From: a virus | Reading direction: 5' to 3' (one strand) | Virus record (IMG/VR): IMGVR_UViG_3300045988_041287 | Coordinates: 1-41,704 of that record | DNA length: 41,704 bases | Part shown: positions 1 to 41,704 of the stretch, in pieces | How the letters are laid out: each line of letters begins with the position of its first letter | How positions within the stretch are numbered: the stretch's first letter is position 1 | Made by a program: the position numbers and the translations under genes | The notes under the pieces: generated by a model | What the model was told of the DNA's origin: nothing | The model's database searches: none | What the model saw: the letters and a program-made list of their open reading frames with translations, nothing else

Positions 1-75
1 ATGTATGTCCGCCAATCCCGGCGTCTCGATCCAGCGCGGCAAAACCGCGCTCGACCCAACCGCCCGAAAAAAAAT
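1..75. repeat. Terminal direct repeat (left copy), identical to 41630-41704. Indicates a circular assembly overlap or terminal redundancy.
   Basis: Base-by-base comparison: atgtatgtccgccaatcccggcgtctcgatccagcgcggcaaaaccgcgctcgacccaaccgcccgaaaaaaaat is present at both ends. Confidence 0.95.
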
Positions 76-97
76 CTGATTTTTTGTAAATTACCCC

Positions 98-126
98 TTG
101 ACATTTGCGCTCATTGAGCGTATAAT
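98..126 (+). promoter_or_regulatory. Consensus sigma-A type promoter for the plus-strand early operon
   Basis: TTGACA (98-103), a 17-nt spacer, then TATAAT (121-126). It lies about 45 nt upstream of the AAGGAGG RBS and the ATG at 172. Confidence 0.8.
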
Positions 127-171
127 GTGACCATAAGATAAATCAAGCCGCAAGGCAAGGAGGATACAAAA

Positions 172-348
172 ATGAAAATGACCATCACGGAAGCCCTGGA
201 AAAGCTCGGCATAGAATTTATCGGCGACACCAACCGCATGACCACCGACGAGGTCCTCCGCTTTTTCGACCTCACCGTTGACGACGACGGCGAGATCATC
301 GACGCCGCCGGAAAAGCGACCGGCATCTGGTACGAGGAGATCATCTAA
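172..348 (+). CDS. Small acidic hypothetical protein, 58 aa (below the ORF-track cutoff)
   Basis: ATG at 172 preceded by AAGGAGG (157-163); TAA at 346-348. Translation: MKMTITEALEKLGIEFIGDTNRMTTDEVLRFFDLTVDDDGEIIDAAGKATGIWYEEII. Confidence 0.6.
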   Translation: MKMTITEALEKLGIEFIGDTNRMTTDEVLRFFDLTVDDDGEIIDAAGKATGIWYEEII

Positions 349-396
349 AGGTCTGAACACCGCCGCAGGAAGAATGCTAAATAAGGAGGAAACATC

Positions 397-795
397 ATGC
401 AAAATATCAATATCCGCTCCGCGTGGGGTGTGCCTACAAACGATGGTTTTAACCCAGAAACGTCCGGGAATGGCGGCGGCTACTGGCAGTATGCTGGCGG
501 CATCGTCGCCAAGGTCGGCGAGAAGTTCGTCGTCGCGGAGGTTGACGACGCCTCTTGCGGCGACTTTGGTAGCCGCATTTACGTATCCATCGCGTGCGAC
601 GGATACGAATGGCGCGTCAACATCGGCACGATGGACGACGCCTGTATCGACTCCCCGGAGGAGGCGGACGCAATTTTTGCGTCGATCTCCGGCGTCCTCG
701 GCATCGATGCCGATACTCTGATCGCTGCCGCTGAGGACGCGGCAAATCTCTGCGCGTGGCGCACGCAGCAAGACTATAAGGAGGATAAATCATGA
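397..795 (+). CDS. Hypothetical early protein, acidic, 132 aa
   Basis: ORF track; AAGGAGG RBS 6-12 nt upstream; 4-nt overlap with the next ORF. Confidence 0.7.
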   Translation: MQNINIRSAWGVPTNDGFNPETSGNGGGYWQYAGGIVAKVGEKFVVAEVDDASCGDFGSRIYVSIACDGYEWRVNIGTMDDACIDSPEEADAIFASISGVLGIDADTLIAAAEDAANLCAWRTQQDYKEDKS

Positions 796-1127
796 CTAAC
801 CAGCTCCGCCACACGCTCTACACGGAGGCTCACAACTACACCGACCCCGACGCCTACGTCTCCGCTCTCGCCCTGTCCTCTATGTGGGGCGACGCCGAGG
901 ACGCCGACTTCCCCGCCGATCGCATCGCGCTCCTGCGCCGCATCTGGGACGATGCGCACTGTACCGTCCGGGAGCTGATCGAGCGCTGCGGGCTGACGCA
1001 GAGCGCCTTTGCCCGACATTTTAACATCCCGCTCCGTACGGTACAGGGCTGGTGTCTTGGCGAGCGTGACTGCCCTCCGTACCTCATCACGATGGCAGCC
1101 GAGCTCCTGGCGCTGTATAGCGCATAA
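792..1127 (+). CDS. Helix-turn-helix DNA-binding protein (XRE/MqsA-like C-terminal HTH)
   Basis: The motif GLTQSAFARHFNIPLRTVQGWCLGERDCP is typical of an HTH followed by 'Q.WE.G.R.P'. The ORF is translationally coupled to 397-795. Confidence 0.6.
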   Translation: MTNQLRHTLYTEAHNYTDPDAYVSALALSSMWGDAEDADFPADRIALLRRIWDDAHCTVRELIERCGLTQSAFARHFNIPLRTVQGWCLGERDCPPYLITMAAELLALYSA

Positions 1128-1143
1128 TGCGTTCGGTTTTCCC

Positions 1144-1172
1144 GCCCGCCCCATAAGGGACGGGCATTTTTA
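1144..1172 (+). terminator. Rho-independent terminator at the convergence of the plus early operon and the minus operon
   Basis: Stem gcccgcccc/gggacgggc (8 of 9 pairs), loop ataa, followed by attttta. Confidence 0.55.
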
Positions 1173-1355
1173 TGCCCCTCGGAAGCTCTCCCGAACCTCC
1201 CCGCCGCGCGTCCGAAACGCCACAACGTGGAATCTCCCCGCCGGGTGCACATACGTCACCCGGCATCTTTGCGGCTTGTTTTTGATATTCGGCTTCTTGT
1301 CGTCGTCCTCGATCGTCTCCGGCGCTCTGCTCACGATGTCCCCGACCTTTAGCAT
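1170..1355 (-). CDS. Hypothetical protein, 61 aa
   Basis: ORF track; GGAGGAGG RBS 7 nt upstream of the ATG; last gene of the leftward operon. Confidence 0.6.
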   Translation of the reverse strand: MLKVGDIVSRAPETIEDDDKKPNIKNKPQRCRVTYVHPAGRFHVVAFRTRGGEVRESFRGA

Positions 1356-1582
1356 ACACGTTCCTCCTCCGTTTTCTCTAGTGCACCACTGTCTGGGATT
1401 TTCTCCCCACCGACCCGCTTGCCGCGCAGCCCGTTCGGCAGCTCCTCCAGCGGCAGCTCCCGCCTGCGCTTAAATTCTCCCGCATCAAAGCCGCAGCGCC
1501 TGCATTCCGCCCCGTTGGGCGATACATACGCGCACCCGCCCTTCAAGCAGTTCCCGCGTGCCCGCTCTTCAACGCCGCCCAT
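1349..1582 (-). CDS. Hypothetical Cys-containing protein, 77 aa
   Basis: ORF track; AGGAGGA RBS upstream of the ATG; overlaps both neighbours by a few nt. Confidence 0.55.
   Translation of the reverse strand: MGGVEERARGNCLKGGCAYVSPNGAECRRCGFDAGEFKRRRELPLEELPNGLRGKRVGGEKIPDSGALEKTEEERVC
1351..1386 (-). promoter_or_regulatory. Copy 1 of the GTGCACTAGAGA-N18-TAnnnT motif
   Basis: Minus strand: GTGCACTAGAGA (1386-1375), 18 nt, then TATGCT (1356-1351). The hexamer overlaps the ATG of the 61-aa ORF. Confidence 0.4.
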
Positions 1583-1753
1583 CTCGTCCTCCTGTAAAAG
1601 GCTTTTTCAGCCCCGGCTCTGTCCATTCCGCCGTTTCCTTCCCGATGTACTCGCAGTACGCACGTTCGATCTGTGCGCCCGCGCTGTCGCCCTTCGAAAT
1701 TTCGCCTGATACCCCTGATTGCCCGTGATCTTCCCGGCAATGTAAATCTTCAC
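1569..1753 (-). pseudogene. Remnant of a DUF4406-like (nucleoside 2-deoxyribosyltransferase-like) gene, with an internal deletion and frameshift
   Basis: GTG at 1753 (GTGA overlap with the upstream stop, GGAGGAG RBS) opens VKIYIAGKITGNQGYQAKF. This is the typical DUF4406 N-terminus. The typical C-terminus, SKGDSAGAQIERAYCEYIGKE, continues in a different frame down to 1569. The central ~60 aa are absent. Confidence 0.45.
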
Positions 1754-1986
1754 GGCTTCTCCTCCAAATCGCCCAGCAGTTCCACCGTGACCACAACGCG
1801 CCCCGCGAAGCCCCCGTTCCAGTCCTTTTTCGGCTTGAGCTTTTCCACTCCATCCATGACCGTTTTGATAATGTCCTGCGAGTTGCAGCTCAGGCAATCC
1901 TCCGTGTAAGACAGAACACCGCTCATTTCAATTCCCACGCGGGGACGCTGCTGATAAAGCCCCATCATATAGTTCTTTTCATCCAT
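1750..1986 (-). CDS. Hypothetical protein, 78 aa
   Basis: ORF-track frame trimmed to MDEKNY, which has a GGAGGT RBS and an ATGGATGA overlap with the upstream small ORF. Confidence 0.6.
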   Translation of the reverse strand: MDEKNYMMGLYQQRPRVGIEMSGVLSYTEDCLSCNSQDIIKTVMDGVEKLKPKKDWNGGFAGRVVVTVELLGDLEEKP

Positions 1987-2137
1987 CCCGTTTACCTCCG
2001 TCATTTTTACATGGAGAACAGAACAATCTATCAATCCAAGATACTTTCCCACTACCACCAGTAGCACATTTCTTCGACTGGCAAGTCTTATTCTCTTTGT
2101 TGTAGTAGATGCAGTCCTTACACGGATTTCGCATCAT
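1979..2137 (-). CDS. Cys-rich small protein, 52 aa, zinc-ribbon-like
   Basis: Manual translation: MMRNPCKDCIYYNKENKTCQSKKCATGGSGKVSWIDRLFCSPCKNDGGKRDG. GGAGGTGG RBS; CxxC...CxxC pattern. Confidence 0.5.
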   Translation of the reverse strand: MMRNPCKDCIYYNKENKTCQSKKCATGGSGKVSWIDRLFCSPCKNDGGKRDG

Positions 2138-2149
2138 TTCCACCTCCAT

Positions 2150-2251
2150 TCAACCCCAGCGGTCATCTTTCCAAATCAAAAACGCGCTATTCTGCTGGTA
2201 TACGGCATATACCCAGAAAACGCCGCCCGATAAAAGCTCAATCTCAAACAT
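2150..2251 (-). CDS. Possible 33-aa ORF (MFEIELLSGGVFWVYAVYQQNSAFLIWKDDRWG)
   Basis: ATGTTTGA start/stop overlap with the MazG-like frame. No other support. Confidence 0.3.
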   Translation of the reverse strand: MFEIELLSGGVFWVYAVYQQNSAFLIWKDDRWG

Positions 2252-2534
2252 TGTCGTTGCCTTCTATCCACCCGTCACGAATTAGCCGTTCATGCAGACG
2301 ATCAACCTTTTTCCACCGCCAAGTTGCAACATCGTAATGCAATTCGTAGAGTATCATCATCTGCTCCAGCATGATCTGCACGTCCGCGATCTCCTCGGCA
2401 ATGTGCTGCCTGTCTGTTTGACCTCTCAGGCTTTTGCACAGCTCTTTTTGCAGCTCGCTCAGTTCTTCGATTGCAATAACTCTTTGAATTTCACTGCCGC
2501 AGCACCCGCAGGAACGTTCTGTATTCCATCACAT
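2244..2534 (-). pseudogene. MazG-like all-alpha NTP pyrophosphohydrolase ORF with TGA as its second codon
   Basis: The frame encodes ...CCGSEIQRVIAIEELSELQKELCKSLRGQTDRQHIAEEIADVQIMLEQ... (EExxE and EExxD motifs). The only in-frame upstream start is ATG 2534-2532, and it is immediately followed by TGA 2531-2529. No ATG, GTG or TTG occurs between that stop and the first EExxE motif. Confidence 0.5.
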
Positions 2535-2871
2535 CCCGCAGCGGATCGTAGGATTCCTTGATCTCAATCAAATTGCGGATCTCCTCGGCATAAAACTGAT
2601 ACGCCGCCTGCCTTGCTACCATCTGCCACGCCGCTGCGCCCTTAAAATTTGCAAGCTCCTCTCTTGTGAAGTGGAAATCTTTGTTCAGCGTGACTACTTC
2701 TCTGTGCTCTGTGCTGCGCTTTGTGCAGCTCTCGCTCCACTGCTCCAGTATCTTCTCGTTTTCCTTTTCCGTTTCTCTCCTTCGCCTGTCGCAACCCCCG
2801 CGCACCACCCATCCGATCGCACCGCACACCAGCAGCGCGAGCACAAAAATCACCCAGTGCATCTCAATCAT
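2491..2871 (-). CDS. Membrane-anchored hypothetical protein, 126 aa
   Basis: Trimmed to MIEMHWVIFVLALLVCGAIGWVV (N-terminal TM helix). GGAGGG RBS; ATGA overlap with the upstream ORF. Confidence 0.6.
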   Translation of the reverse strand: MIEMHWVIFVLALLVCGAIGWVVRGGCDRRRRETEKENEKILEQWSESCTKRSTEHREVVTLNKDFHFTREELANFKGAAAWQMVARQAAYQFYAEEIRNLIEIKESYDPLRDVMEYRTFLRVLRQ

Positions 2872-3050
2872 TTTTCTGTCCCTCCATCCATCTTCGCACC
2901 GCAGTTGGGGCAGTAGAAAAAGCTGCTCCAGATCTCTGCTTTCAAAATCCGTTCCGCCTGCCACTTGGTCAGATGCGGCGCTCGCTTCTTCGGCGGCAGC
3001 TCGCCTTTTTCCGCCGCAATAGCGGTCGGGTTGTGCTTATGTTGCCCCAT
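2868..3050 (-). CDS. Small zinc-ribbon protein, 60 aa
   Basis: ORF track; C-terminal FYCPNCGAKM. Confidence 0.55.
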   Translation of the reverse strand: MGQHKHNPTAIAAEKGELPPKKRAPHLTKWQAERILKAEIWSSFFYCPNCGAKMDGGTEK

Positions 3051-3270
3051 CGGTTACCCTCCTGTTCCATGCCTCGGCGGCTTCATTTTTACAACTTTCA
3101 ATGTTTGCCAATGTGCGATTTTCTTCGCTAATGTTTGGACAATATCCAACAGTCCTTGCATCACAACTGCTGTCTTTGCACTGACACCAGATAGTAAAGC
3201 CACAGCTTTTATAAATTGCTTTAATTACCGCCTCCCCGCCGCAAAACGGGCACGGTTTCAGTTTAGCCAT
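3037..3270 (-). CDS. Lar-family restriction alleviation protein
   Basis: Trimmed to MAKLKPCPFCGGEAV...AAEAWNRR, which carries the hallmark LKPCPFCGG and C-terminal WNRR of the Lar family. 8-nt overlap with the upstream gene. Confidence 0.7.
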   Translation of the reverse strand: MAKLKPCPFCGGEAVIKAIYKSCGFTIWCQCKDSSCDARTVGYCPNISEENRTLANIESCKNEAAEAWNRRVTDGAT

Positions 3271-3454
3271 CCTTCTTGCCCTCCTCATCCTTGAGAATAA
3301 CCATCGCGGAGTAATAATGTTCGTAGTATCTGCCATCAATCGCAGAGCTGTACTTAATATCCACCACGCGTTCCGGCGGGAAGTTCTCGATAGCATCGTT
3401 GAGTAACGTCTCAAGGCTGCCGATGCGGTCGCTCTCGATCAGAATTACCTTCAC
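3263..3454 (-). CDS. Cse60-like small protein
   Basis: MKVILIESDRIGSLETLLNDAIENFPPERVVDIKYSSAI...YSAMVILKDE matches the Cse60 pattern (MKVK.FD....DLE..VN.FL......IDIKY). Confidence 0.5.
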   Translation of the reverse strand: MKVILIESDRIGSLETLLNDAIENFPPERVVDIKYSSAIDGRYYEHYYSAMVILKDEEGKKDG

Positions 3455-3837
3455 GCCTTGTCCTCCATTTCCTGCATCGCCCGCTCCGCCTCCTCGCGGG
3501 TCAAAAAAGTGTTCTTTCCGAATCTATCCGGGCTAAACGTGCGCTCATTCGTATGCCCTGTTTTATCGACGTGCTCACTGTGAACCCATGAGATACCTGT
3601 GTCATCCACCGCGTACCCTACCACCGCAAATTCTAGAATCTGCTTGGCGTTTACGAAATAAACCGTATCCCCCACCTTGCACGGCAGCGCCACCTCCGCA
3701 ACGTCGGCGGCAGGCATCCGCCTGATTTTATTTCTGATCTCGTCGAGCAGCCGGTTTTGCGCCGGGCTTCGGCACGCGCCGTATTGACTTGCCACTGCTT
3801 TCATCGCAGCGTCCCGCCGGATATATTCGTCAGCCAT
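3451..3837 (-). CDS. Hypothetical protein, paralogue A (shared C-terminal module LPCKV...FLTREEAERAM)
   Basis: ORF track; C-terminal similarity to the product of 3830-4285. Confidence 0.65.
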   Translation of the reverse strand: MADEYIRRDAAMKAVASQYGACRSPAQNRLLDEIRNKIRRMPAADVAEVALPCKVGDTVYFVNAKQILEFAVVGYAVDDTGISWVHSEHVDKTGHTNERTFSPDRFGKNTFLTREEAERAMQEMEDKA

Positions 3838-4285
3838 TCTTTCGCGCCTCCATCGCCCGCTCGGCTTCGGCGCGCGTCAAAAATATGCTCTTCCCGATTG
3901 CATTTTTATCGAAAGCCGGACCGCCTGCCGTCTCGTAGATGACCTCGCGCACCGTGTGCTCATACACCCTCGCCCCGTCAGTCTCGTACACCTTGCACGG
4001 CAGCACCACGACGCGCCCGTCCTTGTCAGCCGCAGCCAGCTCCCGCAGGCGCTCCGGCGTAGTCCCCAGCGCCTGCGCCGCCAGCTTGATAAGCGCGTCC
4101 GGCGTAAATGCGCTTTTGATTGCCTCCTGGCTAAATTCCTTGTCCTCGTAGGCAGCGAGCTTATCCACGGCTTCGCCCGCTCTCCAACAGGTAGTACATA
4201 TCCCATCACATTCATTTTCCCTCAGATCTACGCAAGCCAGATAAGCCTCGCCGTCATCAATTCGCCTTTTTGTCAGTCGTTCCAT
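3830..4285 (-). CDS. Hypothetical protein, paralogue B, with a Cys-rich N-terminus
   Basis: ORF track; the C-terminus VVLPCKVYE...IFLTRAEAERAM parallels 3451-3837. Confidence 0.65.
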   Translation of the reverse strand: MERLTKRRIDDGEAYLACVDLRENECDGICTTCWRAGEAVDKLAAYEDKEFSQEAIKSAFTPDALIKLAAQALGTTPERLRELAAADKDGRVVVLPCKVYETDGARVYEHTVREVIYETAGGPAFDKNAIGKSIFLTRAEAERAMEARKNG

Positions 4286-4719
4286 TACGTTTCTCCTTCC
4301 TCCGGCACTTCCGGCAGCGGCATCCAGTGCGTGACGGTGTGTCCTGTCGCGTCGTGCCAGAGCCTGTAATCATCATATCTTCGCCACGAATCCGCGCTTG
4401 TGCGGTAAGCCTCGCCGACAAACACGCCATCCGTAGCAATAACGCGCTTCCCTGCCGGAGCTCGTCTATCCGCGTCCTTCACGCTGATCCACTGCGCCAC
4501 CTTCTCCCGCAGCGCCGCATTCTCCGCCAGCAGCCGCTCGATCGCATCCGCTGCATCAGAAATGATCTGGTACACCTTGCACGATGCCCACCCGCGCAGC
4601 TTTTGCCATTCTTCAAGATTCTCCGTTGCCCAATACGAGCATTTCTTACATCCTTCGTTCACGGCTTTCTCATGTCTAGCCCGACACCGCAGCGCCTGCA
4701 CGATCTCTTTTTCCGTCAT
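4285..4719 (-). CDS. DUF551-domain protein
   Basis: Trimmed to MTEKEIVQAL. The C-terminus ...VTHWMPLPEVPE is the characteristic DUF551 ending. ATGA overlap with the methyltransferase stop. Confidence 0.65.
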   Translation of the reverse strand: MTEKEIVQALRCRARHEKAVNEGCKKCSYWATENLEEWQKLRGWASCKVYQIISDAADAIERLLAENAALREKVAQWISVKDADRRAPAGKRVIATDGVFVGEAYRTSADSWRRYDDYRLWHDATGHTVTHWMPLPEVPEEGET

Positions 4720-5454
4720 AACATTCCCTCCTCGCAAATATCCACGATATGCTCGCACAATGCCGCAGGAATTATGGAGCGTTCTTTGCTTCCGCGAAGC
4801 CCTTGCGTTCCTGTCTTTGCACCTCTTGGGGCTGGCGTATGACACGGGTCTCCATTGTGGCACATCGGCTTAAATTTAGGATCAGGATGATTCGTCCAGA
4901 TGTCCGTTGGTTTCATCCTGTTGTCTCCATACTGACAATAAGTCACCGTGTATCGTGGCAAATCTTGCATCCATTCCATTTTGCGCATCCCGCCACGCGG
5001 ATTTTCGATAAACCAGTATCTCGGATGCAGCTCACGAATAAGCCCTAAGACGTGCTGATCTACCTTGTCACAGAATTTCGCGTAGTCGCTTACCGCATCT
5101 AGATTCCCCGTTTTCGGATTCTTGCGCCTATGATGAGAAATGGCGGCGATAGAAAACGTTGTACAATCTGGGCTTGCCCAGATGACATCCGGCTTCCCGA
5201 ATCGTTTTAAAACATCCTCCGCTGTTACCGTCAATACATCGGCATACAAATCTATTCTCCGTCCCGTCCGTGAATAAATTCCTCCGCCGCTGCGTCAAAG
5301 ATATTACCCAGCCGCCACGCATAAATGCAGTTTCCTCAAAGTGCTTATCCCACTCCACAGAGAACACTTTGTGCCCTCGCGCAGCAAATGCCTTGCCGAT
5401 GCTTCTTGTTCCCGCAAACAGTTCGAGTACCTTGAGTTTTTTCTCGTTGTTCAC
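4716..5454 (-). pseudogene. DNA (cytosine-5) methyltransferase disrupted by a 76-bp insertion
   Basis: The N-terminal fragment (5454-5332) carries motif I (KVLELFAGTRSIG). The C-terminal fragment (5255-4716) carries ASPDCTTFS (the PC motif) and ENPRG. The two frames differ by 1 nt. Deleting 5256-5331 gives the continuous sequence ...VEWDKHFEEIDLYADVLTVTAEDV... Confidence 0.8.
5256..5331. repeat. 76-bp insert inside the methyltransferase, copied from the giant gene (21400-21459 joined to 21556-21571)
   Basis: Manual alignment shows 1 mismatch (5287 c vs 21431 t) and a gc microhomology at the internal junction. A 96-bp stretch of the giant gene is absent from this copy. Confidence 0.85.
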
Positions 5455-5654
5455 CGTATCCTCCCCACCTTCCGCATTTTATCCCGCTCCCGCACCCGCC
5501 GCTCCTGCGCGGGCGTCGTGCCGGTGTTGTTGCTGTGCACCGCATTGCGCGCATATTCCGCCATCTTGTGCTCCGCATATTCCAGATACGGCTCGCAGTC
5601 AAGCCGGCACGTCTCGCTGCGCCTCTCGCAGCTCTTCTTGCATGGGCATTTCAT
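5451..5654 (-). CDS. Cys-rich small protein, 67 aa
   Basis: ORF track; MKCPCKKSCERRSETCRLDCEPY; ATGA overlap with the methyltransferase start. Confidence 0.55.
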   Translation of the reverse strand: MKCPCKKSCERRSETCRLDCEPYLEYAEHKMAEYARNAVHSNNTGTTPAQERRVRERDKMRKVGRIR

Positions 5655-5799
5655 CGTCCGTTCCCTCCCAATATAGGCACACCGGGATCGTCTCCCGGTG
5701 CTCCGCCGCCAGATGGCAGAATGCCCCGACGCCGCGCTGCGCGCAGTTGCGGCAGCCGTCGTACCCGTCCGGCACGAGCCACCCGTTCACGTCCTTCAT
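5599..5799 (-). CDS. Hypothetical Cys-containing protein, 66 aa
   Basis: Frame trimmed to MKDVNGW, which has an ATGA overlap with the upstream ORF. Its 3' end overlaps the next gene by 56 nt. Confidence 0.45.
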   Translation of the reverse strand: MKDVNGWLVPDGYDGCRNCAQRGVGAFCHLAAEHRETIPVCLYWEGTDDEMPMQEELREAQRDVPA

Positions 5800-6023
5800 G
5801 CTCTGCACCGCCTCGCCGTGCACGCGCCGTAGCTGTCTACCCTGCTCCAGTCCAGTCCCCAGTGCTCCAGCGCCGCCTTGATCGCCGCCTGCGGGCTGGG
5901 GGCGCGAACGCGCAGGACTGTGTTCCCGCGCGTCACCCACCATTCTGCCTTGCCCTTGTACTCCCCGGCGCAGACGGTGTCCTCCTGCCGGCGGAAGCCG
6001 CCCGCCTGATACCCGGCGATCAT
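5796..6023 (-). CDS. Hypothetical protein, 75 aa
   Basis: Frame trimmed to MIAGYQ, which has an ATGA overlap with the stop of the 3D-domain gene. Confidence 0.5.
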   Translation of the reverse strand: MIAGYQAGGFRRQEDTVCAGEYKGKAEWWVTRGNTVLRVRAPSPQAAIKAALEHWGLDWSRVDSYGACTARRCRA

Positions 6024-6655
6024 TCCGTCCACCATACCGTCGCCTCCCGTGCGCCCAGCTTCAGCGCCTCCTCGTGCGTCGCAACAGCCAGATCGACGTG
6101 CCCGCCCAGCACGGCGCTGCCCGTATCCTCCGCGATGTAGCTGTGCAGGATACCGTCCCCATAATCGACATAAATCTCCGCCCCCAGCGGGATCACGTTG
6201 GGATCGACCGCCGCCGACCGCCCCGCCGTCACGTCCGTGCCCGTCGCGGTCTTTCCCGTCCCGCCGCCGCAGATGTGCGGACGCTTTTCGCAGCAGTAAT
6301 ATGTAATGGTGCAGTTATGGACCACGCCGTCAAACCCGCGCAGCTCGTCCAGATCGTTCCGCCCCGTCTCCGGGTATTCATTTTCCAGCGGCACGATCTC
6401 ATACTCCAGCTCCCGCGCGCCCCCGCCCGCTCCTGTAGGGGCGGACGCCTCTGTCCGCCCGTCGGCTTCCCCCTTGAGGGGGAAGCTGTCAGCCGTAGGC
6501 TGACTGATGAGGGTGGCGTTCTCGTCTCTGAGCTGCTTCGCGTTTGCCGCCGCCCGCGCCGTCCCCAGCACCAGCAGCTCAAGCACCGCCAGCGCCAGCA
6601 CCACCATCAGCACAAACTCGCCGACCACCCGCAGCGTCTCACGTCTCTTTCCCAT
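6020..6655 (-). CDS. 3D-domain (MltA/RlpA-like double-psi barrel) cell-wall protein with an N-terminal TM anchor
   Basis: Trimmed to MGKRRETLRVVGEFVLMVVLALAVLELLVLG. The C-terminus CTITYYC...ICGGGTGKTATGTDV..GRSAAVDPNVIPLGAEIYV...AEDTGSAV.GGHVDL is a typical 3D domain. Confidence 0.75.
   Translation of the reverse strand: MGKRRETLRVVGEFVLMVVLALAVLELLVLGTARAAANAKQLRDENATLISQPTADSFPLKGEADGRTEASAPTGAGGGARELEYEIVPLENEYPETGRNDLDELRGFDGVVHNCTITYYCCEKRPHICGGGTGKTATGTDVTAGRSAAVDPNVIPLGAEIYVDYGDGILHSYIAEDTGSAVLGGHVDLAVATHEEALKLGAREATVWWTE
6455..6545. repeat. GC-rich hairpin element (A-type) in frame inside the 3D-domain gene
   Basis: ggcttcccccttgagggggaagc and gtcagccgtaggctgac hairpins, followed by ctgatgaggg ... 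cgcgtttg. About 94% identical to 7809-7899. Translated as ANAKQLRDENATLISQPTADSFPLKGEADGR. Confidence 0.85.
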
Positions 6656-6666
6656 CGTTCTCTCCT

Positions 6667-7194
6667 TTACTCCACGATCGCCAGCAGCAGCCTCCGCAGC
6701 TCGTCCGTCCCCGTCTCCGGGGCGATCAGCCCCACCAGCATAAACCCCGCCTTCGCCGCGATCATCTCCCGGCATCCCGCCGGAGCGCGCAGCGTCAGCT
6801 CCACGTTTTCATATTCCGCAAGGATCGGCGCGAGCAGCGCCCTGTCTGCCCAGCGTACCCCGACGCCCGGCACGACCAGCGGCATTAGCTCCCGACCCAT
6901 GTAGTTCACGCTCACGCTCTGCCGCACAGCAGCTTTTTCTCCGTCTGCCGTATCCAAAAAGCAGATAGAGGGCGGCGCTTCCCGCTCCCGAATGCGCATG
7001 GCGTCCTTCTGCTTGTCGTTCAGCTCCAGCAGGCTCGGCAGATTCTCCGCCCGCAAATGCGGCAGCCCATCCACCGGGTACAGCGCCCGCCCGTCCGTGA
7101 TCCACTGCTGCACGCACCCGGAGCGATCTGTGTAGTTCACCAGCTCTGCCCAGCCCTCCTGCTTGCAGAGCTGCGCGATCTTCTTGATCTTCAT
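6667..7194 (-). CDS. Hypothetical protein, 175 aa
   Basis: Frame trimmed to MKIKKIAQLCK, which has an ATGA overlap with the upstream ORF. Confidence 0.65.
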   Translation of the reverse strand: MKIKKIAQLCKQEGWAELVNYTDRSGCVQQWITDGRALYPVDGLPHLRAENLPSLLELNDKQKDAMRIREREAPPSICFLDTADGEKAAVRQSVSVNYMGRELMPLVVPGVGVRWADRALLAPILAEYENVELTLRAPAGCREMIAAKAGFMLVGLIAPETGTDELRRLLLAIVE

Positions 7195-7475
7195 TCCTCT
7201 CCGCGCTCCTTCCGCAGTGTCCCGACGTCGATCGCCACCGCCGTCGAAGCCGCCACGATCTGATCCGCGATCTCGCACCCCTTCTCCCCGATCACCGGGC
7301 GCATCGCCTGCGCGATCATCTGCATCGCCGCCACAAAGATCGGCAGATCGTCCCACATCGTCGCGTTGACCATCGCATTCAGAAATGCTCCATAGTGCGC
7401 AAGCCCCGCCTGCATCGCTTTGGCGGCAGCTTCGCGATCCTTCGCCTTGCAAATTCTCTCCGCGTAACTCATCAT
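7191..7475 (-). CDS. Hypothetical protein, 94 aa
   Basis: Trimmed to MMSYAERI, which has an AAAGGAG RBS. Confidence 0.6.
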   Translation of the reverse strand: MMSYAERICKAKDREAAAKAMQAGLAHYGAFLNAMVNATMWDDLPIFVAAMQMIAQAMRPVIGEKGCEIADQIVAASTAVAIDVGTLRKERGEE

Positions 7476-7486
7476 GTTTTCTCCTT

Positions 7487-7726
7487 TCACCACGGGTAGC
7501 TGATCGCATCCCGTACACTTTCAATGGGTACAGACAGATTCCGCAGCAGCCTCAGCGCCTTGTCCATGTACGCCGTCGGCTTGTCGAATACGCGGTAAAG
7601 CGTCTGCTGGCAGCACCCGGCGTATTCACACGCCTTGCTGATCGGCACGTTCTGCGCCGCGATCTCCCCGCGTATCATGCACCGCAGCTTGTAGTCCGTC
7701 CCGCGCTCCACGCGCTGCTTCGGCAT
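7487..7726 (-). CDS. Small putative DNA-binding (HTH) protein
   Basis: ORF track; the segment ISKACEYAGCCQQTLYRVF resembles an HTH. Confidence 0.5.
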   Translation of the reverse strand: MPKQRVERGTDYKLRCMIRGEIAAQNVPISKACEYAGCCQQTLYRVFDKPTAYMDKALRLLRNLSVPIESVRDAISYPW

Positions 7727-7745
7727 TTCCGTCTCTCCCCCCCCC

Positions 7746-8180
7746 TCACCAATTCACACACAATTCAAAGTCCGTGACCTCGAACCCATCCGCACCATCC
7801 CCGGCTTCCCGCCCATAGGCTTCCCCCTTGAGGGGGAAGCTGTCAGCCGCAGGCTGACTGATGAGGGTGGAGTTCTCGTCTCCGAGCTGCCCCGCGTTTC
7901 CGCCCTCGTCCAGATAGTTCCTCCCGAACTCCCGCACAAAGTCCGCAGTGCTCCATCCCATCCTCTCCATCGCCATCCGCTGCCCGTATTCGTGCAGCGC
8001 CTGCGCCGTTTCGCGGCAGCGGTGTGCCGCCCGCTTACCGCTGATGTGGCAGCTCCCGTGGCAAAGATCCACCACCAGCCCGAGCTTTTCGCTCTTCCGC
8101 CGGTTCGCCCCGCCAAAAATGTGGTGACGATCCAACGGCTCATCCGTCCCGTTCTTCCCGCACAGCCAGCACGTCCGCAT
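7746..8180 (-). CDS. HNH/zinc-finger nuclease-like protein
   Basis: CWLCG...LDRHHIFGGANRRKSEKLGLVVDLCHGSCH follows the pattern CxxC..HH..N..CxxxCH. Confidence 0.55.
   Translation of the reverse strand: MRTCWLCGKNGTDEPLDRHHIFGGANRRKSEKLGLVVDLCHGSCHISGKRAAHRCRETAQALHEYGQRMAMERMGWSTADFVREFGRNYLDEGGNAGQLGDENSTLISQPAADSFPLKGEAYGREAGDGADGFEVTDFELCVNW
7809..7899. repeat. GC-rich hairpin element (A-type) in frame inside the HNH-like gene
   Basis: Near-identical to 6455-6545. Translated as GNAGQLGDENSTLISQPAADSFPLKGEAYGR. Confidence 0.85.
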
Positions 8181-8185
8181 TCATC

Positions 8186-8317
8186 TCACTCCTTCTTCTC
8201 GCCCGCCATGGCGACCATGCCCTGCGCAAAGATCAAAACCTTCTCCCGCGCGTCCTGCGGCAGCTTGTCCAGCTCCCGCGTCAGGCTCTCCGCCTGCTTC
8301 TTCTGTTCCTCTGACAT
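8186..8317 (-). CDS. First small ORF of the leftward early operon, 43 aa
   Basis: Manual translation: MSEEQKKQAESLTRELDKLPQDAREKVLIFAQGMVAMAGEKKE. GAGGTG RBS. Confidence 0.45.
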   Translation of the reverse strand: MSEEQKKQAESLTRELDKLPQDAREKVLIFAQGMVAMAGEKKE

Positions 8318-8496
8318 CCTTTTCACCTCGTTTGCCTTTCGTAGCTCAGAACTTTTTTGTTATTCATTTCATCCCTCGGCTATACGTTATCATAACTCAG
8401 CATCGTTGTCAAGCACATTTTTATTTCTAGGCTATACTTTTTGTTGACTTTCATCGCCTCGCGTGTTAATGTAGTGCCAGAAAGGTGGTGATCCCG
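8318..8496. promoter_or_regulatory. Divergent promoter/operator region of the lysis-lysogeny switch
   Basis: On the plus strand: TTGACT (8444-8449), 17 nt, TAATGT (8467-8472). On the minus strand: TTGACA (8412-8407). GGCTATAC occurs as a direct repeat at 8378-8385 and 8430-8437. Confidence 0.5.
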
Positions 8497-8880
8497 ATGG
8501 GCACGATCAGTGAGCGCATCGCATTTCTTATTAAAGACCAGCATGAAACGCGTACCTCGTTCGCGGAGAAAATCAACTTGAGCCAGCCGTTTGTTTCCGG
8601 CTTGTGCTCTGGCGCGAAGCAGCCCAGCGACCGCACGATCTCGGACATCTGCCGTGTGTTCGGTGTCTCGGTTGCTTGGCTTACAGATGGCGTCGGCGAG
8701 ATGTATGTCCGCCGCAGCGCCAATGAAGAGCTGGCGATCCTCGTCAACGATCTCATGTCCGATGCCGACGAATCCTTCCGCAAGCGGTTCGTTTCCCTCC
8801 TGCTTGCTCTCCCGCCGGAAAGCTGGGCAGCGATCGAGGATTTTGCGAAAAAATTGCAAAAAAACACCGTGGACGATTAA
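8497..8880 (+). CDS. XRE-family CI-like repressor (no S24 peptidase domain)
   Basis: MGTISERIAFLIKDQHETRTSFAEKINLSQPFVSGLCSGAKQPSDRTISDICRVFGVSVAWL is a classic HTH_3. It is transcribed divergently from the early operon. Confidence 0.8.
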   Translation: MGTISERIAFLIKDQHETRTSFAEKINLSQPFVSGLCSGAKQPSDRTISDICRVFGVSVAWLTDGVGEMYVRRSANEELAILVNDLMSDADESFRKRFVSLLLALPPESWAAIEDFAKKLQKNTVDD

Positions 8881-8904
8881 CTCGTCCACGGTGTTTCTCT
8901 TTTC
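8863..8904 (+). terminator. Rho-independent terminator after the repressor
   Basis: Perfect 14-bp stem aacaccgtggacga/tcgtccacggtgtt, loop ttaac, then tctcttttc. An A-run upstream suggests it may work in both directions. Confidence 0.8.
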
Positions 8905-9000
8905 ACCAAAATTCCGTAGCAAAATTTGTTTACTTTTATGCTCCCCGTTATCTGCTCCCCGTGGTAAACTTTTTATATACTTTTTTAATGAGGTTTCACC

Positions 9001-10584
9001 ATGGATTTTTTGACAGATTTCCTTCTGTATTTTTTTATCTCGTTTTGTTGCTACTTACTCGGTGCATTGTCACGTGAGCTTGGCACATTATGCCGCCGCG
9101 CATTCTTTGTTTCTCTGTATGACTGTTTATCCATCGCCTTTCTATTTCTCGGCTTTATCGTCTCTGTTCCCGTGTATCTCCTAACTTCCTGTGAATGCCG
9201 ACGCGCTTCTGCCCAGGCTGAAAAGCGTTCGCAAGCGGAGGTGCATCGTTTGCAGGCAGAAGCGCAGCACACCAAAGACCGCTTGGATGAATATGCCCGT
9301 ACCGAAAAATCCACCCGCGACAAAATTTTCACTGAAGCCTACAAAATCGGCTATGATGATGGGCATAGCAGTGTCGAAGAATATGAAGTAAAAGGTGCAT
9401 ATCGCAACGGTTACCAAGACGGTCACTGTGAATGCTTGTACCGCTGCCGAATGCAGGCGCAGCACTACATTGCGCACTTCCAGTCTACGCCCGCCTTCGA
9501 TGCCGTAAAATCCTACGACTTTTCTGCAAACCCCCGGCTCTATTCCGCCGCCTCTGAACCGATCCGCTACGCAGCCCCGTTTTCTCTTGCTGTCAAAACC
9601 TATGGGGAAGGCGGCATCGTCTACGACACCACGCTGTATTCCTGCACCTGTCCCGATTATCAGTTCCGAAAAGTCCCTTGCAAGCATATGTTTTACCTTG
9701 CTCTTGATTTTGGTCTGCTGGACACATTGGATCATGACGATCTGCGCGACGCGCTCGTAAAAATGCAGACGCAATTTTCCAAACTTCGCAAGCAGCAGGA
9801 GAAAACGACCCGCTCCATCCAGCGTCTCCATGATCTTCAGCAGAACGTCGCCAGCATCTCCGCCCCTGGCAGCTCTGCCATCGAAGTTCCCCGCAACACT
9901 GAGCTGCCTGTGCTCACCGCCAGCCAAGACCGAAAGCGCTGCAAAATGCTGTCCGATTATGAGTATAGTTCCTTGCCTCCTGCCGCACGCTATCAGCTCG
10001 CATTGGAATACGAGCTTGAGCGCAAGAAGAATCGCCCCGAAATTGGCAAAGCATTTGAGCGCTACATCGGATATTGCTGCGAGCAGCGGCAGTATGCCGT
10101 CGTATATAACGGTGCAACGGAGAAAAAGCACGACCTCGGACGCGATCTGATTGCCATCAGCCCCGACCGAAAGACCGTCTATGTGATCCAGTGCAAATAC
10201 TACGCAGCCGATAAAGAAGTCCACGAGAACGCCGTTATGCAGCTTTTCGGCAGCGTTTCCATGTTTGCCGCCACATACCCCGGCGTCTCCGTTTTTGGTG
10301 TCCTGGTCTCCTCCTGCCCGCTCTCAGTAGATGCAAAAAACTGCATTGGTCACTTCAACGCCCTTCGGTATTTTGAGAACATCCACGCCGACCTGCGTCA
10401 CTACCCCGTTGTGAAGTGTGCTACCTCTTCCTCTGGTGCAAAACATTTCTATTTGCCGTTTGATTCCTGCTATGATACCGTCGTCGCCGATCACTACGAA
10501 TTGACCGTTTCCGCCGCAATTTCAAAAGGCTTCATTCGTGCATTGAAGCCCGCAAAACCTGCTACGTCGAATCGGCATATTTAA
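9001..10584 (+). CDS. Membrane-anchored SWIM zinc-finger / Mrr-type (PD-(D/E)xK) nuclease-domain protein
   Basis: Two N-terminal TM helices and coiled coils. SWIM motif CTCPDYQFRKVPCKH at 9643-9687. Mrr_cat-like core GKAFERYIGY...GRDLIAISPDRKTVYVIQCKYY, with QCK at 10189-10197. Lower GC than the flanking sequence. Confidence 0.7.
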   Translation: MDFLTDFLLYFFISFCCYLLGALSRELGTLCRRAFFVSLYDCLSIAFLFLGFIVSVPVYLLTSCECRRASAQAEKRSQAEVHRLQAEAQHTKDRLDEYARTEKSTRDKIFTEAYKIGYDDGHSSVEEYEVKGAYRNGYQDGHCECLYRCRMQAQHYIAHFQSTPAFDAVKSYDFSANPRLYSAASEPIRYAAPFSLAVKTYGEGGIVYDTTLYSCTCPDYQFRKVPCKHMFYLALDFGLLDTLDHDDLRDALVKMQTQFSKLRKQQEKTTRSIQRLHDLQQNVASISAPGSSAIEVPRNTELPVLTASQDRKRCKMLSDYEYSSLPPAARYQLALEYELERKKNRPEIGKAFERYIGYCCEQRQYAVVYNGATEKKHDLGRDLIAISPDRKTVYVIQCKYYAADKEVHENAVMQLFGSVSMFAATYPGVSVFGVLVSSCPLSVDAKNCIGHFNALRYFENIHADLRHYPVVKCATSSSGAKHFYLPFDSCYDTVVADHYELTVSAAISKGFIRALKPAKPATSNRHI

Positions 10585-10643
10585 CAAAAGCACCGCCTGT
10601 CTTTTGTGAATTTGGTGGCGTCACCGAAATGCTACCTCTGGTC

Positions 10644-10679
10644 TAAAGAAAACCGCCGGAGCGCTGACCTGCTCCGGCG
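10644..10679 (-). terminator. Terminator downstream of the 32-aa ORF
   Basis: 9-bp stem cgccggagc/gctccggcg. On the minus strand it is followed by TTTTCTTT. Confidence 0.6.
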
Positions 10680-10685
10680 TTCCCT

Positions 10686-10784
10686 TTACTTCGTCAGATT
10701 CTGTATGAACCTCCACACGATCCATACCGTATCTGCCCGCATTGTCTCCACCAGCTCCACGATCTCACGCTTCTTCTGCTCCAT
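10686..10784 (-). CDS. 32-aa ORF downstream of the LexA-box promoter (MEQKKREIVELVETMRADTVWIVWRFIQNLTK)
   Basis: Strong GGAGAGGAG RBS 6 nt upstream of the ATG, with its own promoter and terminator. Confidence 0.45.
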   Translation of the reverse strand: MEQKKREIVELVETMRADTVWIVWRFIQNLTK

Positions 10785-10821
10785 TGTTTTCTCCTCTCCG
10801 TATGACCCGCACTTATATGTT

Positions 10822-10835
10822 AGAACATACGTTCT
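10822..10835. promoter_or_regulatory. Gram-positive LexA (Cheo/SOS) box overlapping a minus-strand promoter
   Basis: AGAACATACGTTCT matches GAAC-N4-GTTC. It lies in the 17-nt spacer between TTGCAA (10846-10841) and TAACAT (10823-10818) on the minus strand. Confidence 0.55.
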
Positions 10836-10867
10836 GTATTTGCAATTGTGAATCTCTCCAAATCTCT

Positions 10868-10910
10868 GCGGCGGATTTTTACCCCTCCAAAAATCCGCCG
10901 CGTTTTTTGT
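10868..10910 (+). terminator. Strong plus-oriented rho-independent terminator
   Basis: 13-bp stem gcggcggattttt/aaaaatccgccgc, loop acccctcc, then gttttttgt. Confidence 0.75.
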
Positions 10911-10949
10911 GCATCCTGCCACTTTCGCGCTTCCAGATATTGTGTTACC

Positions 10950-11132
10950 CTAGGATAAAGGGGTTTCCTTGCGCTTCGTCTGTGCGCCCATCGCGCACGC
11001 AACGCTCACCCAAACTGGCGAGCCGGAGATGTATTCGATCTTAAAGCCCTGCACATTCTGTATCTCCTGCCCGTCCAGCATCACGCGCACCCGTTCGCCC
11101 TCTGCTTCCACCGTGATCCTTCTCATCTGCAT
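10950..11132 (-). CDS. Hypothetical protein, about 60 aa
   Basis: Frame trimmed to MQMRRITVEAEGERV, which has a GGGGAGG RBS. Transcribed divergently from the XRE/int operon. Confidence 0.5.
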   Translation of the reverse strand: MQMRRITVEAEGERVRVMLDGQEIQNVQGFKIEYISGSPVWVSVACAMGAQTKRKETPLS

Positions 11133-11228
11133 ATCCTCCCCGTCAGCCCGGTCTCCCGCGGCTGTTTTTTGTTCTCGTTTCCTGTACCTATATCGTACCA
11201 GCATCTTCCTGCAAATGTCCATACTCCA

Positions 11229-11279
11229 AATTGCGAATCGCTACCCTGATTTTGAAATACCGTAACCTGAATTGCAAAT
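11229..11279 (+). promoter_or_regulatory. Two AATTGC(G/A)AAT boxes upstream of the XRE-int operon (-35 elements or operators)
   Basis: AATTGCGAAT at 11229-11238 and AATTGCAAAT at 11270-11279, 41 bp apart. Each lies 17 nt upstream of an A/T-rich hexamer. A third, inverted copy sits at 10838-10847 beside the LexA box. Confidence 0.45.
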
Positions 11280-11321
11280 TTCTTATCCTGTTTTTAAAAA
11301 CCTGTTTTGGAGGCGTATATT

Positions 11322-11888
11322 TTGACATCCACGGAGAAGTTGCAGCCCTATTTTGAATCGTATTCACAGAAGATCAAGCAGCGGCGAAATGAACTTGGTA
11401 TGTCCTCGAAAGCGCTCGCCGCAAAGTCCGGCGTCCCGTACTCAAACATCTGCCGCGTCGATACCGGCGCGCAGGCGAACCCGCTGCTCTATAACGCCGC
11501 CGCCACGGCTGACGTTCTGGGTCTCTCGCTGGACGAGCTGTGCGGTCTTACCGTCCCCGAAAAAAATACCGATGAGCTCAAATCCCGCTGCCGAAAGCTG
11601 GAGCTCGAAAACGCCCGCCTTGCAGCCACAAGAGCCGCGCAGCAGGAGCAGATCAAGGCTGTGCATTCCCTCTGCTACGTTCTGGTCTTTTTCTGCGTGC
11701 TGCTCGCGCTGTCTCTTGTCTCCTATCTGCTCATCGATTCGCAGGTCACCGACGCCGGGATCATTCGCGGCGGTAAGCTTTCCGTCGCTGCATGGCTTTT
11801 TATTTCCCTGATCGCCGCCTCCGTCATTTCCATCGGCATCGTGATCCTGCTCATCATCCGCAAAGAACGCAGAAATTCCCCATCGTAA
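11322..11888 (+). CDS. Membrane-anchored XRE-family HTH protein (HTH + coiled coil + 2 TM helices)
   Basis: TTG start at 11322, 8 nt after GGAGG. HTH: RRNELGMSSKALAAKSGVPYSNICRVDTG. C-terminal TM helices: LCYVLVFFCVLLALSLVSYLL and AAWLFISLIAASVISIGIVILLII. Confidence 0.65.
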   Translation: MTSTEKLQPYFESYSQKIKQRRNELGMSSKALAAKSGVPYSNICRVDTGAQANPLLYNAAATADVLGLSLDELCGLTVPEKNTDELKSRCRKLELENARLAATRAAQQEQIKAVHSLCYVLVFFCVLLALSLVSYLLIDSQVTDAGIIRGGKLSVAAWLFISLIAASVISIGIVILLIIRKERRNSPS

Positions 11889-11916
11889 TTCTGTTATCAA
11901 TTCCCGGAGGTATCCC

Positions 11917-12960
11917 ATGAAAGTCCCCGAACCCCGTAAGCTCCCCAGCGGTACATACTTCATCCAGCTCCGCCTCGGCGGGCAGAGCGTCCCCATCTCC
12001 GCCCCCACCCGCCGTGAGTGCATCCAGCAGGCGCAGCTCAAAAAAGCAGAGCACCGCGCCGGTCTCCGCACCACCGCGCCTAAAACTGACCAGACGCTTC
12101 GTCAGATCATGCAGGCATACATTGATGCGCTTCCGCCCGATACATCCCCTTCGACGGTGCGCGGCTACTACATCATTATGGACAATCGTTTCCCATCTGT
12201 AATCGATACGCCCGTCTCACGCATTGACTGGTCGTCTGTGATGGAGGCGCTGACCGCCAAATATTCGCACAAAACCCTCAAAAACACATGGGGTTTTCTC
12301 ACCTCCTGCCTTCGTTCCGCCGGTGTCCCTACCCCAGATGCCAACGTCCCCAAGCAGAAAAAGCAATCCCCTATGCCGCACTTTCTTGAACCCGAACAGA
12401 TTTTGCAAGTGCTTCCGCTCCTGCGCGGAAAAAAATACGAGATTCCCGCGCTGCTTGCCCTGCACTCTCTCCGTCGGTCCGAGATCATGGCGCTCGACTA
12501 TTCCGACATTGATCTCAAAAAGAATACGATAACCGTCCACGGCGCGCTCGTACCTGATAAAAACAATGACCTCGTATACCGGGACGAAAACAAGACGCTG
12601 TCCAGCCAGCGTGTCATTCCCATTATGATCCCACGTCTCGTGGAGGCGATCCGCGAGACCGGGCAAACCTCCGGGCGCATTTGGTCTAAAACCCCCCACG
12701 CTCTGTATCATACTATGGAAAGAGTTTGTGCAGAGCTGGGCATTCCAAACGTAGGCGTCCATGGCTTGCGTCACAGCTTTGCATCCCTTGCCTATCATCT
12801 TCATTTTTCCGAATTGGAGACAATGGAGATCGGCGGGTGGTCGGATCATAACACCATGCGCAAAATCTACACGCACCTTGCGCAGGCGGACCGCCTGAAA
12901 GCGCAAAACCGCATGGCGCAGTTTTATGAAAATGCTAACGAAAATGCTAACGAAAAATAA
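11917..12960 (+). CDS. int: Tyrosine site-specific integrase
   Basis: HGLRHSFASLAY...GWSDHNTMRKIYTHL provides the R..HxxR..Y catalytic signature. Adjacent to attP. Confidence 0.9.
   Translation: MKVPEPRKLPSGTYFIQLRLGGQSVPISAPTRRECIQQAQLKKAEHRAGLRTTAPKTDQTLRQIMQAYIDALPPDTSPSTVRGYYIIMDNRFPSVIDTPVSRIDWSSVMEALTAKYSHKTLKNTWGFLTSCLRSAGVPTPDANVPKQKKQSPMPHFLEPEQILQVLPLLRGKKYEIPALLALHSLRRSEIMALDYSDIDLKKNTITVHGALVPDKNNDLVYRDENKTLSSQRVIPIMIPRLVEAIRETGQTSGRIWSKTPHALYHTMERVCAELGIPNVGVHGLRHSFASLAYHLHFSELETMEIGGWSDHNTMRKIYTHLAQADRLKAQNRMAQFYENANENANEK
12929..12952 (+). repeat. Two tandem copies of AAAATGCTAACG (putative arm-type integrase sites) overlapping the int 3' end
   Basis: Exact 12-mers at 12929-12940 and 12941-12952. 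They encode the ENANENANEK tail of Int. Confidence 0.6.
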
Positions 12961-12984
12961 ATCCCCTGTATTTTCAACGTGTTT

Positions 12985-13025
12985 ACGGCTGCTCAATCAG
13001 GGTTCGAATCCCTCATCCCCTGCCA
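12985..13025 (+). other. Putative attP core: the 3' end of a tRNA gene (T-arm, acceptor strand and CCA), not a complete tRNA
   Basis: cagGGTTCGAATCCctcatcccctgCCA ends at 13025. No complementary 5' acceptor strand or anticodon arm lies upstream. Confidence 0.6.
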
Positions 13026-13032
13026 TAGCACG

Positions 13033-13066
13033 AAAAACCAGCAATCCGTTGCGATTGCTGGTTTTT
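13033..13066. terminator. Bidirectional hairpin terminator next to the tRNA-like core
   Basis: 14-bp stem aaaaaccagcaatc/gattgctggttttt, loop cgttgc. Confidence 0.7.
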
Positions 13067-13139
13067 CCTTATATGTCAATGTTTTCCCAGCTTTTTAGCA
13101 TTATGTTTTCTCATAAAATACTCTGCATTCGCACCCGCA

Positions 13140-13183
13140 AAAATGCTAACGCAGAATACAAAATGCTAACGAAAATGCTAACG
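13140..13183 (+). repeat. Three further copies of AAAATGCTAACG (putative arm-type sites) on the other side of the core
   Basis: Exact 12-mers at 13140-13151, 13160-13171 and 13172-13183. A partial inverted copy (ttttagcatt) is at 13094-13103. Confidence 0.6.
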
Positions 13184-13648
13184 CCCAGCAGCCACGCACC
13201 GATAATATGCCGCGATTTTCTTCTCCGCACCGCCGCCGTCGCAATCCATCAAAAACGCCTTTGCCATCTTTGCGTAATAGTCCGGGCGATCCACGCCGTA
13301 CTCGCGCGCGACCGCGCAATAGTCCGAGTAGATCATGTTCATCGCCGCGTACCACGCCGACGTGCCCAGCGCCTGCGCATCCACGCCGACGCTCCGCGCC
13401 GCCGCTGTCGTCTGCTCCTGCGTCCAGTGCTCGCCCGTGCTGCCGTCCTCGTTTTCCATTTCGGATACCCACGCCCGCGCGTCCGCCTCCGTAAAGGTCT
13501 CCGAGTGCTCGCTGTGCAGCGCGTCCAAGCTGCACAGCAGCCCCGCGATGACGCCTGCCTCCTCGATATGTCCGAGCGTCATCGGCTCGTCGATGAGCTT
13601 GTGCAGCCGCTCGTGGAGCTTGCGCTTGTACTCGCATTTTTCCATCAC
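13178..13648 (-). CDS. Hypothetical protein, 156 aa
   Basis: ORF track; a conserved-looking HWTQEQT...NMIYSDY segment; function unknown. Confidence 0.65.
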   Translation of the reverse strand: MMEKCEYKRKLHERLHKLIDEPMTLGHIEEAGVIAGLLCSLDALHSEHSETFTEADARAWVSEMENEDGSTGEHWTQEQTTAAARSVGVDAQALGTSAWYAAMNMIYSDYCAVAREYGVDRPDYYAKMAKAFLMDCDGGGAEKKIAAYYRCVAAGR

Positions 13649-13986
13649 ATTTCCTCCTGCACCATGCTGTACAGCCTGTCCAAGTCGTTCACGTCAAACC
13701 GCAGCTCCCCAATAATGGGGATGTTGACCGGCAGCTTCTTGCCGTCCAGCTTCGGACGTGCGACGCTGTACAGCTTTTCCACGTCCACGTTGCCGCTCTC
13801 ATCCATCACGCCCATCATCTGCACCACGGGATGCTCCCGCAGCGCAAGGAGCTTGTCCCTGCCGCCCTCCATCACAAGTGCCAGCATGATTCCCGCTCCG
13901 ATGCCCTTGCCGGTCGGCAGGCGGGGTAAAATCTCATTGTCCGCAAAGCGCGTCACCGCGCTCATGATCTGGTCGATCGTCGCCAT
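13645..13986 (-). CDS. Hypothetical protein, 113 aa
   Basis: ORF track; ATGA overlap with the downstream gene. Confidence 0.65.
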   Translation of the reverse strand: MATIDQIMSAVTRFADNEILPRLPTGKGIGAGIMLALVMEGGRDKLLALREHPVVQMMGVMDESGNVDVEKLYSVARPKLDGKKLPVNIPIIGELRFDVNDLDRLYSMVQEEM

Positions 13987-14035
13987 ACTCTACCTCCGTT
14001 TCGTGCGGGGCGGCTTGTGCCGCCCCTTTTGTGTG

Positions 14036-14584
14036 TCAGTTGCCGCAGCACCCGCCGCACTTGGGAAGCGGGTTGTAGAGCGACTGCGCCGTTGTGCCCG
14101 TGCCGGTGGTAACGTCTGCGACCATCTTCGGGTAAAACGTCGCGTTTGCATAGGTGACAATGCTGTTGTCAGCGCAGCAGCGGCGCTCTGCCTCCATCTT
14201 GATCTTCTCGTTCAGACGCTCCTCCACGCAGGCGATGTCCTGCCGCGCCAGCGTGAAGCTGTCCTCGGTCTTCTGGTTGTGCACCGCCTGTGCCGCCAGC
14301 CCATTGCGCACGTCCTTGAGCTGCCCGTCGATGTACGCATACACCTCCAGCATCTTCTGATCGTTGTAGGTGTTGGCTTTCAGCAGCGCGATCTCGCTGT
14401 CCTTCGCCGCCAGCTTCCCTTCCCGGTCCAGCTCGTACCGTGTCACCGGCGTGTTCTCGCTGCAGCCACCGTTCTGCCAGCCGCCAAACAGATTGCCAAG
14501 ACCCCCGTTCAGAACACCCAGCCCCGTGCCGATTGCGCCCAGCGTGACGCCCAGGTTGCCCTTGCCATTGCTTGCATACTCCAT
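14036..14584 (-). CDS. Hypothetical protein with a Gly-rich N-terminus, coiled coil and C-terminal CGGCCGN
   Basis: ORF track; AAAGGAGG RBS. Hairpins lie on both sides (14007-14026 and 14691-14712). Confidence 0.65.
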   Translation of the reverse strand: MEYASNGKGNLGVTLGAIGTGLGVLNGGLGNLFGGWQNGGCSENTPVTRYELDREGKLAAKDSEIALLKANTYNDQKMLEVYAYIDGQLKDVRNGLAAQAVHNQKTEDSFTLARQDIACVEERLNEKIKMEAERRCCADNSIVTYANATFYPKMVADVTTGTGTTAQSLYNPLPKCGGCCGN

Positions 14585-14683
14585 TGCTCATACCTCCTTT
14601 TGTGTAGTAAGCCGTTCGGCTTCTACCGTCAGTATGCGCTTTTCCTTTTTTCGATGTGCCTCACTTGTGCATCACCTCCGCTC

Positions 14684-14720
14684 AAAAAAAGACCGTGCAT
14701 TTCTGCACGGTCTTTTCTCT
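14684..14720 (-). terminator. Rho-independent terminator after the lysis/sigma-like genes
   Basis: Stem gaccgtgca/tgcacggtc, loop tttc. On the minus strand it is followed by TTTTTTT; a T-run also follows on the plus strand. Confidence 0.8.
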
Positions 14721-14722
14721 GT

Positions 14723-14968
14723 TCAGTTCAGCAGTCTCGACGTTCTCTGCATCCTTCTCAAGATGTCCGGCAGCCGCCTTTGCACCGTCGCGCGCCCCAG
14801 ATACAGTTCCGTCGCCACATCCACCTGCGGCAGCTTGTCCACATAATAGAGCCTTGCGATCTGCGTATCCTCTCTGCCAAGATTCGCCTCGCGGATCACG
14901 GTCTCCATGCCCTGCCGGGTCATGCGCTCCAGCTCCGGCGGCATCGTAATTCTGGCGCGTGGCGACAT
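14723..14968 (-). CDS. Sigma-70 region-4-like HTH protein (putative transcription regulator)
   Basis: LGREDTQIARLYYVDKLPQVDVATELYLGRATVQRRLPDIL resembles sigma region 4.2. Confidence 0.55.
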   Translation of the reverse strand: MSPRARITMPPELERMTRQGMETVIREANLGREDTQIARLYYVDKLPQVDVATELYLGRATVQRRLPDILRRMQRTSRLLN

Positions 14969-14972
14969 CCCA

Positions 14973-15629
14973 TCACTTCCTTTTCAGCGTCGCAATATTC
15001 CCCTGAAAGCCGACCTCCAGATCCAACGCCTTTGCAACGTCTCGAATCTTCACATAGTTCGTGCCGTTCTTGAGGATGCGGTTGACCTCGACCTTCTTTC
15101 CATCGACGATCATATAGCTCTTTTCGACCACCTCGCCCACCTCCTCTACCTGTCTGCGGAATTTTGCCAGCCCGTCATTCCCGACCCAGTACGCCGGGCA
15201 CTTCTTGCCCATCACATCATAGTGCCGGATGATGTGGTCATACGGGATGCCGTACTGCTTGCAAAGCTGGTACACCAGCTCCGCCGCGTTTGCGATGGTC
15301 TTGTCTGTCGCCATCACGCGCCCGTCCCGCTTCGCGTCGCACAGCTCCACGCCGATAGAATTTGCATTCCGGCAATAGGGATGCTTATACGTCCGCGCCC
15401 CGCAGTGATAGGCAACGTAGTCATCCGGCACGCTGCGCGTGATGGAATCGTCGTCCACAAAATAGTGCGCCGATGCGACGGGATTCAGCGGGTTTTGAAA
15501 ATACCGAGCATTGCTCTCGTCAGAATCCCCATCGTTGGCGGTGTAGTGCATGACGATCCACTCGATCGTCTGCGTGCGCTTCCCGCCGTAATTGCTGCGG
15601 TGCGCGAGCTGCGTTTTGATCTGCACCAT
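14973..15629 (-). CDS. Endolysin: N-acetylmuramoyl-L-alanine amidase (Amidase_2/PGRP) with a C-terminal binding domain
   Basis: WIVMHYTANDGD...ASAHYFVDDDSI...AYHCGA...NSIGVELC. The C-terminus MIVDGKKVEVNRILKNGTNYVKIRDVAKALDLEV resembles a copper-amine-oxidase-N-type domain. Confidence 0.9.
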   Translation of the reverse strand: MVQIKTQLAHRSNYGGKRTQTIEWIVMHYTANDGDSDESNARYFQNPLNPVASAHYFVDDDSITRSVPDDYVAYHCGARTYKHPYCRNANSIGVELCDAKRDGRVMATDKTIANAAELVYQLCKQYGIPYDHIIRHYDVMGKKCPAYWVGNDGLAKFRRQVEEVGEVVEKSYMIVDGKKVEVNRILKNGTNYVKIRDVAKALDLEVGFQGNIATLKRK

Positions 15630-15633
15630 AGCC

Positions 15634-15702
15634 TCACCCCCGCATCAGGAGAAACAGCATCGCACAGGCTGCGGCAAAGCACGCGATCCCCAGCCACATC
15701 AT
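15634..15702 (-). CDS. 22-aa hydrophobic peptide between holin and endolysin (MMWLGIACFAAACAMLFLLMRG)
   Basis: ATGA overlap with the holin stop; GGAGGG RBS; ends 4 nt before the endolysin ATG. Confidence 0.4.
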   Translation of the reverse strand: MMWLGIACFAAACAMLFLLMRG

Positions 15703-15911
15703 GTCTGCGTCCCTCCGTCCTTGTCCACGGCGTCCTGCATCTTCTGGCTCTGCGTGCCGAAGTAGAACGCGATGATGACCGCATAGATGGTCATGAAGTC
15801 TTGCGAGATCTTCCCGACGATCGCCATGTACGCAAACACACCCGTCAGCACCAGCGTCACCATCGACTTGACGCTCAGAAGATTCCCGATCCGCTTTTTG
15901 ATCTGTTCCAT
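15699..15911 (-). CDS. Holin-like protein, 70 aa, two TM helices
   Basis: MVTLVLTGVFAYMAIV and FMTIYAVIIAFYFG helices with a polar C-terminus. Located immediately upstream of the endolysin. Confidence 0.7.
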   Translation of the reverse strand: MEQIKKRIGNLLSVKSMVTLVLTGVFAYMAIVGKISQDFMTIYAVIIAFYFGTQSQKMQDAVDKDGGTQT

Positions 15912-16160
15912 TTAATTTTCCTCCTCTACATCCTGTTTTTTTGCAAAAATGCGCTTAAACGCCAGCGAGATCAGCTCCACGCCAAACGCGCCGCCTGCGT
16001 AGACGAGCACGTCGCTGACATCCGTCGCGCCCCATTTGATGATTGCATACGTTTTTGCAGCGACCGCCCAGATGAGCACCAGCGTCAGCACCCGCAGGCA
16101 GTACAGCACGATCGTGCGCGCCATCTCCCCCTTGCGCCAGCGGCGCTTGTTGCGGATCAC
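15912..16160 (-). CDS. Membrane protein, 82 aa (possible second holin or antiholin)
   Basis: GTG at 16160 (GTGA overlap, GGGAGG RBS). Basic N-terminus followed by two hydrophobic helices. Confidence 0.55.
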   Translation of the reverse strand: MIRNKRRWRKGEMARTIVLYCLRVLTLVLIWAVAAKTYAIIKWGATDVSDVLVYAGGAFGVELISLAFKRIFAKKQDVEEEN

Positions 16161-16462
16161 GTCACGACCTCCCACTCGTCCACCTCGTGCTTGATCTTGT
16201 CGATGAAGCTGTTGCCGCCCAGCGCCTTATATGCATTATACAGGTGCATGAAATTCTCCAGCTCGTACTGCCGGATTTTATTTTCATCCTTGTGCTTGTA
16301 GTATGTGTGCAGCATATCCGATCGGAGCAGACACCGCACGCCTGCCTTGGAAGCCGTCACACCAAGCACTCGCTCTCGCAGCGGCTTGATGAGCGCCACC
16401 AGCAGCGCCACCACCGCCATCACGCGCGTGCAAATGTCGGCGATCACCTTTAGCGTTTCCAT
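16157..16462 (-). CDS. Membrane-anchored hypothetical protein, 101 aa
   Basis: ORF track; N-terminal helix VMAVVALLVALI. Confidence 0.6.
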   Translation of the reverse strand: METLKVIADICTRVMAVVALLVALIKPLRERVLGVTASKAGVRCLLRSDMLHTYYKHKDENKIRQYELENFMHLYNAYKALGGNSFIDKIKHEVDEWEVVT

Positions 16463-16477
16463 CTCATTCCTCCTCTC

Positions 16478-16831
16478 TTACTCGATCAATGTAAAATACA
16501 GCCCCGCCATCTCATGCGGCAGATACTCCAGCATGACCGTCCCTGTGCTCTCCTGTCCCGTCGCACCGCAGAGGTACAGCCCACCGTCCTCCGGGTCGAT
16601 GTAGTACTGCCCGTAAACATACTCCATGCCGCGCTCGGCAGGTATCTGCTCAACGCTGCTCACATCCGGCTTGTCCGTCTCCGTGTAGGTATACGTCGCG
16701 TCCGCAACATCAATTGCCTCGGAGTATTCCGCGCCGGTCTCCACCTGCCGGATGAGGTAGCCCGCATCCGAATACGTCCGCCACAGCTCCACGCCGTCAC
16801 TGCGCGTTTTGTAGTGTTCTCTGATTATCAT
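16478..16831 (-). CDS. Hypothetical protein, 117 aa, associated with the fibre module
   Basis: ORF track; directly follows the LRR protein. Confidence 0.6.
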   Translation of the reverse strand: MIIREHYKTRSDGVELWRTYSDAGYLIRQVETGAEYSEAIDVADATYTYTETDKPDVSSVEQIPAERGMEYVYGQYYIDPEDGGLYLCGATGQESTGTVMLEYLPHEMAGLYFTLIE

Positions 16832-18247
16832 TTAATTTGCACTCCCTCCACCTTGCGCGATACCCACAATATGATCCGCATATGTCGCCCAGTTGGTCGC
16901 CGCTTTCCATTCATCCACAAGCCTAGCCGGAACTTGGATTTCACAATTTGCATTGATGTTTGTGAACGCGTTGGCGTTCGCCAATGTCGGCACAGCGGCG
17001 CAGTGGGTGAAGTTGTACCAAAGAACGCCTTGACAGTTTGCAAAGGCGCTTGCACCAACGCTCGTGATGCCTGCCGGAAAGTCTATCCTGATGAGGGAAT
17101 AGCAGGTCGAGGCGAAGTTGTTCGGAATTGTCGTGATTCCGTTTCCGATAACAAGTTTTTGTGCCGTCATGCAGGTATCGAAGGTATAGTCGGATAGGCT
17201 CGTCACCGCATCGGGGATGATGATCTCGTCGATGCTCTGGCAATTTGTCATCGCATATCTTAAGATTTCGGTGACACTGCTCGGGAAGGTGATATGCGGC
17301 AGTGAGTTGCTGTTGCGGAGCAAAAATCCGCCGATCTTTGTTACCCCGTTAGGGATGGAGATCGTCCGCAAACTATAGTTTGCGTAAAAGGACGACGCCT
17401 CGCTGATCGTGCAGCCCTTCGGCACGATGAATGCCTTGAGCGAACCACATGATTCAAACGTATTTGCGCCGACACTGGTCACGCTAGTCGGAACGGTAAT
17501 CGTTCTAAGCTGCCCGCACTGGATGAAACCATATGTGCCGAGCCTGCTGACGTTCTTTCCAATCTCCACTCGTTTGAGTACGCTCATGACGGCGCGCTTT
17601 GCCGTACCATACGGGCCGAGCACATTGCGTACAGATGCGTTTCTGCCGAGCGTCAGCGTGCAGCCGTCTGCCACCGCAAGCGTGATGATGTGATCGCCTG
17701 CCGTAAACTGGTGCGTGGTCTGAATCTCGCCCGTACCGGCAAAGGTCTGTGGCGCGCTGCCGTCCCCCCAATCCACGGTCACGCCGTTTGCAACGGTCTG
17801 CAAAAAGCAAAGCGGAATAGTCCCTGTGCTCACCACGTCCGGGATGGTGATGTACAGCCTTGTTTTTCCGTCATCCGTGATGTAGTTCAGCCCGACTTGC
17901 ACCTTGCGATTGAGCGATTTGATCTCCGCAAGCGTCCAGTTCCAGCCCTGACAGGTCAGCCCCGTGCGTGTCGGCAGGTCCGGCAGCGCCGTCTTGCCCG
18001 CCAGCTCGTCCAAAGACCACGCATATAGTAATGTCCCGTCATAATCGTAAAAGTTGATGTCCGCCTCCGCAGGCGGCTCAGATGGCGTGCCGCCAGTCTG
18101 AATGTTCTCGATCGCCGCCACAAACCCGTCAGGGTAGATAAGTTGCTCGGATGTGCCGCCCTTCGCGCGAATGGCATTTGCGACCTTTGTCAGGTCAGTG
18201 TTGTCGGTCAGATATTCAATGATGGGGGAAGGTTCAGGTGCTGCCAT
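16832..18247 (-). CDS. BspA-type leucine-rich-repeat protein (putative receptor-binding protein)
   Basis: Repeated ~23-aa units such as ...TSVGANTFESCGSLKAFIVP..., ...IGGFLLRNSNSLPHITFP... and ...TSVGASAFANCQGV... are typical of LRR_5. Confidence 0.75.
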   Translation of the reverse strand: MAAPEPSPIIEYLTDNTDLTKVANAIRAKGGTSEQLIYPDGFVAAIENIQTGGTPSEPPAEADINFYDYDGTLLYAWSLDELAGKTALPDLPTRTGLTCQGWNWTLAEIKSLNRKVQVGLNYITDDGKTRLYITIPDVVSTGTIPLCFLQTVANGVTVDWGDGSAPQTFAGTGEIQTTHQFTAGDHIITLAVADGCTLTLGRNASVRNVLGPYGTAKRAVMSVLKRVEIGKNVSRLGTYGFIQCGQLRTITVPTSVTSVGANTFESCGSLKAFIVPKGCTISEASSFYANYSLRTISIPNGVTKIGGFLLRNSNSLPHITFPSSVTEILRYAMTNCQSIDEIIIPDAVTSLSDYTFDTCMTAQKLVIGNGITTIPNNFASTCYSLIRIDFPAGITSVGASAFANCQGVLWYNFTHCAAVPTLANANAFTNINANCEIQVPARLVDEWKAATNWATYADHIVGIAQGGGSAN

Positions 18248-19800
18248 CAGAATGCACCTCCATTCGCATTATCGACCGCAGCCGCCGCCCACGCGCCGCT
18301 TACCACCCGCAGGAATTTCCCGTTGTCGGCGGCGGTCACATCCGGCAGAAACGGCACATCTGCCGCAAGGTCGGCTTTGGCGACCTTGGACTTAAATGCC
18401 AGGCTGCCGAGGTCGGCGAGCCACTTTGCGATTTTCCCGAACAGCACCGAGAGTTTTTCGCCCGTCGCGATATTCGTCCGTGAATCCGCCGCCGTGAATG
18501 CCGCCGTCACGTTCGACCCGTTGCCGGTGGGCGATAGTTTTTTGCTTGCTGTCAAAACCGCACTTCTTGCATACTTCTCCGCCGCCGCCGCTGTCGACGC
18601 CGCAGCAGTTGCCGCATCCATCGCCGCGCCCGCCTGTTCGTCCGCATACGCAAAAATGTCCTGCGCCTTGCCCTGCGGGTCGTACACCGCAGCGGTCATA
18701 TCACCGCCGCTGCCAGCGCCGCCATCCTCACCGTCCAGAATCTCAAAGCTGTGCTCGCCTGTCGCGTCCGTCACCGTCACGGTCGTCACCTTGCCGCTCT
18801 TGGACGTCGTGATCGTCGGGGACACGCCGTTTTCTCCTGGCGCACCGTCCGCGCCGGGGTCGCCTTTATCACCCTTCGCGCCGGGGTCACCCTTTGCGCC
18901 GGGGTCGCCTTTATCGCCCTTTTCTCCGGGATCACCCTTTGAACCGGGGTCGCCGGTGTCGCCTTTGTCACCCTTTGCGCCCGGCGCACCGTCCGCGCCG
19001 TTGGTTACCTCAAAATCAGCCGTCGTGCCGTCCGTAAAAGTGATCGTGTAGGTATCCGTCGTGCCCGCCGCGTGCGTGCCGCTCTTGAGCGTGATGGACG
19101 TGATCCCGCGCCCGTCTGCGCCCTTGTCACCCTTGCTCCCCTTGATGTTGCACACTCTGACCCATTCCGGCACGCCGGTGCTCGCGTTTGCACGAAATTG
19201 CCACACATCCGCCGTGGACGTATCGAGATACAAATCGGTCTCGTCCGCTGCGACAACGCCTTGCGGTCTCCCGCTCCCGACGTGCCACACGCTGCCGTGC
19301 TCACCGACCATCGAACAGATACGCGACCATGACGCGACCCCGTCGGACACCTCTGTGCAGATCGCCACGTCTCCCGGATAAAACGGACCGTTGCGGTACT
19401 TGACGATCCAGAGGTCATTGACCAGTACCGTATTGCCCATCTGATCCGGCATCCTATCCGTGTACCAGATACGATTCCCTCGCTCGCCGGCGTCGCCTTT
19501 GTCACCCTTCGCGCCCGGCGCACCAGTCTCGCCCTGAGCGCCCGTGTCGCCCTTGTCTCCCTTTTCTCCCGGAGGTCCTACCGCGCTGCCAAGATCCAGC
19601 ACAGTATTGTCCGTCAGCGTCAGCAGCAGGTGTCCGTTCTCGTCGATCTCCGCCGCCTTCACCCCGCGCGAAACATACCCGTTGAGCAGCGGCTTGAGCG
19701 CCCCGTTTTCCACATTCCCCGCGAGCGTCGGCGTCAGCTCTCCGTTCTGGATATACCCGTTGAGCTTCAGCACCACCTCCGGCGGAAATTCATATCTCAC
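18247..19800 (-). CDS. Collagen-like (Gly-X-Y) tail fibre protein
   Basis: Two GXY tracts: GPPGEKGDKGDTGAQGETGAPGAKGDKGDAGERG, and GADGAPGAKGDKGDTGDPGSKGDPGEKGDKGDPGAKGDPGAKGDKGDPGADGAPGENG. Confidence 0.8.
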   Translation of the reverse strand: MRYEFPPEVVLKLNGYIQNGELTPTLAGNVENGALKPLLNGYVSRGVKAAEIDENGHLLLTLTDNTVLDLGSAVGPPGEKGDKGDTGAQGETGAPGAKGDKGDAGERGNRIWYTDRMPDQMGNTVLVNDLWIVKYRNGPFYPGDVAICTEVSDGVASWSRICSMVGEHGSVWHVGSGRPQGVVAADETDLYLDTSTADVWQFRANASTGVPEWVRVCNIKGSKGDKGADGRGITSITLKSGTHAAGTTDTYTITFTDGTTADFEVTNGADGAPGAKGDKGDTGDPGSKGDPGEKGDKGDPGAKGDPGAKGDKGDPGADGAPGENGVSPTITTSKSGKVTTVTVTDATGEHSFEILDGEDGGAGSGGDMTAAVYDPQGKAQDIFAYADEQAGAAMDAATAAASTAAAAEKYARSAVLTASKKLSPTGNGSNVTAAFTAADSRTNIATGEKLSVLFGKIAKWLADLGSLAFKSKVAKADLAADVPFLPDVTAADNGKFLRVVSGAWAAAAVDNANGGAF

Positions 19801-19815
19801 GCCCCATCACTCCCC

Positions 19816-20181
19816 TCACTGTACCAGGCACTTATTCCCCTTTGCCAGCGTCGTTTTCCTCGCGCCAGCCTCGTCCGTGTATTCATACTCCACGTCGTAG
19901 GTATAGTCCCCCTCCGGGAACAGTGCCGTGGTCGCCTTGTCAAACGCCAGCGTGATCGTGTCCCCGCTGATCGTCGGTGAAAACTCCTTCACAAGCACCA
20001 TCTTTGCATCATAAAATCGTACCGTCACCGCATCGCCGGTTTTCAAATGCACCTGCTCGCCGTCCTGATCCATCAGTCCGATCTCCAAGACAATGCGAAA
20101 TACATTTCCCTCATACCAGCACAGCGTCCCAAACTCAAATCGGGGCGACGGCTTTGCCGCCGGAATATCCATACTCATCAC
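19816..20181 (-). CDS. Hypothetical virion-module protein, 121 aa
   Basis: ORF track; GGGAGGAGG RBS. Confidence 0.6.
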   Translation of the reverse strand: MMSMDIPAAKPSPRFEFGTLCWYEGNVFRIVLEIGLMDQDGEQVHLKTGDAVTVRFYDAKMVLVKEFSPTISGDTITLAFDKATTALFPEGDYTYDVEYEYTDEAGARKTTLAKGNKCLVQ

Positions 20182-20190
20182 CTCCTCCCT

Positions 20191-20226
20191 ATTGTATCAG
20201 CCTCCGGCGGCAAATCTCTAGTGCAC
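20191..20226 (-). promoter_or_regulatory. Copy 2 of the GTGCACTAGAGA-N18-TAnnnT motif (candidate internal late promoter)
   Basis: Minus strand: GTGCACTAGAGA (20226-20215), 18 nt, then TACAAT (20196-20191). Located in the gap between the giant ORF stop and the next RBS. Confidence 0.5.
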
Positions 20227-23200
20227 TACTGTGCCCATTCGTCGATTTTTTCCAGAGCCTTTTTGCGATCCTTTCCCAGCATTGCATACACCGTCGCCAG
20301 ATGTGCCCGCAGATCAATGCGCTCCCGCTCGCTCGCCTCCCGGAAGTCCTGCCGGCACAGTGCCGTGATCGCCTGGCTGATCTCGCCGTTTGTGTAGCCT
20401 GCCTTCTTCAGCTCCCGCACCACCTGTGTCACATTCTTCCCGGTCATCGCCGCCTCGCGCAGGCTCTTACCCTGCTCCGTCCACGGCTCAAAGCCCGTCA
20501 GCTTGTAGCTTTCTCCGGCAATGGCGTCCTTCTGCTCCGGCGTAAAGTCGTAGCTGTCCAATAAATCGTACAGCTCCGACTTTTTGCTCCCGCTCACCGT
20601 GTTCCCCTCTGCGTCCTTCCAGCCGTCCGCGCCCGGCAGCGCCTGCCGGTACTCCAGATACGCGCCCACGTCCGCGTTCTCGTTCAGAAGCCTTTGGAGC
20701 ATTGCCTGCTCCTTTTCGCTCGCGATCACATTGTAGTAATACATCGCCTTTGCCTCGTCTGCGATGTCGTATGCGTTCAGCGCCGCCAGCTTCGCTTCCC
20801 TCTCGCTTGCGCCCTCCGGCACGTCCACGTCCTTCATCGCCTGGATGAGCTTCCACGCCTCGCGCTGCTTCACGTCTGCCGCGCTCATCGCGAGGTACGC
20901 GTTCGTCTCCTTCATATTCAGATTTGAAAAATCGTTGTCCACCCACTTCTTTGCCTCGCTCGTCGCGGTCTTCCCGGCGATGCTTACCTTGATCGTGTTG
21001 AGGATCTTGTCTCCCGTCGTTTCGTTGAACACCGGGTACTGCATGAGCAGCTCGCCGTCCTTGTTTTTCTTAAAGCTCCCGCCCTGCACCACGGCGTAAA
21101 TGCCCTGCGCCGTTTTCTTTACCGCACCGCCGCCAAGCGGAGCAAACAGATACGTTACGGGCTTTGCTACCTCTGCCCCGATCTTCTCCCACCGAACGTC
21201 GTTTGCCATGTCCTTGTCCGTTGCAGCGTTGATGATGGTCAGAACATTCGGGATAGCCTGCGTCACGGGCAGCCGTCCGCCGTCCAGATCGTCTGTAACG
21301 AGTGCCAGCACCTGCGTCCCCGGCACATCGTCCAGTATCGCCTCGCCCAGCCCCGTCAGCGCAGCACTCAGCCGCTTCTTGTTGGTCGTCTCGATCCACT
21401 CTCCGTCCCGTCCGTGAATAAATTCCTCCGTCGCTGCGTCAAAGATATTACCCAGCCGCTTCCCGGTCGTATCACCCACAAAGTCGTTTGCCATGTTGAT
21501 CGGGTCTGGCAGCACACGCCCGCCGAATATGCTCTCGAACGCTTCATTGAACAGCCACGCATAAATGCAGTATTTCAGCAGCCTCCATGCGTATTCCGCC
21601 ACAAATCTGCTATTGCTCCAGTCTGGATGATCCTTGCTCATGTAATAGGCTGTGTCCTTGAACACGTTGCGCGGCAGGTTGTTCACCTCAAGCTGGAACT
21701 GCGTCAGCATCTTTGTAAACGGGTTCTTTGATTCGTAGCGCGTCGGCATTTCGCCCTTGCTGCGTGCCGCCATCACGTCCGCCGCGTACTGGTCCGCCTC
21801 GTCCATCGCATCGACCTCGTTCAGCCCCCGCCGCAGGTTGTCGTTATAGCGCACGCGCACGACTGCCTCAGCCGTGAAGTTGTCCACAACGTTCATTACC
21901 GCCCCGGCTGCGTCGCTGATTTTCCCCATGCGTCCATTTACAAGCGGATCGCTGCCCCGTCGGTTCGTCAGGAACGCGCTGCGCTCCACGATCCCGTCCC
22001 GGTCTCTCACGTTTCGGACTGTCTGCCACATCGCCGCGAACGTCTGCAAGCCGCCGTGCTGCATTGCTGTCTGCACCAGCGGTGCAAAGTTCGTCGCCGC
22101 TGACCTCAGGTTGAGCGCGACCATATTCGCGCCGACCCGACCGATGGTTTTCTGCATCACATTGTAGATTTTTCGTCCGTGGTCTCGCTCCATGTCCCGG
22201 TCTGTCCGGCTCTTCTTGCCCGCCAAAAGGTTTGTGTACTCCTCCAGTTCGTTCACATACCCGCTCAGTTGGAACTTTGCCTTCTCCAGAATTTCCTCGA
22301 CCTTCTTGTCCCGCTCATACTGGCTCAACTCCGTGTCGGCTCGTATTGCATCGACCTGCTGCTGAACGCCCTCCGATGACGCCATATAGCGTATCTCCGA
22401 TGCCAGCGCCCGCAGTCTCTGGATATTGTCCGTCTGATAGATCACGCTCGCCGCGCCCTCTATGTATCGGTCAAAGCCTTCCACCGCGTCATACGCTGTG
22501 TTGAAGCCCAGGCGTTCCTCTGCGTTGCCGAAATACTTGATGCCCGGTCGGAACATATACGTCCTGCCCGCGATCGTAGTCGGCAGCTCCGTCACATCCC
22601 CGTTCACACCCAAAGCGTTTGCCACCATTGCCAGAATGCCGTCCGTCTGCCCCGGCTGGAAGTGCGGGAAGTATCCGCTTCTTCTCGGCACTGGCTCGTA
22701 GCCGTTTTCAATGCGCTTTCGGTTCATGGCTTCCAGCGTTTCGTCGTAGATTTTTCGGAACTCCGCCACGGCGCTTTCGATCTTCGTCTTGTCAAGGCTC
22801 GGACTTGTTTTCCACAGCTCGCGTACCACGGCTTCCCACTCGGCAAGCGTCTTTCCATCCCGCTTTGCATCCATCGGCTTCTTCTTGAGCATTTCGATGT
22901 TGTTCATCGCCTCGCCGTAGAGCTGCACCGCGTGCGCCTCGCTCACAAGGTCGCCCGTCCGCTTCTCGCGGCTCATATTCATTGCCTTCACGCGCCCGCG
23001 CATCTCGTTCTTAAACCGCGTCGCCTTCGCCTCGTCCCGGCGTACCTGTGCAAAGTAGTCGTTGTTGATACGCTCCGCATCCTCCCGTGCGAACACATCC
23101 CGCGTGTTGCGCGTCATCGTTTCCCGCTGCAGGAAGAAGCCCTTCTTGTCCTTCGTGCTCTCGATATTCGTCAGGTGCTCACGGGCATACTCGCGGTTCT

Positions 23201-26200
23201 TCTCCCGCGCGCTTCTCCGCCAGCGCTCCATCGGCACACGCAGTGCGTCGTAGTCCGACTTTGCCTGATATACATCCAGAATGCTTCGCGCGTTGTCCAT
23301 ATCCTGCACAGCCTCCGGCGCAATCTCGCCGCGCAGCAGCCGCCACACGACCCTCTCGTCCTCGTCGGTCAGCAGGTTTCTGTTCTTCACCCGCTCGTAG
23401 TTCTTCCGCGCCTTGCGCAGGTCCTCTCCCAGCTTCAGCGCTTCCTCTTCGCTCTGCGGGGTGTACTGCATCACCTTTCTGCGCTCCGCCGCCTCAACGT
23501 ATCGGCGCACCGTCCGCATCACCGACGTCATATTCTCTACTGAACGTTCAAAGTCATTCTTCGCCCACCGCTTATAGTCCCCGCCGTCGCCCTTGTGCGC
23601 CTCGTCCAGCGTCTGCTTCGTGATCTGGATCTTGTTCGCCACCTCGATCATGCGCATCAGCTGATCCGCCGGGTTCATGATTGCCTCCGGGAACAGCCCC
23701 GGCGCTTCGTCGTGGAGTTCTCCGTACAGCGTGTCGATGCCGATGCCCTCGTTGTTGAGTAATATCCTCCCGCGCACCGCCCGCCGGAACTGCTCAAGGT
23801 CTGCAAACTCCGCCCGCACCTCCGGCGTCACCCGGATGCCCGTCTTGAGCAGCTTGACCTTGATATGCTTGAACGTGTCGTAGAACTCGCGGTCCTCCTC
23901 AATGCCAGCGTCGTAGGCGTCCTCAAAGCTCTCGTTGATCGTCTCCTGCGCGATCTTGCCGGTTTTCAGGAACTCGTTCATCATGCCCTGCACGGCAGGC
24001 TTCAGCACCTCGCGCTTTGCCTTGCCCGGAATGCTCATCGCGTTCGCCGCCTGCCGCACCGCGCTGTTCACCGCCTGATCCACAAACGCCCGCGCCTTCC
24101 CCGGCAGCTTGTCGTAGCTGTACACCTTCGGCTTCTCTCCCGTCTCCGAAGCCTCCCCTTGGTGACCAAGGGGAGGTGGCGCGGAGCGACGGAGGGGATC
24201 AGAGCTTCCCCCGTTCTGCTCTTCCGCCACGTTTGCTTCCGCGTTTGCATCCCGCGTCTCCGGCGAATATTTCCCCTTGACATTTTCCTCTACACTCTGT
24301 ACAATGTCCCCAAGTCGATAGTTTTCTGCGCGCCCGGCCTTGTAGCCAAAACCGTTCAGAAAGCTGTCGGCTTTTTTGTCGTCGTAGATCCGCAGTTCCT
24401 TTCCCTCTTTGATCTGATTCGCGATCCACTCTTTCGGATTGTCCAGACCGTAAATGCTCTTGATACGCGTTACCGTTTCACCGTCAAGCTCTGCGTCTTT
24501 CAGTACACCCACCAGCAGCGGCTTTCCGTCCCCGTCGATCTCATCGGTCAGCACCCCTACAGAGTTTCCGATCTCAAAGCTCAAGACCGGCTGCTGCATG
24601 ATGGATTCCAGATTGTTGAACACACGCTGCGGCACATTGTGCTTTTCGCTCTTTGACTTCTTGTAGGTCGTCTGCGACATCACGAGCGGCTGCCCGGTGA
24701 TACCGAGCGCATCATATTCCCTCGCCAGTGTTCCGAAATAGAACTCGTCATGCTTGGTCAGTCCATTCGCGCGATACTGCTTGAATTGCTCCTTTACGCT
24801 TTCTCCGCGTGTATTGTTGATACTGTACGCCTCCGGCGGACCTCTGGTCTGTGCCGGTTTTTTTGTGCGCTGGCTCGCCGCGCGGTCTGCTTCTGTGCGC
24901 ACGCGCTCCTGGAGCTTGTCCGCGCCCAAGCCCATGCGGTTGATCCCCGCGTAGGCGTCGCACACGATCTCGTCCAGATACGCGCTCATGTCCTCGCCTG
25001 TGTAGCAGCCCTCGTATGCCTCGCAGTATTTCCGCGCCAGCTTATCCCGCTGCTCCCGCGAAAGCCCCAGCGCGTCGATCAGGCGCTCCCGCAGCCCCGG
25101 TTCTGCTTCCAGCCGCAGGTGCATCGCCTCGTGCTCGGCGGTCTTGATAACGCCGTCCTTCGCGTCGATGGTGAGCCATACGGTCGTTCCCTGTGTAACG
25201 CCCTGTACGCTCATCTCTCTGCCGCCTGCGGTCCTGATCCTGATCGACCCGCTCACAAGACGCACGTCGTCCGCGCCCGCATCGGTAAGGATTTGCTTCG
25301 CCTGCTTGAGGGCGGGATATTCCTGCACCGTCTCCTCCGGCACGCGGTAGAACATTTTCTGATCCGAGCCGTTTTCGATCCCGTCCGCCTTTGGGCTTAA
25401 CCGTTCCGCTTTCGCAGTGCCGAGGACACTTTGGATTCTAAGGCTTTCCTTGACGCCGAATCCGCCTGCGGATTCTTTCTCTGCTCCTCCTGCGCCTCTG
25501 CCCACGCGTCCAGACGGCTCATCGGAATCCATACCTGCATCCCGTTCGCCGCCGTTACCAATACCCGCTGTTCCATTTTCTTCTCCTTTCCGCCTGCCTT
25601 CCTTGTAGGCTTCCTGCAATACCTCGTCCGCAATGCCCCTCTGAGAATCCTCCCGCTTGAATTTCCAGCCGAACCGTCCCTTCCCGTAGGCGACACGCAC
25701 CGCCTCTGCATACGTCGGGATGTCCATCTGCACGCGGTCGTTTGCATCAAAATACCCGGAGATAAAGTATTGCGTCATCGCAAAGCCGTATTCGCGCTGC
25801 TTTGCGATCCGCTCCAGCTCCGCCGCGTCCTGCTCCTCTGCCGCTCTCCTTGCCGCAAGCTCGGCGGCGCTCTCCTGCGCCTGTGCGGACTGCTCTGTCT
25901 CGCGCAGCTCCTTGTCGGATAGGGTCTGCGTCTCGCGTCCCATCTCCTTCTGCTGCCGCTCGTTCTCCAGCCGCGCCCGCGCAACGTTCGCCACGTCCTG
26001 CATATCCCGCTCCTTCGCTTCCAGATATGCCTCGTCCTGCGCGATCTGCTCCCGCAGCTCCTGCACCCGCGCATTTATGGCTTCCCCTTTGGGGGAAGCT
26101 GTCGGCGCAGCCGACTGATGAGGGGCAGCGTTGTCGGCTGCAGCCGTTACCGCGTTTGCTTCCAGCCCCCGCAGCTCCGCCGTCCGCGCATCGTACTCCT

Positions 26201-28514
26201 TTAGCCGAGCCTTATACTCGCGCAGCGTGTCCCCGACCTTGCCGAGCAGCTTGTCGCCCTTCACGCGCCCGCGTACATCCTCCTGCCCCGCCTGCCGCAA
26301 GACCGTCCGCACCTCCGGCTCGTTGTTTGCACTCTCCAAAGCCTCCCCTTGGTGACCAAGGGGAGGTGGCGCGGAGCGCCGGAAGGGATCAGAACTACCC
26401 CCGTTCTGAGCTGCCGCCACGTCTGCCTCCAGCTCCATATTGTCCGGCAGCCCGTCCCCGTCCTCGTCGATCACGTCCATATTGGACGGAATGTCGTCCT
26501 CCACGTCCATATTCTCCGGCACGTCGCTCTCGCTTGCTTCCCGCTGTACCTCCTCCACGGTCCTCTCCGCCGCGTCGCTCTCTCCGGCTTTGTCCAGCGC
26601 GTCGATCAAGCGCCCGAAATCCTGCATATCCGGCGCGCGTCCGTATGCCAGCTTGTCGCTGATCGTATCGCGCGCCGCCTGGACGTCCGCGTTTGTGCTG
26701 CCGTCCGTCTCCCGGATCAGGATCTTCGCGTACTGCTTCATGTATCGGTCCTGCCGTGCCTGTGACAGCCCGCTCACCATCCCGGCAGCATCGCCCAGCA
26801 CGCCGACGAATACGCCGCCGAGGAATGACATCCCAAGGTCCTCCGCCGTCACTGACCCCTCCAGCGTCCCGTCCAGCACTAGGCTCTGGAACGTCGGCTC
26901 AAGCAGCTCCGCCACGACCTCCTCCAGACCCTCCGATACCAGCCCGAACGCCTTGCTGTCCAGCACCCGCAGGAGCGTCTTATTTTTCAGCTTCGCCGCC
27001 GCCCGGTTGATAAGACCCACGTCCTCGTCATACACCGGGTTTCCGCCGAACAGCTTTTCGGAGAATACTTCCACGGCGGCGTTCTCCAAGCCGATCAAAA
27101 TCGCCTCGCCGTCCGTCGCCCCTGCATTCTTCGCATCCACCGCCGCGTTGCCGCCCGCTCTGGACGCCATGGACGTCAGGGTGGATAGATTCGTCGTCTC
27201 CTTCATCGGATTCACGCCGCTCATCCCGGCAAGCCCCGCGTCCAAAAGCATCGACCCGACCGACGGCAGGTTCTCCACCACGAACTTCCCGACGTCGCTT
27301 CTGTCCTTCGTCGCCCGCTCCATAATGCGGCTGTACTCGTCCTGCCATGCCTGCGCGCCCGACCAGTCGATGTCTGTCGCCAGCTTGTCCGCCAGAGCGT
27401 TCAGGCTGTCCCGGTACGCCTGCCCGAAAATGCCGCCCAGCACCTTGCTCTTTGCAAGGTCACGCAGCGCCCACGCCGCCGCCTTGTTGATTCCTGCTTC
27501 CGCGACCGCGTGCGTCGCCTCCTGACCGCCCAGCCACGACGCCGAGCTGCCGCTGATGAACGCATCCGCCGCCGCCTCGCCAAAGCCCACATAGTCCCCC
27601 GTGAGCTTTGGATTTTTCAGCAGCGCCCGGAAGTCCGAAAGGTCCTTGCCGGTCACGCCCATCTCGTCGAACCTCTGCCGCAGCGCGTCCTTTTCCTCCC
27701 GGTCCTCGTCAGCGTCCAGTTCAAAATAGCGCGCCACGTCCTCCCGAATGCCCAGATTGTCCAGTCTGGCGTTCTGTGCCTGATAGCGCGTCTGCTCGTC
27801 TGTGGTGGTCGTTACGCCGTTCAGATAGTTTTGATACGTCCCGTATTTCTTCTGCATGGCAGTGGAGCGGTTGAACTCCTGCTCCGTTACCTTGCCTTCC
27901 CGCTGCGCCTGTTCCTGCTTCGCTCGGCGCGCATTTTCCATCGCCTCGTCGTACCCGGCGTACACGCCGCGCAAATAGTTCTGGTAGCTGCCGTATTTCT
28001 GCTGCATCGCCGTGGAGCGGTTAAATTCCTGTTCCGATACCTTGTCCGAGGAAAACCTGCCTCGCGGCGTTGTGTCCTGCTTCTGCCCCAGCTCTGCCCG
28101 GTACTGCTCCTCCGTCGTCCCGCGCATCGCCCTGTACCGCTGCTGCGTGATGCTGTCCACCGCCGCCTTGTACTGCTCAAACGTCACCCCGCCCTGCGCC
28201 TTGTAGCGCGAGAGCGTCGGGCTGTATGTCCCCCGTGCAGCGCTTGGCTCTCCCTCTGGGATAGCTGTCCGCCCGCCGGATGTGTACGTTTTGACCCACG
28301 GCGTGCTTGTGCCCCGCCCATCCTGTTCCTTGGCGGTTTTCATGATGGCGGTCCAGTCAAAGCGCCCCGCCTGCTCTGTCTGCTGCTGTCGCTGGGTATA
28401 CGGCTCTACCGCCCGGCTGCCGGAGCTGTTGCCGTAAAGCGCCTGATTGTCGCTTCTGCGCGCCCGCTCCATCACCTGCTTCCAGTTGATATTGCTTTCT
28501 GTTTTCTTCGCCAT
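20226..28514 (-). CDS. Giant (2,762 aa) polyvalent-type virion/ejection protein
   Basis: A single uninterrupted ORF. Contains HEAMH (HExxH, nt 25119-25133), a MuF-C/PBECR-like segment (KHNVPQRVFNNLESIMQQPVLSF...), internal duplications and long helical regions. No tail tube or sheath genes are nearby. Confidence 0.8.
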   Translation of the reverse strand: MAKKTESNINWKQVMERARRSDNQALYGNSSGSRAVEPYTQRQQQTEQAGRFDWTAIMKTAKEQDGRGTSTPWVKTYTSGGRTAIPEGEPSAARGTYSPTLSRYKAQGGVTFEQYKAAVDSITQQRYRAMRGTTEEQYRAELGQKQDTTPRGRFSSDKVSEQEFNRSTAMQQKYGSYQNYLRGVYAGYDEAMENARRAKQEQAQREGKVTEQEFNRSTAMQKKYGTYQNYLNGVTTTTDEQTRYQAQNARLDNLGIREDVARYFELDADEDREEKDALRQRFDEMGVTGKDLSDFRALLKNPKLTGDYVGFGEAAADAFISGSSASWLGGQEATHAVAEAGINKAAAWALRDLAKSKVLGGIFGQAYRDSLNALADKLATDIDWSGAQAWQDEYSRIMERATKDRSDVGKFVVENLPSVGSMLLDAGLAGMSGVNPMKETTNLSTLTSMASRAGGNAAVDAKNAGATDGEAILIGLENAAVEVFSEKLFGGNPVYDEDVGLINRAAAKLKNKTLLRVLDSKAFGLVSEGLEEVVAELLEPTFQSLVLDGTLEGSVTAEDLGMSFLGGVFVGVLGDAAGMVSGLSQARQDRYMKQYAKILIRETDGSTNADVQAARDTISDKLAYGRAPDMQDFGRLIDALDKAGESDAAERTVEEVQREASESDVPENMDVEDDIPSNMDVIDEDGDGLPDNMELEADVAAAQNGGSSDPFRRSAPPPLGHQGEALESANNEPEVRTVLRQAGQEDVRGRVKGDKLLGKVGDTLREYKARLKEYDARTAELRGLEANAVTAAADNAAPHQSAAPTASPKGEAINARVQELREQIAQDEAYLEAKERDMQDVANVARARLENERQQKEMGRETQTLSDKELRETEQSAQAQESAAELAARRAAEEQDAAELERIAKQREYGFAMTQYFISGYFDANDRVQMDIPTYAEAVRVAYGKGRFGWKFKREDSQRGIADEVLQEAYKEGRRKGEENGTAGIGNGGERDAGMDSDEPSGRVGRGAGGAEKESAGGFGVKESLRIQSVLGTAKAERLSPKADGIENGSDQKMFYRVPEETVQEYPALKQAKQILTDAGADDVRLVSGSIRIRTAGGREMSVQGVTQGTTVWLTIDAKDGVIKTAEHEAMHLRLEAEPGLRERLIDALGLSREQRDKLARKYCEAYEGCYTGEDMSAYLDEIVCDAYAGINRMGLGADKLQERVRTEADRAASQRTKKPAQTRGPPEAYSINNTRGESVKEQFKQYRANGLTKHDEFYFGTLAREYDALGITGQPLVMSQTTYKKSKSEKHNVPQRVFNNLESIMQQPVLSFEIGNSVGVLTDEIDGDGKPLLVGVLKDAELDGETVTRIKSIYGLDNPKEWIANQIKEGKELRIYDDKKADSFLNGFGYKAGRAENYRLGDIVQSVEENVKGKYSPETRDANAEANVAEEQNGGSSDPLRRSAPPPLGHQGEASETGEKPKVYSYDKLPGKARAFVDQAVNSAVRQAANAMSIPGKAKREVLKPAVQGMMNEFLKTGKIAQETINESFEDAYDAGIEEDREFYDTFKHIKVKLLKTGIRVTPEVRAEFADLEQFRRAVRGRILLNNEGIGIDTLYGELHDEAPGLFPEAIMNPADQLMRMIEVANKIQITKQTLDEAHKGDGGDYKRWAKNDFERSVENMTSVMRTVRRYVEAAERRKVMQYTPQSEEEALKLGEDLRKARKNYERVKNRNLLTDEDERVVWRLLRGEIAPEAVQDMDNARSILDVYQAKSDYDALRVPMERWRRSAREKNREYAREHLTNIESTKDKKGFFLQRETMTRNTRDVFAREDAERINNDYFAQVRRDEAKATRFKNEMRGRVKAMNMSREKRTGDLVSEAHAVQLYGEAMNNIEMLKKKPMDAKRDGKTLAEWEAVVRELWKTSPSLDKTKIESAVAEFRKIYDETLEAMNRKRIENGYEPVPRRSGYFPHFQPGQTDGILAMVANALGVNGDVTELPTTIAGRTYMFRPGIKYFGNAEERLGFNTAYDAVEGFDRYIEGAASVIYQTDNIQRLRALASEIRYMASSEGVQQQVDAIRADTELSQYERDKKVEEILEKAKFQLSGYVNELEEYTNLLAGKKSRTDRDMERDHGRKIYNVMQKTIGRVGANMVALNLRSAATNFAPLVQTAMQHGGLQTFAAMWQTVRNVRDRDGIVERSAFLTNRRGSDPLVNGRMGKISDAAGAVMNVVDNFTAEAVVRVRYNDNLRRGLNEVDAMDEADQYAADVMAARSKGEMPTRYESKNPFTKMLTQFQLEVNNLPRNVFKDTAYYMSKDHPDWSNSRFVAEYAWRLLKYCIYAWLFNEAFESIFGGRVLPDPINMANDFVGDTTGKRLGNIFDAATEEFIHGRDGEWIETTNKKRLSAALTGLGEAILDDVPGTQVLALVTDDLDGGRLPVTQAIPNVLTIINAATDKDMANDVRWEKIGAEVAKPVTYLFAPLGGGAVKKTAQGIYAVVQGGSFKKNKDGELLMQYPVFNETTGDKILNTIKVSIAGKTATSEAKKWVDNDFSNLNMKETNAYLAMSAADVKQREAWKLIQAMKDVDVPEGASEREAKLAALNAYDIADEAKAMYYYNVIASEKEQAMLQRLLNENADVGAYLEYRQALPGADGWKDAEGNTVSGSKKSELYDLLDSYDFTPEQKDAIAGESYKLTGFEPWTEQGKSLREAAMTGKNVTQVVRELKKAGYTNGEISQAITALCRQDFREASERERIDLRAHLATVYAMLGKDRKKALEKIDEWAQ
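21400..21571. repeat. Source region in the giant gene for the 76-bp methyltransferase insert
   Basis: 21400-21459 and 21556-21571 match 5256-5331. This region encodes ...KYCIYAWLFNEAF...GNIFDAATEEFIHGRDGE. Confidence 0.85.
24149..24248. repeat. GC-rich hairpin element (B-type) in frame in the giant gene
   Basis: cctccccttggtgaccaaggggagg and ggcgcggagcg(a)cc hairpins, ending in ccgcgtttgc. Translated as ANAEANVAEEQNGGSSDPLRRSAPPPLGHQGEASE. Confidence 0.85.
26079..26159. repeat. GC-rich hairpin element (A-type variant) in frame in the giant gene
   Basis: gcttcccctttgggggaagc and gtcggcgcagccgac hairpins (compensatory changes relative to 6455/7809), then tgatgagggg ... cgcgtttgc. Translated as ANAVTAAADNAAPHQSAAPTASPKGEA. 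Confidence 0.8.
26339..26430. repeat. GC-rich hairpin element (B-type) in frame in the giant gene
   Basis: About 89% identical to 24149-24240. Translated as EADVAAAQNGGSSDPFRRSAPPPLGHQGEALE. Confidence 0.85.
27811..28045. repeat. Internal ~85-bp duplication in the giant gene, two copies about 150 bp apart
   Basis: Encodes KV(S/T)EQEFNRSTAMQ(Q/K)KYG(S/T)YQNYL twice. Confidence 0.8.
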
Positions 28515-28526
28515 GGTATCCTCCCG

Positions 28527-29639
28527 TTACGAAATGATCCCGTACCGGCGCAGGAACGTCTCCGCCTGTGCCTCCGTGATCTTCCCTTCGTCCAGTGCGT
28601 CCTTGATGAGCTGCGCGCGTCCCGCGTTGCTGCGGTTCATGGAAAGCGTCTGCTGGAATCCCCGAAGCTGGTTCTCCGTGTACTGCGTGCCCACGTCCTG
28701 GAAGCGATAGCTGTTCTGCCCGGTTTTCGACATCTTGTAATAGTCCGAGGTATAGGTCTTGCCCTTGCCGGAGCTTCCAGACCCGCCCCCCGATCCGCTC
28801 GCCGCCTTCTGCGCTGCTGCATAATAGTTCTGCTCATCCTGCTGCTTTTGCAGCCAGTAGCTCCGCTCCGCCGCCCAGCGGTTGTAATCGTCCTGCGCCG
28901 CCGCCTGCGCCGCAGACTGTGCCAGCGACAGCTCGTTAAAGTAATCGCTCATCTGGTCGCGGTACTTGTTGTAATTCTGCTGCTCGCGGTCGTTAAGAAG
29001 CCCCCACTGGTCAAGCATCCTTGCGCCCTCGTCGCTGTACTGCTGATACGCCTGCCCGTACAGCTCCGGCACAACGTCATTGAGGCTCTGGAGATACGCG
29101 TCATACGTCTGCTGCCCCACGCTCTGCCCGTAGCTCGATCCGTACCCGCCCGTCAGGGCGGCAGCCTGCCCCATCGTGTCCATCATCGCCGTCCTGCCGA
29201 GATTCTGATACTGCATCTTGTACTGCTGATACATCGGGTCATCGTACACGTCGTACTTGAATTTCTCGCGGTTTGTGATCTTGTCATACAGTGCGTCCAG
29301 CTCCGCGCCCCACTTCGATTCATACGCCCCCGGCTTGCTGCCCTGCACGCCCGCGAGATAGCTCTGCGCCGCCCGCACCGCCGACGACGGCGTGTACCCG
29401 CTCTCCAATCTGGATAGCCTTTCCGTCGTCTGTGAGCTTGCGCCCGGAATGCCGCTTCTGGTGTCGTACCCGCCGCCGTAGTTGTGGATCGTCTGCTGCT
29501 TGTTTACGAGCCTCGACGTGTACCTCCCGTTCTCTCCCACGCCTGTGATCTCATAGGTGCCGCCCCCGGTCACAACACGGTCGCCTGTCGTCAGTCCCGC
29601 CGGCGCTTGCCCGCCCTTCTCAACCCTGTAAATGCCCAT
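28527..29639 (-). CDS. Q/Y-rich virion protein, 370 aa
   Basis: ORF track; lies within the structural operon. Confidence 0.65.
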   Translation of the reverse strand: MGIYRVEKGGQAPAGLTTGDRVVTGGGTYEITGVGENGRYTSRLVNKQQTIHNYGGGYDTRSGIPGASSQTTERLSRLESGYTPSSAVRAAQSYLAGVQGSKPGAYESKWGAELDALYDKITNREKFKYDVYDDPMYQQYKMQYQNLGRTAMMDTMGQAAALTGGYGSSYGQSVGQQTYDAYLQSLNDVVPELYGQAYQQYSDEGARMLDQWGLLNDREQQNYNKYRDQMSDYFNELSLAQSAAQAAAQDDYNRWAAERSYWLQKQQDEQNYYAAAQKAASGSGGGSGSSGKGKTYTSDYYKMSKTGQNSYRFQDVGTQYTENQLRGFQQTLSMNRSNAGRAQLIKDALDEGKITEAQAETFLRRYGIIS

Positions 29640-29811
29640 CCGCTTCTTCCTCCTTTTCCGCTTCCTCCCGCAGCTCCCGCTCCATTGCCTGCAATACCTG
29701 CCCGCGCACCTCGCGCAGCGCCGCGTCCGCCATCACTGGCGGCAGCTCCGCCCGGTTGATCGCCTCCACGATCTGATTTTTCAGTTCAAAATACCGTCTC
29801 GTCGTATTCAT
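29620..29811 (-). CDS. Small helical protein, 63 aa
   Basis: ORF track; ATGA overlap with the upstream tail-spike gene. Confidence 0.5.
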   Translation of the reverse strand: MNTTRRYFELKNQIVEAINRAELPPVMADAALREVRGQVLQAMERELREEAEKEEEADGHLQG

Positions 29812-31286
29812 GTTGTCCCCTCCAATGCCGCAATTCTGGTTTTCAGTTTTTGTATCTGGTCGATGCAGAGCGCGATAAATTCGCCGTACCGCAAAAAATA
29901 GCTGTAGCCGCCCTCGTCCTTCGCCGCCTTGCAGATGCCCGCGAACTCCTGCCCCGTCAGCCCCACGGCGGTCATCGCTTCCTCCACGTCCTGCGCGATC
30001 ATGCCGACGTGTACGCGCCCGCTCGTTCCGGCGTTCAACTTGTAGTGCGCCGGCTTCAATCGGTCAAACAGCGCCGCATACCGCTCCATGTCGTAGCTGA
30101 TGCTGTTTTTCTCATTCAGGTCGGATGTCTGGATCACGTCGTCTACCGCCCACACGCTGTTCCATAGACGCTTTCCCGTTCCCAATCTCACATCTCCGCT
30201 TGAGCTTGGTCCAAAGTAGAGCACGCTCACTTTCGTTGAATCATCCTCGATCGAAACGTCTCTCGTTTCCCGCAATTCCACGCCGCAATCTGTTGTGTAT
30301 ATCCGCGCGCTCGTTGGGGTGATTCGCATTCCTCCGCTCTCTGCATCCGCGCTTCCCTGTGCGAGAAACAGCACTCGACCGTCCGAAACGCTGACCATGG
30401 ATTCGTTTGGCGAGCGCAAACTGATCTGCTTATTCGTTTCACCTTCATACGTTTCCACATACACGCCCAAATACCCCACCAGCGTCTCCGCACTGGACGC
30501 CTCATAGACCGGCAGATTGCCGCGCAGCTTGAACTTCTCCAGATACAGCCCGCTGATCTCCGCGTTCTCCGAAATGGTCAGCTTCGTCGCTGTGATCTCG
30601 CCGCTGATCTTCGCGCCCAGCGCCTCCAGCGTCCCGGCTGGGAAGTGCAGCTTCTTTCCCGACAGATACGCCACCTTTAAGCCCTGCTGCCAGAAGGCGA
30701 TTTCCCCCGGCGTCACAGTCACGACCTCGCCCTGCTTCTCGTCGATGACCTCGCCGTTCAGCTCCGTCTTTGTGGATATGTTCCCCACGCCTACGCCGTA
30801 CACCGGCTGCGCGTTCTCGTCGTGGAATAAAAGCCCCGTCTTGACGTACTGCCGCGCCGTCACGCCGTACCGCTCATCCTTGCTGTTGATGCCCGCCGTG
30901 TAGTCAAAAAGCTGTGTAATGCCCTTGCTGTTGATCTCGATGGTCGCGCTCGTCGCCTCCGCGTACTCGCCGAACGTGGACTTTGCCACATACCCGCCCT
31001 GTAACGTCTTGGTGAACTGCTCGGAGTTCTCCATCGAAAAGTCCGCCGTCTTGATAATGAGCTGCTTGAGCGAGGCAAACGCGCTCTGTTTCTTTTCCTT
31101 CTCGGTCCTCAGTGCCGCGTCCTCGTTGATGCCTGTGGAAATTTCCTGCAAGATCGCCTCCGCCGACCAGTCCGCGAGATTCAGTTGGTCAATGATGTCC
31201 CGCATCGACCGCTGTAATGCCGCGAGCTGCTCCTGCACCGACCCCTCTGTCCGCTTCGGATACGCTAAATTCAGGCTTCCCATCAC
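29808..31286 (-). CDS. Tail fibre/spike with a C-terminal S74 intramolecular-chaperone domain
   Basis: The C-terminus ...TSDLNEKNSISY...RVHVGMIAQDVEEAM...LRYGEFIALCIDQIQKLKTRIAALE matches the endosialidase-chaperone (Peptidase_S74) pattern. Confidence 0.75.
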   Translation of the reverse strand: MMGSLNLAYPKRTEGSVQEQLAALQRSMRDIIDQLNLADWSAEAILQEISTGINEDAALRTEKEKKQSAFASLKQLIIKTADFSMENSEQFTKTLQGGYVAKSTFGEYAEATSATIEINSKGITQLFDYTAGINSKDERYGVTARQYVKTGLLFHDENAQPVYGVGVGNISTKTELNGEVIDEKQGEVVTVTPGEIAFWQQGLKVAYLSGKKLHFPAGTLEALGAKISGEITATKLTISENAEISGLYLEKFKLRGNLPVYEASSAETLVGYLGVYVETYEGETNKQISLRSPNESMVSVSDGRVLFLAQGSADAESGGMRITPTSARIYTTDCGVELRETRDVSIEDDSTKVSVLYFGPSSSGDVRLGTGKRLWNSVWAVDDVIQTSDLNEKNSISYDMERYAALFDRLKPAHYKLNAGTSGRVHVGMIAQDVEEAMTAVGLTGQEFAGICKAAKDEGGYSYFLRYGEFIALCIDQIQKLKTRIAALEGTT

Positions 31287-33073
31287 GCATCACTCCCCGC
31301 CTCCAGCACGCGCGACAGCGAAAGCAGCCGGAAGTCCCCCGTGCCGGATATTTTGAATTGCAGGTGGTCGCACCGCCGTGGGCGGATCGGGAGCAGGAAC
31401 GACCGAATGCCCCGCCCCTCCATGTGCCCGCAGTGCCGCCACTGCTTGTCAGAATCATATTGCACCCAAAAATCGCACCGCGACTCCCTCGGAAGCTGCA
31501 TCCGCAGATTCAGCCGCGAGATGTATTTCTTGCCCACTAAGCCGTAGGTCATGATGCCGGTCTCCGCCCACCACGAAACAGGCGCTTCCGGCGTGCCCTC
31601 CTGCCCCATCAGGTCTAGAACCGTCACGCTCCCGCTCTGATCCTTCGCCGCGTAGAGCGTGTCCCTGCCGCTCGTGAGCGCTGTGAGCGCTTCTGCGCCG
31701 CTTTCCGCGTGCCATAGCCCCCGCATCGTGTCGTACACAAAAAGCCGCTGTGCGCCGTCCGGCGCGCTCATGGCGATGTAATACTTGCCCCGTGCGGTCG
31801 CCGCCATCGCGTTTTTGTAGAGGATGCCGCCCAACGCGTCCGAAATTCTGCTCGGAGCGCCCCCGTCGTAGCGGTACACGCCCAGCCGGGACTTGTAGTA
31901 CAAAACGTTGTCGACCACGCACAGGCTCTTGCCCGACCCGTCCTGCACGCCCTCGCACGTGAGCTGCACCACCTGATGTGCGCCCTTGCTGGACGGATAC
32001 ACCCTGTGGATAAAATCTTCCTTAAAAAACATCGGGCTGTCGTTATACGTCGCCGCGCCCGTCCACTTCCCGTCCGTGCCGACGCTCGCCCGGTACGAAT
32101 CGGTCGAAATGCCCATGTAGCACTCCCAGTTCTTGAAGTCTCCCAGCTTGCAGCAGTAAATTTCGTTCAGCATATCGCCGTCCTGCCCCACGCCGTAATA
32201 GCAGCCCCAAAGCCGGTTTCCGCACTCCGTCACATAGTCCAGCTCCGGCAGGCGGCGGTTCGTGATAATTTCCCCGCTCGTCTGCTCTGCTGTGGTATCC
32301 AGAATGCCGGTGATGATGATATAGTCGTCCGCCGCGCCGTATAAAACGTGCGACCCGTTCAGCACCTTCGCCTGCTCCGTCCCCTCGATGCCGCTCAAAA
32401 TGATCCCGTCGTACTGTTTCATCCCCACGCCGATGCCGCCGAGCGATAATTTCACATACGTCGTCGCCACCTGCACCCACTGTGCCGAGCTTGCCGACCA
32501 CTGCTTGAGCGCGTGCGGCTCAGAGCCTGTGTCCACCCAATACATCCCGTTCGTGCGGTCTGTCGGCTCTGTGTCCGTCGCCGAGGCTGTAATGCCCGCC
32601 CCATCCGGCGTGCAGAGCGTGATCGTCAGCTTCGCCGCGCTCGTCGGCGTCACGGTGTTCTTGCGCGCCATGTACCCGGCGTCCGTTGGTTTCAGCGTGT
32701 TGTAGTAAATGCCGTCCGGGAATATGCAGAGGTAAGCGCCCATGCTCACGAGCTGCTTTTCCCCCGCCGTGAGCGTCACGCCCTGCGGCAGCTCCTGCAA
32801 AATGCCCCCGCAGTAAAGCCCCGGCAGCGTTGCTCCCTGCCACACATACCACAGAACGCCGTCCCGCGCCGTCCAGCCCAGGAGCGACCCTTCGCCCAGC
32901 GCTTTCATCGTGCTCCGCCGCATACGCGGCGCAAGCATCGGGAAGTAGTCTCCCGTTAAATTCTCAAGGTCGTAGAACGCCCCGTCCTGTATCTGGAGGT
33001 TGTGGTCGTAGCCGTAAAAGACCTCCGTCACCGCCTGCTCCTTGGCAGGCGTATTTTTCTGCACAAATAGCAT
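31283..33073 (-). CDS. Large virion structural protein, 596 aa (putative tail or nozzle protein)
   Basis: ORF track. Called by position, between the connector-like gene and the tail spike. Confidence 0.5.
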   Translation of the reverse strand: MLFVQKNTPAKEQAVTEVFYGYDHNLQIQDGAFYDLENLTGDYFPMLAPRMRRSTMKALGEGSLLGWTARDGVLWYVWQGATLPGLYCGGILQELPQGVTLTAGEKQLVSMGAYLCIFPDGIYYNTLKPTDAGYMARKNTVTPTSAAKLTITLCTPDGAGITASATDTEPTDRTNGMYWVDTGSEPHALKQWSASSAQWVQVATTYVKLSLGGIGVGMKQYDGIILSGIEGTEQAKVLNGSHVLYGAADDYIIITGILDTTAEQTSGEIITNRRLPELDYVTECGNRLWGCYYGVGQDGDMLNEIYCCKLGDFKNWECYMGISTDSYRASVGTDGKWTGAATYNDSPMFFKEDFIHRVYPSSKGAHQVVQLTCEGVQDGSGKSLCVVDNVLYYKSRLGVYRYDGGAPSRISDALGGILYKNAMAATARGKYYIAMSAPDGAQRLFVYDTMRGLWHAESGAEALTALTSGRDTLYAAKDQSGSVTVLDLMGQEGTPEAPVSWWAETGIMTYGLVGKKYISRLNLRMQLPRESRCDFWVQYDSDKQWRHCGHMEGRGIRSFLLPIRPRRCDHLQFKISGTGDFRLLSLSRVLEAGSDA

Positions 33074-33082
33074 CCCCTCACC

Positions 33083-33460
33083 TCACAGCCTGAAATGCGT
33101 CGCCCGCTCGCGGGGCATATAGCTGCGGTTGATGTAATTCTGCCACGCGGTAAAGTACTGATTGTAGCTCCCCGCAGCGGCGTTGTAACGGTCGGTCTCG
33201 CCATTTGCCTCCGCGATCTTCATGTCCAAGTACCACCGATAAATTTCGTCGTAAGGCGCTCCGATCAAAAGCACCGTCCTGTCCAGATCCTGCTCCGGGC
33301 GGTACTGTTGAAATTCTTCCGGCACGTCCATCTCGTGCGTCCGCAGCACCTCTCTGTGCGCGATCCCGTCCAGCTCCGCCAGCCATCTGATCTTGTCCTC
33401 CATGTCGTACTGATTCGGCGTCAGCCGGTCTACGATCTCCAAAGCCTGCGTAATGGTCAT
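33083..33460 (-). CDS. Putative head-tail connector/adaptor protein, 125 aa
   Basis: ORF track. Called by position downstream of the capsid module. Confidence 0.35.
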   Translation of the reverse strand: MTITQALEIVDRLTPNQYDMEDKIRWLAELDGIAHREVLRTHEMDVPEEFQQYRPEQDLDRTVLLIGAPYDEIYRWYLDMKIAEANGETDRYNAAAGSYNQYFTAWQNYINRSYMPRERATHFRL

Positions 33461-33475
33461 CCTGTCCCCTCCTTT

Positions 33476-33500
33476 GGAAAAAGGGGCGCTTGCGCGCCCC
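33476..33500 (-). terminator. Hairpin terminator/attenuator after the capsid module
   Basis: Stem ggggcgc/gcgcccc, loop ttgc. On the minus strand it is followed by TTTTTCC. Confidence 0.6.
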
Positions 33501-33510
33501 CTCTGTCTTA

Positions 33511-33738
33511 TTAGGTCTGTGCGCGCACGCTGCGCTCATACGCTGCTGCGGCGGCGGTCGCTCTGCGCGCCTCCCGCAGCGCCTCGTATACCGGCAGCGG
33601 CACGTCTACCTCCACGCCCTTCGGCACTTGGTAGCGCTTGCCGTTCACGCACACAAACTGCATTTTCTCCTCATTCGACTGTGCCGGCGGGAGCAATACC
33701 GTTCTGGTCTCTTTCCAGATGTCCACCGTCTTTGCCAT
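33511..33738 (-). CDS. Small protein downstream of the capsid gene, 75 aa
   Basis: Frame trimmed to MAKTVDIWKE, whose ATG starts 1 nt after the capsid stop. Confidence 0.55.
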   Translation of the reverse strand: MAKTVDIWKETRTVLLPPAQSNEEKMQFVCVNGKRYQVPKGVEVDVPLPVYEALREARRATAAAAAYERSVRAQT

Positions 33739-33739
33739 C

Positions 33740-35020
33740 TCAGTTCTCCTCGTCCACGTCCGAATACTCGCCGCAGCTCTCGATGCGGACCATGCGATCC
33801 TCATACAGGATGAGGCTCGCGTTCTCGAACTTGTAGCCAAGCGTCGAGAACTGATCCAGCGGACCGCCTGCGGTGGCTTTGTCCTTGATGATCATCTGGA
33901 GGTTGCCGCCCTCCGGGTCGATCATGCCGTAGGCGTCCTTGCCGAGCACCATCGTCGCATACACTGCAAGTCCCCCTGCGCCGCCCTCGCCCGGCGCGAT
34001 CACAGTGCCCGCCTCGATGTTGTTGACGTTCTCCTTCACGGTGATGCTGGACGCGGTGTTGCTCGCCACCTCGCACAGCACGTCGCCCACAAGGATCAGC
34101 CTGCCCTTGAGCGCGTCCGTCTCCACCGTGCCGCCCTCGAACGCGATGCTCTTGCCCGCCGAGGAAATGGCGGTCTTGACCTTGAGCGTCCGGCTGTCCG
34201 AGGCAAGGTCTGCGCCTGCGAAGATCTTCGCCTCGGTCGTCTCCACGAAGCGCACGCCGTGCAGCTCGCCGATCTCGCCGGTGAAAATTTCCGTGGTCGC
34301 CGCGTACTTGTGCGCCTCGATCCACTCCGCACTGCTGCGCAGGTCATACGCGACGGACGGATGGATGATGGCGATGTACTTGCCATTGATGGTCGGCGTC
34401 TTGAGCTTCTTGAGCGTGGTCACCGCCTTGTTGATCTCGTCCGGGGTCAGCCGGGCGGTCTTGTCAAGCCCCGCTCGCGTAGCGACCTTCGTGTGTACGC
34501 CGTTTACCACCTTGTCGCAGAGCTGCTTGTTCGTACCGGCGACCATGCTGTTTCGCACGAGCTTGTCCTGCGTCGTGCCCGCCGACGCGCCAAGCTCCGT
34601 GGTCGCGCCCAGGATCACGTCGTCGATCGCGTGCAGCTCCAAAATGTCGGTGACCGCCGTGTATGTTCCGTGCTGCGTCAGCGCCTTGGAAATGCTCGTA
34701 GAGCCGAGCTTCTGCGCCGCCGGGATCACGCCCTCCTGCAGCTCGCCCGCGTCCTCCAGCGTGTTCCACTTGCGGAACTCGATGATCCTGCCGCGATTCT
34801 TCGGCAGCCCCTGCTTCTTGGCAAACTGGCTGTGCACCAGATTTGCCCGGGCATTTTCCAGCAGCTCCGTGTCGTAGTACTCCTTCATCTGCACGCTCAG
34901 ATCGTTCTTCCCGCTGAAGGATTCCTGCGCGCCGGTGTAGGCGTTCACATAGCCGCCAGTCGCGTTCACCAGCGTCCCGGCGTCCGCCAAGAGCTGGATG
35001 TTGAGTTTCCATGCTTCCAT
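33740..35020 (-). CDS. Major capsid protein (HK97 fold, N4-gp56-like family)
   Basis: 426 aa, immediately after the scaffold gene. N-terminal KLNIQLLAD leader. Internal ...RGRIIEFRKWNTLEDAGELQEGVIP... is typical of this capsid family. Confidence 0.8.
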   Translation of the reverse strand: MEAWKLNIQLLADAGTLVNATGGYVNAYTGAQESFSGKNDLSVQMKEYYDTELLENARANLVHSQFAKKQGLPKNRGRIIEFRKWNTLEDAGELQEGVIPAAQKLGSTSISKALTQHGTYTAVTDILELHAIDDVILGATTELGASAGTTQDKLVRNSMVAGTNKQLCDKVVNGVHTKVATRAGLDKTARLTPDEINKAVTTLKKLKTPTINGKYIAIIHPSVAYDLRSSAEWIEAHKYAATTEIFTGEIGELHGVRFVETTEAKIFAGADLASDSRTLKVKTAISSAGKSIAFEGGTVETDALKGRLILVGDVLCEVASNTASSITVKENVNNIEAGTVIAPGEGGAGGLAVYATMVLGKDAYGMIDPEGGNLQMIIKDKATAGGPLDQFSTLGYKFENASLILYEDRMVRIESCGEYSDVDEEN

Positions 35021-35041
35021 ATTTGCTCCTTTCCGGGAGCG

Positions 35042-35893
35042 TCAGAATGTAATGCGCTCCCCTCGTGCGACCCGCTTTCTGATCTCCTCCCGCTGCTGCG
35101 GGGTGAGCTTGCGCGGATCGATTTTTGTTACCTGTCCTGCCGGAGAGCCGAGCGCCCCCTCCTGGGGTCTCATGCCGTTTGCCTGCACCTGCGCAACGGT
35201 CCGCTGCATCCCATACTGCATCGCCGCCTGCTGGAGGTCTCGGTAGTGCGCCGCCTCGTATGCCTGCATCGGGTCAAAGCCCGCCGTAAGCAGCGACATA
35301 AACGCGCGGTTTCCCAGCTCCGCCGAAAGGTCTGCCTGCGGATACCGCTGTTGGACCTCCGCAAAGCTCTCCTGCAATGCCGCGAACCGCTGCCTCTGCT
35401 CCTCCTCGGCGCGCATCTGCGCGCTTTCCTGCTTGAGCCGCGCGTTTTCGCGTTCGGCGTTTTTGATCCGCCGCATCGCGTCCACCGGCAAGCCTGCCTG
35501 CGCCGCCTCCTGCTCATACCAGCGGTTGTCCTGCGATAGCTTTTCGCCCAGCGCATCCAGATCCACCTTGCTCATGTCCGAGGTGTCCATGCCGTATATC
35601 TGTCCGATCCACGACACGATCGGCAGCAGCTTCTCCATCTGCTGCTTCTGCGCCTCCGCGCCTCTGAGCCTGCCGCGCACCGCCTTCTGCAAGGCTGCGT
35701 TGTACTCCTTCTCGTACCTGCCGCCCTTGCCGGTCAGTGCCTCAAACGTCTCTCCCTGCTGTACCTGTTCGGCGGGTACTTGTGCGCTCTGCCCCTGCGC
35801 CTGCGCGTCCGCAGTTGCCGGAGCTGCCGCACCGCCGGATGTGGCGGGCATCTCTACGCCGTCAGCCAAAAGCTGAATGTTGAGCCTTTCCAT
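35042..35893 (-). CDS. Scaffolding protein
   Basis: Ala/Gln/Glu-rich helical protein between portal/Prp and capsid. N-terminal MERLNIQLLAD leader. Confidence 0.75.
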   Translation of the reverse strand: MERLNIQLLADGVEMPATSGGAAAPATADAQAQGQSAQVPAEQVQQGETFEALTGKGGRYEKEYNAALQKAVRGRLRGAEAQKQQMEKLLPIVSWIGQIYGMDTSDMSKVDLDALGEKLSQDNRWYEQEAAQAGLPVDAMRRIKNAERENARLKQESAQMRAEEEQRQRFAALQESFAEVQQRYPQADLSAELGNRAFMSLLTAGFDPMQAYEAAHYRDLQQAAMQYGMQRTVAQVQANGMRPQEGALGSPAGQVTKIDPRKLTPQQREEIRKRVARGERITF

Positions 35894-36027
35894 AAAGCCC
35901 TCCCGTAAAAATCCTGTGTTGGTAAGGCGGTCTCGCGTCCGCCGCCTGTGTTTTTACCGGGGTGATCGCGTCCCCGCTTTGTCCCGCCTGCCCGTCATGC
36001 CGGTCAGCCGGTCATATTGCTTTGTAA

Positions 36028-36174
36028 GCTATCACCGCACCCACGGCTTCCCCCTTGAGGGGGAAGCTGTCCGCGCAGCGCCCGCACCATCTCTTGCCTT
36101 CCCCTTGGGGGGAAGGTGGCGCGAAGCGCCGGATGAGGGGAAGGGTTGCTGTCTCTGCCCTGCCCCGCGTTTGC
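36028..36174. repeat. Composite intergenic hairpin element (an A-type unit nested in a B-type unit) abutting the prp stop codon
   Basis: 36028-36041 plus 36089-36174 parallel 38432-38527. The extra 47 bp at 36042-36088 carries ggcttcccccttgagggggaagc and ends in a second copy of CCGCACC; the two CCGCACC copies are at 36035-36041 and 36082-36088. Confidence 0.8.
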
Positions 36175-36485
36175 TACTCCCTCGCAAACCGCACATTCTG
36201 TGGATACTCATGCGCCACCATCTGCATCCCCAGCAGTGCCGTGTCCCACATCGCCCGCACCACCCGCTCATGCTTCGGCGCGCACGCAATGGTGATGTCT
36301 CCGGGCTGCATATCCACCACCGGCTCTGCCCGCAGCAGCCCCTCGCTTTCCGCTCTCAGGATCATCCCACCCAGCGCGTAGGAGAGGATCGTCACCGCCG
36401 CGCAGACAATGTCCTGCCCCGCCGGAGCGTATCCCGCGTGCCCTGTGATCCGCAGGCTGTAGCCTTTACACTGGATGCTTATCAT
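36174..36485 (-). CDS. prp: Prp-family (DUF464, ribosomal-processing) cysteine protease homologue
   Basis: MISIQCKGYSLRITGHAGYAPAGQDIVCAAVTIL matches the hallmark GHA......G.DIVCAAVS. Confidence 0.75.
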   Translation of the reverse strand: MISIQCKGYSLRITGHAGYAPAGQDIVCAAVTILSYALGGMILRAESEGLLRAEPVVDMQPGDITIACAPKHERVVRAMWDTALLGMQMVAHEYPQNVRFARE

Positions 36486-38413
36486 GCTCCCCCCTCCGGC
36501 TGTGACGCCTGCTGCGCCCTCTGCCGCGCGTTCGCGGTCACGCTGCTCTCCTTCTCCCCGGTCTCAAGGCTCACATCCGCATTTCCCTGCGGCACAGTCT
36601 GCCCCGCCCCGGAGAGGATCGCCTGCGCCAGCCCGTCCGCCTTTTCCGGCGCGTACTGCTGTACGAGTTGCAAGGCGAATTGCTGCCACTGCGCGAGCTG
36701 CTGCTGCAGATCTCCGTTTGCCCGGATCTTCTGCATCACCTCGTACTTGTCCTCAAAATCCATCATGTCCAGGCACGCCATCGCCTGCGGCGCGAGCTGC
36801 GGGTTGAAGAATCCCAGGTTGTAAAACTGCAAAGCCAATTCGTTTTGCGCGAGCTTTGTGTATTCCGTCTGCTTCTGCGCCGAAACGATGATGTCAAATA
36901 CCGGCTTCCGCCCGCCTGCCTTTAGCCCCTCGTTGGAATACGTCACATACTCGTCCGCCCCCAGCGCCCCTGTGATGCGGAATCTGCGCGGCAGATCATA
37001 AAACTGCCGGATGCGCTCGATCACCATCCCGATCATCCGCCGGTACGCGCGGTACGCGCTCTTCGTCGCGTCCTTGCTGCTCCTGCCGGAGGCTTCCTGC
37101 AAGGCTGCGATCGCCGACGCAGCGGTCACGCCGCCGCCCGCCGAGCCGTTGTTGACGTCCGTGTTGCCCGTCACCCACTTGAGCTCCTCGATCTTGCTCG
37201 CCCGCATCTCAAGATAATTCCCGCTCAGAGGATTCACCACGATCTGCGCCAGCGAATCTTGCCCCAGATTCCCGTCGGTGTGTACAAACGGCTTTGTCCA
37301 GTCGGCAAATTCCTTCTCGTTGATCGCGGCGTCGCTTCGCGCGAACCATCGCGGGCTCGCCGCCATGATCGTATTTTTGACGATCGCCTGATCCATGCGG
37401 TCGATCTGCTCCTGCGCGCTCTTGCCGATGTCGATATACCCGTACCCGCAGATGCTCCCCTTCACCGGGAACAGCGCGTCGAATACGAACGGATACTCGC
37501 CGTCGGTGTAAAACCCGACCTCGGCAGGCGCTTGCGCAATGGGCACGTCCAGCACCGTCCCGTCCGCCTGCGGCATCTGCATCACGGGCGGCTGCGTGTC
37601 GTTTTCCGACGCGTATAAAACCTCGTCGCCGCAGAACCGGCAGTAGTGCAAAAGCGTTTTTCCGCCCACGCGCTTTTTGTAATACCACTCCACCACCAGC
37701 GCCTGCTCGCCTCTCTGCTGGTCGTCGTCTGTTTTATACTGCGCCAGCGTCAGCGCGCTCCCCTTGAGCTTGCCCTCCAGTTGCGGATACCGGCTCACCA
37801 GATCGCTCTTGTCATACGCCCGCACAAAAAACACGTTTTGCGAATCCTGAATGTCTTTAATGCCCGGCTGCCAGAAGATGTTGAGCACGTCCACGCCGCA
37901 GATCGCCACGTCGCCCAAGCCGCCCAGCTTGCTGCTGTCCCATAAAACGGACCAAATGAGCGTCCCCGACTGCACCTTGTCCCACAGCGTATCGCTGTAT
38001 ACCTGCTCAAAATCGTTGTGCTCCAAAATGCACGGCACGATCTGACTGAGCATCCGCGCCTCCAGCGCGTCCGTCCGCTCGCGCGGTCGTAGGTTTGCCT
38101 CCGGGTATGCCTGGATGCCGTCCGCGTGCTTACCCATCAGGACGTTAAACAGCCACCCGCTCGCAGGTCGGTCGTCGCGGGGATTGCCCTTTTCGTCAAA
38201 CTGCCCCCACTGCCGCAGCTTCCACCACTCGTTGTTGGCGATCACGCGGTTTTCAAGCTGCGCCTTGCCGTTTTTGTACTGGATCAGCGTCTGCATCGCC
38301 GTGCGCACCTGCTCCGCCCCGATCGGCTGCACCTGCGTCTCCCGCAAAACCTCCTCCACCTGCGTTACCTGTTCGTTCTCTCCCATTTCATCCTCCATGC
38401 TTTTCCGCCCCAT
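36482..38413 (-). CDS. Portal protein
   Basis: 643 aa, between terL and prp/scaffold. The size and position are canonical. The exact start is uncertain (ATGs at 38413, 38398 and 38386). Confidence 0.75.
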   Translation of the reverse strand: MGRKSMEDEMGENEQVTQVEEVLRETQVQPIGAEQVRTAMQTLIQYKNGKAQLENRVIANNEWWKLRQWGQFDEKGNPRDDRPASGWLFNVLMGKHADGIQAYPEANLRPRERTDALEARMLSQIVPCILEHNDFEQVYSDTLWDKVQSGTLIWSVLWDSSKLGGLGDVAICGVDVLNIFWQPGIKDIQDSQNVFFVRAYDKSDLVSRYPQLEGKLKGSALTLAQYKTDDDQQRGEQALVVEWYYKKRVGGKTLLHYCRFCGDEVLYASENDTQPPVMQMPQADGTVLDVPIAQAPAEVGFYTDGEYPFVFDALFPVKGSICGYGYIDIGKSAQEQIDRMDQAIVKNTIMAASPRWFARSDAAINEKEFADWTKPFVHTDGNLGQDSLAQIVVNPLSGNYLEMRASKIEELKWVTGNTDVNNGSAGGGVTAASAIAALQEASGRSSKDATKSAYRAYRRMIGMVIERIRQFYDLPRRFRITGALGADEYVTYSNEGLKAGGRKPVFDIIVSAQKQTEYTKLAQNELALQFYNLGFFNPQLAPQAMACLDMMDFEDKYEVMQKIRANGDLQQQLAQWQQFALQLVQQYAPEKADGLAQAILSGAGQTVPQGNADVSLETGEKESSVTANARQRAQQASQPEGGA

Positions 38414-38431
38414 ATCTCCCCGTGTGGGGAG

Positions 38432-38527
38432 CTATCGCCGCACCCCTTGCCTTCCCCTCGGGGGGAAGGTGGCGCGAAGCGCCGGATGAGGGGAAGCGTC
38501 GTTGTTTCTGATCTGTTCCGCGTTTGC
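38432..38527. repeat. Intergenic hairpin element (B-type) abutting the terL stop codon
   Basis: ccttcccctcggggggaagg and ggcgcgaagcgcc hairpins, then ggatgagggg ... ccgcgtttgc, ending at the TAG of terL. Confidence 0.85.
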
Positions 38528-39879
38528 TATCCCCCAAACTGATCCAGCGGGTCATTCAGCAGCACCCGCCGCGCCACCGGGCGCATCGCCTTGATCGGTC
38601 GGCTCATGCAAAAATACCGTACCTCGTCGCACGCATGATCCTCCATCGTCGTATCCAGATCCTCGACGTGCGTCTTGGAGTACATCATCATCGGCATCGT
38701 GCGGATAATGGCGTCGCAGCCTTTGAAAAAATACATCCGCGCGTAGCCGCCCTCGTCAAATTGCAGCCGGTAATGCACTTGCATCCAGCCAGGTATCCGG
38801 GCGTTGTCGCCCTTGGAAAAGTACACCCCGTACCGCGCCGCCGTCTGCGCGATGCTCTCGCCGTGCGATGCGTCCCAGATCGCGGGGTCAGCCACGCCCT
38901 GTATCTCCTTGCCCCGCAGCCACGGGTGTTCCCGCTCTGTTCTGCGTATCTCTTCAAACTGCCGGTCCGGCGACCACTTTACGCCCTCGTTCGGCTCGCC
39001 TGTCCAGCCGTAAAGCTCCAGAACGCGGTACAGCACGCCGTCGTAATCCACCGCCCACCAGGCGCAGGAAAACGGCTTTCCGTAGCCGAAATCGTAGCTC
39101 CTGTAGATTCTCCATCCCGCGTCCGGCACAAACGGCGCGATGACGTGCGTAAATCTCCTGTCCTCGTAGTGCGCCGGGTCGTCGCGGAACTCCTCGAAGA
39201 ACTGCCCCTCGAATACGTCCCAGCGCCCTTCCAGCCACGCCGCCCGCTGCGCCGGCGGCAGGCTCTTTAGGTTGCTCACATACTCCGGCTGCGCCTGCAT
39301 GAGCGCCTTGTTGTCCGTCACGAGTGCCTGGATAAAGCTGTAATCCTCCGGCTTCTCCTCGCCCTCGAAGCGGCGGTCGATGAAAAGGCGCTTGAAATAC
39401 CCGTGGCTCGGACCGCCGGGGTTGAGCGTGTAGTACGTCCGCTTCGGGAAATTGTTCACGCCGCGCACCGTGGCGTTGATAAGCCTGATCCACTGCTCCT
39501 GGAGCTGCCCCGCCTCGTCGAAGAAGATCACGTCGTATTCCTGCCCCTGATACTGCGCCACATCGCCGTCATTGCGGCAGTACCCAAGCATTATTCGCGA
39601 CCCATTGCCAAATGTGAACACTTTGCTCGTCTGGTTGTATTGCGCCACGCCGTGCAAAAGCTGCATCAGCGGCAGCACATGGTTGTTATACAGCTCCGGG
39701 TACGTCTTGCGCACAATGAGCACCTTGATCCCCGCCCATGCACCGCAGAGTAAAAACGCCTTGATGCGCACCGCCCAGCTCTTCCCACCGCCGCGCGCGC
39801 CGCCGTATGCCACATGGCGGTGCGTGTCCGTCAAAAATTGCCGCTGCTTGTCGCTGGGATTGATCTTGATCGTCCTCAT
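38527..39879 (-). CDS. terL: Terminase large subunit
   Basis: Walker A YGGARGGGKSWA; 450 aa; followed by the portal gene. Confidence 0.9.
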   Translation of the reverse strand: MRTIKINPSDKQRQFLTDTHRHVAYGGARGGGKSWAVRIKAFLLCGAWAGIKVLIVRKTYPELYNNHVLPLMQLLHGVAQYNQTSKVFTFGNGSRIMLGYCRNDGDVAQYQGQEYDVIFFDEAGQLQEQWIRLINATVRGVNNFPKRTYYTLNPGGPSHGYFKRLFIDRRFEGEEKPEDYSFIQALVTDNKALMQAQPEYVSNLKSLPPAQRAAWLEGRWDVFEGQFFEEFRDDPAHYEDRRFTHVIAPFVPDAGWRIYRSYDFGYGKPFSCAWWAVDYDGVLYRVLELYGWTGEPNEGVKWSPDRQFEEIRRTEREHPWLRGKEIQGVADPAIWDASHGESIAQTAARYGVYFSKGDNARIPGWMQVHYRLQFDEGGYARMYFFKGCDAIIRTMPMMMYSKTHVEDLDTTMEDHACDEVRYFCMSRPIKAMRPVARRVLLNDPLDQFGG

Positions 39880-40367
39880 CTCGCCATATCCTGCATCGCG
39901 TTCTCAAATTCCACCCGCGCACCGTTCTCCTTCGGTGCTGCATCGTTCCACCCGAATTTGCAGCCCAGCGCGTATTTTGCGCCGCTGGCTCTGCTCGTGG
40001 CGAGCTGCCGGATGTGGAACGCCTCGATCCGCTGCTCTGCTCTCATGCAGATCAGCTCATAGCCCGCCTGCTGCCGCAGCTCCAGCCAGTCTGCATCGCT
40101 CATGCCCAGCGCCAGCAGCAGCCCCGGCAGGCTCGGCGGCTCGATCCACTGCGTCGCCATCGCCTGTCGCTTGCCGTGCATCACCGCCTCTAGCCTGTAC
40201 AGGGGATGTCCGTAGCCGTCCAGCGCCTGCACGGTGATCGTCTCGCCGCCGATCACCTGCTCCTGCGTCACCGGCACGCGCCGGTATACCGGCTCGTCGT
40301 AGCTGATCCCGGCAAAATACCGCCGCACCGCAGAGCCAAGCCTTGCAGGGCTGTCCAGCCGCTTCAT
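39876..40367 (-). CDS. terS: Terminase small subunit
   Basis: 163 aa with an ATGA overlap with terL. The PPSLPGLLLALGMSDADW segment is typical of the TerS HTH. Confidence 0.65.
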   Translation of the reverse strand: MKRLDSPARLGSAVRRYFAGISYDEPVYRRVPVTQEQVIGGETITVQALDGYGHPLYRLEAVMHGKRQAMATQWIEPPSLPGLLLALGMSDADWLELRQQAGYELICMRAEQRIEAFHIRQLATSRASGAKYALGCKFGWNDAAPKENGARVEFENAMQDMAR

Positions 40368-40396
40368 CCGCGCACCCCCTTTTTCTTCCTGCTAAG

Positions 40397-40444
40397 AGTA
40401 TAGCAGAGCCGACGCGAAAATCTCTAGTGCACCTTCGCGTCGGC
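40397..40444 (-). promoter_or_regulatory. Copy 3 of the GTGCACTAGAGA-N18-TAnnnT motif, upstream of terS, with the motif in the loop of an 11-bp hairpin
   Basis: Minus strand: GTGCACTAGAGA (40432-40421), 18 nt, then TATACT (40402-40397). The inverted repeat gccgacgcgaa (40408-40418) / ttcgcgtcggc (40434-40444) flanks the motif. Confidence 0.55.
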
Positions 40445-40553
40445 TGAAACCGTTGGTATGACTGGCTTTGCGCCATTTCTTCCAAATTCCAGAAAACGCA
40501 GATACGCCGACCGGCGGCGCTGAAGCTCTCAGCGTCGCCCCCTTTTTGCCCGC

Positions 40554-40769
40554 TCACTCCGCGTCGTACAGCATCGTCAGCATACGGTTTATCTCGCACT
40601 TTTCCCAATTCCGGCAGCAGTACTCCCGTACCTGCCGCTTCTTTTCCGCCATGCGCTCATAACGCAGGACGATCTTTGATCGGTTTTCCAGCCCCTCGCA
40701 CTGGATCTCCCACTTGTTGTCCGCCTTGTAAAACGGGCAGCCCACGTCCGGGTTTTGCCATCCCTGCAT
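40554..40769 (-). CDS. Cys-rich small protein upstream of terS, 71 aa (possible late regulator)
   Basis: Trimmed to MQGWQNPDVGCPFYKADNKWEIQCEG...YCCRNWEKCEI. GGGAGG RBS. Confidence 0.55.
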   Translation of the reverse strand: MQGWQNPDVGCPFYKADNKWEIQCEGLENRSKIVLRYERMAEKKRQVREYCCRNWEKCEINRMLTMLYDAE

Positions 40770-41547
40770 CCTGCTCAACCTCCCACAGCTTGACGTAGCG
40801 TATGTACTGCGGCTCGATGCGGCTGTTCTCCGCCCGCTCCAACAGCGAGCACCCCGCCGGCACGCGCAGCTCGGCGTCGGAATGCACCGTGCGCTCATAG
40901 TCCGGCACTGGATGGATGAGATTGCGGCTCGGCTTGTAGCGCTTTTCGTCCTTCCCCGCCCGCACCTGGCGCAGGAGATATGCCACTAGGTCGTTGTGAT
41001 CCGGCTCATTCCAAAGCCGCTTGGCGCGCACCTCTCCGCAGCGCCACTTGTCCGCGCACGCCTGCGCGCTGTCCGGGTCTACGATCACATGGTGGTGCAG
41101 GCGCGCAGGCTCGCCCGTCTTGCCGTTGCGGTCTGACGTGATCGCGAAATATCGCGCGCACGCGCCCCCCTTCGCGCGCGCGCGACGAACTCTGCGTGTC
41201 CACAGCTCCAGCTCCCGCTCCGCCTGATCTCTGAGCGTGTCCTCCGTCAGCTCCTGCCCAAGTGCGCGCACCCGGTCTGCGAGCTTGCCGATCGCCTCGT
41301 CCGTGTAGGTCAGCTCCAGCAGCACGCCGTCTGTGCGGTAAAAGCTCGCGTTTACCATTCGGCATACCGCCCGCATTCCCTGTCCGGCTTTCCGCTCCTG
41401 CCGCGCGATCTCCCGTCTCGTTTTTTCCCGGTTTTGTGCAATGGCATCCGGCACGCGGAATTTGATCTTCTCCACCGTCTGTCCGACGGTGTAGCATCTC
41501 ACCTTCCACGTCCCTTCCTGCCGCACCGGCAGCCACCGTCTTTCCAT
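40657..41547 (-). CDS. HUH-superfamily rolling-circle replication initiator (Rep)
   Basis: Motif I LLELTYT, motif II RLHHHVIV, and downstream Tyr candidates (VAYLLRQ, RYKPS). The C-terminal ~37 aa overlap the next gene and may not be genuine. Confidence 0.6.
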   Translation of the reverse strand: MERRWLPVRQEGTWKVRCYTVGQTVEKIKFRVPDAIAQNREKTRREIARQERKAGQGMRAVCRMVNASFYRTDGVLLELTYTDEAIGKLADRVRALGQELTEDTLRDQAERELELWTRRVRRARAKGGACARYFAITSDRNGKTGEPARLHHHVIVDPDSAQACADKWRCGEVRAKRLWNEPDHNDLVAYLLRQVRAGKDEKRYKPSRNLIHPVPDYERTVHSDAELRVPAGCSLLERAENSRIEPQYIRYVKLWEVEQDAGMAKPGRGLPVLQGGQQVGDPVRGAGKPIKDRPAL

Positions 41548-41629
41548 CGCCCCGTCCCCTTTTTATATAAAATGGTCGTAAACCTTCGCGCCTAGCAAGT
41601 TCCGCTACGCGCCCGCGCGCGTATATATA

Positions 41630-41704
41630 ATGTATGTCCGCCAATCCCGGCGTCTCGATCCAGCGCGGCAAAACCGCGCTCGACCCAACCGCCCGAAAAA
41701 AAAT
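41630..41704. repeat. Terminal direct repeat (right copy), identical to 1-75
   Basis: Exact 75-nt identity with the start of the window. Confidence 0.95.

Follow-up and report, generated by a model that had tools for sequence, protein, structure and literature searches.

A 76-nt patch of virion-gene sequence, probably a templated repair scar, interrupts a putative DNA methyltransferase gene in a human gut phage

Background

Templated insertions, which leave a short stretch of sequence copied from elsewhere at a repaired break, have been studied best in end joining of the Pol theta type, where the donors lie tens to hundreds of bases from the break. The related MMBIR and FoSTeS models do not predict that synthesis resumes on the original template at precisely the following base. 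In phages, mosaicism is usually ascribed to homologous or illegitimate recombination between genomes. A full-text literature search found no resolved short templated insertion with serial template jumps for phage genomes, and clean, resolved insertions of this kind are rarely documented in bacteria and phages. Among C5-methyltransferases, split enzymes exist, M.AquI being an example.

Here we describe a 76-nt insert in a C5-methyltransferase gene of a gut phage. Like templated insertions, it has sequence copied from elsewhere and junction microhomologies of 1–2 nt, without long homology. Unlike those of the Pol theta type, its donor is not near the break, being 16,144 nt away in a 41.6-kb genome. 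A real, one-off and non-programmed templated insertion that knocks out the gene is very probably the correct description of this locus.

Results

The phage genome

The window, by which we mean the whole stretch of DNA analysed (IMG/VR record IMGVR_UViG_3300045988_041287, 41,704 nt), is a circularly permuted assembly of a phage genome of about 41.6 kb, in which bases 1–75 recur at 41630–41704. It encodes a P22-type portal, a large terminase, a major head protein, an internal virion protein and tail fibres, together with an integrase (11917–12960) and a replication initiator. The phage is temperate, and its host is presumably a gut Firmicute. Its lineage was sampled in several human gut metagenomes, and no near match to the window was found among GenBank phages. 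A phage in the MAG CALACZ01, 87–90% identical, carried a different, repeat-rich gene in the methyltransferase slot. The methyltransferase is an accessory gene of the phage.

The window phage also has a gene for a SWIM-Mrr-type nuclease (SWIM-Mrr_cat, 9001–10584), for which PADLOC and NCBIfam returned no match. This gene was missing from 79 out of 79 relatives with an intact methylase. The pattern is compatible with a conflict between methylase and Mrr-type nuclease but uninformative about it, since the SWIM-Mrr_cat gene is simply rare.

The interrupted gene and its product

The methyltransferase gene is a small early gene, and its parts are as follows.

4716..5454, minus strand: interrupted orphan C5 DNA-methyltransferase gene, GTG start at 5454 behind a GGAGG ribosome-binding site
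5256..5331, minus strand: insert of 76 nt that separates methyltransferase codons 41 (GAA) and 42 (ATA)
5128..5454, minus strand: truncated N-terminal frame, 108 aa (ORF list, translation)
4716..5249, minus strand: C-terminal frame, 177 aa, residues 44–220, TTG start (ORF list, sequence)

Codons 1–41 of the methyltransferase were located at 5332–5454, and codons 42–220 with the stop codon at 4716–5255. An earlier note on this DNA had claimed that a 1-nt offset separates the N-terminal frame, with LFAGTRS, from the C-terminal one, with SPDCTTFS and ENPRG, and that exact removal of the insert restores the enzyme. Both statements held, as deletion of exactly these 76 nt yields VEWDKHFEEIDLYADVLTVTAEDV and a 220-aa ORF that is colinear with its relatives.

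Since 76 equals 75 + 1, the insert causes a +1 frameshift that leaves only the first 41 residues of the native protein, with SAM-binding motifs I–II but not the catalytic motif IV. The 108-aa N-terminal frame is made up of 41 native, 25 insert-encoded and 42 out-of-frame residues and had no match in Pfam. Because the frameshift cuts the protein before motif IV, the phage would most likely no longer methylate its own DNA with the interrupted gene. The fragment of residues 44–220 could be translated. A GGAG from the end of the insert (5257–5260) sits 7 nt upstream of the TTG of the C-terminal frame, and this 177-aa frame was called as a gene in ENA assemblies.

The repaired product contains the motifs LFAGTRS (I), SPDCTTFS (IV, with the catalytic Cys72) and ENPRG (VI, residues 125–129). 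Compared with FxGxG, LFAGTRS (residues 12–18) keeps F-x-G and not the second glycine, and it is invariant in 27 family members. In alignment A4, P70, D71, F75, S76 and E125–G129 do not vary, and Cys72 hardly does (90% or more). Motifs IV (PCxxFS) and VI (ENV) are thus both represented, and they align to the PCQPFS region of 3LX6. Pfam PF00145 was matched at E = 7.8e-4 and 19.4 bits, under the 22-bit gathering score, while a precomputed PF00145 match is present in many homologues of 80–85% identity. NCBIfam gave no match to the repaired protein.

A fold comparison was required, since the sequence-profile searches of the PDB with the repaired protein gave matches too weak for a classification. 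An AlphaFold model based on 27 homologues (pLDDT 76, pTM 0.79) was matched by Foldseek to DNMT3A/B, M.HaeIII and M.HhaI, all with a probability of 1.00. The top 50 fold matches in the PDB were all C5 DNA or Dnmt2 methyltransferases, with E about 1e-6 and a query TM of about 0.5. Judged by the modelled fold, the repaired protein is a compact orphan C5-methyltransferase-like enzyme.

Anatomy and donor of the insert

The donor is a giant gene of the structural module, of which two segments are represented in the insert.

20226..28514, minus strand: giant gene, 2762 aa, structural module, template of the insert, with a MuF_C domain at residues 1285–1383
21400..21459, minus strand: donor segment A, 60 nt, codons about 2352–2372, holding the mismatch at 21431
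21460..21555, minus strand: skipped segment, 96 nt, 32 codons, encoding the conserved WLFNEAFESIFGGRVLPDPINMANDFVGDTTGK
21556..21571, minus strand: donor segment B, 16 nt, codons about 2315–2320 (sequence comparison)

As the earlier note had proposed, 5256–5331 equals 21400–21459 joined to 21556–21571. In a script comparison 75 of the 76 bases matched, the sole mismatch being 5287 C against 21431 T (A to G on the sense strand). The two pieces keep the donor order and orientation. Donor and insert run in the same direction at a distance of 16,144 nt, and their flanks are unrelated. The longest exact stretch common to both is 31 nt, for which the chance expectation in the window is about 4e-10. 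The junctions have microhomologies of 1 nt (A), 2 nt (GC, at the internal junction, also as previously claimed) and 1 nt (A).

No long interspersed repeat other than the donor/insert pair overlaps the methyltransferase gene, and no other copies of the insert were found in the window. One junction and one base of the insert are found nowhere else in the genome. Neither a target-site duplication nor terminal inverted repeats were detected at the insert. In the protein, it falls between motif II and motifs III–IV, in the loop that follows strand beta-2. The composite copy and its precise placement support the earlier suggestion of a templated insertion of giant-gene sequence into the methyltransferase.

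The skipped segment bears GRRxALDPxxxxNDxVGDxTG, the best-conserved motif of its region. It was kept without gaps in all of the 11 covering database homologues (35–53% identity), and it was gap-free in 80 out of 80 IMG/VR homologues of the giant gene, which had been found partly via a pattern outside the skipped segment. A peptide-pattern scan of IMG/VR recovered no close relatives of the giant-gene region, and the best match to this region among 5.8 billion protein clusters had 53% identity. The deletion junction (21459/21556) was absent from IMG/VR, and the 28-nt core of the insert was absent from JGI metagenomes and GTDB genomes. The earlier note had named as donor a natural giant-gene allele lacking the 32 codons, possibly from a co-infecting relative. 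This part of the note was not borne out; such an allele would be an unlikely donor, since the skipped codons are retained by all the homologues compared. A hairpin-mediated skip was also rejected, as the skipped 96 nt and flanks fold more weakly than shuffled controls (folding z-scores of the skipped stretch were +1.8 as DNA and +1.5 as RNA).

Empty sites in relatives

No gap opened at the site when the repaired protein was aligned to MT839422 (81%) and MT835521 (71%), both of which are human faecal phage records, and it aligned in one uninterrupted segment to each of 80 IMG/VR loci. An intact allele of 96% identity was found by protein search (P0014/L089, Logan SRR29133684). In the DNA comparison of this allele with the window, the sole length difference was a clean 76-column gap between codons 41 and 42. 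The target bases are thus all in place, with none added and no target-site duplication. In 79 of 79 relatives, motifs II and IV are the same distance apart. The segment is not an in-frame part of intact orthologues, none of which contains it.

Support from independent assemblies

Other assemblies of the phage were recovered through exact-protein look-ups, and the insert was present at 100% identity in four ENA assemblies.

ERZ28622033: BioSample SAMN03283273, 41,684 bp
ERZ28620637: BioSample SAMN03283282, 41,684 bp
ERZ1749022: 41,684 bp, coverage 4.7
ERZ1749288: 5.3-kb contig

In Logan k=31 unitigs the insert was entered from both sides in SRR1761700 (window 1–5285 and 5257–6493) and from the left side in SRR1761709. 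These unitigs stop at the one 31-mer common to the insert and the giant gene, which is where a k=31 unitig is expected to break if both contexts are real. Support for the insert therefore spans three assembly methods (55-nt overlap, 75-nt overlap and k=31 unitigs) and at least two BioSamples, with all assemblies from one study and a k-mer coverage, taken from contig names, of about 2.5–4.7. Two of the samples had 1 and 9 substitutions relative to the window over about 9.4 kb and are thus not mere copies of one another. The donor region in ERZ28620637 is identical to that of the window.

The insert is real, and it is very unlikely indeed that it arose as a chimeric join or a de Bruijn graph error in assembly or library. 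The low k-mer coverage, the single study behind all the data and the closeness of 76 nt to the 75-nt terminal overlap of the window assembly would fit such an error. Against it, three assembly methods agree on the sequence across at least two BioSamples and several runs, and graphs with overlaps of 55 or 75 nt are unable to join two loci that share only 31 nt exactly. The break of the Logan unitigs exactly at the shared 31-mer, and the junction and base that are unique to the insert in this genome, also speak against an artefact. The misassembly that the earlier note had seen as a danger is thus countered by independent assemblies and unitigs that reach across both junctions.

Other classes of element considered

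Several other identities of the insert were considered and rejected. A transposable element, MITE or insertion sequence does not fit a segment with no terminal inverted repeats, no target-site duplication, an exact empty site and no other copies. A self-splicing intron or structured RNA was rejected as the window had no Rfam match at gathering thresholds and 76 nt is far under the size of group I and group II introns; no tRNA match was found in the window either. The locus is not a diversity-generating retroelement: there is no reverse transcriptase in the window, only one of 18 adenines differs, and the copy disrupts a gene and does not diversify a C-terminal domain. More generally, no gene for a reverse transcriptase, a recombinase or end joining was identified in the window.

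Programmed bypass or frameshifting, as in T4 gene 60, was rejected because landing on GAA would be followed by TAG and landing on GAG would be in the wrong frame, and no slippery motif was recognised at the insert. The window is not a phase-variable switch, having GCTGCGCGAGGGCAC where some relatives have G9–G10 or A8, and no repeat tract able to make the insert reversible was found in it. The loss caused by the insert appears irreversible from the sequence, as flanking identity of only 1 nt and the lack of flanking repeats leave no route to precise excision.

Age and uniqueness of the insertion

The window gene and the intact allele differ in 15 synonymous and 8 non-synonymous codons, of which 6 synonymous and 1 non-synonymous could be assigned to the window lineage. 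The insertion is accordingly recent, since the gene is otherwise undamaged. A gapped pattern spanning motifs I–IV, validated on 145 loci and the window, detected no insert of +31 to +90 nt in IMG/VR relatives and none of +61 to +90 nt in JGI metagenomes. The interrupted copies that it did find in IMG/VR were +1 to +6 nt variants only. In these scans the insertion appears unique, a one-off event and not a hotspot.

Several IMG/VR relatives have +1 or +2 frameshifts in the same gene, several of them at G9–G10 or A8 tracts. These relatives suggest that the methylase is often turned off in the family, though by a different mechanism, and on/off switching through poly-G and poly-A tracts may exist there. 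A population-level on/off polymorphism of the insert itself, another idea in the earlier note, found no support: every assembly has the insert, the 90%-identity cluster around this methyltransferase allele has P0014 as its single member, and flanking identity is 1 nt.

Discussion

Origin of the insert

We suggest that the 76 nt are probably a templated ("filler") insertion scar, left by repair without homology at a break or collapsed fork in the methyltransferase gene. The enzymology and the order of steps are inferred, and could have been as follows. A break or a collapsed replication fork would have occurred inside the methyltransferase gene. A free 3′ end would then have primed on giant-gene DNA 16 kb off, the simplest template being a second copy of the genome among those replicating, and a first stretch would have been copied before dissociation. 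Re-priming 96 nt further along the same template, on the GC dinucleotide, would have allowed a second stretch to be copied and then joined to the other side of the break. A low-fidelity polymerase is a possible source of the single A-to-G difference. The donor distance of 16 kb is plausible in a pool of replicating phage genomes, and a clean break that was patched would account for the exact return to the next base better than long-range break-induced replication does. The more specific version, with the allele of the phage itself as donor and a second template jump, stands at about even chances. A second jump is preferred because donor order and orientation are kept and the pieces meet at GC, while a fragment from a short allele would have to span its own indel by coincidence.

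Alternative explanations

The insert could instead have been captured as one 76-bp piece from a giant-gene copy in which the 96 bp were already missing and the mismatch position had G on the sense strand. This copy could have been supplied by a co-infecting relative, by a defective phage with the deletion in the burst or by the remains of a decayed prophage in the host, and the piece could have been ligated or copied into the break. Only two junctions would then need explaining. The deletion of 32 codons is in frame, which mildly favours another allele given that a skip would be a multiple of three with a prior of 1/3, as does one mismatch in 76 nt, sampled strains otherwise differing by no more than 0.1%. 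We nevertheless regard this origin as unlikely. The deleted block is the most conserved of its region and is kept in all 11 covering and all 80 IMG/VR homologues, the giant-gene region has no relative above 53% identity among the 5.8 billion protein clusters, the deletion junction is missing from IMG/VR and the 28-nt core from JGI and GTDB, and the fragment must by coincidence span the only known indel of the variant. Less probable still is a patch made from cDNA, in which a host RT (for instance one of a group II intron, of the G2L type or of a defence system) would have copied mRNA of the giant gene, with one template jump, into a cDNA used at a double-strand break. For group II intron-type RTs, template switching works best on a single base pair, and these enzymes can perform microhomology-mediated end joining in bacteria (bioRxiv 10.1101/2022.03.14.484287). 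The 1–2 nt junctions fit switching of this type. The single A-to-G change is compatible with RT error, and the insert is sense-oriented relative to the donor transcript, although this orientation has a prior of 50%. The window encodes no RT, no sequence feature separates an RNA from a DNA template, and the change of one adenine in 18 is not DGR-like.

A different question is whether the interrupted gene still functions, as a two-piece enzyme (residues 1–41 with a tail, and 44–220 from the TTG), by +1 frameshifting or by ribosomal bypass. The GGAG 7 nt upstream of the in-frame TTG, the ORF called there by gene callers and the precedent of M.AquI are consistent with this, as is the fact that both frames are open over the last third of the insert, about 40 nt. 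We find it highly doubtful nonetheless. The split falls between motifs II and III–IV and not in the variable region of known split enzymes, and we know of no functional two-piece C5 enzyme divided at this point. The N-terminal piece would be burdened with 67 foreign residues, take-off and landing codons are unmatched (GAA then TAG, with GAG in the wrong frame), there is no slippery motif, and the arrangement is unique among hundreds of relatives.

Implications

Returning to the repair scar, a more detailed scenario can be offered, which we put forward as speculative and somewhat unlikely. Multi-step templated end joining, similar to that of Pol theta, may have acted on phage DNA in a gut Firmicute, perhaps after a clean double-strand cut in the methyltransferase gene, for example by a host CRISPR or restriction nuclease. 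The product may even have been selected, if loss of the methylase was advantageous, for example given the SWIM-Mrr-type nuclease. If this were true, mining natural phage genomes for scars could bring to light end-joining activities of bacteria for which laboratory assays are otherwise almost the only source. The present case could serve as a type example for mining similar scars, because its empty site is known exactly from a reference, its donor is identified and several samples confirm it. It also illustrates a route other than repeat-tract slippage for switching off phage orphan methylases. Being a single event, its biological weight is modest.

Comparison with known systems

The closest counterparts are the filler insertions of alternative end joining (the Pol theta pathway of eukaryotes and microhomology-mediated or alternative end joining in bacteria). 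These also leave a short ectopic copy at a break with 1–2 nt of microhomology, and share with this locus a composite insert from repeated priming, error-prone synthesis and the lack of a target-site duplication. Here, however, the donor is 16 kb away or in another genome copy and does not adjoin the break, no target bases were lost, and the setting is a temperate phage of a gut Firmicute. MMBIR/FoSTeS likewise involves serial template switches on microhomologies of 1–5 nt and distant templates in the same orientation. It usually leaves duplications, deletions or larger rearrangements, whereas here the return to the next base is exact and the tracts are only 60 and 16 nt long. Capture of DNA or cDNA at breaks (mitochondrial DNA or Ty cDNA in yeast, LINE-1-linked events, and repair by group II intron-like RT in bacteria) resembles the locus in placing an ectopic patch with little or no homology, but the fragment seen here is very short and internally rearranged, with no evidence for an RNA intermediate.

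Phase-variable methyltransferases that depend on simple-sequence repeats ("phasevarions") are also turned off through an early frameshift, and some relatives of this gene have G9–G10 or A8 tracts and are frameshifted there. Unlike these, the window has no repeat tract and the insert cannot slip back, which makes it a knock-out and not a switch. Among these systems, the locus is best described as a natural instance of an already known mutational process that has knocked out an accessory phage methylase.

Methyltransferase relatives and gene neighbourhood

Frameshifts of +1 or +2 nt were found early in the gene in several IMG/VR relatives of the orphan C5-methyltransferase (loci L261, L275, L265, L271, L263, L266, L267 and L256). 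Several of these sit at long homopolymer tracts, in KAFE-ARG-H codons.

Homopolymer tracts in IMG/VR relatives of the methyltransferase
L261 and L275: G10
L265 and L271: G9
L263: A8

This pattern resembles phase variation by simple-sequence repeats, here in an orphan C5-methyltransferase of phages, or else homopolymer sequencing error.

In the window, the methyltransferase stop codon and the start codon of the DUF551 gene downstream of it overlap (ATGA, 4716-4719), an arrangement which suggests that the two genes are translationally coupled. The DUF551 gene may therefore be expressed less as well, owing to the methyltransferase frameshift. Two adjoining small genes, both matching phrog_38832, share a 51-nt stretch at 80% identity (3471-3521 versus 3847-3897); the pair is a tandem gene duplication.

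3451-3837, minus strand: small gene matching phrog_38832
3830-4285, minus strand: small paralogous gene matching phrog_38832

A phage in the uncultured Firmicutes MAG SRR1747065_bin.135 (CALACZ010000212.1 and CALACZ010000025.1; loci L253-L255) matches a large part of the window at 87-90% identity. Its methyltransferase slot holds a gene of tandem AAQRKAWYEANREK-type repeats, and both contigs break at this gene.

Lysogeny module

The lysogeny module includes a gene for a nuclease, with a repressor-like gene on one side and the integrase on the other.

9001-10584, plus strand: gene for a 527-aa protein with a SWIM zinc finger and an Mrr_cat (PD-(D/E)xK) nuclease domain

It had no match in PADLOC or NCBIfam, and it was not found within 10 kb on either side of the methyltransferase in any of the 79 relatives in which that gene is intact. 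A possible conflict between this nuclease and an active methyltransferase is pure speculation. Just downstream of the integrase gene, the 12-mer AAAATGCTAACG forms two clusters, with three partly overlapping units at 12917-12964 and two at 13140-13183, which bracket a 26-nt inverted repeat (13021-13078). The clusters could be arm-type integrase sites or part of attP, or else belong to a terminator region.

Giant gene and assembly ends

The last ~600 residues of the giant protein (about 2150-2762), encoded by the 3' part of its gene (window 20226-22064), recur in other metagenomic contigs, where the matching predicted proteins (P0001-P0006) are about 545-631 aa long. Thus, the giant gene may have arisen by fusion of modules which elsewhere are genes of their own, or else these predictions may be fragments.

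The window carries an exact 75-nt terminal direct repeat (1-75 and 41630-41704), which is a circular-assembly overlap. The same genome measures 41,684 bp in other public assemblies, that is, with a 55-nt overlap.

Two-hairpin repeat

Six copies of a two-hairpin repeat of ~95-100 nt were identified in the window, all in the same orientation.

6455-6545, 7809-7899, 24143-24240, 26333-26430, 36083-36181 and 38436-38534: two-hairpin repeat copies

On the plus strand, hairpin 1 (GCYTCCCC..GGGGARGC) is followed by hairpin 2, a TGAGGG motif, a spacer of ~25 nt and CGCGTTTGC. Complementarity of the hairpin arms is kept although the arm sequences vary from copy to copy. Two copies are intergenic (terminase/portal; Prp/next gene) and two are in the tails of small ORFs; the other two lie within the 2762-aa giant ORF, where they leave the frame intact and encode ...QNGGSSDP(L/F)RRSAPPPLGHQGEA... 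The repeat had no match in Rfam. Many copies were also present in the related phage from MAG CALACZ01.

Follow-up and report, generated by a model that had tools for sequence, protein, structure and literature searches.

The ~90-bp segment that recurs in two unrelated early genes of this phage is probably (roughly 60%) one combination of REP/BIME-type palindromic modules of host-type chromosomes that have invaded the phage and its relatives. The window, i.e. the whole stretch of 41,704 nucleotides analyzed, is a circular assembly of the metagenomic type whose terminal repeat measures 75 nt, and its source is a gut-bacterial virus, a temperate phage of the P22-portal type. In the mechanism that we propose, modules populating the chromosomes of gut Oscillospiraceae/Clostridia and several other phyla would have entered the phage and its relatives, and a HUH/tyrosine-type enzyme encoded by the host and acting in trans would copy them in the form of single-stranded DNA hairpins. 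Copies would survive only at nearly neutral spots, right after stop codons or in intrinsically disordered linkers, and in the orientation whose sense strand has no stop codons; the in-frame copies, and some of the strand bias, would follow from this. A side effect would be that the repeats offer homology at the borders of domains and genes, where recombination breakpoints are seen in relatives. The preliminary description had implied a discrete nucleic-acid element lying in frame in linkers of unrelated genes; our results support this, and neither of the refutations that it named, a longer shared protein domain or an assembly chimera, materialized. The features of the window are collected in Table 1.

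Table 1. Element copies, host genes and the empty insertion site in the window
Feature	Position	Strand	Details
Copy 1, long form, 'CT' subtype	6447..6555	+	inside 3D-domain protein gene
Copy 1, hairpin 1	from ~6465	+	GCTTCCCCC-TTGA-GGGGGAAGC
Copy 1, after hairpin 1			T, hairpin 2 GTCAGCC-GTA-GGCTGAC, tail TGATGAGG, extension ending CGCGTTTGC
Copy 1, peptide		-	in frame, ANAKQLRDENATLISQPTADSFPLKGEADGR in 3D-domain protein
GTAG-tagged REP module adjoining copy 1	6435..6460	+	GTAG-GGGCGGAC-GCCTCT-GTCCGCCC
REP module, peptide	6435..6460	-	..GRTEASAPTG..
Copy 2, long form, 'CT' subtype	7803..7914	+	92% identical to copy 1; in frame in disordered C-terminal tail of 144-aa zinc-ribbon-like protein (phrog_7566)
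Copy 3, divergent subtype	24134..24248	+	hairpin 1 CCTCCCCTTGG-TGA-CCAAGGGGAGG; in frame in 2762-aa protein, directly after MuF_C domain
Copy 4, 'CT' subtype	26073..26167	+	in frame in 2762-aa protein (..APHQSAAPTASPKGEA..)
Copy 5	26323..26439	+	90% identical to copy 3; in frame in 2762-aa protein
Copy 6, partial	36030..36080	+	hairpin 1 + truncated hairpin 2; intergenic
Copy 7, long form, 'GG' subtype	36081..36184	+	intergenic; CCTTCCCC-TTGG-GGGGAAGG T GGCGC-GAA-GCGCC GGATGAGG
Copy 7, start			at Prp protease gene stop codon; TAG-CAAACGCGG on sense strand
Copy 8	38432..38538	+	85% identical to copy 7; intergenic, large terminase / portal genes
Copy 8, start			at terminase stop codon; TAG-CAAACGCGG
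Host gene 1	6020..6655	-	membrane-anchored 3D-domain (lytic transglycosylase-like) protein
Host gene 2	7746..8180	-	144-aa Cys/His-rich protein, phrog_7566
Host gene 3	20226..28514	-	2762-aa polyvalent virion-type protein with MuF_C domain; copies 3, 4, 5
Empty insertion site	40538..40548 (~40543)		~10 nt past a stop codon

The segments 6455-6545 and 7809-7899 had been reported as ~94% identical. A repeat search of the window gave 7 differences over 91 nt, so the near-identity stands and the figure, now 92% (84/91), was slightly high. All seven differences lie outside the stems and all change an amino acid; from copy to copy, the differences are of the types G/A, C/A, T/C and TT/CC. As originally described, both copies contain the two hairpins followed by the CTGATGAGGGTGG tail and are read in the same frame (..NAKQLRDENATLISQPTADSFPLKGEADGR.. 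and ..NAGQLGDENSTLISQPAADSFPLKGEAYGR..). Searches with nhmmer, using a profile of the long form and one of the core, recovered exactly the eight copies claimed, all on the plus strand with the local genes on the minus strand; five are in frame, in three proteins, and three are intergenic or partial. The core structural pattern matched five times in the window, against 0.00 matches expected from 100 shuffles. Copy 1 remains similar to other loci for ~25 nt more, into the GTAG-tagged hairpin at 6435-6460.

The remainder of the two host genes is unrelated, one product containing a Pfam 3D domain and the other matching only phrog_7566. The label "HNH-like" given earlier to the product of 7746-8180 is not supported, as the 144-aa protein showed no Pfam hit and no PDB match in a fold search. 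In the 3D-domain protein the element follows the N-terminal helix and precedes the 3D domain; in the 144-aa protein, it separates the conserved core (residues 1-94) from a conserved tail, GFEVTDFELCVNW. AlphaFold2 pLDDT values fell below 50 over residues 39-100 in the 3D protein and over residues 95-134 in the 144-aa protein, the element-coded residues included, and were ~80-97 in the flanking domains, in agreement with the linker placement proposed for both copies. The phrog_7566 profile stops at residue 90 and the 3D-domain profiles begin after residue 113, leaving no longer shared protein domain.

Across loci, the element is a mosaic and not a single 90-bp unit. Its modules are a sequence-constant hairpin 1, a covarying hairpin 2 whose cap is usually a GNA triloop, the tail GATGAGGG and an extension specific to the clade; as in BIMEs, the GTAG REP, hairpin 1, hairpin 2 with its tail and the extension occur in differing combinations. 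Hairpin 1 is preceded by variable bases and hairpin 2 by an invariant T. Because MAFFT misaligned the 5' arm of hairpin 1, base pairs were counted on hairpin 2 only. Among 136 distinct hairpin-2 stems, we found 705 Watson–Crick pairs against 6 G–T and 4 A–C; 94.7% of the alignment cells pair, 73 of them changed on both sides, a level reached in none of 500 shuffles and compared with 24-44% in slid controls. The free covariation of hairpin-2 stems, together with the retained sequence of hairpin 1 and the tail, shows that the constraint is on nucleic-acid structure and not on the peptide. The C-rich strand carries the GNA loops and GTAG tags, and the G-rich strand the putative target, 5' of the element: most copies have GC(A/G)AA directly at their 5' end on the sense strand, a target rule drawn from one clean site and the conservation of junctions. 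Units in other loci occur solo, in tandem and as convergent, i.e. inverted, doublets with gaps of 15-70 nt, usually combining a 'GG' with a 'CT' subtype; all eight copies of the window are direct, with no inverted doublet among them.

Comparison with orthologues shows that the element is an insertion. The preliminary description had proposed a comparison with element-free orthologues, and such orthologues were found: the core of the phrog_7566 family is ~90 aa, and the relatives P0027/28/32/33 have the conserved tail without the element. Other relatives of the 144-aa protein, at 70-95% identity, carry other variants, in other frames and in one to three units, at the same linker, and relatives of the 3D protein show the same pattern of polymorphism. 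At the same site the variants of relatives are read in all three frames, giving unrelated peptides. Variant, frame and copy number are polymorphic among near-identical phages. In the one clean empty/filled pair examined, the window is empty at ~40543 and the relatives L292 and L291 hold an 80-nt element with no target-site duplication, an observation that counts toward the REP/BIME-type explanation. Newer modules nest inside older ones: in L291, a further 52-nt insert lies within hairpin 1 of the element at the ~40543 site, and in the copy-5 orthologue of L017, a ~75-nt GTAG-tagged palindrome is nested in the 3' arm of hairpin 1. The stretch of copy 6 (36030..36080) is missing from the close relative L087; relatives show additional occupied sites, and a relative at 55% identity has none. 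A related prophage was found in a 114-kb metagenomic contig.

The two-hairpin core is abundant in gut viral contigs and in genomes of Oscillospiraceae/Clostridia, and occurs in several other phyla. Among the matches listed, intact hairpins were present in Oscillospiraceae, Pseudoflavonifractor, Gemmiger, Bradyrhizobium, Xanthomonas, Planctomycetes and others. The search of bacterial chromosomes that had been suggested was therefore positive for the two-hairpin core only, the ~100-nt long form being seen solely in this phage clade. The latter statement refers to the long-form pattern GATGAGGGN{18,40}CGCGTTTGC, which gave 51 matches in IMG/VR, few enough to be mostly due to chance; the 2 of the 51 that were placed, L029 and L087 (a single contig, that of the near-identical relative), had been recognized as relatives before. 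In the INPHARED phage collection the core appeared solely in unannotated faecal contigs. Rfam covariance models gave 0 hits at gathering thresholds and none for any copy at E<=5, our literature searches found no match for the exact element sequences, and the literature on Oscillospiraceae REPs and rhizobial mosaic elements yielded no description of the two-hairpin motif. The motif is thus absent from Rfam and, within the searches made, from the literature, yet common to distant phyla. Two candidate identities were rejected. A hammerhead ribozyme was suggested by CUGAUGAG, but most units have GGAUGAGG instead of CUGAUGA and no Rfam model matches; a diversity-generating retroelement with TR/VR repeats does not fit, as the differences are not adenine-specific and none of the 27 ORFs scanned with Pfam, which take in only part of the small ORFs, encodes a reverse transcriptase.

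The module adjoining copy 1 is a true GTAG REP, from a family that in gut metagenomes shows close linkage to RAYT genes. It carries the GTAG tag of REPs with the head GTAGGGGCG; REPs with this head were present in 75 of 80 RAYT loci from gut metagenomes, 122 of them in or <=300 nt from the RAYT gene and 6 in 297 kb of far flank. The two-hairpin unit has no GT[AG]G tag at its 5' foot and is not enriched near RAYT genes, only 2 units being found in 380 kb around 80 RAYT homologues. By these counts, only the neighboring GTAG module shows the RAYT-flanking placement of REPs. In viral contigs, GTAG REPs that lie 150 nt or less from a unit share its orientation 12:0. RAYT genes of gut Clostridia contain REPs of their own, in frame and at two fixed positions.

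A RAYT-like ORF flanked by GTAGGGGCG REPs in the locus L124 matches NCBIfam REP_Tyr_transpos with an E value of 7.5e-17, at 61.6 bits against a curated cut-off of 80. It was the single hit when ~13,000 six-frame ORFs of all unit-bearing loci were compared with RayT and IS200 TnpA, for which approximate sequences served as queries. Apart from this GTAG-REP-flanked gene, no Y1 transposase was found near units in ~2 Mb of unit-bearing loci; the wider unit pairs of L217, L118 and L024 enclose ordinary genes only, with no autonomous element or transposase, and the phage ORFs scanned include no HUH/tyrosine-type enzyme. As, L124 aside, no candidate transposase lies near units or between unit pairs, we infer transposition from the polymorphism only.

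Orientation and reading frame are closely connected. In the sense orientation found in the window, 105 of 126 'GG' units are open in all three frames, and in the opposite orientation they never are; units within ORFs, defined by stringent criteria, follow the window's orientation 15:0. With genes predicted by a crude gene caller, the orientation of solo units in viral contigs is antisense 111:24 relative to local genes, intergenic ones also being strongly biased, and intergenic units between co-directional genes are biased 67:20; orientation in bacterial genomes is balanced, at 22:20. Avoidance of stop codons cannot explain the intergenic part of the strand bias (111:24), so a constraint at the RNA level or linked to replication is possible. 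Minority-strand gene blocks, which could separate transcription-linked from replication-linked orientation, contained only 2 informative units.

These biases bear on the idea that the element is a cis-acting RNA, kept by phages as its mRNA hairpins (CCCUCAUC, hairpin 2', hairpin 1') stabilize or process polycistronic transcripts or pause ribosomes; pausing could occur, for example, past the membrane anchor or between domains. The orientation of solo units (111:24) and of units between co-directional genes (67:20) would be expected of such an element, as would intergenic copies beginning exactly at stop codons and hairpins folding stably as RNA on the sense strand. We nevertheless consider this function improbable, given that no Rfam model matches by gathering or E-value thresholds, G–U is not in excess over A–C on either strand (6 versus 4), it is the strand antisense to the mRNA that carries the preferred GNA triloops, orientation is balanced (22:20) in bacterial genomes, the intergenic copies lack terminator- or promoter-like features, and particular copies are dispensable in close relatives. 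The phyletic distribution raises another possibility. As classical REPs are lineage-specific, near-identical cores across distant phyla are unusual, and their sharing hints at a conserved partner or function. The core, consisting of the CCTTCCCC/GGGGAAGG hairpin, the invariant T, a free-sequence GNA-capped hairpin and the GGATGAGGG tail, might be an uncatalogued pan-bacterial recognition module for a single-strand-specific enzyme or a conserved factor, distinct from the RAYT/GTAG-REP system, and in gut phages a strand-locked, frame-compatible joint driving the shuffling of domains and modules. We regard this proposal as tentative and rather unlikely.

Shared modules of 50-100 bp at gene and domain borders could also be retained for frame-safe exchange between related phages. 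Homology between the window and L017 breaks at element edges, at 24266 and 26332, with a ~100% identical tract around copy 3 between divergent flanks; homology with L087 breaks at the cluster of copies 6-7, and L290 has an element where the window carries two extra genes. The pairs 1/2, 3/5 and 7/8 resemble intragenomic conversion, and in one orthologue of the phrog_7566 gene the variant is exactly that of the window's 3D gene. However, these are a handful of inspected junctions, many breakpoints lie elsewhere, and coincidence with breakpoints is expected passively of any repeat and need not be selected; as the reason for the element's retention, such exchange is doubtful. That copies 1 and 2 share a frame and encode similar peptides might suggest a common linker or a peptide motif under selection at the amino-acid level, a reading already contradicted by the use of all three frames at the same site in relatives, with unrelated resulting peptides, by the three noncoding copies, by the nonsynonymous nature of 7/7 differences between copies 1 and 2, and by the predicted disorder of the segment; it is highly implausible. 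The chance of an assembly artefact or chimera, which a circular metagenomic-type assembly with a 75-nt terminal repeat might invite, is negligible: the copies differ from one another (copies 1 and 2 at 7 positions), and dozens of independent ENA, Logan and IMG/VR assemblies contain the same arrangements of gene and element.

If the phage element is indeed an assortment of REP/BIME-type modules, palindromic repeats of the chromosomal type appear to colonize temperate phages and to be tolerated inside their proteins, and part of the 'linker' sequence of gut-phage proteins may for that reason be selfish DNA and not evolved protein. Such repeats make unrelated genes look similar at the protein level and give rise to spurious small ORFs in annotation. 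They also mark hypervariable, recombination-prone points, which could explain the mosaicism of protein domains.

Among known systems, the Rickettsia palindromic elements (RPEs), as outlined in PMC10969869, are selfish palindromes of ~100-150 bp lying in frame in unrelated genes (Ogata et al. 2000, 2002). Like the phage element, RPEs occupy fold-compatible positions, add a peptide of no evident function and form several families per genome; the corresponding features here are five in-frame copies in three proteins, element-free orthologues and pLDDT <50. The host of RPEs, however, is an obligate intracellular alphaproteobacterium and the carrier here a temperate phage of gut Clostridia, the phage element measures 50 nt as a core or ~100 nt as the long form, and, unlike in RPEs, the same site is re-occupied by other variants and frames and modules nest. 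Because taxa and element length differ, we treat RPEs as a likely analogue of the phage element, not as a family to which it would belong. MITEs with terminal inverted repeats, such as Correia/NEMIS, ERIC and the Coxiella QMITEs (PMC10969869, PMC5896051), are likewise small non-autonomous repeats capable of in-frame fusions and RNA folding. The phage element differs from them in lacking a target-site duplication at the clean pair, in having solo units without terminal inverted repeats, and in that no related DDE transposase was seen. IS200/IS605-type elements (IS608/ISDra2) transpose by a hairpin-based, strand-specific route and insert without duplication beside a short conserved sequence. A uniform orientation along the replicon is common to them and the phage element, most copies of which abut GC(A/G)AA, but neither TnpA nor TnpB is associated with the latter.

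The phage element also resembles REP, BIME and REPIN elements, mobilized by RAYT (TnpA-REP) HUH tyrosine transposases (PMC3733652, PMC6006769, PMC5581495, PMC3116915). Like the phage element, they have GC-rich hairpins and a conserved head together with stems that covary, occur as solo units, clusters and inverted doublets without target duplication, and lie mostly just downstream of genes and occasionally within them; the 6435-6460 module additionally has the defining GTAG tag and belongs to a RAYT-linked family. The two-hairpin core departs from REPs in having no GT[AG]G tag and no enrichment beside RAYT genes, in its fixed pair of one constant and one variable hairpin with a GATGAGGG tail, and in being common to several phyla, whereas classical REPs are lineage-specific. 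A partner enzyme of the core, if found, would extend the REP/RAYT paradigm, and the RAYT genes of gut Clostridia with their own in-frame REPs provide a tractable system for testing that extension. Intragenic REPs are known from Xanthomonas and other bacteria, with different REPs at approximately the same site in orthologous recB genes (Di Nocera et al. 2013, PMC3733652). There, as here, REP-type palindromes are tolerated within coding regions; those of the Xanthomonas type are GTAG/CGTC-tagged single hairpins in chromosomal repair genes, whereas the carrier here is a phage and, unlike among chromosomal REPs, 5 of the 8 copies are intragenic.

The same hairpin element lies in frame in the unrelated genes of the 3D-domain protein and the 144-aa protein (phrog_7566); the preliminary description was real and its reading essentially right. 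The segments at 6455-6545 and 7809-7899 are near-identical as described, but the ~94% given for them came out as 92% over 91 nt, with seven differences; both contain the hairpins GGCTTCCCCC-TTGA-GGGGGAAGC and GTCAGCC-G(T/C)A-GGCTGAC, followed by TGATGAGGGTGG, and both are read in the quoted minus-strand frame. Two independent nhmmer profiles recovered exactly eight copies, all on the plus strand, in agreement with the number and single orientation noted earlier, and the minus-strand matches consisted of nothing but the palindromic hairpin 1 aligning to itself. The core pattern had five matches in the window against 0.00 expected. Copies 1-5 are in frame and spread over three proteins, copy 6 is a fragment, and the intergenic copies 7 and 8 start exactly at the stop codons of Prp and the terminase (sense strand, TAG-CAAACGCGG). 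They fall, with copies 1-5, into three pairs: 1/2 (92% identity), 3/5 (90%), and 7/8 (85%).

An exact 75-nt direct repeat at both ends (1-75 and 41630-41704), the usual sign of a circular assembly, indicates that the window comprises the whole of a ~41.6-kb phage genome. Its gene content, including a lysogeny block, marks the phage as temperate and podovirus-like. A related prophage neighbours a LacI-family gene in a metagenomic contig of 114 kb, and similar entries in the phage collection were unannotated human-faecal contigs only.

Element copies and genes of the phage genome, with gene identities from Pfam and PHROG scans
Feature	Position	Strand	Source
Copy 1	6447-6555	+	nhmmer
Copy 2	7803-7914	+	nhmmer
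Copy 3	24134-24248	+	nhmmer
Copy 4	26073-26167	+	nhmmer
Copy 5	26323-26439	+	nhmmer
Copy 6	36030-36080	+	nhmmer
Copy 7	36081-36184	+	nhmmer
Copy 8	38432-38538	+	nhmmer
CI-like repressor, lysogeny block	8485-8880	+	Pfam/PHROG
Mrr-type nuclease, lysogeny block	9001-10584	+	Pfam/PHROG
Integrase, lysogeny block	11917-12960	+	Pfam/PHROG
2762-aa MuF_C-containing protein	20226-28514	-	Pfam/PHROG
Capsid protein	33740-35020	-	Pfam/PHROG
Prp protease	36174-36485	-	Pfam/PHROG
P22-type portal	36482-38413	-	Pfam/PHROG
Large terminase	38527-39879	-	Pfam/PHROG
Internal virion protein			Pfam/PHROG
Collagen-repeat and BspA-LRR fibre proteins			Pfam/PHROG

Several other features of the genome were observed. Collagen-like Gly-X-Y triplets with a 9-nt DNA period occupy 18825-19569, within a 517-aa protein (18247-19800) that is presumably a tail fibre. 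A perfect GC-rich hairpin at 14651-14756 has A-runs and T-runs beside it on both strands and gave a weak Rfam match to 'Leu_leader'; it looks like a bidirectional intrinsic terminator. The small neighbouring genes 3451-3837 and 3830-4285 share a 51-nt stretch of 80% identity (3471-3521 vs 3847-3897) and are probably tandem paralogues. The plus-strand ORFs 12926-15073 and 14907-16301 gave no Pfam hits and are probably spurious, of the kind that a GC-rich genome yields on the antisense strand: across 12926-16301, the minus-strand gene row at 13178-16462 beats them on codon-usage score, and relatives carry an amidase and small genes in this region. Finally, a 66-nt segment is shared at 95% identity between the C5 DNA methyltransferase gene (5250-5315) and the giant protein (21394-21459), where it is in frame (..RLGNIFDAATEEFIHGRDGEW..). 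The methyltransferase frame shifts across it, the N-terminal part being at 5454-5128 and the C-terminal part at 5249-4716, and the gene looks interrupted or frameshifted; a relative, L290, has an intact 307-aa gene.

We describe the unit on the strand +u, the plus strand of the window. Its core consists of hairpin 1, one invariant T, hairpin 2, and the tail (G/T)GATGAGG. Hairpin 1, (C/G)CTTCCCC-loop-GGGGAAG(G/C), is conserved in sequence, with one compensatory variant seen (CCTTCTCCC/GGGAGAAGG). Hairpin 2 had 136 distinct versions with 705 Watson-Crick, 6 G-T, and 4 A-C pairs, and its loop was GAA, GCA, GTA, or GGA in 73 of them. When 54 units were aligned, 94.7% of the hairpin 2 cells were paired and both sides had changed in 73 cells, a level of pairing reached by none of 500 shuffles and compared with 24-44% in slid controls. 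Such compensatory change indicates that hairpin 2 is constrained in structure and free in sequence. Two subtypes covary at three positions, GCTTCCCC / AAGC / C-TGATGAGG and CCTTCCCC / AAGG / C-GGATGAGG, and convergent doublets usually contain one unit of each. In this phage clade, the only one where this long form was found, an extension of ~35 nt follows the core; it terminates in CGCGTTTGC, and its end forms a third hairpin with the tail. Copy 1 also adjoins a GTAG-tagged module, GTAG-GGGCGGAC-GCCTCT-GTCCGCCC, at 6435-6460. As both extension and GTAG module were also met without the core, the 90-bp element, previously taken for a single unit, is one combination of separable modules, like bacterial interspersed mosaic elements; its in-frame insertion stands.

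The constraint is on the nucleic acid, not the peptide. The seven sites at which copies 1 and 2 differ are all outside the 32 stem positions, all seven differences alter the amino acid, relatives use all three reading frames, and three copies are non-coding. AlphaFold2 predicted the element-coded residues to be disordered (pLDDT <50, against 80-97 in the flanking domains).

The 144-aa protein has a conserved core of ~90 residues, phrog_7566 matching residues 1-90 of 96 profile positions, and many homologues end there. Orthologues without the element were found, as the preliminary description had proposed to check: P0027, P0028, P0032, and P0033 run from a short linker to the conserved tail FEVTDFELCVNW. 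Close relatives (70-95% identity) differ at this one linker, containing other variants, other frames (e.g., ..EALIPSGASSASSPWSPRE.. and ..SSGAARHLPPEGKARG..), or up to three hairpin-1 units. The 3D protein, with its insertion point between N-terminal helix and 3D domain, shows the same behaviour: P0212, P0216, P0219, P0222, and P0225 lack the element, P0138 and P0142 have a variant matching that of the giant protein, and P0146 and P0153 have two units each. The window is empty at ~40543, 10 nt past a stop codon, where L292, 95-99% identical around the site, has an 80-nt element. L291 shares this element and bears a further 52-nt insert nested within its hairpin 1; a target-site duplication was not visible in this comparison. 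Likewise, in the relative L017, the 3' arm of hairpin 1 of the copy 5 orthologue contains a nested GTAG-tagged palindrome of ~75 nt. L290-L292 have occupied sites where the window is empty, and L293, more distantly related but with the same architecture, has no elements. These comparisons indicate that the element is an insertion and that its sites are hot spots.

Element edges also coincide with mosaic junctions. Blocks of 95-100% identity with L017 stop at 26332 and 24266, each an element edge, and around copy 3 the two phages are near-identical with both flanks divergent or unrelated. L087 (95-97% identical) lacks the copy 6 stretch and breaks from the window at the copy 6-7 cluster, and L290 has an element in place of two extra window genes. 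In this small sample of junctions, the pattern fits the repeats acting as recombination substrates.

The core pattern was found at more than 118 loci in IMG/VR and more than 120 in species-representative genomes, both minimum numbers, with ~1,000 chance matches estimated for 596 Gb. Among the matches listed, most also had a palindromic hairpin 2 together with the upstream hairpin-1 arm, and they included Oscillospiraceae and other Clostridia, as MAGs and isolates (Pseudoflavonifractor, Gemmiger, Intestinimonas, Butyrivibrio), isolates of Bradyrhizobium, Xanthomonas, and Luteimonas, and MAGs of Planctomycetota, Elusimicrobia, Myxococcota, and Chloroflexota. A unit of Pseudoflavonifractor phocaeensis (L167) has a hairpin 2 identical to that of copy 2. 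Units occur solo, in convergent doublets, and in tandem arrays, such as four units that follow one another head to tail, without spacers, at a 49-nt period in a Christensenella MAG (L189:1169-1347). An uncultured Clostridia MAG (L166:200-2100) has at least five units in an AT-rich stretch, each followed by an identical promoter-like TTGCAA..17..TATAAT, at repeats of ~360-860 nt. No Rfam family matched any of the eight copies, and our literature search found no published account of the unit's sequence.

With genes called by a simple codon-usage caller trained on the window, solo units on viral contigs favoured local genes antisense to +u by 111:24, those between co-directional genes by 67:20, and those inside ORFs by 37:1 under loose and 15:0 under strict criteria (≥50 open codons and a positive coding score on both sides); in bacterial genomes orientation was near even (22:20). 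All three frames were open in 105 of 126 'GG' units in the orientation in use, and the TGA of GATGAGG is always present in the opposite one, so the in-ORF bias arises in part because of stop codons; these do not explain the intergenic bias. Transcription and replication are confounded, since nearly all genes are on one strand, GC skew is ~-0.2 genome-wide, and minority-strand cases are few. A unit doublet in the lysogeny module of a related prophage (L239:2030-2190), where the genes are reversed, has one arm on the absolute strand to which every other copy in this prophage belongs. This lone case hints that orientation may track the genome and not transcription. Signals of the active strand conflict: the C-rich plus strand, template for local genes, bears the GNA loops and GTAG tags, whereas the conserved GC(A/G)AA junction is on the G-rich sense strand, 5' of the element.

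Hairpins headed by GTAGGGGC were common in unit-bearing loci. They occurred ≤150 nt from units, the ratio of same to opposite orientation being 12:0 for viral contigs and 25:15 for genomes. In an Oscillospiraceae MAG (L124), a 168-aa ORF (L124:6555-7058) with HUH and tyrosine motifs matched NCBIfam REP_Tyr_transpos (E 7.5e-17, but at 61.6 bits short of the curated 80-bit cut-off), gave a weak match to Pfam Y1_Tnp (E 4.8e-4, also under cut-off), and had at least five flanking GTAGGGGCGAT..ATCGCCC REPs and one in frame within. Among 80 metagenomic homologues (L294-L373), 75 loci contained REPs: 98 copies within the 80 genes at two recurrent positions, one per strand, 24 within 300 nt of the gene, and only 6 in 297 kb of further flank. 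This clustering places the module at 6435-6460 in a genuine gut-Clostridia REP/RAYT system. The RAYT-like genes of gut and rumen Clostridia (L294-L373 and L124) carry their own GTAGGGGCG REPs in frame in the coding sequence, at ~+115 to +133 (sense strand) and ~+283 (antisense strand). Clostridia are already known to have RAYTs (PMC5581495), and one TnpA-REP subclass whose transposase gene has inserted REPs has been described (PMC6006769). The two-hairpin core does not show the RAYT link: only 2 units lay in 380 kb around the 80 RAYT genes, the core lacks the GTAG tag, unit-bearing loci other than L124 had no Y1 gene near units, and wider unit pairs enclosed nothing but ordinary genes.

A REP/BIME-like mosaic built from host-type palindromic modules is the best description of the element, which disordered linkers tolerate in frame. 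Relative to the literature found, the phage setting is new, as are the repeated re-occupation of the same linkers, with nesting, and the uncatalogued two-hairpin core common to distant phyla. Rickettsia palindromic elements are likewise tolerated in frame (PMC10969869), as are the intragenic REPs of some bacteria in coding regions (PMC3733652).

Follow-up and report, generated by a model that had tools for sequence, protein, structure and literature searches.

A swappable cargo gene between the repressor and the integrase of a temperate phage encodes a predicted membrane-anchored nuclease with a SWIM zinc finger

The window analyzed here, which means the whole 41,704-nt stretch of IMGVR_UViG_3300045988_041287 with positions counted from its first letter, comes from a temperate phage with a circular genome of about 41.6 kb, whose host is probably a gut species of Clostridia or Oscillospiraceae. 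Its lysogeny module contains an open reading frame (ORF) of 527 codons, whose surroundings are as follows.

8485..8880, + strand: CI-type HTH_3 repressor (Pfam HTH_3, E 4.6e-8); the gene callers start it at 8497, as seen in the identical contig L174
8862..8896, no strand: terminator-like hairpin (15-bp stem) that extends over the repressor stop codon and bounds the variable slot on the left
8933..10644, + strand: swappable cargo cassette composed of a 68-nt AT-rich leader, the ORF and a 60-nt tail; missing from the sister phages L173 and L180 (blastn)
9001..10584, + strand: ORF for a membrane-anchored SWIM and Mrr-type nuclease, 527 aa, ATG start
10654..10679, no strand: GC-rich hairpin 3' of the ORF, just within the conserved right flank
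11307..11888, + strand: HTH_3 protein (RstR-like, below cut-off) with two C-terminal transmembrane (TM) helices, from profile and translation
11917..12960, + strand: tyrosine integrase (Pfam Phage_integrase, E 1.3e-11)

Independent gene calls on identical contigs gave the same coordinates for the ORF, and a GAGG ribosome-binding site is present at 8991-8994, 7 nt upstream of its start. A sequence-only reading of this DNA had assigned the gene to the lysogenic strand within a repressor-integrase module, which was confirmed by gene calls and Pfam matches of the neighbors. It had also put the gene between the repressor terminator and int. The hairpin at 8862-8896 bears out the left side of this placement; on the right side the ORF stops short of int, as two small minus-strand ORFs and the HTH gene with TM helices lie in between. 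With a hairpin separating the repressor from the ORF, and with no confident sigma-70 promoter found in the 68-nt leader, expression of the window copy in the lysogen is something we infer. An Rfam scan of 8000-13500 gave sub-threshold matches only, all of them on the terminator hairpin, and a tRNA search of the window found none.

Base composition of the ORF differs from that of its surroundings. Its GC content is 0.513 vs 0.588 in the window, and its GC3 is 0.578 vs 0.64-0.82 in 11 other genes, both values being the lowest of the 12 genes tested; its composition falls into the lowest 4% of equal-sized windows. The earlier description of the gene as more AT-rich than the genome, with about 30% GC in the first 60 nt, was therefore correct (measured at 0.30), although the genome itself, estimated then at above 60% GC, reaches only 58.8% in the window. 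This atypical composition marks the ORF as foreign to the phage backbone.

Two sister phages, L173 and L180, show that the gene is exchangeable. Their flanks are 92-96% identical to the window (blastn), their integrases are 94-96% identical and their repressors are related, but positions 8933-10644 of the window are replaced in them by two other membrane-protein cassettes, distinct from each other and unrelated to the ORF; the family HMM found no match in either phage. Homology ends on the left at 8896 (L180) or 8932 (L173) and resumes on the right at 10645 in both, and the hairpin at 10654-10679 is common to every cassette seen in the slot. Since unrelated cassettes occupy exactly the same position, we consider the gene a swappable cargo and not a part of the core lysogeny machinery. 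The variability of the slot is documented by three genomes, and integrase-anchored scans yielded just two loci, one of them viral and the other a close metagenomic one. Together with the atypical composition, the shared boundaries fit the moron-like behavior that had been ascribed to the gene from its sequence. This three-way swap defines a precise cargo hotspot, which could be a good place to look for more membrane-associated exclusion genes.

The protein encoded by the ORF is composed of the following parts.

9007..9183, + strand: membrane anchor, hydrophobic helices aa 3-21 and 43-61 (Kyte-Doolittle 1.82 and 2.42; AF2 helices 2-30 and 36-115)
9184..9345, + strand: predicted cytoplasmic helical stalk, aa 62-115 (AF2), K/R-rich near the membrane; supported by a positive-inside analysis of the family
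9337..9426, + strand: two AY(K/R)xGY(D/Q)DGH repeats, aa 113-122 and 133-142 (translation)
9637..9690, + strand: SWIM zinc finger, aa 213-230 (Pfam PF04434, 26.4 bits vs a gathering score of 19.6)
9736..9855, + strand: second long helix, aa 246-285, joining the SWIM finger to the nuclease (AF2)
10045..10275, + strand: Mrr_cat PD-(D/E)xK nuclease core (Pfam PF04471), with E353, D382 and Q397-x-K399 invariant
10363..10554, + strand: conserved C-terminal module, with K472, C473, P486 and Y491 invariant (alignment of 55 sequences)

TM segments were called by a simple Kyte-Doolittle hydropathy scan with 19-residue windows, and the two segments at the N-terminus agree with the two TM helices proposed earlier as the first element of the domain order. 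Two helices are characteristic of the window lineage, while 48 of the 55 family members have just one, starting near residue 5. In these 48 one-helix proteins, the mean number of K and R residues is 0.29 ahead of the helix vs 3.25 behind it; 45 have more of them behind the helix and none has fewer. Such a charge skew places the nuclease, by prediction, in the cytoplasm. As the predicted extracellular part comprises only about 5 residues in most family members, it seems unlikely that the protein blocks injection from the outer face, in the manner of Ltp. Of the 150 best representatives, 130 retain the anchor, which indicates that localization is under selection and not incidental. The stalk between the TM segment and the SWIM finger measures 110-212 residues across the family; this length is not obviously needed for cutting at an entry pore and may instead serve a sensing or oligomerization role.

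The existence of a duplicated AY(K/R)xGY(D/Q)DGH motif, noticed in the sequence-only reading, is not in doubt, but it does not extend to the family: in the alignment of 55 sequences the repeats are limited to the closest relatives, and pLDDT falls below 50 at residues 110-142 of the AF2 model. We thus dropped the idea that AYKxGYDDGH marks a function common to the family, the motif being lineage-specific and modeled with low confidence. The repeats resemble GX3 repeats of the Yae1_N/FliH type, and Yae1_N matches were seen in relatives. The SWIM finger, previously read as lying between two helical stretches, is indeed there, as PF04434 scores above threshold and the AF2 helices 36-115 and 246-285 lie on its two sides. 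It is represented by the string CTCPDYQFRKVPCKH at aa 215-229, which carries the CxCxnCxH signature, and its predicted zinc ligands (C215, C217, C227 and H229) are invariant in the 55 sequences; the motif was found in 83 of the 150 best representatives.

The C-terminal part of the protein contains the Mrr_cat-like PD-(D/E)xK core that had been proposed for it. PF04471 matches aa 349-425 with 32 bits (gathering score 21) and Mrr_cat_2 with 25.9 bits (vs 22), and D382, Q397 and K399 are all held in the string GRDLIAISPDRKTVYVIQCKYY. Together with E353, these residues are invariant in 55 sequences whose identity to the query ranges from 23 to 89%, and D..(Q/E)xK is kept in 146 of the 150 best representatives. 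In the AF2 model, E353 sits on helix 345-362, D382 directly precedes strand 383-386, and Q397 and K399 lie on strand 392-399. While pLDDT exceeds 90 throughout the nuclease, the relative placement of the domains is unreliable, given a pTM of 0.50. Foldseek matched the model with a probability of 1.00 to MspJI (the best PDB fold match), NucS/EndoMS, AF1548 (1y88) and Hjc; the nuclease domains of Card1, Cdn1 and Avs3 were also matched, Can2 is another structural neighbor, and viral structure models labeled 'restriction endonuclease' match the fold. Modeling thus confirmed a restriction-endonuclease-like alpha/beta fold, and both this fold and the catalytic residues, lack of either of which would have spoken against the nuclease, are present. 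The protein is a member of the Mrr_cat family with an intact predicted active site. The C-terminal module resembles the 'sunset' domain NF051437, but this is a resemblance only, since the window protein scores 14.3 bits, P0034 23.7 and P0022 23.2 at a cut-off of 27 bits.

Database searches did not connect the protein to any named defense system, in agreement with the earlier impression that none could be recognized. In PADLOC-DB v2.0.0, the window protein gave nothing significant, the best match being REase_MTase_IIG (E 0.0012), confined to some 55 residues of the nuclease core; among 10 further members, the best was a weak match of the short member P0070 to the nuclease region of ZorD (E 1.7e-4) and all others were no better than E 0.004. 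Profile searches of the window protein against PHROG and NCBIfam gave no significant match, and a family profile run against all PDB chains returned coiled-coil noise only (ATP synthase b, Rad50). A tblastn search of the window protein and P0034 against 50,697 deposited phage genomes gave no match. Literature searches on a SWIM-type nuclease and on the 'sunset domain' found nothing relevant. As neither PADLOC nor PHROG gives a match, assignment to defense rests on context and domain logic.

The context is conserved within the SWIM subfamily of a large family. The superfamily to which the protein belongs, none of whose members has been characterized, counts at least 1,195 clusters at 50% identity (E <=1e-30) and appears on 262 viral contigs. 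With its very large size and conserved slot, the family shows that the ORF is not an isolated oddity. A survey of homologous neighborhoods, suggested by the sequence-only reading, found the order repressor, gene, integrase of a prophage in 18 of 19 dereplicated lineages of the SWIM subfamily. An integrase (11 tyrosine, 7 serine) lies less than 3 kb downstream on the same strand in 18 of the 19 loci, and a same-strand HTH gene was detected upstream in 16 of the 19 by a custom HMM, 15 of these 16 being confirmed by Pfam HTH_3. Peptidase_S24 was found in five of the 16 upstream repressors, and this self-cleaving domain is missing in the other 11. In the loci L003, L006 and L009, gaps to adjoining genes go down to 9-52 nt, which suggests co-transcription with the repressor. 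No conserved partner or signal-generating gene was found beside family members in the neighborhoods examined. Homologues thus turned out to be variable cargo and not core genes of replication or recombination. Relatives that share the nuclease core but have no SWIM finger occur outside prophages, in many phyla, and relatives carry the NCBI label 'restriction endonuclease'. Neighbors of some chromosomal SWIM-less relatives match REase_II, BrxHI, SngC, PDC-S21 and reverse-transcriptase models, several strong matches being among them; with neither a baseline nor a per-locus breakdown behind these matches, the link to defense that they point to is suggestive only.

What might such a protein do? 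We lean, with moderate confidence, towards a cargo cassette encoding a membrane-anchored, stalked Mrr-type nuclease which is made in the lysogen and guards it against incoming foreign DNA, mainly that of superinfecting phages. In this scenario, the protein would be anchored in the membrane by its N-terminal helices while most of it extends into the cytoplasm, and the helical stalks would allow dimerization and keep the SWIM finger and the nuclease at most a few tens of nanometers from the membrane. DNA would be bound by the SWIM finger, perhaps with a contribution from the C-terminal module, and cut by the nuclease as it emerges at the inner face of the membrane during injection. The tether would keep the enzyme away from the nucleoid, so that self could be told from non-self by location. 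What we infer here, beyond the features described above, is expression in the lysogen, DNase activity, a defense phenotype and spatial discrimination.

The same context evidence (the slot, the cassette swap and the synteny) would also fit abortive infection, in which a membrane-held nuclease, triggered via the SWIM finger or the stalk, degrades host and phage DNA alike, or the TM hairpin perturbs the membrane, and clonal lysogens are spared by death or arrest of the infected cell. The long stalk and the SWIM finger look more like a sensor or regulator than a simple tether, the structural neighbors Card1, Cdn1, Can2 and Avs3 are effector nucleases of defense systems, several of which act through abortive infection, and the TM part of the single-gene system Epona, discussed below, has been described as holin-like, two TM helices being present in the window lineage too. 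On the other hand, the PHROG matches pointing in this direction (Abi-alpha-like, E 0.089; holin, E 0.28) are not significant, a pore could hardly be built from what is mostly a single TM helix exposing about 5 residues to the outside, and no partner or signal-generating gene is conserved alongside. We thus regard abortive infection as possible but rather unlikely, and note that the sequence and context evidence does not separate it from direct restriction. A role for the protein as a modification-dependent, Mrr-like Type IV restriction enzyme, with the SWIM region in place of the winged-helix reader and with membrane attachment as a secondary trait, seems improbable. The Mrr_cat and Mrr_cat_2 matches come with the D...QxK configuration typical of Mrr, the closest fold in the PDB, MspJI, is modification-dependent, and the NCBI label of the relatives agrees with restriction; yet no Mrr_N or other modified-base reader domain was matched by Pfam in the window protein at E up to 1, and retention of the anchor by so many representatives is hard to reconcile with attachment of secondary importance. 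The L003 prophage, which carries a homologue, encodes C5 and N6/N4 DNA methyltransferases, an awkward observation for such an enzyme but not an excluding one.

The conserved position raises another idea, namely that the gene is a component of lysogeny control (an induction sensor, an anti-repressor or an accessory factor of recombination) standing where immA stands in ICEBs1, whose operon has the order immR-immA-int. Synteny in 18 of 19 lineages, the short intergenic gaps, 11 of 16 neighboring repressors devoid of a self-cleaving domain, and Pfam lists of the examined modules in which no M78/ImmA-type protease appears would all agree with this. Nevertheless, the replacement of the gene by unrelated cassettes in sister phages with nearly the same integrase and a related repressor leads us to down-weight an ImmA-like role despite the conserved synteny. 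The gene also co-occurs with integrases of either type (tyrosine or serine) and with repressors that do or do not carry S24, its SWIM-less relatives are found outside prophages, and its composition is foreign to the backbone, which makes a function in lysogeny control, in our opinion, very improbable. We give hardly any credence to a membrane-anchored ribonuclease or another nuclease not directed at DNA, which would work at the membrane on transcripts of the phage or the host. The plan of RNase Y (TM helix, coiled coil, nuclease) is similar, the N-terminal TM segment and coiled coil of P0022 are weakly like RNase_Y_N (E 0.006) and NCBIfam RNase_Y (E 0.0029), and some PD-(D/E)xK enzymes of the kind of Card1 and Can2, both structural neighbors here, also cut RNA. 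Still, the RNase Y matches are below threshold and cover low-complexity coiled coil only, the SWIM finger is generally tied to DNA-binding proteins, and Mrr_cat enzymes of known substrate are DNases.

Returning to the tethered nuclease that cuts incoming DNA, its strongest form would make the window protein the first representative of a nuclease-based type of superinfection exclusion that is widespread among the prophages of gut Firmicutes, where a single chain cuts DNA as it emerges and separates self from non-self purely by location. We put this forward as a speculation that may well prove wrong. If the gene is a defense gene, it represents a compact design of anchor, stalk, zinc finger and nuclease, and immunity could depend on the site of the enzyme and not on sequence or modification. 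The spatial reading predicts that removal of the anchor would turn protection into self-toxicity. In the human gut, few mobile elements are as abundant as the prophages of Oscillospiraceae and related Clostridia, and to our knowledge almost nothing has been established about how these prophages exclude competitors.

Several known systems share parts of this plan. In Shedu and in LmuA of Lamassu, a PD-(D/E)xK effector is joined to an N-terminal sensor domain that varies, and Shedu consists of a single gene. Like the window protein, Shedu (SduA) and LmuA combine a C-terminal nuclease effector with variable N-terminal modules for sensing or localization, but their nuclease families are different or marginally related, as PADLOC gave no Shedu match and an E of 0.034 for LmuA. 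Type IV enzymes such as Mrr and MspJI share with the ORF protein the catalytic domain family, the D...QxK configuration and a matching fold. They differ in that the ORF protein has neither Mrr_N nor an SRA-like reader and possesses an anchor, stalks and a SWIM finger, which those soluble enzymes lack.

Genes of the Sie2009/Ltp type vary between related phages. Gram-positive phages carry genes for membrane-associated Sie proteins within their lysogeny modules, and these genes are transcribed while the phage resides as a prophage (PMC7693887, PMC3952083). The ORF likewise belongs to a lysogeny module, where it lies downstream of the repressor and upstream of the integrase. Sie2009 is small and membrane-associated via a hydrophobic N-terminus, Ltp is a lipid-anchored lipoprotein transcribed from the prophage, and both act at the membrane or outside it to stop DNA from being injected, no enzymatic domain having been described in them (PMC7693887, PMC3952083). 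The ORF protein, in contrast, has 527 aa, an N-terminal anchor, a predicted cytoplasmic bulk and an intact nuclease.

In logic, the tethered nuclease resembles Zorya type I, in which the ZorAB membrane motor acts with ZorC and ZorD to degrade invading phage DNA locally (PMC11946911). Each combines attachment to the membrane with a long coiled coil in the cytoplasm, an element for DNA binding (putative in the ORF protein) and a nuclease (in Zorya this is ZorD, labeled Mrr-like in PADLOC). However, Zorya is encoded by four genes and includes a peptidoglycan-binding domain as well as a MotAB-like motor driven by protons, while the ORF protein is a single chain with no motor, and the ZorA, ZorB and ZorC models found no PADLOC match among 11 family members. 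If the location-based reading is true, the ORF protein would be a one-protein counterpart of local DNA degradation by Zorya.

The closest parallel is Epona, a single-gene anti-phage system from chromosomal integron cassettes of Vibrio cholerae, which is active in E. coli (bioRxiv 10.1101/2024.07.02.601686). It combines Mrr_cat with two TM segments on one polypeptide carried as mobile cargo, and the window protein has both Mrr_cat and the two TM segments. Epona has been described without a SWIM finger, long stalks or a sunset-like C-terminal module, a comparison made by description in which only the shared Pfam domain is known. It also resides in a Vibrio integron cassette and not in a Clostridia prophage, and most members of the family studied here have one TM helix. 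As Epona is a validated single-gene defense of similar build, the concept put forward for the ORF is not without precedent; what is new is the cassette swap, the fixed slot between repressor and integrase, the size of the family and the predicted cytoplasmic position of the nuclease.

The 527-aa reading frame proposed at 9001..10584 (+) proved exact: it starts with ATG, has a ribosome-binding site (GAGG) 7 nt upstream, and was given the same coordinates by independent gene callers on identical contigs. By Pfam, its product contains a SWIM finger at aa 213-230 (26.4 bits against a gathering score of 19.6) and an Mrr_cat domain at aa 349-425 (32 bits against 21), with Mrr_cat_2 also matched; a hydropathy scan, the source of all our transmembrane (TM) calls, places two hydrophobic helices at the N-terminus (aa 3-21 and 43-61). 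The protein belongs to both the Mrr_cat and the SWIM domain family, and all features of these families that could be tested were found. The atypical composition pointed out by the sequence-only reading is also real. GC content of the gene is 0.513 (0.30 in the first 60 nt), within the lowest 4% among windows of equal size, and its GC3, at 0.578, is below that of eleven other window genes (0.64-0.82); the window itself is at 58.8% GC, and not above 60% as had been assumed. The duplicated AY(K/R)xGY(D/Q)DGH motif is present (aa 113-122 and 133-142), but it is confined to the closest relatives. It resembles the GX3 repeats of Yae1_N/FliH and lies in the sole low-confidence stretch of the AlphaFold2 model.

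A word-indexed search returned 144 relatives, one of them an identical protein whose cluster has 64 member sequences. When 1.84 billion representatives were searched exhaustively with a profile, 8,361 matched at E<=1e-3 and 1,195 at E<=1e-30. Among the best 150 representatives, the SWIM signature was found in 83, an N-terminal TM helix in 130 and the D..(Q/E)xK pattern in 146, while pattern scans located the family in no fewer than 536 genome loci and 262 viral contigs. MAGs of Clostridia and Oscillospiraceae are the source of the SWIM forms, and shorter SWIM-less forms are spread over many phyla; the NCBI relatives from Dysosmobacter and Oscillibacter bear just the label 'restriction endonuclease', and the family had no match among deposited phage genomes. 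Across 55 aligned members that have the SWIM finger (23-89% identity to the window protein), the SWIM ligands C215, C217, C227 and H229, the nuclease residues E353, D382, Q397 and K399, and K472, C473, P486 and Y491 of the C-terminal module are all invariant; on this evidence the Mrr-type active site and the zinc finger are intact. The window lineage is without a linker ('PWLA...EYQL..YESLFPWL', about 100 aa) that most members have.

The same 55 sequences served as input for the AlphaFold2 model, whose mean pLDDT is 82, exceeding 90 across the SWIM and nuclease regions. It consists of long helices (36-115 and 246-285) and an alpha/beta core (345-437), and its pTM of 0.50 makes the relative placement of the domains unreliable. 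The family has no match in the PDB by sequence. Foldseek against the PDB matched MspJI, NucS/EndoMS, AF1548 and Hjc, as well as the nuclease domains of Card1, Cdn1 and Avs3, all with a probability at or near 1.00; structure matches in BFVD are 'restriction endonucleases' of uncultured siphovirus. A single TM helix starting near residue 5 was called by hydropathy in 48 of the 55 family members. Flanking K+R residues average 0.29 on its N-terminal side and 3.25 after it, with the excess after the helix in 45 of these 48, and thus, by the positive-inside rule, the stalk, the SWIM finger and the nuclease are predicted to lie on the cytoplasmic side. The helix and the SWIM finger are 110-212 residues apart (median 141). 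With just about 5 residues predicted outside the cell, blocking at the outer surface in the manner of Ltp is unlikely.

The surroundings of the gene in the window are as follows.

Features of the lysogeny region of the window
8485-8880, plus strand: HTH_3 repressor (Pfam)
8862-8896: hairpin with a 15-bp stem, overlapping the stop codon of the repressor gene
9001-10584, plus strand: the SWIM and Mrr-type nuclease gene (Pfam)
10654-10679: GC-rich hairpin, 3' of the nuclease gene
10686-10784 and 10950-11126, minus strand: two small ORFs of 32 and 58 aa (gene caller), no Pfam or NCBIfam match
10867-10902: hairpin between the nuclease gene and the HTH+TM gene
11307-11888, plus strand: HTH_3 protein with two C-terminal TM helices (HTH+TM); RstR-like match of 32.5 bits, well under the cut-off of 80
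11917-12960, plus strand: tyrosine integrase (Pfam)

All remaining genes of the window occupy the minus strand: left of this region lie the early genes, right of it those for lysis, tail, head and packaging. No tRNA was found in the window, and no confident promoter in the 68-nt leader 5' of the nuclease gene. The window ends in a 75-nt direct repeat (1-75 = 41630-41704), and the same genome occurs in two ENA records as 41,684-bp contigs; we infer a circular genome of 41,629 bp, which with assembler k-mer overlaps of 75 and 55 nt fits both assemblies. The HTH+TM gene, immediately 5' of the integrase gene, is kept in two sister phages (L173 and L180), and its product looks, by sequence, like a membrane-anchored repressor-like regulator. 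Both small minus-strand ORFs are also kept there; a second switch, adjoining int, may be made up of these ORFs and the divergent HTH gene. Elsewhere, a 2,762-aa ORF (20226-28514, minus strand) has a precomputed MuF_C match and thus appears to encode a giant multi-domain virion-associated protein; a 2,771-aa ORF lies at the matching position beside the integrase in the unrelated prophage L003. A 77-aa early gene (3037-3270, minus strand) has a weak precomputed match to Lar_restr_allev (restriction alleviation), so the phage may carry an anti-restriction function beside its own nuclease cargo.

This place in the lysogeny operon is conserved among the SWIM forms of the family. Dereplication at 80% identity reduced 172 loci to 107 clusters, and we classified neighbours with HMMs iterated from Pfam-annotated seeds. 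By HMM, 17 of 19 SWIM-form lineages have a same-strand integrase gene no more than 3 kb downstream; the integrase of L003 brings the number to 18, and Pfam confirmed all 18 (11 Phage_integrase, 7 Resolvase + Recombinase). An HTH gene precedes the homologue on the same strand in 16 of the 19, being HTH_3 by Pfam in 15 of these, with Peptidase_S24 in 5 and Phage_CI_repr in 3. The spacing between genes can be very tight (at locus L006, 20 nt from the repressor gene and 9 nt from that of the integrase; at L009, 12 nt from the integrase gene), which points to co-transcription of homologues with the repressor in many prophages. The association is looser for SWIM-less forms, which have an integrase downstream in 22/54 genome loci and 12/21 viral loci; others, P0095 and P0115 among them, have ordinary chromosomal surroundings. 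SWIM-less relatives outside prophages (L011, L012 and 16 integrase-free genome loci, a subset of L019-L090) come from Chloroflexota, Planctomycetota, CPR, cyanobacteria and one archaeal MAG. Strong PADLOC matches near chromosomal SWIM-less relatives were REase_II, BrxHI, SngC, PDC-S21 and reverse transcriptases (60 neighbours, a count with no baseline rate). L003, which has a SWIM-Mrr homologue, combines candidate defence and counter-defence cargo in one element: L003:792-1364 and L003:1366-4549 also encode a C5 DNA methylase, an N6/N4 methyltransferase and a hairpin protein like Acb2/Tad1, a family of anti-defence sponges.

The sequence-only reading had taken the gene for a moron, and we checked whether homologues are core genes instead. 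Integrase anchoring recovered the two sister phages, with integrases 94% (L173) and 96% (L180) identical to that of the window. By blastn, the flanks of L173 match window 5963-8342 at 94.6% and 10645-12926 at 95.9% identity, those of L180 match 6029-8342 at 92.0% and 10645-14500 at 95.9%, and the repressor gene is about 83% identical in both. Window 8933-10644 has no blastn counterpart in either sister, and the family HMM had no match in their slot between repressor and integrase, which is filled as follows.

Cassettes of the sister phages
L173:3587-4728, about 1.1 kb: TM segment with GYxDGY repeats, then a multi-TM protein ending '...KYHRKNC...PCKKCNP'
L180:3450-4728, about 1.3 kb: 135-aa multi-TM protein and a 257-aa protein with a central TM helix, a Pro/Ser-rich linker and '...KFHRSTC...PCKKCNP'

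These two cassettes are unrelated save for their final ~37 nt. Each of three near-identical phages thus has its own membrane-protein cassette in the interval bounded by the two hairpins. The gene behaves as a moron, and the homologues are variable cargo, not core genes. The membrane proteins of both sister cassettes have the Cys-rich ending '(K/H)(Y/F)HR..C ... PCKKCNP', which in L173 weakly matches Ada_Zn_binding (E 0.0046) and whose pattern is like that of the C-terminal module, degenerate as it is, of the SWIM-Mrr family. The L173 cassette is read in two overlapping frames (98 and 320 aa), which may reflect a frameshift. The same lysogeny region contains a second variable cargo site, empty in the window (~8342-8365), between early operon and repressor: L173 has an extra ~600 nt there (L173:2379-2979) encoding a 124-aa ORF with an N-terminal TM helix (L173 2430-2804), and L180 2329-2920 is a similar-sized stretch without window counterpart.

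Most likely, the protein works as a membrane-tethered nuclease made in lysogens. It would cut foreign DNA at the inner membrane face, with SWIM as the DNA-binding or sensing element, and the tether and stalks would limit its reach and so spare the chromosome. That it is instead an abortive-infection effector is possible, if rather unlikely. We find it improbable that it is a modification-dependent Type IV enzyme; Mrr-type enzymes of that class differ from it in the Mrr_N reader domain, which it lacks. A lysogeny-control factor, suggested by a position like that of ImmA, is somewhat less probable again, being weakened by the cassette swap and by the observation that integrase type and repressor type make no difference. 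A membrane RNase on the plan of RNase Y seems very improbable.

The favoured mode of action has precedents in Epona and Zorya, taken up below, and in lactococcal and streptococcal phages, whose lysogeny modules carry genes for membrane-associated Sie proteins (PMC7693887, PMC3952083). The C-terminal module of the protein is similar to the NCBIfam 'sunset' domain, with a score under the cut-off. As this adds to the missing Mrr_N and Zorya motor and to the lack of any PADLOC match for the family, the protein is outside every named defence system that could be compared. In build it is like Epona, a validated single-gene defence in which Mrr_cat is joined to two TM helices (bioRxiv 10.1101/2024.07.02.601686), a likeness taken from Epona's description. 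In logic, though without the motor, it is like Zorya, whose membrane complex has a cytoplasmic coiled coil of 70 nm and recruits a DNA binder and a nuclease, so that phage DNA is degraded (PMC11946911). What we rate as new is the particular design: a putative single-protein system, carried by prophages and tethered to the membrane, in which a PD-(D/E)xK nuclease comes with a SWIM finger and stalks.

What the first reader, a model, noticed from the sequence alone, without database searches (positions are those of the whole stretch)
24149..26430. Three GC-rich double-hairpin elements inserted in frame inside the giant virion gene
Three elements lie inside the giant gene: two B-type copies (24149-24248 and 26339-26430, about 89% identical) and one A-type variant (26079-26159). 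Each consists of a perfect hairpin (for example cctccccttgg-tga-ccaaggggagg), a second short hairpin (ggcgc-gga-gcgcc, or gtcggc-gca-gccgac), a (c)tgatgagggg or ggatc segment, and a conserved end, c(g/a)cgt(t/c)tgc. None interrupts the 2,762-codon ORF. They translate as ...QNGGSSDP(L/F)RRSAPPPLGHQGEA... and ...PHQSAAPTASPKGEA.... Stem differences between copies are compensatory (c:g versus t:a), which suggests selection on nucleic-acid structure rather than on the peptide. This resembles the Rickettsia palindromic elements, which colonise ORFs in frame, but here it occurs in a phage of a Gram-positive host.
Basis: partly seen in the sequence, partly recalled or inferred. Interest (0 to 1): 0.72.

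Follow-up and report, generated by a model that had tools for sequence, protein, structure and literature searches.

The report
Triplex-type DNA repeats inside phage genes
The three segments in the giant gene are copies of a widespread DNA repeat whose purine-rich strand could fold into a hairpin-plus-triple-helix, a hairpin-bridged variant of the E. coli BoxC/PIT repeats; here it sits in frame at domain junctions of phage genes, where close relatives differ by swaps, nested insertions and cassette exchange.

Summary
The window, a complete 41.6-kb phage-like genome, holds 7 complete and 2 truncated copies of one repeat, all in one orientation. Three are in frame in the 2,762-codon gene.

The structure is more than a double hairpin. 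The strand antisense to the genes reads: pyrimidine arm, loop, purine arm, T, a mini-hairpin usually closed by a C(GNA)G loop, then a purine box. That box is the mirror image of the purine arm.

The mirror relation holds across about 20 sub-families (G↔G, A↔A/T, C↔T). This is the code of a class II purine-motif intrastrand triplex, as in E. coli BoxC/PIT/TMECO repeats. The difference here is a hairpin in the second loop.

The family is very abundant in Oscillospiraceae and other phyla, and in gut phage contigs. In phages it has a strong orientation bias (53:4) and is often inside ORFs at domain linkers.

Close relatives show type swaps at the same site, nested insertions, a split gene and cassette boundaries at the elements.

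It is not an RPE. Triplex formation and the mobility mechanism remain inferred. I rate it a new variant of a known kind.

The parts
24149..24248 (+). B1 unit inside the giant gene. Core 24152-24202: Y arm CCTCCCCTTGG, loop TGA, R arm CCAAGGGGAGG, T, HP2 GGCGC-GGA-GCGAC, mirror box GGAGGGGAT. The tail has two GCAAACG(C/T)G boxes on the - strand (24228-24236, 24240-24248).
   Evidence: (9 consecutive purine-motif triplets). Homology to relative L017 is perfect through the unit plus about 25 nt and then stops at a swapped domain cassette.
26339..26430 (+). B2 unit inside the giant gene. Core 26342-26392; box GGAAGGGAT, 8/11 triplets.
   Evidence: L017 has an 83-nt extra block beside it and a 75-nt hairpin repeat nested inside its R arm. 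L252 has another sub-type here that splits the gene.
26079..26159 (+). A3 unit inside the giant gene. Core 26080-26125: GCTTCCCC-TTTG-GGGGAAGC-T-GTCGGC-GCA-GCCGAC-TGATGAGGGG. Tail ends CGCGTTTGC.
   Evidence: It was the only part of 4.5 kb of the gene that matched GenBank phage records.
6463..6547 (+). A1 unit, in frame in the 3D-domain ORF 6020..6775 (-), between the N-terminal hydrophobic segment and the 3D domain.
   Evidence: L249 has a B-type unit at the same site and L250 has an unrelated linker.
7817..7899 (+). A2 unit, in frame in the C-terminal extension of the 144-aa Cys/His-rich ORF 7746..8180 (-).
   Evidence: L242 and L243 have a B-like unit at the same site in another frame; L244-L247 lack it.
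36096..36174 (+). C1 unit, intergenic. Its tail box overlaps the TAG stop of ORF 36174..36485 (-).
   Evidence: Homology to L069 breaks exactly at the outer edge of HP1.
38450..38527 (+). C2 unit, intergenic. Its tail box overlaps the TAG stop of ORF 38527..39879 (-). It lies upstream of the start of ORF 36482..38413 (-).
36046..36079 (+). Truncated A-type head (HP1, T and part of HP2) next to C1.
   Evidence: (D9, D20). Absent from relative L069.
38417..38436 (+). Lone hairpin CTCCCC-GTGT-GGGGAG next to C2, a truncated head.
   Evidence: (D20).
20226..28514 (-). Giant ORF (2762 aa) with a MuF_C domain at aa 1285-1383. It hosts B1, A3 and B2 at module junctions.

Best explanation
What it is. 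The segments are solo copies of a short (about 85-100 bp), non-coding, GC-rich repeat family. On one strand (the + strand here, antisense to all genes) each unit reads: pyrimidine arm, a 3-4 nt loop, the complementary purine arm, one T, a mini-hairpin usually capped by a C(GNA)G triloop, and a second purine block that is the mirror image of the purine arm. A 35-40 nt tail with a weak third hairpin follows.

That order (Y, R, R') and the base code (G with G-C, A or T with A-T, T at the C-G inversion) are those of a class II purine-motif intrastrand DNA triplex. This is the design of the E. coli BoxC/PIT/TMECO repeats. The difference is that the second loop here is a structured hairpin rather than 3 nt.

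How it most likely works.
- Shown: as duplex DNA the unit is simply transcribed. When it lies in an ORF it is read as a roughly 30-residue Pro/Ser/Ala/Gly-rich linker, in whichever frame it happens to be.
- Inferred: when the purine strand becomes single-stranded (replication, repair, recombination), it can fold into a hairpin-triplex. This would stall polymerases and provoke slippage, template switching, breaks and gene conversion between copies.
- Shown: the sites are hot spots of change between near-identical phages. They show replacement of one sub-type by another at the same site, nested insertion of other small hairpin repeats, loss or truncation, and homology breaks or domain-cassette swaps at the unit's edge.
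- Shown, with an inferred cause: solo units are almost always oriented with the purine strand as the transcription template. The likely cause is that purine-rich runs in the coding strand favour R-loops and transcription blockage and carry TGA stops, so the other orientation is purged.
- Unknown: how copies reach new sites. Possibilities are recombination with host copies or an unidentified ssDNA-acting enzyme.
For: Architecture and code:
- All 7 complete copies give 7-9 triplets with at most one mismatch or one bulged base.
- The architecture is found at 7 sites on one strand and 0 in 60 shuffles.
- Across 28 distinct purine arms from all loci, the box is the mirror of the arm. The mean score is 6.29/8, with 15 perfect and 5 at 7/8. 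Re-paired boxes score 4.24 +/- 0.25 (maximum 5.18 in 2000) and the direct register scores 3.57. The position next to the linker co-varies C with T (10 cases) and G with G (10 cases).
- T opposite A-T pairs occurs 18 times and A 31 times. T fits the purine motif on this strand but not the pyrimidine motif on the mRNA strand.
- GNA triloops or GNRA-type loops lie on the same strand in about two thirds of arms.

Known class:
- PMC4666352 describes TMECO as CCCTCNCCC-N3-6-GGGNGAGGG-N3-GGGNGAGGG. It forms a stable triplex as ssDNA in vitro, occurs solo or in inverted pairs of two different types, and its loci are hypervariable.
- Here full units likewise pair an A arm with an inverted C arm. In Proteobacteria and Myxococcales a hairpin-loop arm is paired with a short-loop, TMECO-like arm, for example with a TTA second loop.

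Not a peptide:
- Frames and sub-types differ at the same site.
- Distant orthologues lack the unit.

Instability at the sites.

Orientation: 53 antisense against 4 sense independent phage sites (p = 6e-12) and 13 against 4 in genomes. [quoted passage not shown]

Linker placement: after the Amidase_2 domain in L111, before the 3D domain, and at cassette junctions in the giant gene.
Against: - No experiment here shows that a triplex forms. For TMECO itself, the paper found no triplex signal in duplex DNA or by in vivo DMS footprinting.
- The A and C sub-types need one mismatch or one bulged A.
- The sub-families share ancestry, so the roughly 20 arm-box combinations are not fully independent events.
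- The mirror relation could serve recognition by a protein rather than a triplex.
- The strong orientation bias relative to genes is unlike E. coli TMECO, which shows no bias, and could instead point to a function in the mRNA.
- No transposase, target-site duplication or clean empty site was found, so insertion of the triplex units themselves is inferred from absence in distant orthologues and from type replacement. Clean presence/absence between near-identical flanks was seen only for the nested repeats.
- The link to cassette shuffling rests on a handful of junctions.
Confidence: 0.6

Rival explanations
1. An RNA-level element. The mRNA-sense strand (pyrimidine box, HP2', A, pyrimidine arm, loop, purine arm) folds in the transcript as hairpins, or as a class IV pyrimidine-motif RNA triple helix. 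It would act as an mRNA stabiliser, processing site or translation modulator between genes. Copies in ORFs would be tolerated by-products.
For: - Very strong orientation bias relative to the coding strand.
- Both intergenic copies in the window start exactly at the upstream stop codon and lie upstream of the next gene's ribosome-binding site.
- Many intergenic phage copies show the same layout.
- For the B type the pyrimidine motif is perfect (CCCCUCC over GGGGAGG).
- PMC4666352 notes that pyrimidine-type intrastrand triplexes can form in RNA.
Against: - Wherever the box carries T opposite an A-T pair (18 of 49 A positions), and at the C-G inversion (10 of 10), the mRNA-strand triplex would be mismatched while the DNA purine motif is satisfied.
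- Runs of C+ need acid pH.
- Stable GNA and GNRA loops are on the antisense strand.
- No Rfam family matches.
- PIT elements showed no promoter or terminator activity, according to the summary in PMC4666352.
- About a third of callable phage sites are inside ORFs.
- HP1 is not followed by a U-run.
Confidence: 0.2
2. A conventional miniature mobile element (MITE, REPIN or RPE-like) mobilised in trans by a host transposase. The hairpins would be the enzyme's recognition sites, and the mirror box would be incidental or part of protein recognition. ORF copies would be insertions that survived because they keep the frame.
For: - Huge copy number and very wide taxonomic spread with conserved ends.
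- Solo units and inverted doublets, as with REP and REPIN.
- Nested insertions of 81-83 and 75 nt between more than 95% identical flanks.
- Absence from distant orthologues.
- A genuine GTAG-plus-hairpin, REP-like unit lies next to A1 and next to B2 in L017.
Against: - No target-site duplications were seen at unit ends (inspection).
- No pair of arms flanks a transposase-sized segment; all tail-to-tail spacings are at most 148 nt.
- The triplex units lack the GTAG signature of REPs.
- A mirror repeat is not what dimeric DNA-binding proteins recognise, yet it co-varies tightly.
- Type replacement at the same site looks more like conversion or recombination than random transposition.
Confidence: 0.15
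3. Functional protein linkers or ancestral peptide repeats. The roughly 30-residue segments would be selected as flexible or cleavable linkers of the giant protein, and the DNA hairpins would be a side effect.
For: - All in-ORF copies sit at domain junctions and translate to Pro/Ser/Ala/Gly-rich low-complexity peptides.
- The ORFs stay open.
Against: - Different frames give unrelated peptides from the same DNA unit: QNGGSSDPLRRSAPPPLGHQGEA, QNGEVLIPSDAANAAPPPRGHQGEA and ASGEALIPSGASSASSTWSPRGA.
- A and B types swap at one site.
- The same units are intergenic in this genome and in bacteria.
- One variant splits the gene.
- Distant orthologues lack them.
Confidence: 0.03
4. Template-strand DNA-hairpin promoters for a virion-delivered RNA polymerase, as in phage N4. 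The giant virion protein would be the polymerase.
For: - Hairpins with 3-nt purine-containing loops lie on the template strand, in one orientation.
- The genome encodes a giant protein.
- The N4 analogy is from memory only.
Against: - The same units are abundant in bacterial chromosomes of many phyla.
- They lie inside ORFs and directly after stop codons.
- The giant protein shows only a MuF_C domain and no polymerase domain.
- Its relatives are mosaic multi-domain proteins.
Confidence: 0.02

Closest known systems
E. coli BoxC repeats = potential intrastrand triplex (PIT) elements (Hoyne et al. 2000) = TMECO (Holder et al. 2015, PMC4666352)
   Same: - Three blocks on one strand in the order pyrimidine, purine, purine-mirror (class II purine motif).
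- G.G-C and A/T.A-T code over 8-9 positions, with at most one mismatch.
- A first loop of 3-6 nt.
- Multi-copy, occurring as solo units or as inverted pairs that combine two different types.
- Loci that vary between close relatives.
- Short-loop, TMECO-like arms occur as the inverted partners of hairpin-loop arms in Proteobacteria and Myxococcales.
   Different: - The second loop is T plus a 13-25 nt mini-hairpin (C(GNA)G loop) rather than 3 nt. Published searches, with loops of at most 6 or at most 10 nt, would miss it.
- The arm sequences differ (GGGGGAAGG, GGGGAGG and others).
- There is a 35-40 nt tail with a third hairpin.
- It is found in Oscillospiraceae and many other phyla, and abundantly in phage contigs. 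TMECO was reported as absent from phages, plasmids and transposons.
- It is often inside ORFs, whereas TMECO is always intergenic.
- It has a strong orientation bias, whereas TMECO has none.
Rickettsia palindromic elements (RPE)
   Same: Short, non-autonomous, structured repeats that reside in frame inside protein-coding genes and add peptide segments, and that are also found between genes.
   Different: - Unrelated hosts, and judging from memory unrelated sequences.
- RPEs are described as whole-length palindromes. These are a series of hairpins with a mirror purine block.
- These units vary in frame and are swapped between types at one site.
REP / BIME / REPIN elements and their RAYT transposases
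   Same: Short GC-rich hairpin repeats, solo or in inverted doublets, very many per genome, mostly between genes in operons, and associated with local variability.
   Different: - No GT(A/G)G tetranucleotide next to the palindrome in the triplex units.
- Three hairpins plus a mirror box rather than one imperfect palindrome.
- No RAYT link was tested.
- A separate 26-nt unit in this window (6435-6460, GTAG + GGGCGGAC-GCCTCT-GTCCGCCC) does fit the REP signature.
H-DNA-forming homopurine/homopyrimidine mirror repeats
   Same: A mirror-repeated purine tract, purine-motif triplet code, and links to polymerase stalling, R-loops and genome instability.
   Different: H-DNA forms from one long duplex mirror repeat under supercoiling. 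Here the acceptor duplex is a hairpin made by an inverted repeat on a single strand, so single-stranded DNA (or cruciform extrusion) is needed.

Membership tests
BoxC / PIT / TMECO class II purine-motif intrastrand-triplex repeats | Three blocks on one strand in the order 5' pyrimidine, purine, purine; the third block is the mirror of the second. | tested here: met
   All 7 complete copies. 7 sites against 0 in shuffles. Mirror score 6.29/8 against 4.24 re-paired and 3.57 direct register over 28 distinct arms.
BoxC / PIT / TMECO class II purine-motif intrastrand-triplex repeats | Triplet code G.G-C, A.A-T and T.A-T over at least 8 positions with at most one mismatch. | tested here: met
   7/8 to 9/11 per copy, or 8/8 for the A3, C1 and C2 copies with one bulged A. 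A positions pair with A (31) or T (18); C pairs with T 10 of 10 times.
BoxC / PIT / TMECO class II purine-motif intrastrand-triplex repeats | Short loops: first 3-6 nt; second 3 nt in TMECO (at most 6 nt in ITxF, at most 10 nt in Hoyne et al.). | tested here: not met
   The first loop is 3-4 nt, which is met. The second loop is T plus a 13-17 nt hairpin in the window and up to about 25 nt elsewhere.
BoxC / PIT / TMECO class II purine-motif intrastrand-triplex repeats | Consensus CCCTCNCCC...GGGNGAGGG...GGGNGAGGG. | tested here: not met
   The window arms are GCTTCCCCC/GGGGGAAGC, CCTTCCCC/GGGGAAGG and CCTCCCC/GGGGAGG. A C arm found no blastn match in E. coli complete genomes. TMECO-like arms do occur as partners in L162 and L209.
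BoxC / PIT / TMECO class II purine-motif intrastrand-triplex repeats | Occurs solo or as inverted pairs that combine two different types. | tested here: met
   Full units are an A arm plus an inverted C arm in L001-L003, L011, L020, L037, L079 and others. All window copies are solo.
BoxC / PIT / TMECO class II purine-motif intrastrand-triplex repeats | Always intergenic, no strand-orientation bias, not on phages, plasmids or transposons (as reported for E. coli). | tested here: not met
   5 of the 7 window copies are in ORFs. 7 of 20 callable phage sites are in ORFs. Orientation is 53:4. More than 118 viral contig stretches carry the arm.
BoxC / PIT / TMECO class II purine-motif intrastrand-triplex repeats | Loci hypervariable between close relatives. 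| tested here: met
   Type swaps, nested insertions, truncation, homology breaks at unit edges and a split gene. This is qualitative; no matched control sites were scored.
BoxC / PIT / TMECO class II purine-motif intrastrand-triplex repeats | The isolated strand forms a stable triplex in vitro (CD, NMR, melting). | not testable with these tools
   ViennaRNA models only Watson-Crick hairpins.
Rickettsia palindromic elements (RPE) | In-frame residence inside ORFs, adding a peptide segment. | tested here: met
Rickettsia palindromic elements (RPE) | Membership of the RPE sequence families, restricted to Rickettsia. | not tested
The organisms carrying this repeat are Oscillospiraceae and many other phyla.
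REP / REPIN (RAYT-associated) | A conserved GT(A/G)G tetranucleotide flanking a 20-40 nt imperfect palindrome. | tested here: not met
   Absent from the triplex units. Present only in the separate small unit at 6435-6460 and its copy in L017.
REP / REPIN (RAYT-associated) | Association with a RAYT (Y1 HUH transposase) gene. | not tested
   This needs complete host genomes.
MITE | Terminal inverted repeats with target-site duplications, and a parent IS with the same ends. | tested here: inconclusive
   Inverted arms exist in full units. No target-site duplications were seen by inspection, and no arm pair spans more than 148 nt. Only about 240 loci were sampled.

The most novel reading that the evidence does not exclude
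Hairpin-bridged intrastrand-triplex units may be a pan-bacterial class of ssDNA-structured mobile or recombinogenic elements. The folded hairpin-triplex would itself be the signal that recruits replacement, nested insertion and recombination. In gut phages these units would be tolerated as in-frame linkers and would act as the joints at which domain cassettes of giant multi-domain (MuF-type) virion proteins and lysins are exchanged. That would be a nucleic-acid 'splice site' for protein module shuffling.
Probability: 0.25. Interest if true: 0.8.

Novelty: new variant of a known kind. Interest (0 to 1): 0.62.

Why it matters
BoxC/PIT/TMECO repeats have been known since the 1990s, with no agreed function and no known way of spreading. 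They were reported as intergenic, orientation-neutral and absent from mobile elements.

This window and its relatives change that picture in several ways:
- The same triplex design exists in a hairpin-bridged form that published searches could not find.
- It is spread over many phyla and is common in gut phages.
- It lives inside genes at domain junctions.
- It is strongly oriented relative to transcription.
- It differs between phages that are otherwise more than 95% identical.

That provides a small, tractable system of 42-kb phages with natural filled, swapped, nested and split alleles. It could be used to test whether intrastrand triplexes form in vivo, whether they cause replication or transcription problems, and whether they drive module exchange in phage proteins.

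There is also a practical point. Annotators will see spurious 'linker' peptides and split giant genes at these sites.

Tried and rejected
- Rfam scans of the window and of three loci with full units, at E up to 1, gave no hit on any copy. There are no tRNAs.
- Hammerhead ribozyme idea, prompted by CUGAUGAG after a hairpin. Rejected: there is no GAAA box, the C type has GGAUGA, the box is simply complementary to CCCUCAUC in full units, and there is no Rfam hit.
- K-turn (C/D box), IS5 terminal repeat and integron attC resemblances were considered by eye and dropped, because their defining features are absent.
- A literature search for the sequence strings returned only primers.
- MAFFT plus RNAalifold on 110 arms recovered only part of HP1, because HP2 varies in length. 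I switched to an explicit parser. No covariance model was built.
- A naive stop-to-stop ORF test was confounded by spurious antisense ORFs in GC-rich DNA. It was replaced by a codon-usage likelihood.
- G.T against A.C wobble counts in HP2 (34 against 50) do not indicate a strand. HP1 counts are biased by the search pattern and were not used.
- The first general parser timed out and was rewritten.
- I looked for a clean empty site in the giant gene through P0007 and L252. The site turned out to be a replaced variable block, not a simple insertion.
- I looked for an autonomous parent, meaning arms flanking 1-3 kb. None was found among the sampled loci.
- blastn of a C arm against E. coli genomes and of B1 against GenBank phages gave no match. 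This is weak evidence, because the queries are short.
Full report
**1. What is in the window**

The window has a 75-nt terminal direct repeat (1-75 = 41630-41704). GC skew is uniformly negative. It looks like a complete phage-type genome of about 41.6 kb with nearly all genes on the - strand. The giant ORF 20226..28514 (-, 2762 aa) is real. Its only Pfam hit is a MuF_C domain at residues 1285-1383.

The three segments named in the finding are there:
- B1 and B2 are 90% identical over 98 nt.
- The 11-bp perfect hairpin occurs only at those two places, with none expected by chance.
- The A-type copy is at 26079-26159.
- Every copy ends with C(G/A)CGT(T/C)TGC.
- All three leave the ORF open, with the quoted translations.

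Related copies lie at 6463-6547 and 7817-7899 (A type, each in frame in a smaller - strand ORF). Two more lie at 36096-36174 and 38450-38527 (C type, intergenic). Each C-type copy sits next to a truncated extra head. All copies have the same orientation.

**2. It is a repeat family far beyond this phage**

A blastn search of 4.5 kb of the giant gene against GenBank phages matched only the A-type unit, in three unrelated human-faecal contigs. There the unit is intergenic and 'full length'. An A arm and an inverted C arm are joined tail to tail.

Nearly every hit has the same hairpin architecture. The organisms are mostly Oscillospiraceae and other Clostridia. They also include Roseiarcus, Bradyrhizobium, Xanthomonas, Rhodanobacter, Planctomycetes, Dehalococcoidales, Myxococcales and Barnesiella.

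Solo units predominate in viral contigs: 119 solo against 31 with an inverted partner. In genomes the counts are 90 against 67. All tail-to-tail spacings are at most 148 nt, so no autonomous version was seen. No Rfam family matches.

**3. The structure is more than a double hairpin**

HP2 has 171 different sequences among 281 distinct arms, yet it stays about 88% Watson-Crick paired. Its loop is a C(GNA)G triloop in 149 of 279 arms. A further 38 have a loop called CGCA, which I read as GCA in a shifted register. Several others have GNRA-type tetraloops. All of these loops are on the strand antisense to the genes.

The decisive feature is the purine box after HP2. It is the mirror image (the reverse, not the complement) of HP1's purine arm, and it changes with that arm. 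A parser that fixes neither sequence found 28 distinct purine arms. Examples:
- AAAGGGAGC with TGAGGGAT
- AAAGGGGGG with GGGGGGAT
- AGGAGGAGC with TGAGGTGG
- CGGGAGAGG with GGTGAGGG
- GGGAGAGGG with GGGTGTGG
- TGGGAGAGC with TGAGAGGG

Scored with the purine-motif triplet code (G.G, A.A, T.A, T.C), the results are:
- Mean 6.29/8, with 15 perfect and 5 at 7/8.
- Re-paired boxes score 4.24 +/- 0.25, with a maximum of 5.18 in 2000 trials.
- The direct-register control scores 3.57.
- The position next to the linker shows C with T 10 times and G with G 10 times.

Watson-Crick pairing cannot create a mirror relation. An antiparallel purine-motif triple helix requires exactly this. All seven complete window copies obey the code, with 7-9 triplets and at most one mismatch or one bulged A. 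The whole architecture occurs 7 times on the + strand, never on the - strand, and never in 60 dinucleotide-preserving shuffles. As Watson-Crick hairpins alone the units already fold far better than shuffles, z = -3.8 to -6.4.

**4. Comparison with what is known**

A literature search for intrastrand triplexes found Holder et al. 2015 (PMC4666352). According to that paper, the E. coli BoxC repeat was rediscovered as the PIT element by Hoyne et al. 2000 and renamed TMECO. The paper reports these properties:
- Its sequence is CCCTCNCCC-N3-6-GGGNGAGGG-N3-GGGNGAGGG, a class II purine-motif intrastrand triplex.
- It forms a stable triplex as single-stranded DNA in vitro.
- Triplex formation was not detected in duplex DNA or by in vivo footprinting.
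- It has 23 copies in MG1655. All are intergenic, with no orientation bias.
- It was not found on phages, plasmids or transposons.
- It occurs solo or in five inverted pairs, each combining a type A and a type B unit.
- Its loci are more variable between strains than control loci.
- Earlier tests found no promoter or terminator activity.
- The purine motif cannot form in RNA.

The units here share the block order, the code, the first loop, the solo and paired organisation with two types, and the local variability. They differ in these ways:
- The second loop is T plus a mini-hairpin. Published searches limited loops to at most 6 nt or at most 10 nt and would miss it.
- The arm sequences are different.
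- There is a tail.
- The hosts are different.
- They are present in phages.
- They reside in ORFs.
- They have an orientation bias.

In Myxococcales and Proteobacteria, a hairpin-loop arm is paired in one unit with a short-loop arm. One example is CCCTCCCCC-TGC-GGGGGAGGG-TTA-GGGAGAGG, which has the TTA loop of TMECO type A. This ties the two designs together. I therefore class the finding as a new variant of a known kind, not as a member of TMECO proper.

**5. They are not conserved peptides, and the sites are unstable**

Small Cys/His-rich gene (7746..8180):
- The window has an A unit.
- The nearest relative (L242) has nearly identical flanks but carries a B-like unit at the same site, read in another frame.
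- L243 adds a further small repeat.
- Orthologues at 64-69% identity have no unit; one ends at ...GKNYL*.

3D-domain gene:
- The window and L248 have an A unit plus a small GTAG-type hairpin.
- L249 has a B unit at the same site.
- L250 has an unrelated linker.

Giant gene, B1 junction:
- Relatives carry B.
- One carries B with an internal frame change (QNGEVLIPSDAANAAPPPRGHQGEA).
- One carries an A-type unit.

Giant gene, B2 site:
- L017 has an extra block of about 83 nt beside the unit.
- It also has a 75-nt different hairpin repeat nested inside B2's purine arm. Both additions are in frame.
- L252 has yet another sub-type (GGGAGAGC with TGAGAGGG, again a mirror) whose in-frame TGA splits the gene.

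Homology breaks at unit edges:
- Homology between the window and L017 is perfect through B1 plus about 25 nt. It then stops at a swapped domain cassette, beyond which identity is 95%.
- Homology to L069 breaks exactly at the outer edge of C1's HP1.

In-ORF copies in unrelated phages are read in still other frames and lie between domains. For example, in L111 the copy follows the Amidase_2 domain.

A clean filled-versus-empty pair for a triplex unit itself was not found. The P0007 site is a replaced block.

**6. Orientation**

I used a codon-usage likelihood trained on 27 ORFs of at least 2400 nt to call the coding strand of each flank. Solo units in viral contigs have the purine (arm) strand antisense to the genes in 74 cases and sense in 4.

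After clustering near-duplicate contexts, the counts are 53 against 4 independent sites (p = 6e-12). In genomes they are 13 against 4. Seven of the 20 sites with both flanks callable are inside ORFs.

The bias is unlike E. coli TMECO. The simplest reading is purifying selection. [quoted passage not shown] In addition, the purine strand carries TGA stops (TGATGAGGG), whereas the pyrimidine-rich sense strand is almost free of stops.

The bias is also the main argument for the RNA-level rival. I consider that rival less likely. The box uses T opposite A-T pairs in 18 of 49 cases and T at the C-G inversion in 10 of 10. This fits the DNA purine motif but mismatches an RNA pyrimidine-motif helix. 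The stable GNA loops are also on the other strand.

**7. Mechanism, with its status**

Shown:
- The architecture and its covariation.
- The family's distribution.
- Translation as frame-dependent linkers.
- Site instability between close relatives.
- The orientation bias.

Inferred:
- The purine strand folds into a hairpin-triplex when single-stranded.
- This causes polymerase stalling, slippage, breaks and conversion between copies, which would produce the swaps, nested insertions and cassette boundaries.
- Orientation is set by avoidance of transcription problems.

Unknown:
- How units reach new sites.
- Whether any enzyme recognises them.

**8. Verdict**

The finding is a hairpin-bridged variant of the BoxC/PIT/TMECO intrastrand-triplex repeats. 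It occurs in new settings (gut phages, inside genes, at module junctions) and has a new property (strong orientation bias).

Noticed in passing
window 6435-6460 (+); also L017 about 5430-5460: A separate 26-nt repeat with the classical REP signature: GTAG followed by the hairpin GGGCGGAC-GCCTCT-GTCCGCCC. It lies in frame in the 3D-domain gene (peptide GRTEASAPTGA), next to unit A1. The same unit appears as part of a polymorphic insertion beside B2 in relative L017 and in protein P0003. Similar GTAGGGGCG... hairpins flank triplex units in several Oscillospiraceae genome loci.
   Followed up: partly
L017 about 5480-5555 (site equivalent to window 26366): A third kind of small hairpin repeat (75 nt, core CAGACAGCCC-GGT-GGGCTGTCTG) is nested inside the purine arm of B2 in a relative. 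It is in frame and encodes ...SRYGSVTARDRQPTGLSDNTAPPLRY...
   Followed up: partly
window 36174-36176 and 38527-38529; L069 about 6215: The stop codons of the two genes upstream of the intergenic C units overlap the units' tail box (TAG|CAAACGCGG). In relative L069 the stop is a TAA inside the box (GCAG-TAA-ACGTGG). These ORFs therefore end at or in the repeat.
   Followed up: partly
L252 3520-3680: In a relative contig the giant gene is split into a 769-aa ORF and a following ORF. The split is at the position of the window's B2, caused by an in-frame TGA in a different repeat sub-type. This could be a genuine split gene or a sequencing or assembly error.
   Followed up: partly
window 1-75 and 41630-41704: A perfect 75-nt terminal direct repeat. 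The window is a complete, terminally redundant or circularly assembled genome of 41,629 bp.
   Followed up: no
window 18822-19590 (ORF 18247..19800, - strand): 9-nt-periodic repeats that translate on the - strand as collagen-like Gly-X-Y tracts (for example GAKGDKGDPG). This is probably a tail-fibre-type protein.
   Followed up: no
window 12917-12964 and 13140-13183: Two clusters of the 12-nt direct repeat AAAATGCTAACG, with 3 and 2 copies, about 200 nt apart at the start of the + strand ORF 12926..15073. They lie in the lower-GC part of the genome and look like iterons or operators.
   Followed up: no
window 5250-5315 and 21394-21459: A 66-nt segment repeated at 95% identity between a region near 5.3 kb and the 3' part of the giant gene.
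   Followed up: no
window 27814-27894 and 27964-28044: An 81-nt tandem-type repeat (81% identity) inside the giant gene, encoding the repeated peptide ...KVSEQEFNRSTAMQQKYGSYQNYL... The number of these units varies among relatives (window, P0007, P0008).
   Followed up: partly
window 24266-24823 against P0001-P0006: The domain cassette between the conserved linkers TRGPPE(A/K)YS and KYSPETRDANAE differs completely among otherwise 90-96% identical relatives of the giant protein (MuF_C or other modules). This is module shuffling in a polyvalent-type protein.
   Followed up: partly

What the first reader, a model, noticed from the sequence alone, without database searches (positions are those of the whole stretch)
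40397..40444. A 12-nt motif, GTGCACTAGAGA, occurs three times, always 18 nt upstream of a TAnnnT hexamer: candidate phage-specific (late) promoter or regulator site
On the transcribed (minus) strand the exact 12-mer occurs at 40432-40421, 20226-20215 and 1386-1375, and nowhere else that I could see. Each copy is followed after exactly 18 nt by a -10-like hexamer: TATACT, TACAAT and TATGCT respectively. Copy 3 sits just upstream of terS, the usual position of a late operon promoter in Firmicute phages. There the motif lies in the 15-nt loop of an 11-bp inverted repeat (gccgacgcgaa/ttcgcgtcggc). Copy 2 lies in the short gap between the giant gene and the fibre genes. Copy 1 is near the end of the early operon, where its hexamer overlaps an ATG, so a transcript from it would be non-coding or antisense. 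The last six bases, TAGAGA, resemble a -35 hexamer (4 of 6 matches to TTGACA), while the GTGCAC extension is palindromic. Candidate readers are the sigma-region-4-like protein (14723-14968) and the Cys-rich protein encoded just upstream of terS (40554-40769).
Basis: partly seen in the sequence, partly recalled or inferred. Interest (0 to 1): 0.66.

Follow-up and report, generated by a model that had tools for sequence, protein, structure and literature searches.

The report
Phage-specific box in late promoters
A 12-base sequence found three times in this gut phage is most likely the phage-specific upstream half of three promoters, two of them heading the particle-building and cell-lysis genes; related phages use the same layout with their own box, but the protein that reads the box is unknown.

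Summary
GTGCACTAGAGA occurs exactly three times, always on the minus (coding) strand. Each copy lies 18 nt upstream of a TAnnnT hexamer, and there are no degenerate extra copies.

The window is a circular phage genome: bases 1-75 equal 41630-41704. Copy 1 therefore lies 2.6 kb upstream of copy 3, ahead of a small gene, a rolling-circle-type Rep gene and the Cys-rich gene.

All close relatives keep the sites, even where the DNA just 5' of the box is unrelated. Four more distant lineages of the same uncultured phage group lack the 12-mer. Each carries its own box at the same distance from a TAnnnT hexamer, twice per genome, before terS and before the scaffold/capsid genes.

I conclude that this is the -35-region specificity element of a lineage-wide class of sigma-A-type late promoters. 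It is a new variant of a known kind, comparable to the RinA, Ogr and MotA systems.

- The sigma-region-4-like protein is a poor candidate. It is the last gene of the late operon, and its helix-turn-helix is identical in about 78 other phage contigs, none of which holds the exact 12-mer/-10 pattern.
- The 71-aa four-cysteine protein upstream of terS is the best candidate, by association only.

No transcription data exist.

The parts
40421..40432 (-). Box copy 3 (GTGCACTAGAGA), upstream of terS
   Evidence: Identical in L001, L002, L091 and L296.
40397..40402 (-). -10 hexamer TATACT of copy 3, preceded by TGc at 40405-40403. The start site is predicted near 40390.
   Evidence: The promoter scan scores it 9 of 12 with TG present. 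The hexamer and the leader are homologous to those of the terS sites in group B.
40408..40444 (-). 11-bp inverted repeat (gccgacgcgaa / ttcgcgtcggc) enclosing box copy 3. It forms a 15-bp hairpin as RNA. Its role is unresolved: it may end the upstream operon or serve as an operator.
   Evidence: One relative has a C-to-T change in the 3' arm that keeps a G-U pair on this strand.
20215..20226 (-). Box copy 2, abutting the stop codon of the giant gene
   Evidence: It is kept in L081 and L082 although the 5' flank there is unrelated.
20191..20196 (-). -10 hexamer TACAAT of copy 2, preceded by TGa. The start site is predicted near 20184, inside the ribosome-binding site of the first fibre-module gene.
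1375..1386 (-). Box copy 1, inside the last codons of a 77-aa zinc-ribbon ORF
   Evidence: It is kept in L296, where the 5' flank is non-coding and unrelated.
1351..1356 (-). -10-like hexamer TATGCT of copy 1. It overlaps the ATG of the 61-aa gene and has no TGn.
39876..40367 (-). terS, the first gene of the packaging/head/tail unit
   Evidence: Weak GP3_package match (E = 3e-5, below Pfam's cut-off), and it lies next to terL.
40554..40769 (-). 71-aa four-cysteine protein ('CPFY' family). It is the best, still unproven, candidate reader of the box.
40657..41547 (-). HUH-type replication initiator (LHHHVIV and VAYLL motifs). It overlaps the Cys-rich gene by 113 nt.
   Evidence: phrog_3584; sequence; weak REP_ORF2-G2P match.
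1170..1355 (-). 61-aa gene (phrog_27610), immediately downstream of copy 1
14723..14968 (-). Sigma-region-4-like 81-aa protein, the last gene of the late operon
14684..14712 (-). Intrinsic terminator that ends the late transcription unit
   Evidence: The same layout is seen in other phages.
19816..20181 (-). First gene downstream of copy 2 (LtfC-like). It is followed by the collagen-like fibre, BspA-repeat, small unassigned ORFs (possibly holins) and amidase genes.

Best explanation
**What it is.** The 12-mer is the upstream (-35-region) half of a class of promoters specific to this phage. Each site has three parts:
- a box spanning about -47 to -36;
- an 18-nt spacer whose sequence is not conserved;
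- a sigma-A-type -10 hexamer TAnnnT, extended by TGn at two of the three sites.

**What it drives.**
1. Copy 3 heads terS, terL, portal, capsid, tail and the giant protein.
2. Copy 2 heads the fibre and lysis genes, ending at the terminator at 14684-14712.
3. Copy 1 points into the 61-aa gene, Rep and the Cys-rich gene.

**How it most likely works (inferred).** Host RNA polymerase with its housekeeping sigma reads the -10. The last six bases of the box, TAGAGA, are a poor -35. The whole box is recognised by a phage-encoded specificity factor that recruits or re-targets the polymerase, in the manner of a class-II activator or of sigma appropriation.

**Who reads it.** The most likely factor is the 71-aa four-cysteine protein encoded just upstream of terS. 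I put that at about 0.3 on its own.

**Shown versus inferred.** The sequence anatomy, its conservation, and the equivalent boxes in relatives are shown.
For: **Anatomy.**
- Three perfect copies lie on the coding strand, each 18 nt from TAnnnT. The chance probability is about 1e-7.
- There are no degenerate copies and none near the canonical early promoters.

**The clade.**
- A scan of the whole viral collection finds the 12-mer plus hexamer three times in each of two complete relatives and twice in a 5-kb fragment. All other hits are single.
- A Firmicutes MAG holds the copy 1 and copy 3 sites.
- At copy 2 (L081, L082) and at copy 1 (L296), similarity to the window stops exactly at the 5' edge of the box. 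The box therefore belongs to the downstream module and is not conserved as coding sequence.
- Substitutions within the clade fall in the spacer and the leader. None falls in the box or the hexamer.

**Other lineages** (terL 67-71% identical for groups B, C and E).
- Groups B and C have GCGTGGGGTGAAA-N17-TAnnnT, with 138 sites before terS and 36 before the scaffold gene. The box is invariant while the spacers differ.
- Group E has GTGGGATAGARAT-N17-TAnnnT before terS and before the scaffold gene, two per genome.
- L302 has GGGTTTAGARAT-N17-TAnnnT at the same two places.
- All 11 site types align without gaps from box to -10. Three box positions and the T, A and T of the hexamer are invariant.
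- In L053 both sites carry the same altered 5' part of the box.
- Gene order differs between lineages, yet the boxes still sit at the heads of late modules.

**Contrast with the early promoters.** These are canonical TTGACA-N17 promoters, so the box promoters form a separate class.

**The Cys-rich protein.**
- It is present just upstream of terS in all five box-bearing lineages.
- It is the only early-region family that BLASTP links across lineages A, E and L302. The B and C versions are recognised by the cysteine pattern and a pairwise match of E = 2e-4.
- It is absent from the three related loci examined (L065, L076, L080), which have no such box and where L065 shows a canonical sigma-A promoter in that region.
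Against: - There are no transcription start data of any kind.
- The hexamer of copy 1 overlaps the start codon of the next gene. A transcript from it would skip that gene, so copy 1 may act differently or not at all.
- Copy 1 has no counterpart in the other lineages.
- Copy 1 precedes replication genes, so the set is not purely 'late'.
- The Cys-rich protein has no recognisable DNA-binding domain. It has no Pfam, PHROG, NCBIfam or PDB relative and is nearly neutral in charge.
- Its gene is tightly linked to the terS promoter, so co-variation of protein and box could be simple linkage.
- Three lineages with the Cys-rich protein (group D, L301, L003) show no recognisable box.
- With a TGn-extended -10, some of these promoters might work without any activator.
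Confidence: 0.65

Rival explanations
1. The box is an operator. A phage repressor binds it and blocks three otherwise constitutive extended -10 promoters, giving negative rather than positive control.
For: - The box overlaps the -35 position.
- Two of the three sites have TGn, which can make a -35 dispensable.
- GTGCAC is a palindrome.
- Copy 3 is flanked by a perfect 11-bp inverted repeat that could be a dimer binding site.
Against: - No copy or near-copy lies at the early or immunity promoters, where a prophage repressor must act.
- The boxes of other lineages are not palindromic.
- The inverted repeat is present only at copy 3.
- The -35-like hexamers are poor (4 of 6), as expected for activator-dependent promoters.
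Confidence: 0.1
2. The hairpin with the 12-mer in its loop is the origin (nick site) of the HUH rolling-circle Rep protein, whose gene ends about 210 nt upstream. The other two copies would be secondary sites.
For: - The Rep protein has HUH and tyrosine motifs.
- Copy 3 sits in the loop of a very stable GC-rich stem, as in many HUH origins. The comparison with known origins is from my own knowledge.
Against: - Only one of the three copies is in a hairpin.
- Three direct nick sites would cut the genome into sub-circles.
- In groups B and C, which also have HUH Reps, the boxes lie outside hairpin loops and in front of late genes.
- L080 has a Rep 71% identical to that of group B but no B-type box.
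- Group E has a box like ours next to a DNA methyltransferase gene instead of a Rep gene.
- The fixed 18-nt distance to TAnnnT is left unexplained.
Confidence: 0.05
3. The reader of the box is the 81-aa sigma-region-4-like protein (14723-14968). It would act as a free-standing -35-binding module, as in RinA-type activators.
For: - It has weak Sigma70_r4, TIGR02937 and phrog_36 matches.
- Sigma region 4 domains bind -35-like DNA.
- It is one of only three recognisable helix-turn-helix proteins in the genome.
Against: - It is the last gene of the late operon, directly followed by the late terminator. It cannot switch that operon on first.
- In about 78 other phage contigs it likewise follows the endolysin gene; in the four contigs examined it is followed by a terminator in three.
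- Its helix-turn-helix (ATELYLGRATVQRRLP) is identical in those contigs. None of them holds the exact 12-mer/-10 pattern, and none has a TAGARA-type site within 6 kb of the gene.
- No overlap was seen between the listed contigs that carry it and those with B, C or E boxes. Both lists are truncated.
Confidence: 0.08
4. The motif works in RNA, as a processing site, a terminator or stabiliser loop, or a translational element, and not in DNA.
For: - Copy 3 forms a strong RNA hairpin.
- One natural variant keeps the stem through a G-U pair on the transcribed strand.
- All copies are on the coding strand.
Against: - Only copy 3 is structured.
- The distance to the start codon varies (19, 42 and 53 nt) while the distance to TAnnnT is fixed.
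- There is no U-run after the stem.
- No Rfam family matches.
- In relatives the box lies after the hairpin or terminator, not inside it.
Confidence: 0.04
5. The 12-mer is a short 'linker' kept at module junctions because it allows homologous exchange between phages. The -10-like hexamers would be incidental.
For: Homology breakpoints coincide with the 5' edge of the box in two cases.
Against: - It does not explain the strict spacing to TAnnnT in five lineages.
- It does not explain the single orientation.
- It does not explain the within-genome identity of boxes that differ between lineages.
- Junctions at promoters are expected in any case if modules are transcription units.
Confidence: 0.05

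Closest known systems
Late operon promoters upstream of terS in phages of Gram-positive bacteria, switched on by RinA, ArpU, LtrC or DUF1492-type activators (PMC3152322, PMC3753634; abstracts seen)
   Same: - A dedicated promoter lies directly upstream of terS and controls the packaging, morphogenesis and lysis genes.
- A small phage regulator gene sits just before it.
- The host polymerase is used.
   Different: - The protein in the 'regulator slot' here matches none of those families.
- There are two or three box promoters per genome instead of one.
- The box replaces the -35 instead of lying further upstream.
- Nothing has been tested experimentally.
Phage P2 late promoters activated by the 72-aa zinc-finger protein Ogr (own knowledge)
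   Same: - Several late promoters in one genome share a short conserved upstream element.
- The candidate activator is a protein of about 70 aa with four cysteines.
   Different: - The P2 element is a TGT-N12-ACA dyad near -55. The box here is asymmetric and lies at about -41.
- There is no Ogr_Delta match, the cysteine spacing differs, and the predicted fold has no PDB match.
- The host phylum differs.
Phage T4 middle promoters: a MotA box plus a sigma-70 -10 TAnnnT, with AsiA remodelling sigma region 4 (own knowledge)
   Same: - A phage-specific box takes the place of a normal -35.
- The host -10 (TAnnnT) is kept.
- A small protein without a DNA-binding domain could act on sigma.
   Different: - The MotA box is centred at -30, about 12 nt from the -10. 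This box ends 18 nt from the -10.
- No MotA or AsiA relatives were detected.
Bacillus phage SPO1 promoters read by phage sigma factors gp28 and gp33/34 (own knowledge)
   Same: The promoter classes are phage-specific, with unusual -35 elements at 17-19 nt spacing.
   Different: - Those promoters also have non-canonical -10 elements, and the phage encodes full sigma factors.
- Here the -10 is of the housekeeping type, and no protein with sigma region 2 was found.

Membership tests
Sigma-70/sigma-A-type promoter | -10 hexamer with T1, A2 and T6 | tested here: met
   TATACT, TACAAT and TATGCT. The same holds at every site in four other lineages.
Sigma-70/sigma-A-type promoter | -35 hexamer close to TTGACA, 16-18 nt upstream | tested here: inconclusive
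   TAGAGA matches 4 of 6 at 18 nt. The genome's early promoters have TTGACA or TTGACT at 17 nt.
Sigma-70/sigma-A-type promoter | Transcription starts 5-9 nt downstream of the -10 | not testable with these tools
   No RNA data are available.
RinA/ArpU/LtrC/DUF1492 late-activator systems | An activator gene of one of these families immediately upstream of terS | tested here: not met
   The gene upstream of terS encodes the four-cysteine protein, which has no Pfam, PHROG or NCBIfam match. The only sigma-r4-like gene lies after the endolysin gene.
RinA/ArpU/LtrC/DUF1492 late-activator systems | A dedicated promoter upstream of terS that controls the late operon | tested here: inconclusive
   A promoter-like site is present and conserved. 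Its activity and its dependence on an activator have not been tested.
P2 Ogr/Delta late promoters | TGT-N12-ACA dyad centred near -55 | tested here: not met
   No such dyad lies upstream of the three sites, and their 5' flanks are unrelated to each other.
P2 Ogr/Delta late promoters | Ogr_Delta zinc-finger activator | tested here: not met
   None of the 66 family members matches it in Pfam.
T4 MotA-dependent middle promoters | Box centred at -30, about 11-13 nt from the -10 | tested here: not met
   The box ends 18 nt from the -10.
HUH-Rep double-strand origin | Nick sequence in the loop of an inverted repeat near the rep gene, one per replicon | tested here: not met
   Only copy 3 is in a hairpin, and there are three copies in direct orientation. 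In relatives the boxes lie outside hairpin loops.
Intrinsic terminator (for the copy 3 hairpin) | GC-rich stem followed at once by a U-run | tested here: not met
   The stem is followed by CUGCUAUACUCUU, and the terminator scan did not list it.

The most novel reading that the evidence does not exclude
The 71-aa four-cysteine 'CPFY' protein would be the founding member of a new family of phage transcription-specificity factors. It has 389 clusters at 50% identity, no known domain and no structural relative. In a large uncultured lineage of gut Firmicutes phages (P22-type portal, Prp protease, giant MuF protein) it would re-target host sigma-A polymerase to box-N17/18-TAnnnT promoters. Protein and box would have diversified together, giving promoter specificity groups within the lineage.
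Probability: 0.3. Interest if true: 0.7.

Novelty: new variant of a known kind. Interest (0 to 1): 0.45.

Why it matters
**If correct, this gives three things.**
- It provides the first regulatory map for a large group of gut phages with no cultured member. About 600 relatives of its terL are in IMG/VR, and none is a named phage. It shows where their late transcription units start and which short sequences define them.
- The between-lineage box variants (GTGCACTAGAGA, GTGGGATAGARAT, GGGTTTAGARAT, GCGTGGGGTGAAA) are a ready-made specificity-swap experiment.
- It points to one small uncharacterised zinc-type protein as the switch to test.

**Practical uses.**
- The box/-10 pattern can be used to annotate late operons.
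- It can be used to sort these phages into regulatory groups.

**Limits.** The concept of activator-dependent late promoters is well established, so this extends a known theme and does not overturn anything.

Tried and rejected
**Searches that found nothing.**
- A viral-contig scan with the nearest non-clade relative of the Cys-rich protein (P0003) gave no hit.
- tblastn of the Cys-rich protein and of P0031 against GenBank phages gave no usable match.
- Comparisons of the Cys-rich family with the PDB by sequence and by fold gave nothing. BFVD returned only uncharacterised gut-phage proteins.
- Rfam on the whole window gave no match.

**Ideas considered and rejected.**
- A phage RNA polymerase or full sigma factor. 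The 12-mer loosely resembles T7/SP6-type promoter cores, but no polymerase or sigma region 2 was found in any ORF tested. The giant protein shows only a MuF domain.
- A pac/cos site or a restriction-modification site. Three direct copies at gene boundaries, each tied to a -10, do not fit.
It is shared by groups A, B, C and E, but it also occurs in box-less L080 and is missing from L302.
Its cassette is absent from L002, which keeps all three boxes.
- The inverted-repeat half-site as a repeated operator. It has no other copy in the window.

Full report
**1. The observation**

GTGCACTAGAGA occurs exactly three times in the window, at 1375-1386, 20215-20226 and 40421-40432. All three copies are on the minus strand. 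None was found in 100 dinucleotide shuffles.

Relaxing to 2 or 3 mismatches adds only chance-level hits: 4 found against 2.2 expected, and 20 against 28. None of the extra hits is in an intergenic or promoter region.

Each copy is followed after exactly 18 nt by a TAnnnT hexamer: TATGCT, TACAAT or TATACT. TAnnnT occupies 0.45% of minus-strand positions. Three of three at one spacing therefore has a probability of about 9e-8, or 5e-7 allowing six spacings. Copies 2 and 3 also carry TGn immediately before the hexamer, which makes an extended -10.

The 11-bp inverted repeat around copy 3 is real and unique in the window. As RNA it folds into a 15-bp stem with a 9-nt loop, dG -35.8 kcal/mol and z = -5.5.

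One caveat applies. This genome has about a dozen other families of 12-mers that occur three or more times. A first-order Markov model expects about one. What sets this motif apart is not recurrence alone. It is the combination of position, strand and fixed distance to a -10.

**2. Genome context**

Genes run almost entirely on the minus strand. In order they are:
- terS (39876-40367), terL and a P22-type portal;
- a Prp protease, a likely scaffold protein (no family match) and the capsid protein;
- tail proteins and a 2,762-aa protein with a MuF domain;
- a collagen-like fibre and a BspA-repeat protein;
- small unassigned ORFs (possibly holins) and an amidase;
- an 81-aa sigma-region-4-like protein.

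The integrase and an Mrr-like gene are on the plus strand.

Bases 1-75 are identical to 41630-41704. The window is therefore a circular assembly of 41,629 bp. L001 bridges the junction. Reading along the minus strand, copy 1 lies 2,583 nt upstream of copy 3. Between them lie four features:
- a 61-aa gene (phrog_27610);
- an inserted plus-strand cassette (see section 9);
- an HUH-type Rep gene at 40657-41547, with LHHHVIV and VAYLL motifs;
- a 71-aa four-cysteine protein at 40554-40769.

The late unit ends at an intrinsic terminator at 14684-14712, directly after the sigma-r4-like gene. The early promoters near 8430 are canonical: TTGACA-N17-TAACGT on the minus strand and TTGACT-N17-TAATGT on the plus strand.

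**3. Conservation in close relatives**

A scan of all IMG/VR contigs for the 12-mer + N18 + TAnnnT found three kinds of result:
- three sites in each of two contigs of about 42 kb;
- two sites in a 5-kb fragment;
- otherwise only single hits in unrelated contigs.

A scan of 185,579 genomes with the 15-mer version found one related element, in a Firmicutes MAG.

Two cases are informative about the boundary of the motif.
- At copy 2 in L081 and L082, the sequence upstream of the box is unrelated to the window. The match begins at the box.
- At copy 1 in L296, the upstream zinc-ribbon ORF is replaced by non-coding hairpin repeats. The box and everything downstream are kept.

The box therefore marks the 5' end of the conserved downstream module. 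It is not conserved because of the ORF that happens to overlap copy 1 in this genome. The few substitutions within the clade fall in the spacer or the leader. None falls in the box or the hexamer.

**4. More distant relatives**

The terL gene has at least 599 relatives in IMG/VR and no cultured or named relative. Lineages at 67-71% terL identity lack the 12-mer but have their own box in the same register.

| Lineage | Box and spacing | Where |
|---|---|---|
| Groups B and C | GCGTGGGGTGAAA-N17-TAnnnT | 138 sites before terS, 36 before the scaffold gene; two per genome in the contigs checked |
| Group E | GTGGGATAGARAT-N17-TAnnnT | before terS and between Prp and scaffold; two per genome, about 4.1 kb apart |
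| L302 (fifth lineage, reached through a Cys-rich protein homologue) | GGGTTTAGARAT-N17-TAnnnT | the same two places |

In groups B and C the 13-mer is invariant while the spacers differ completely between site classes.

MAFFT aligns all 11 site types from five lineages without a gap from box to -10. Two G positions and one A position in the box region are invariant, as are the T, A and T of the hexamer. Lineages A, E and L302 share TAGARAT. Groups B and C have GGTGAAA at that place.

In L053 both sites carry the same altered 5' part of the box, GGGGGTGAAA instead of TGGGGTGAAA. This is a concerted change at two distant sites in one genome.

Gene order differs between lineages. In B and C the tail genes lie between terL and the portal gene. 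The boxes nevertheless stay at the heads of late modules. At terS, the -10 and the leader (TATRCT...AGCAGRAAG) are homologous between A and B, while the box differs.

**5. Interpretation**

The simplest account is a lineage-wide class of promoters. The host sigma-A -10 is kept. The -35 region is replaced by a box of about 12-13 nt that is identical within a genome and differs between lineages. This is the signature of recognition by a phage-encoded factor.

By position these promoters drive packaging, head, tail, fibre and lysis genes, that is, late genes. Clade A adds a third site ahead of Rep and the Cys-rich gene.

The predicted start sites for copies 2 and 1 would give very short leaders. 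Copy 1 would skip the ATG of the 61-aa gene. This remains unexplained.

**6. Who reads the box**

*The sigma-r4-like protein is disfavoured.*
- It is the last late gene, directly before the terminator.
- In about 78 other phage contigs it also follows the endolysin gene, with an identical helix-turn-helix; in three of the four contigs examined a terminator follows it.
- None of those contigs holds the exact 12-mer/-10 pattern, and none has a TAGARA-type site within 6 kb.

*The four-cysteine protein is the best candidate.*
- It lies just upstream of terS in lineages A, B, C, D, E, L003 and L301. In L302 it lies about 3.4 kb upstream of terS, with several small genes between.
- BLASTP links it across A, E and L302. 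No other early-region family is shared that widely.
- It is absent from L065, L076 and L080, which have no such box and carry a different zinc-ribbon gene at that place (L065 and L080 were examined). L065 shows a canonical sigma-A promoter there.
- Its subfamilies track the box types.

*What is known of the family.*
- It has 389 clusters at 50% identity, with four invariant cysteines.
- The AlphaFold model is confident (pLDDT 92): three strands followed by two helices.
- It has no Pfam, PDB-sequence or PDB-fold relative.

*Against it.*
- Its gene is tightly linked to the terS promoter, so the association could be linkage.
- It is nearly neutral in charge.
- Group D, L301 and L003 have the protein but no recognisable box.

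**7. Rivals**

- *Repressor operator.* No copy lies at the immunity promoters, and the boxes of other lineages are not palindromic.
- *HUH-Rep origin.* The hairpin at copy 3 is suggestive. However, only one copy is in a hairpin. Relatives with Rep genes have boxes outside hairpin loops. L080 has a B-type Rep but no B-type box. Group E has an A-like box next to a methyltransferase gene.
- *RNA element.* The distance to the start codon is not fixed, while the distance to the -10 is. Rfam gives nothing.
- *Recombination linker.* This is compatible with promoters sitting at module borders, but it does not explain the register with the -10.

**8. Comparison with known systems**

The system works like the activator-dependent late promoters upstream of terS in phages of Gram-positive bacteria (RinA and related families; PMC3152322, PMC3753634). 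From my own knowledge, it also resembles two other systems:
- P2 with its Ogr protein, where several late promoters depend on a zinc protein of about 70 aa;
- T4 middle promoters, where a phage box replaces the -35 and the host TAnnnT is kept.

It is not a member of any of these. Their defining proteins and box geometries were tested here and are not met (see the membership table). I classify it as a new variant of a known kind.

**9. Other observations**

These are listed separately in the passing notes. They include:
- the attP-like region;
- the reverse-oriented cassette with a perfect promoter;
- the REP-like hairpin repeats;
- the duplicated segments;
- the rearranged gene order in groups B and C.

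Noticed in passing
window 1-75 and 41630-41704: The two ends are an identical 75-nt direct repeat. The window is therefore a circularly closed assembly of 41,629 bp, not a linear fragment or an integrated prophage.
   Followed up: yes
window 12928-13183: There are five copies of AAAATGCTAACG in two clusters. They flank a segment that looks like the 3' end of a tRNA gene (GGTTCGAATCCC...CCTGCCA) and a hairpin, just after the integrase gene. This is probably attP with arm-type sites and integration into a tRNA gene. ARAGORN finds no complete tRNA.
   Followed up: partly
window 98-1127 (+ strand): A perfect TTGACA-N17-TATAAT promoter at 98-126 heads three plus-strand ORFs (172-348, 397-795, 792-1127). 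The last has a winged helix-turn-helix. The cassette is inserted, in reverse orientation, between the 61-aa gene and Rep. The GC3 values favour these ORFs over the overlapping minus-strand ORFs. The cassette is absent from relative L002.
   Followed up: partly
window 6463-6490, 7818-7845, 36044-36071; also L296 1000-1090: A hairpin repeat GCTTCCCCCTYRAGGGGGAAGC(TGTC) occurs three or four times. One site is the 280-nt gap between the Prp and scaffold genes. In a related MAG it lies directly upstream of copy 1. It looks like a small REP-like mobile or structural repeat.
   Followed up: no
window 36107-36143 and 38460-38496: A 37-nt segment is repeated in the Prp-scaffold gap and in the terL-portal gap.
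   Followed up: no
window 5256-5331 and 21400-21571: About 60 nt of the early region is duplicated inside the giant gene. A further 40-nt palindrome-containing repeat lies at 24149-24188 and 26339-26378 within the giant gene.
   Followed up: no
window 40657-40769: The Rep ORF overlaps the Cys-rich ORF by 113 nt in a different frame. The same overlap is seen in L001, L002 and L296.
   Followed up: no
window 5451-5654 (- strand): A second small cysteine-rich family with a basic tail (C..C..RS..C...C) is shared by lineages A, B, C and E, and also by box-less L080. It has no family match.
   Followed up: partly
window 8858-8900 and about 8400-8470: A strong bidirectional terminator lies next to a pair of divergent canonical promoters. 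This is probably the lysis-lysogeny switch region.
   Followed up: no
L049 and L056 (groups B and C) compared with the window: In groups B and C the block of tail genes (homologues of 31283-33073, 29808-31286 and neighbours) lies between terL and the portal gene. This is a large rearrangement of the structural module between otherwise related phages.
   Followed up: partly
L003 9290-9420: This relative has the Cys-rich protein. Upstream of terS it has four or five direct repeats of CCTCGCAATGACA and an AT-rich stretch instead of a box of the type described. This may be a different regulatory or packaging arrangement.
   Followed up: no
L004 9100-9170 and L301 9630-9800: These are compact relatives. 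Here the Cys-rich gene and the terminase genes follow a divergently oriented helix-turn-helix repressor gene, with no early region between; in L004 a canonical, operator-bearing sigma-A promoter was identified in the intervening region. They may be reduced phages or satellites of this lineage.
   Followed up: no
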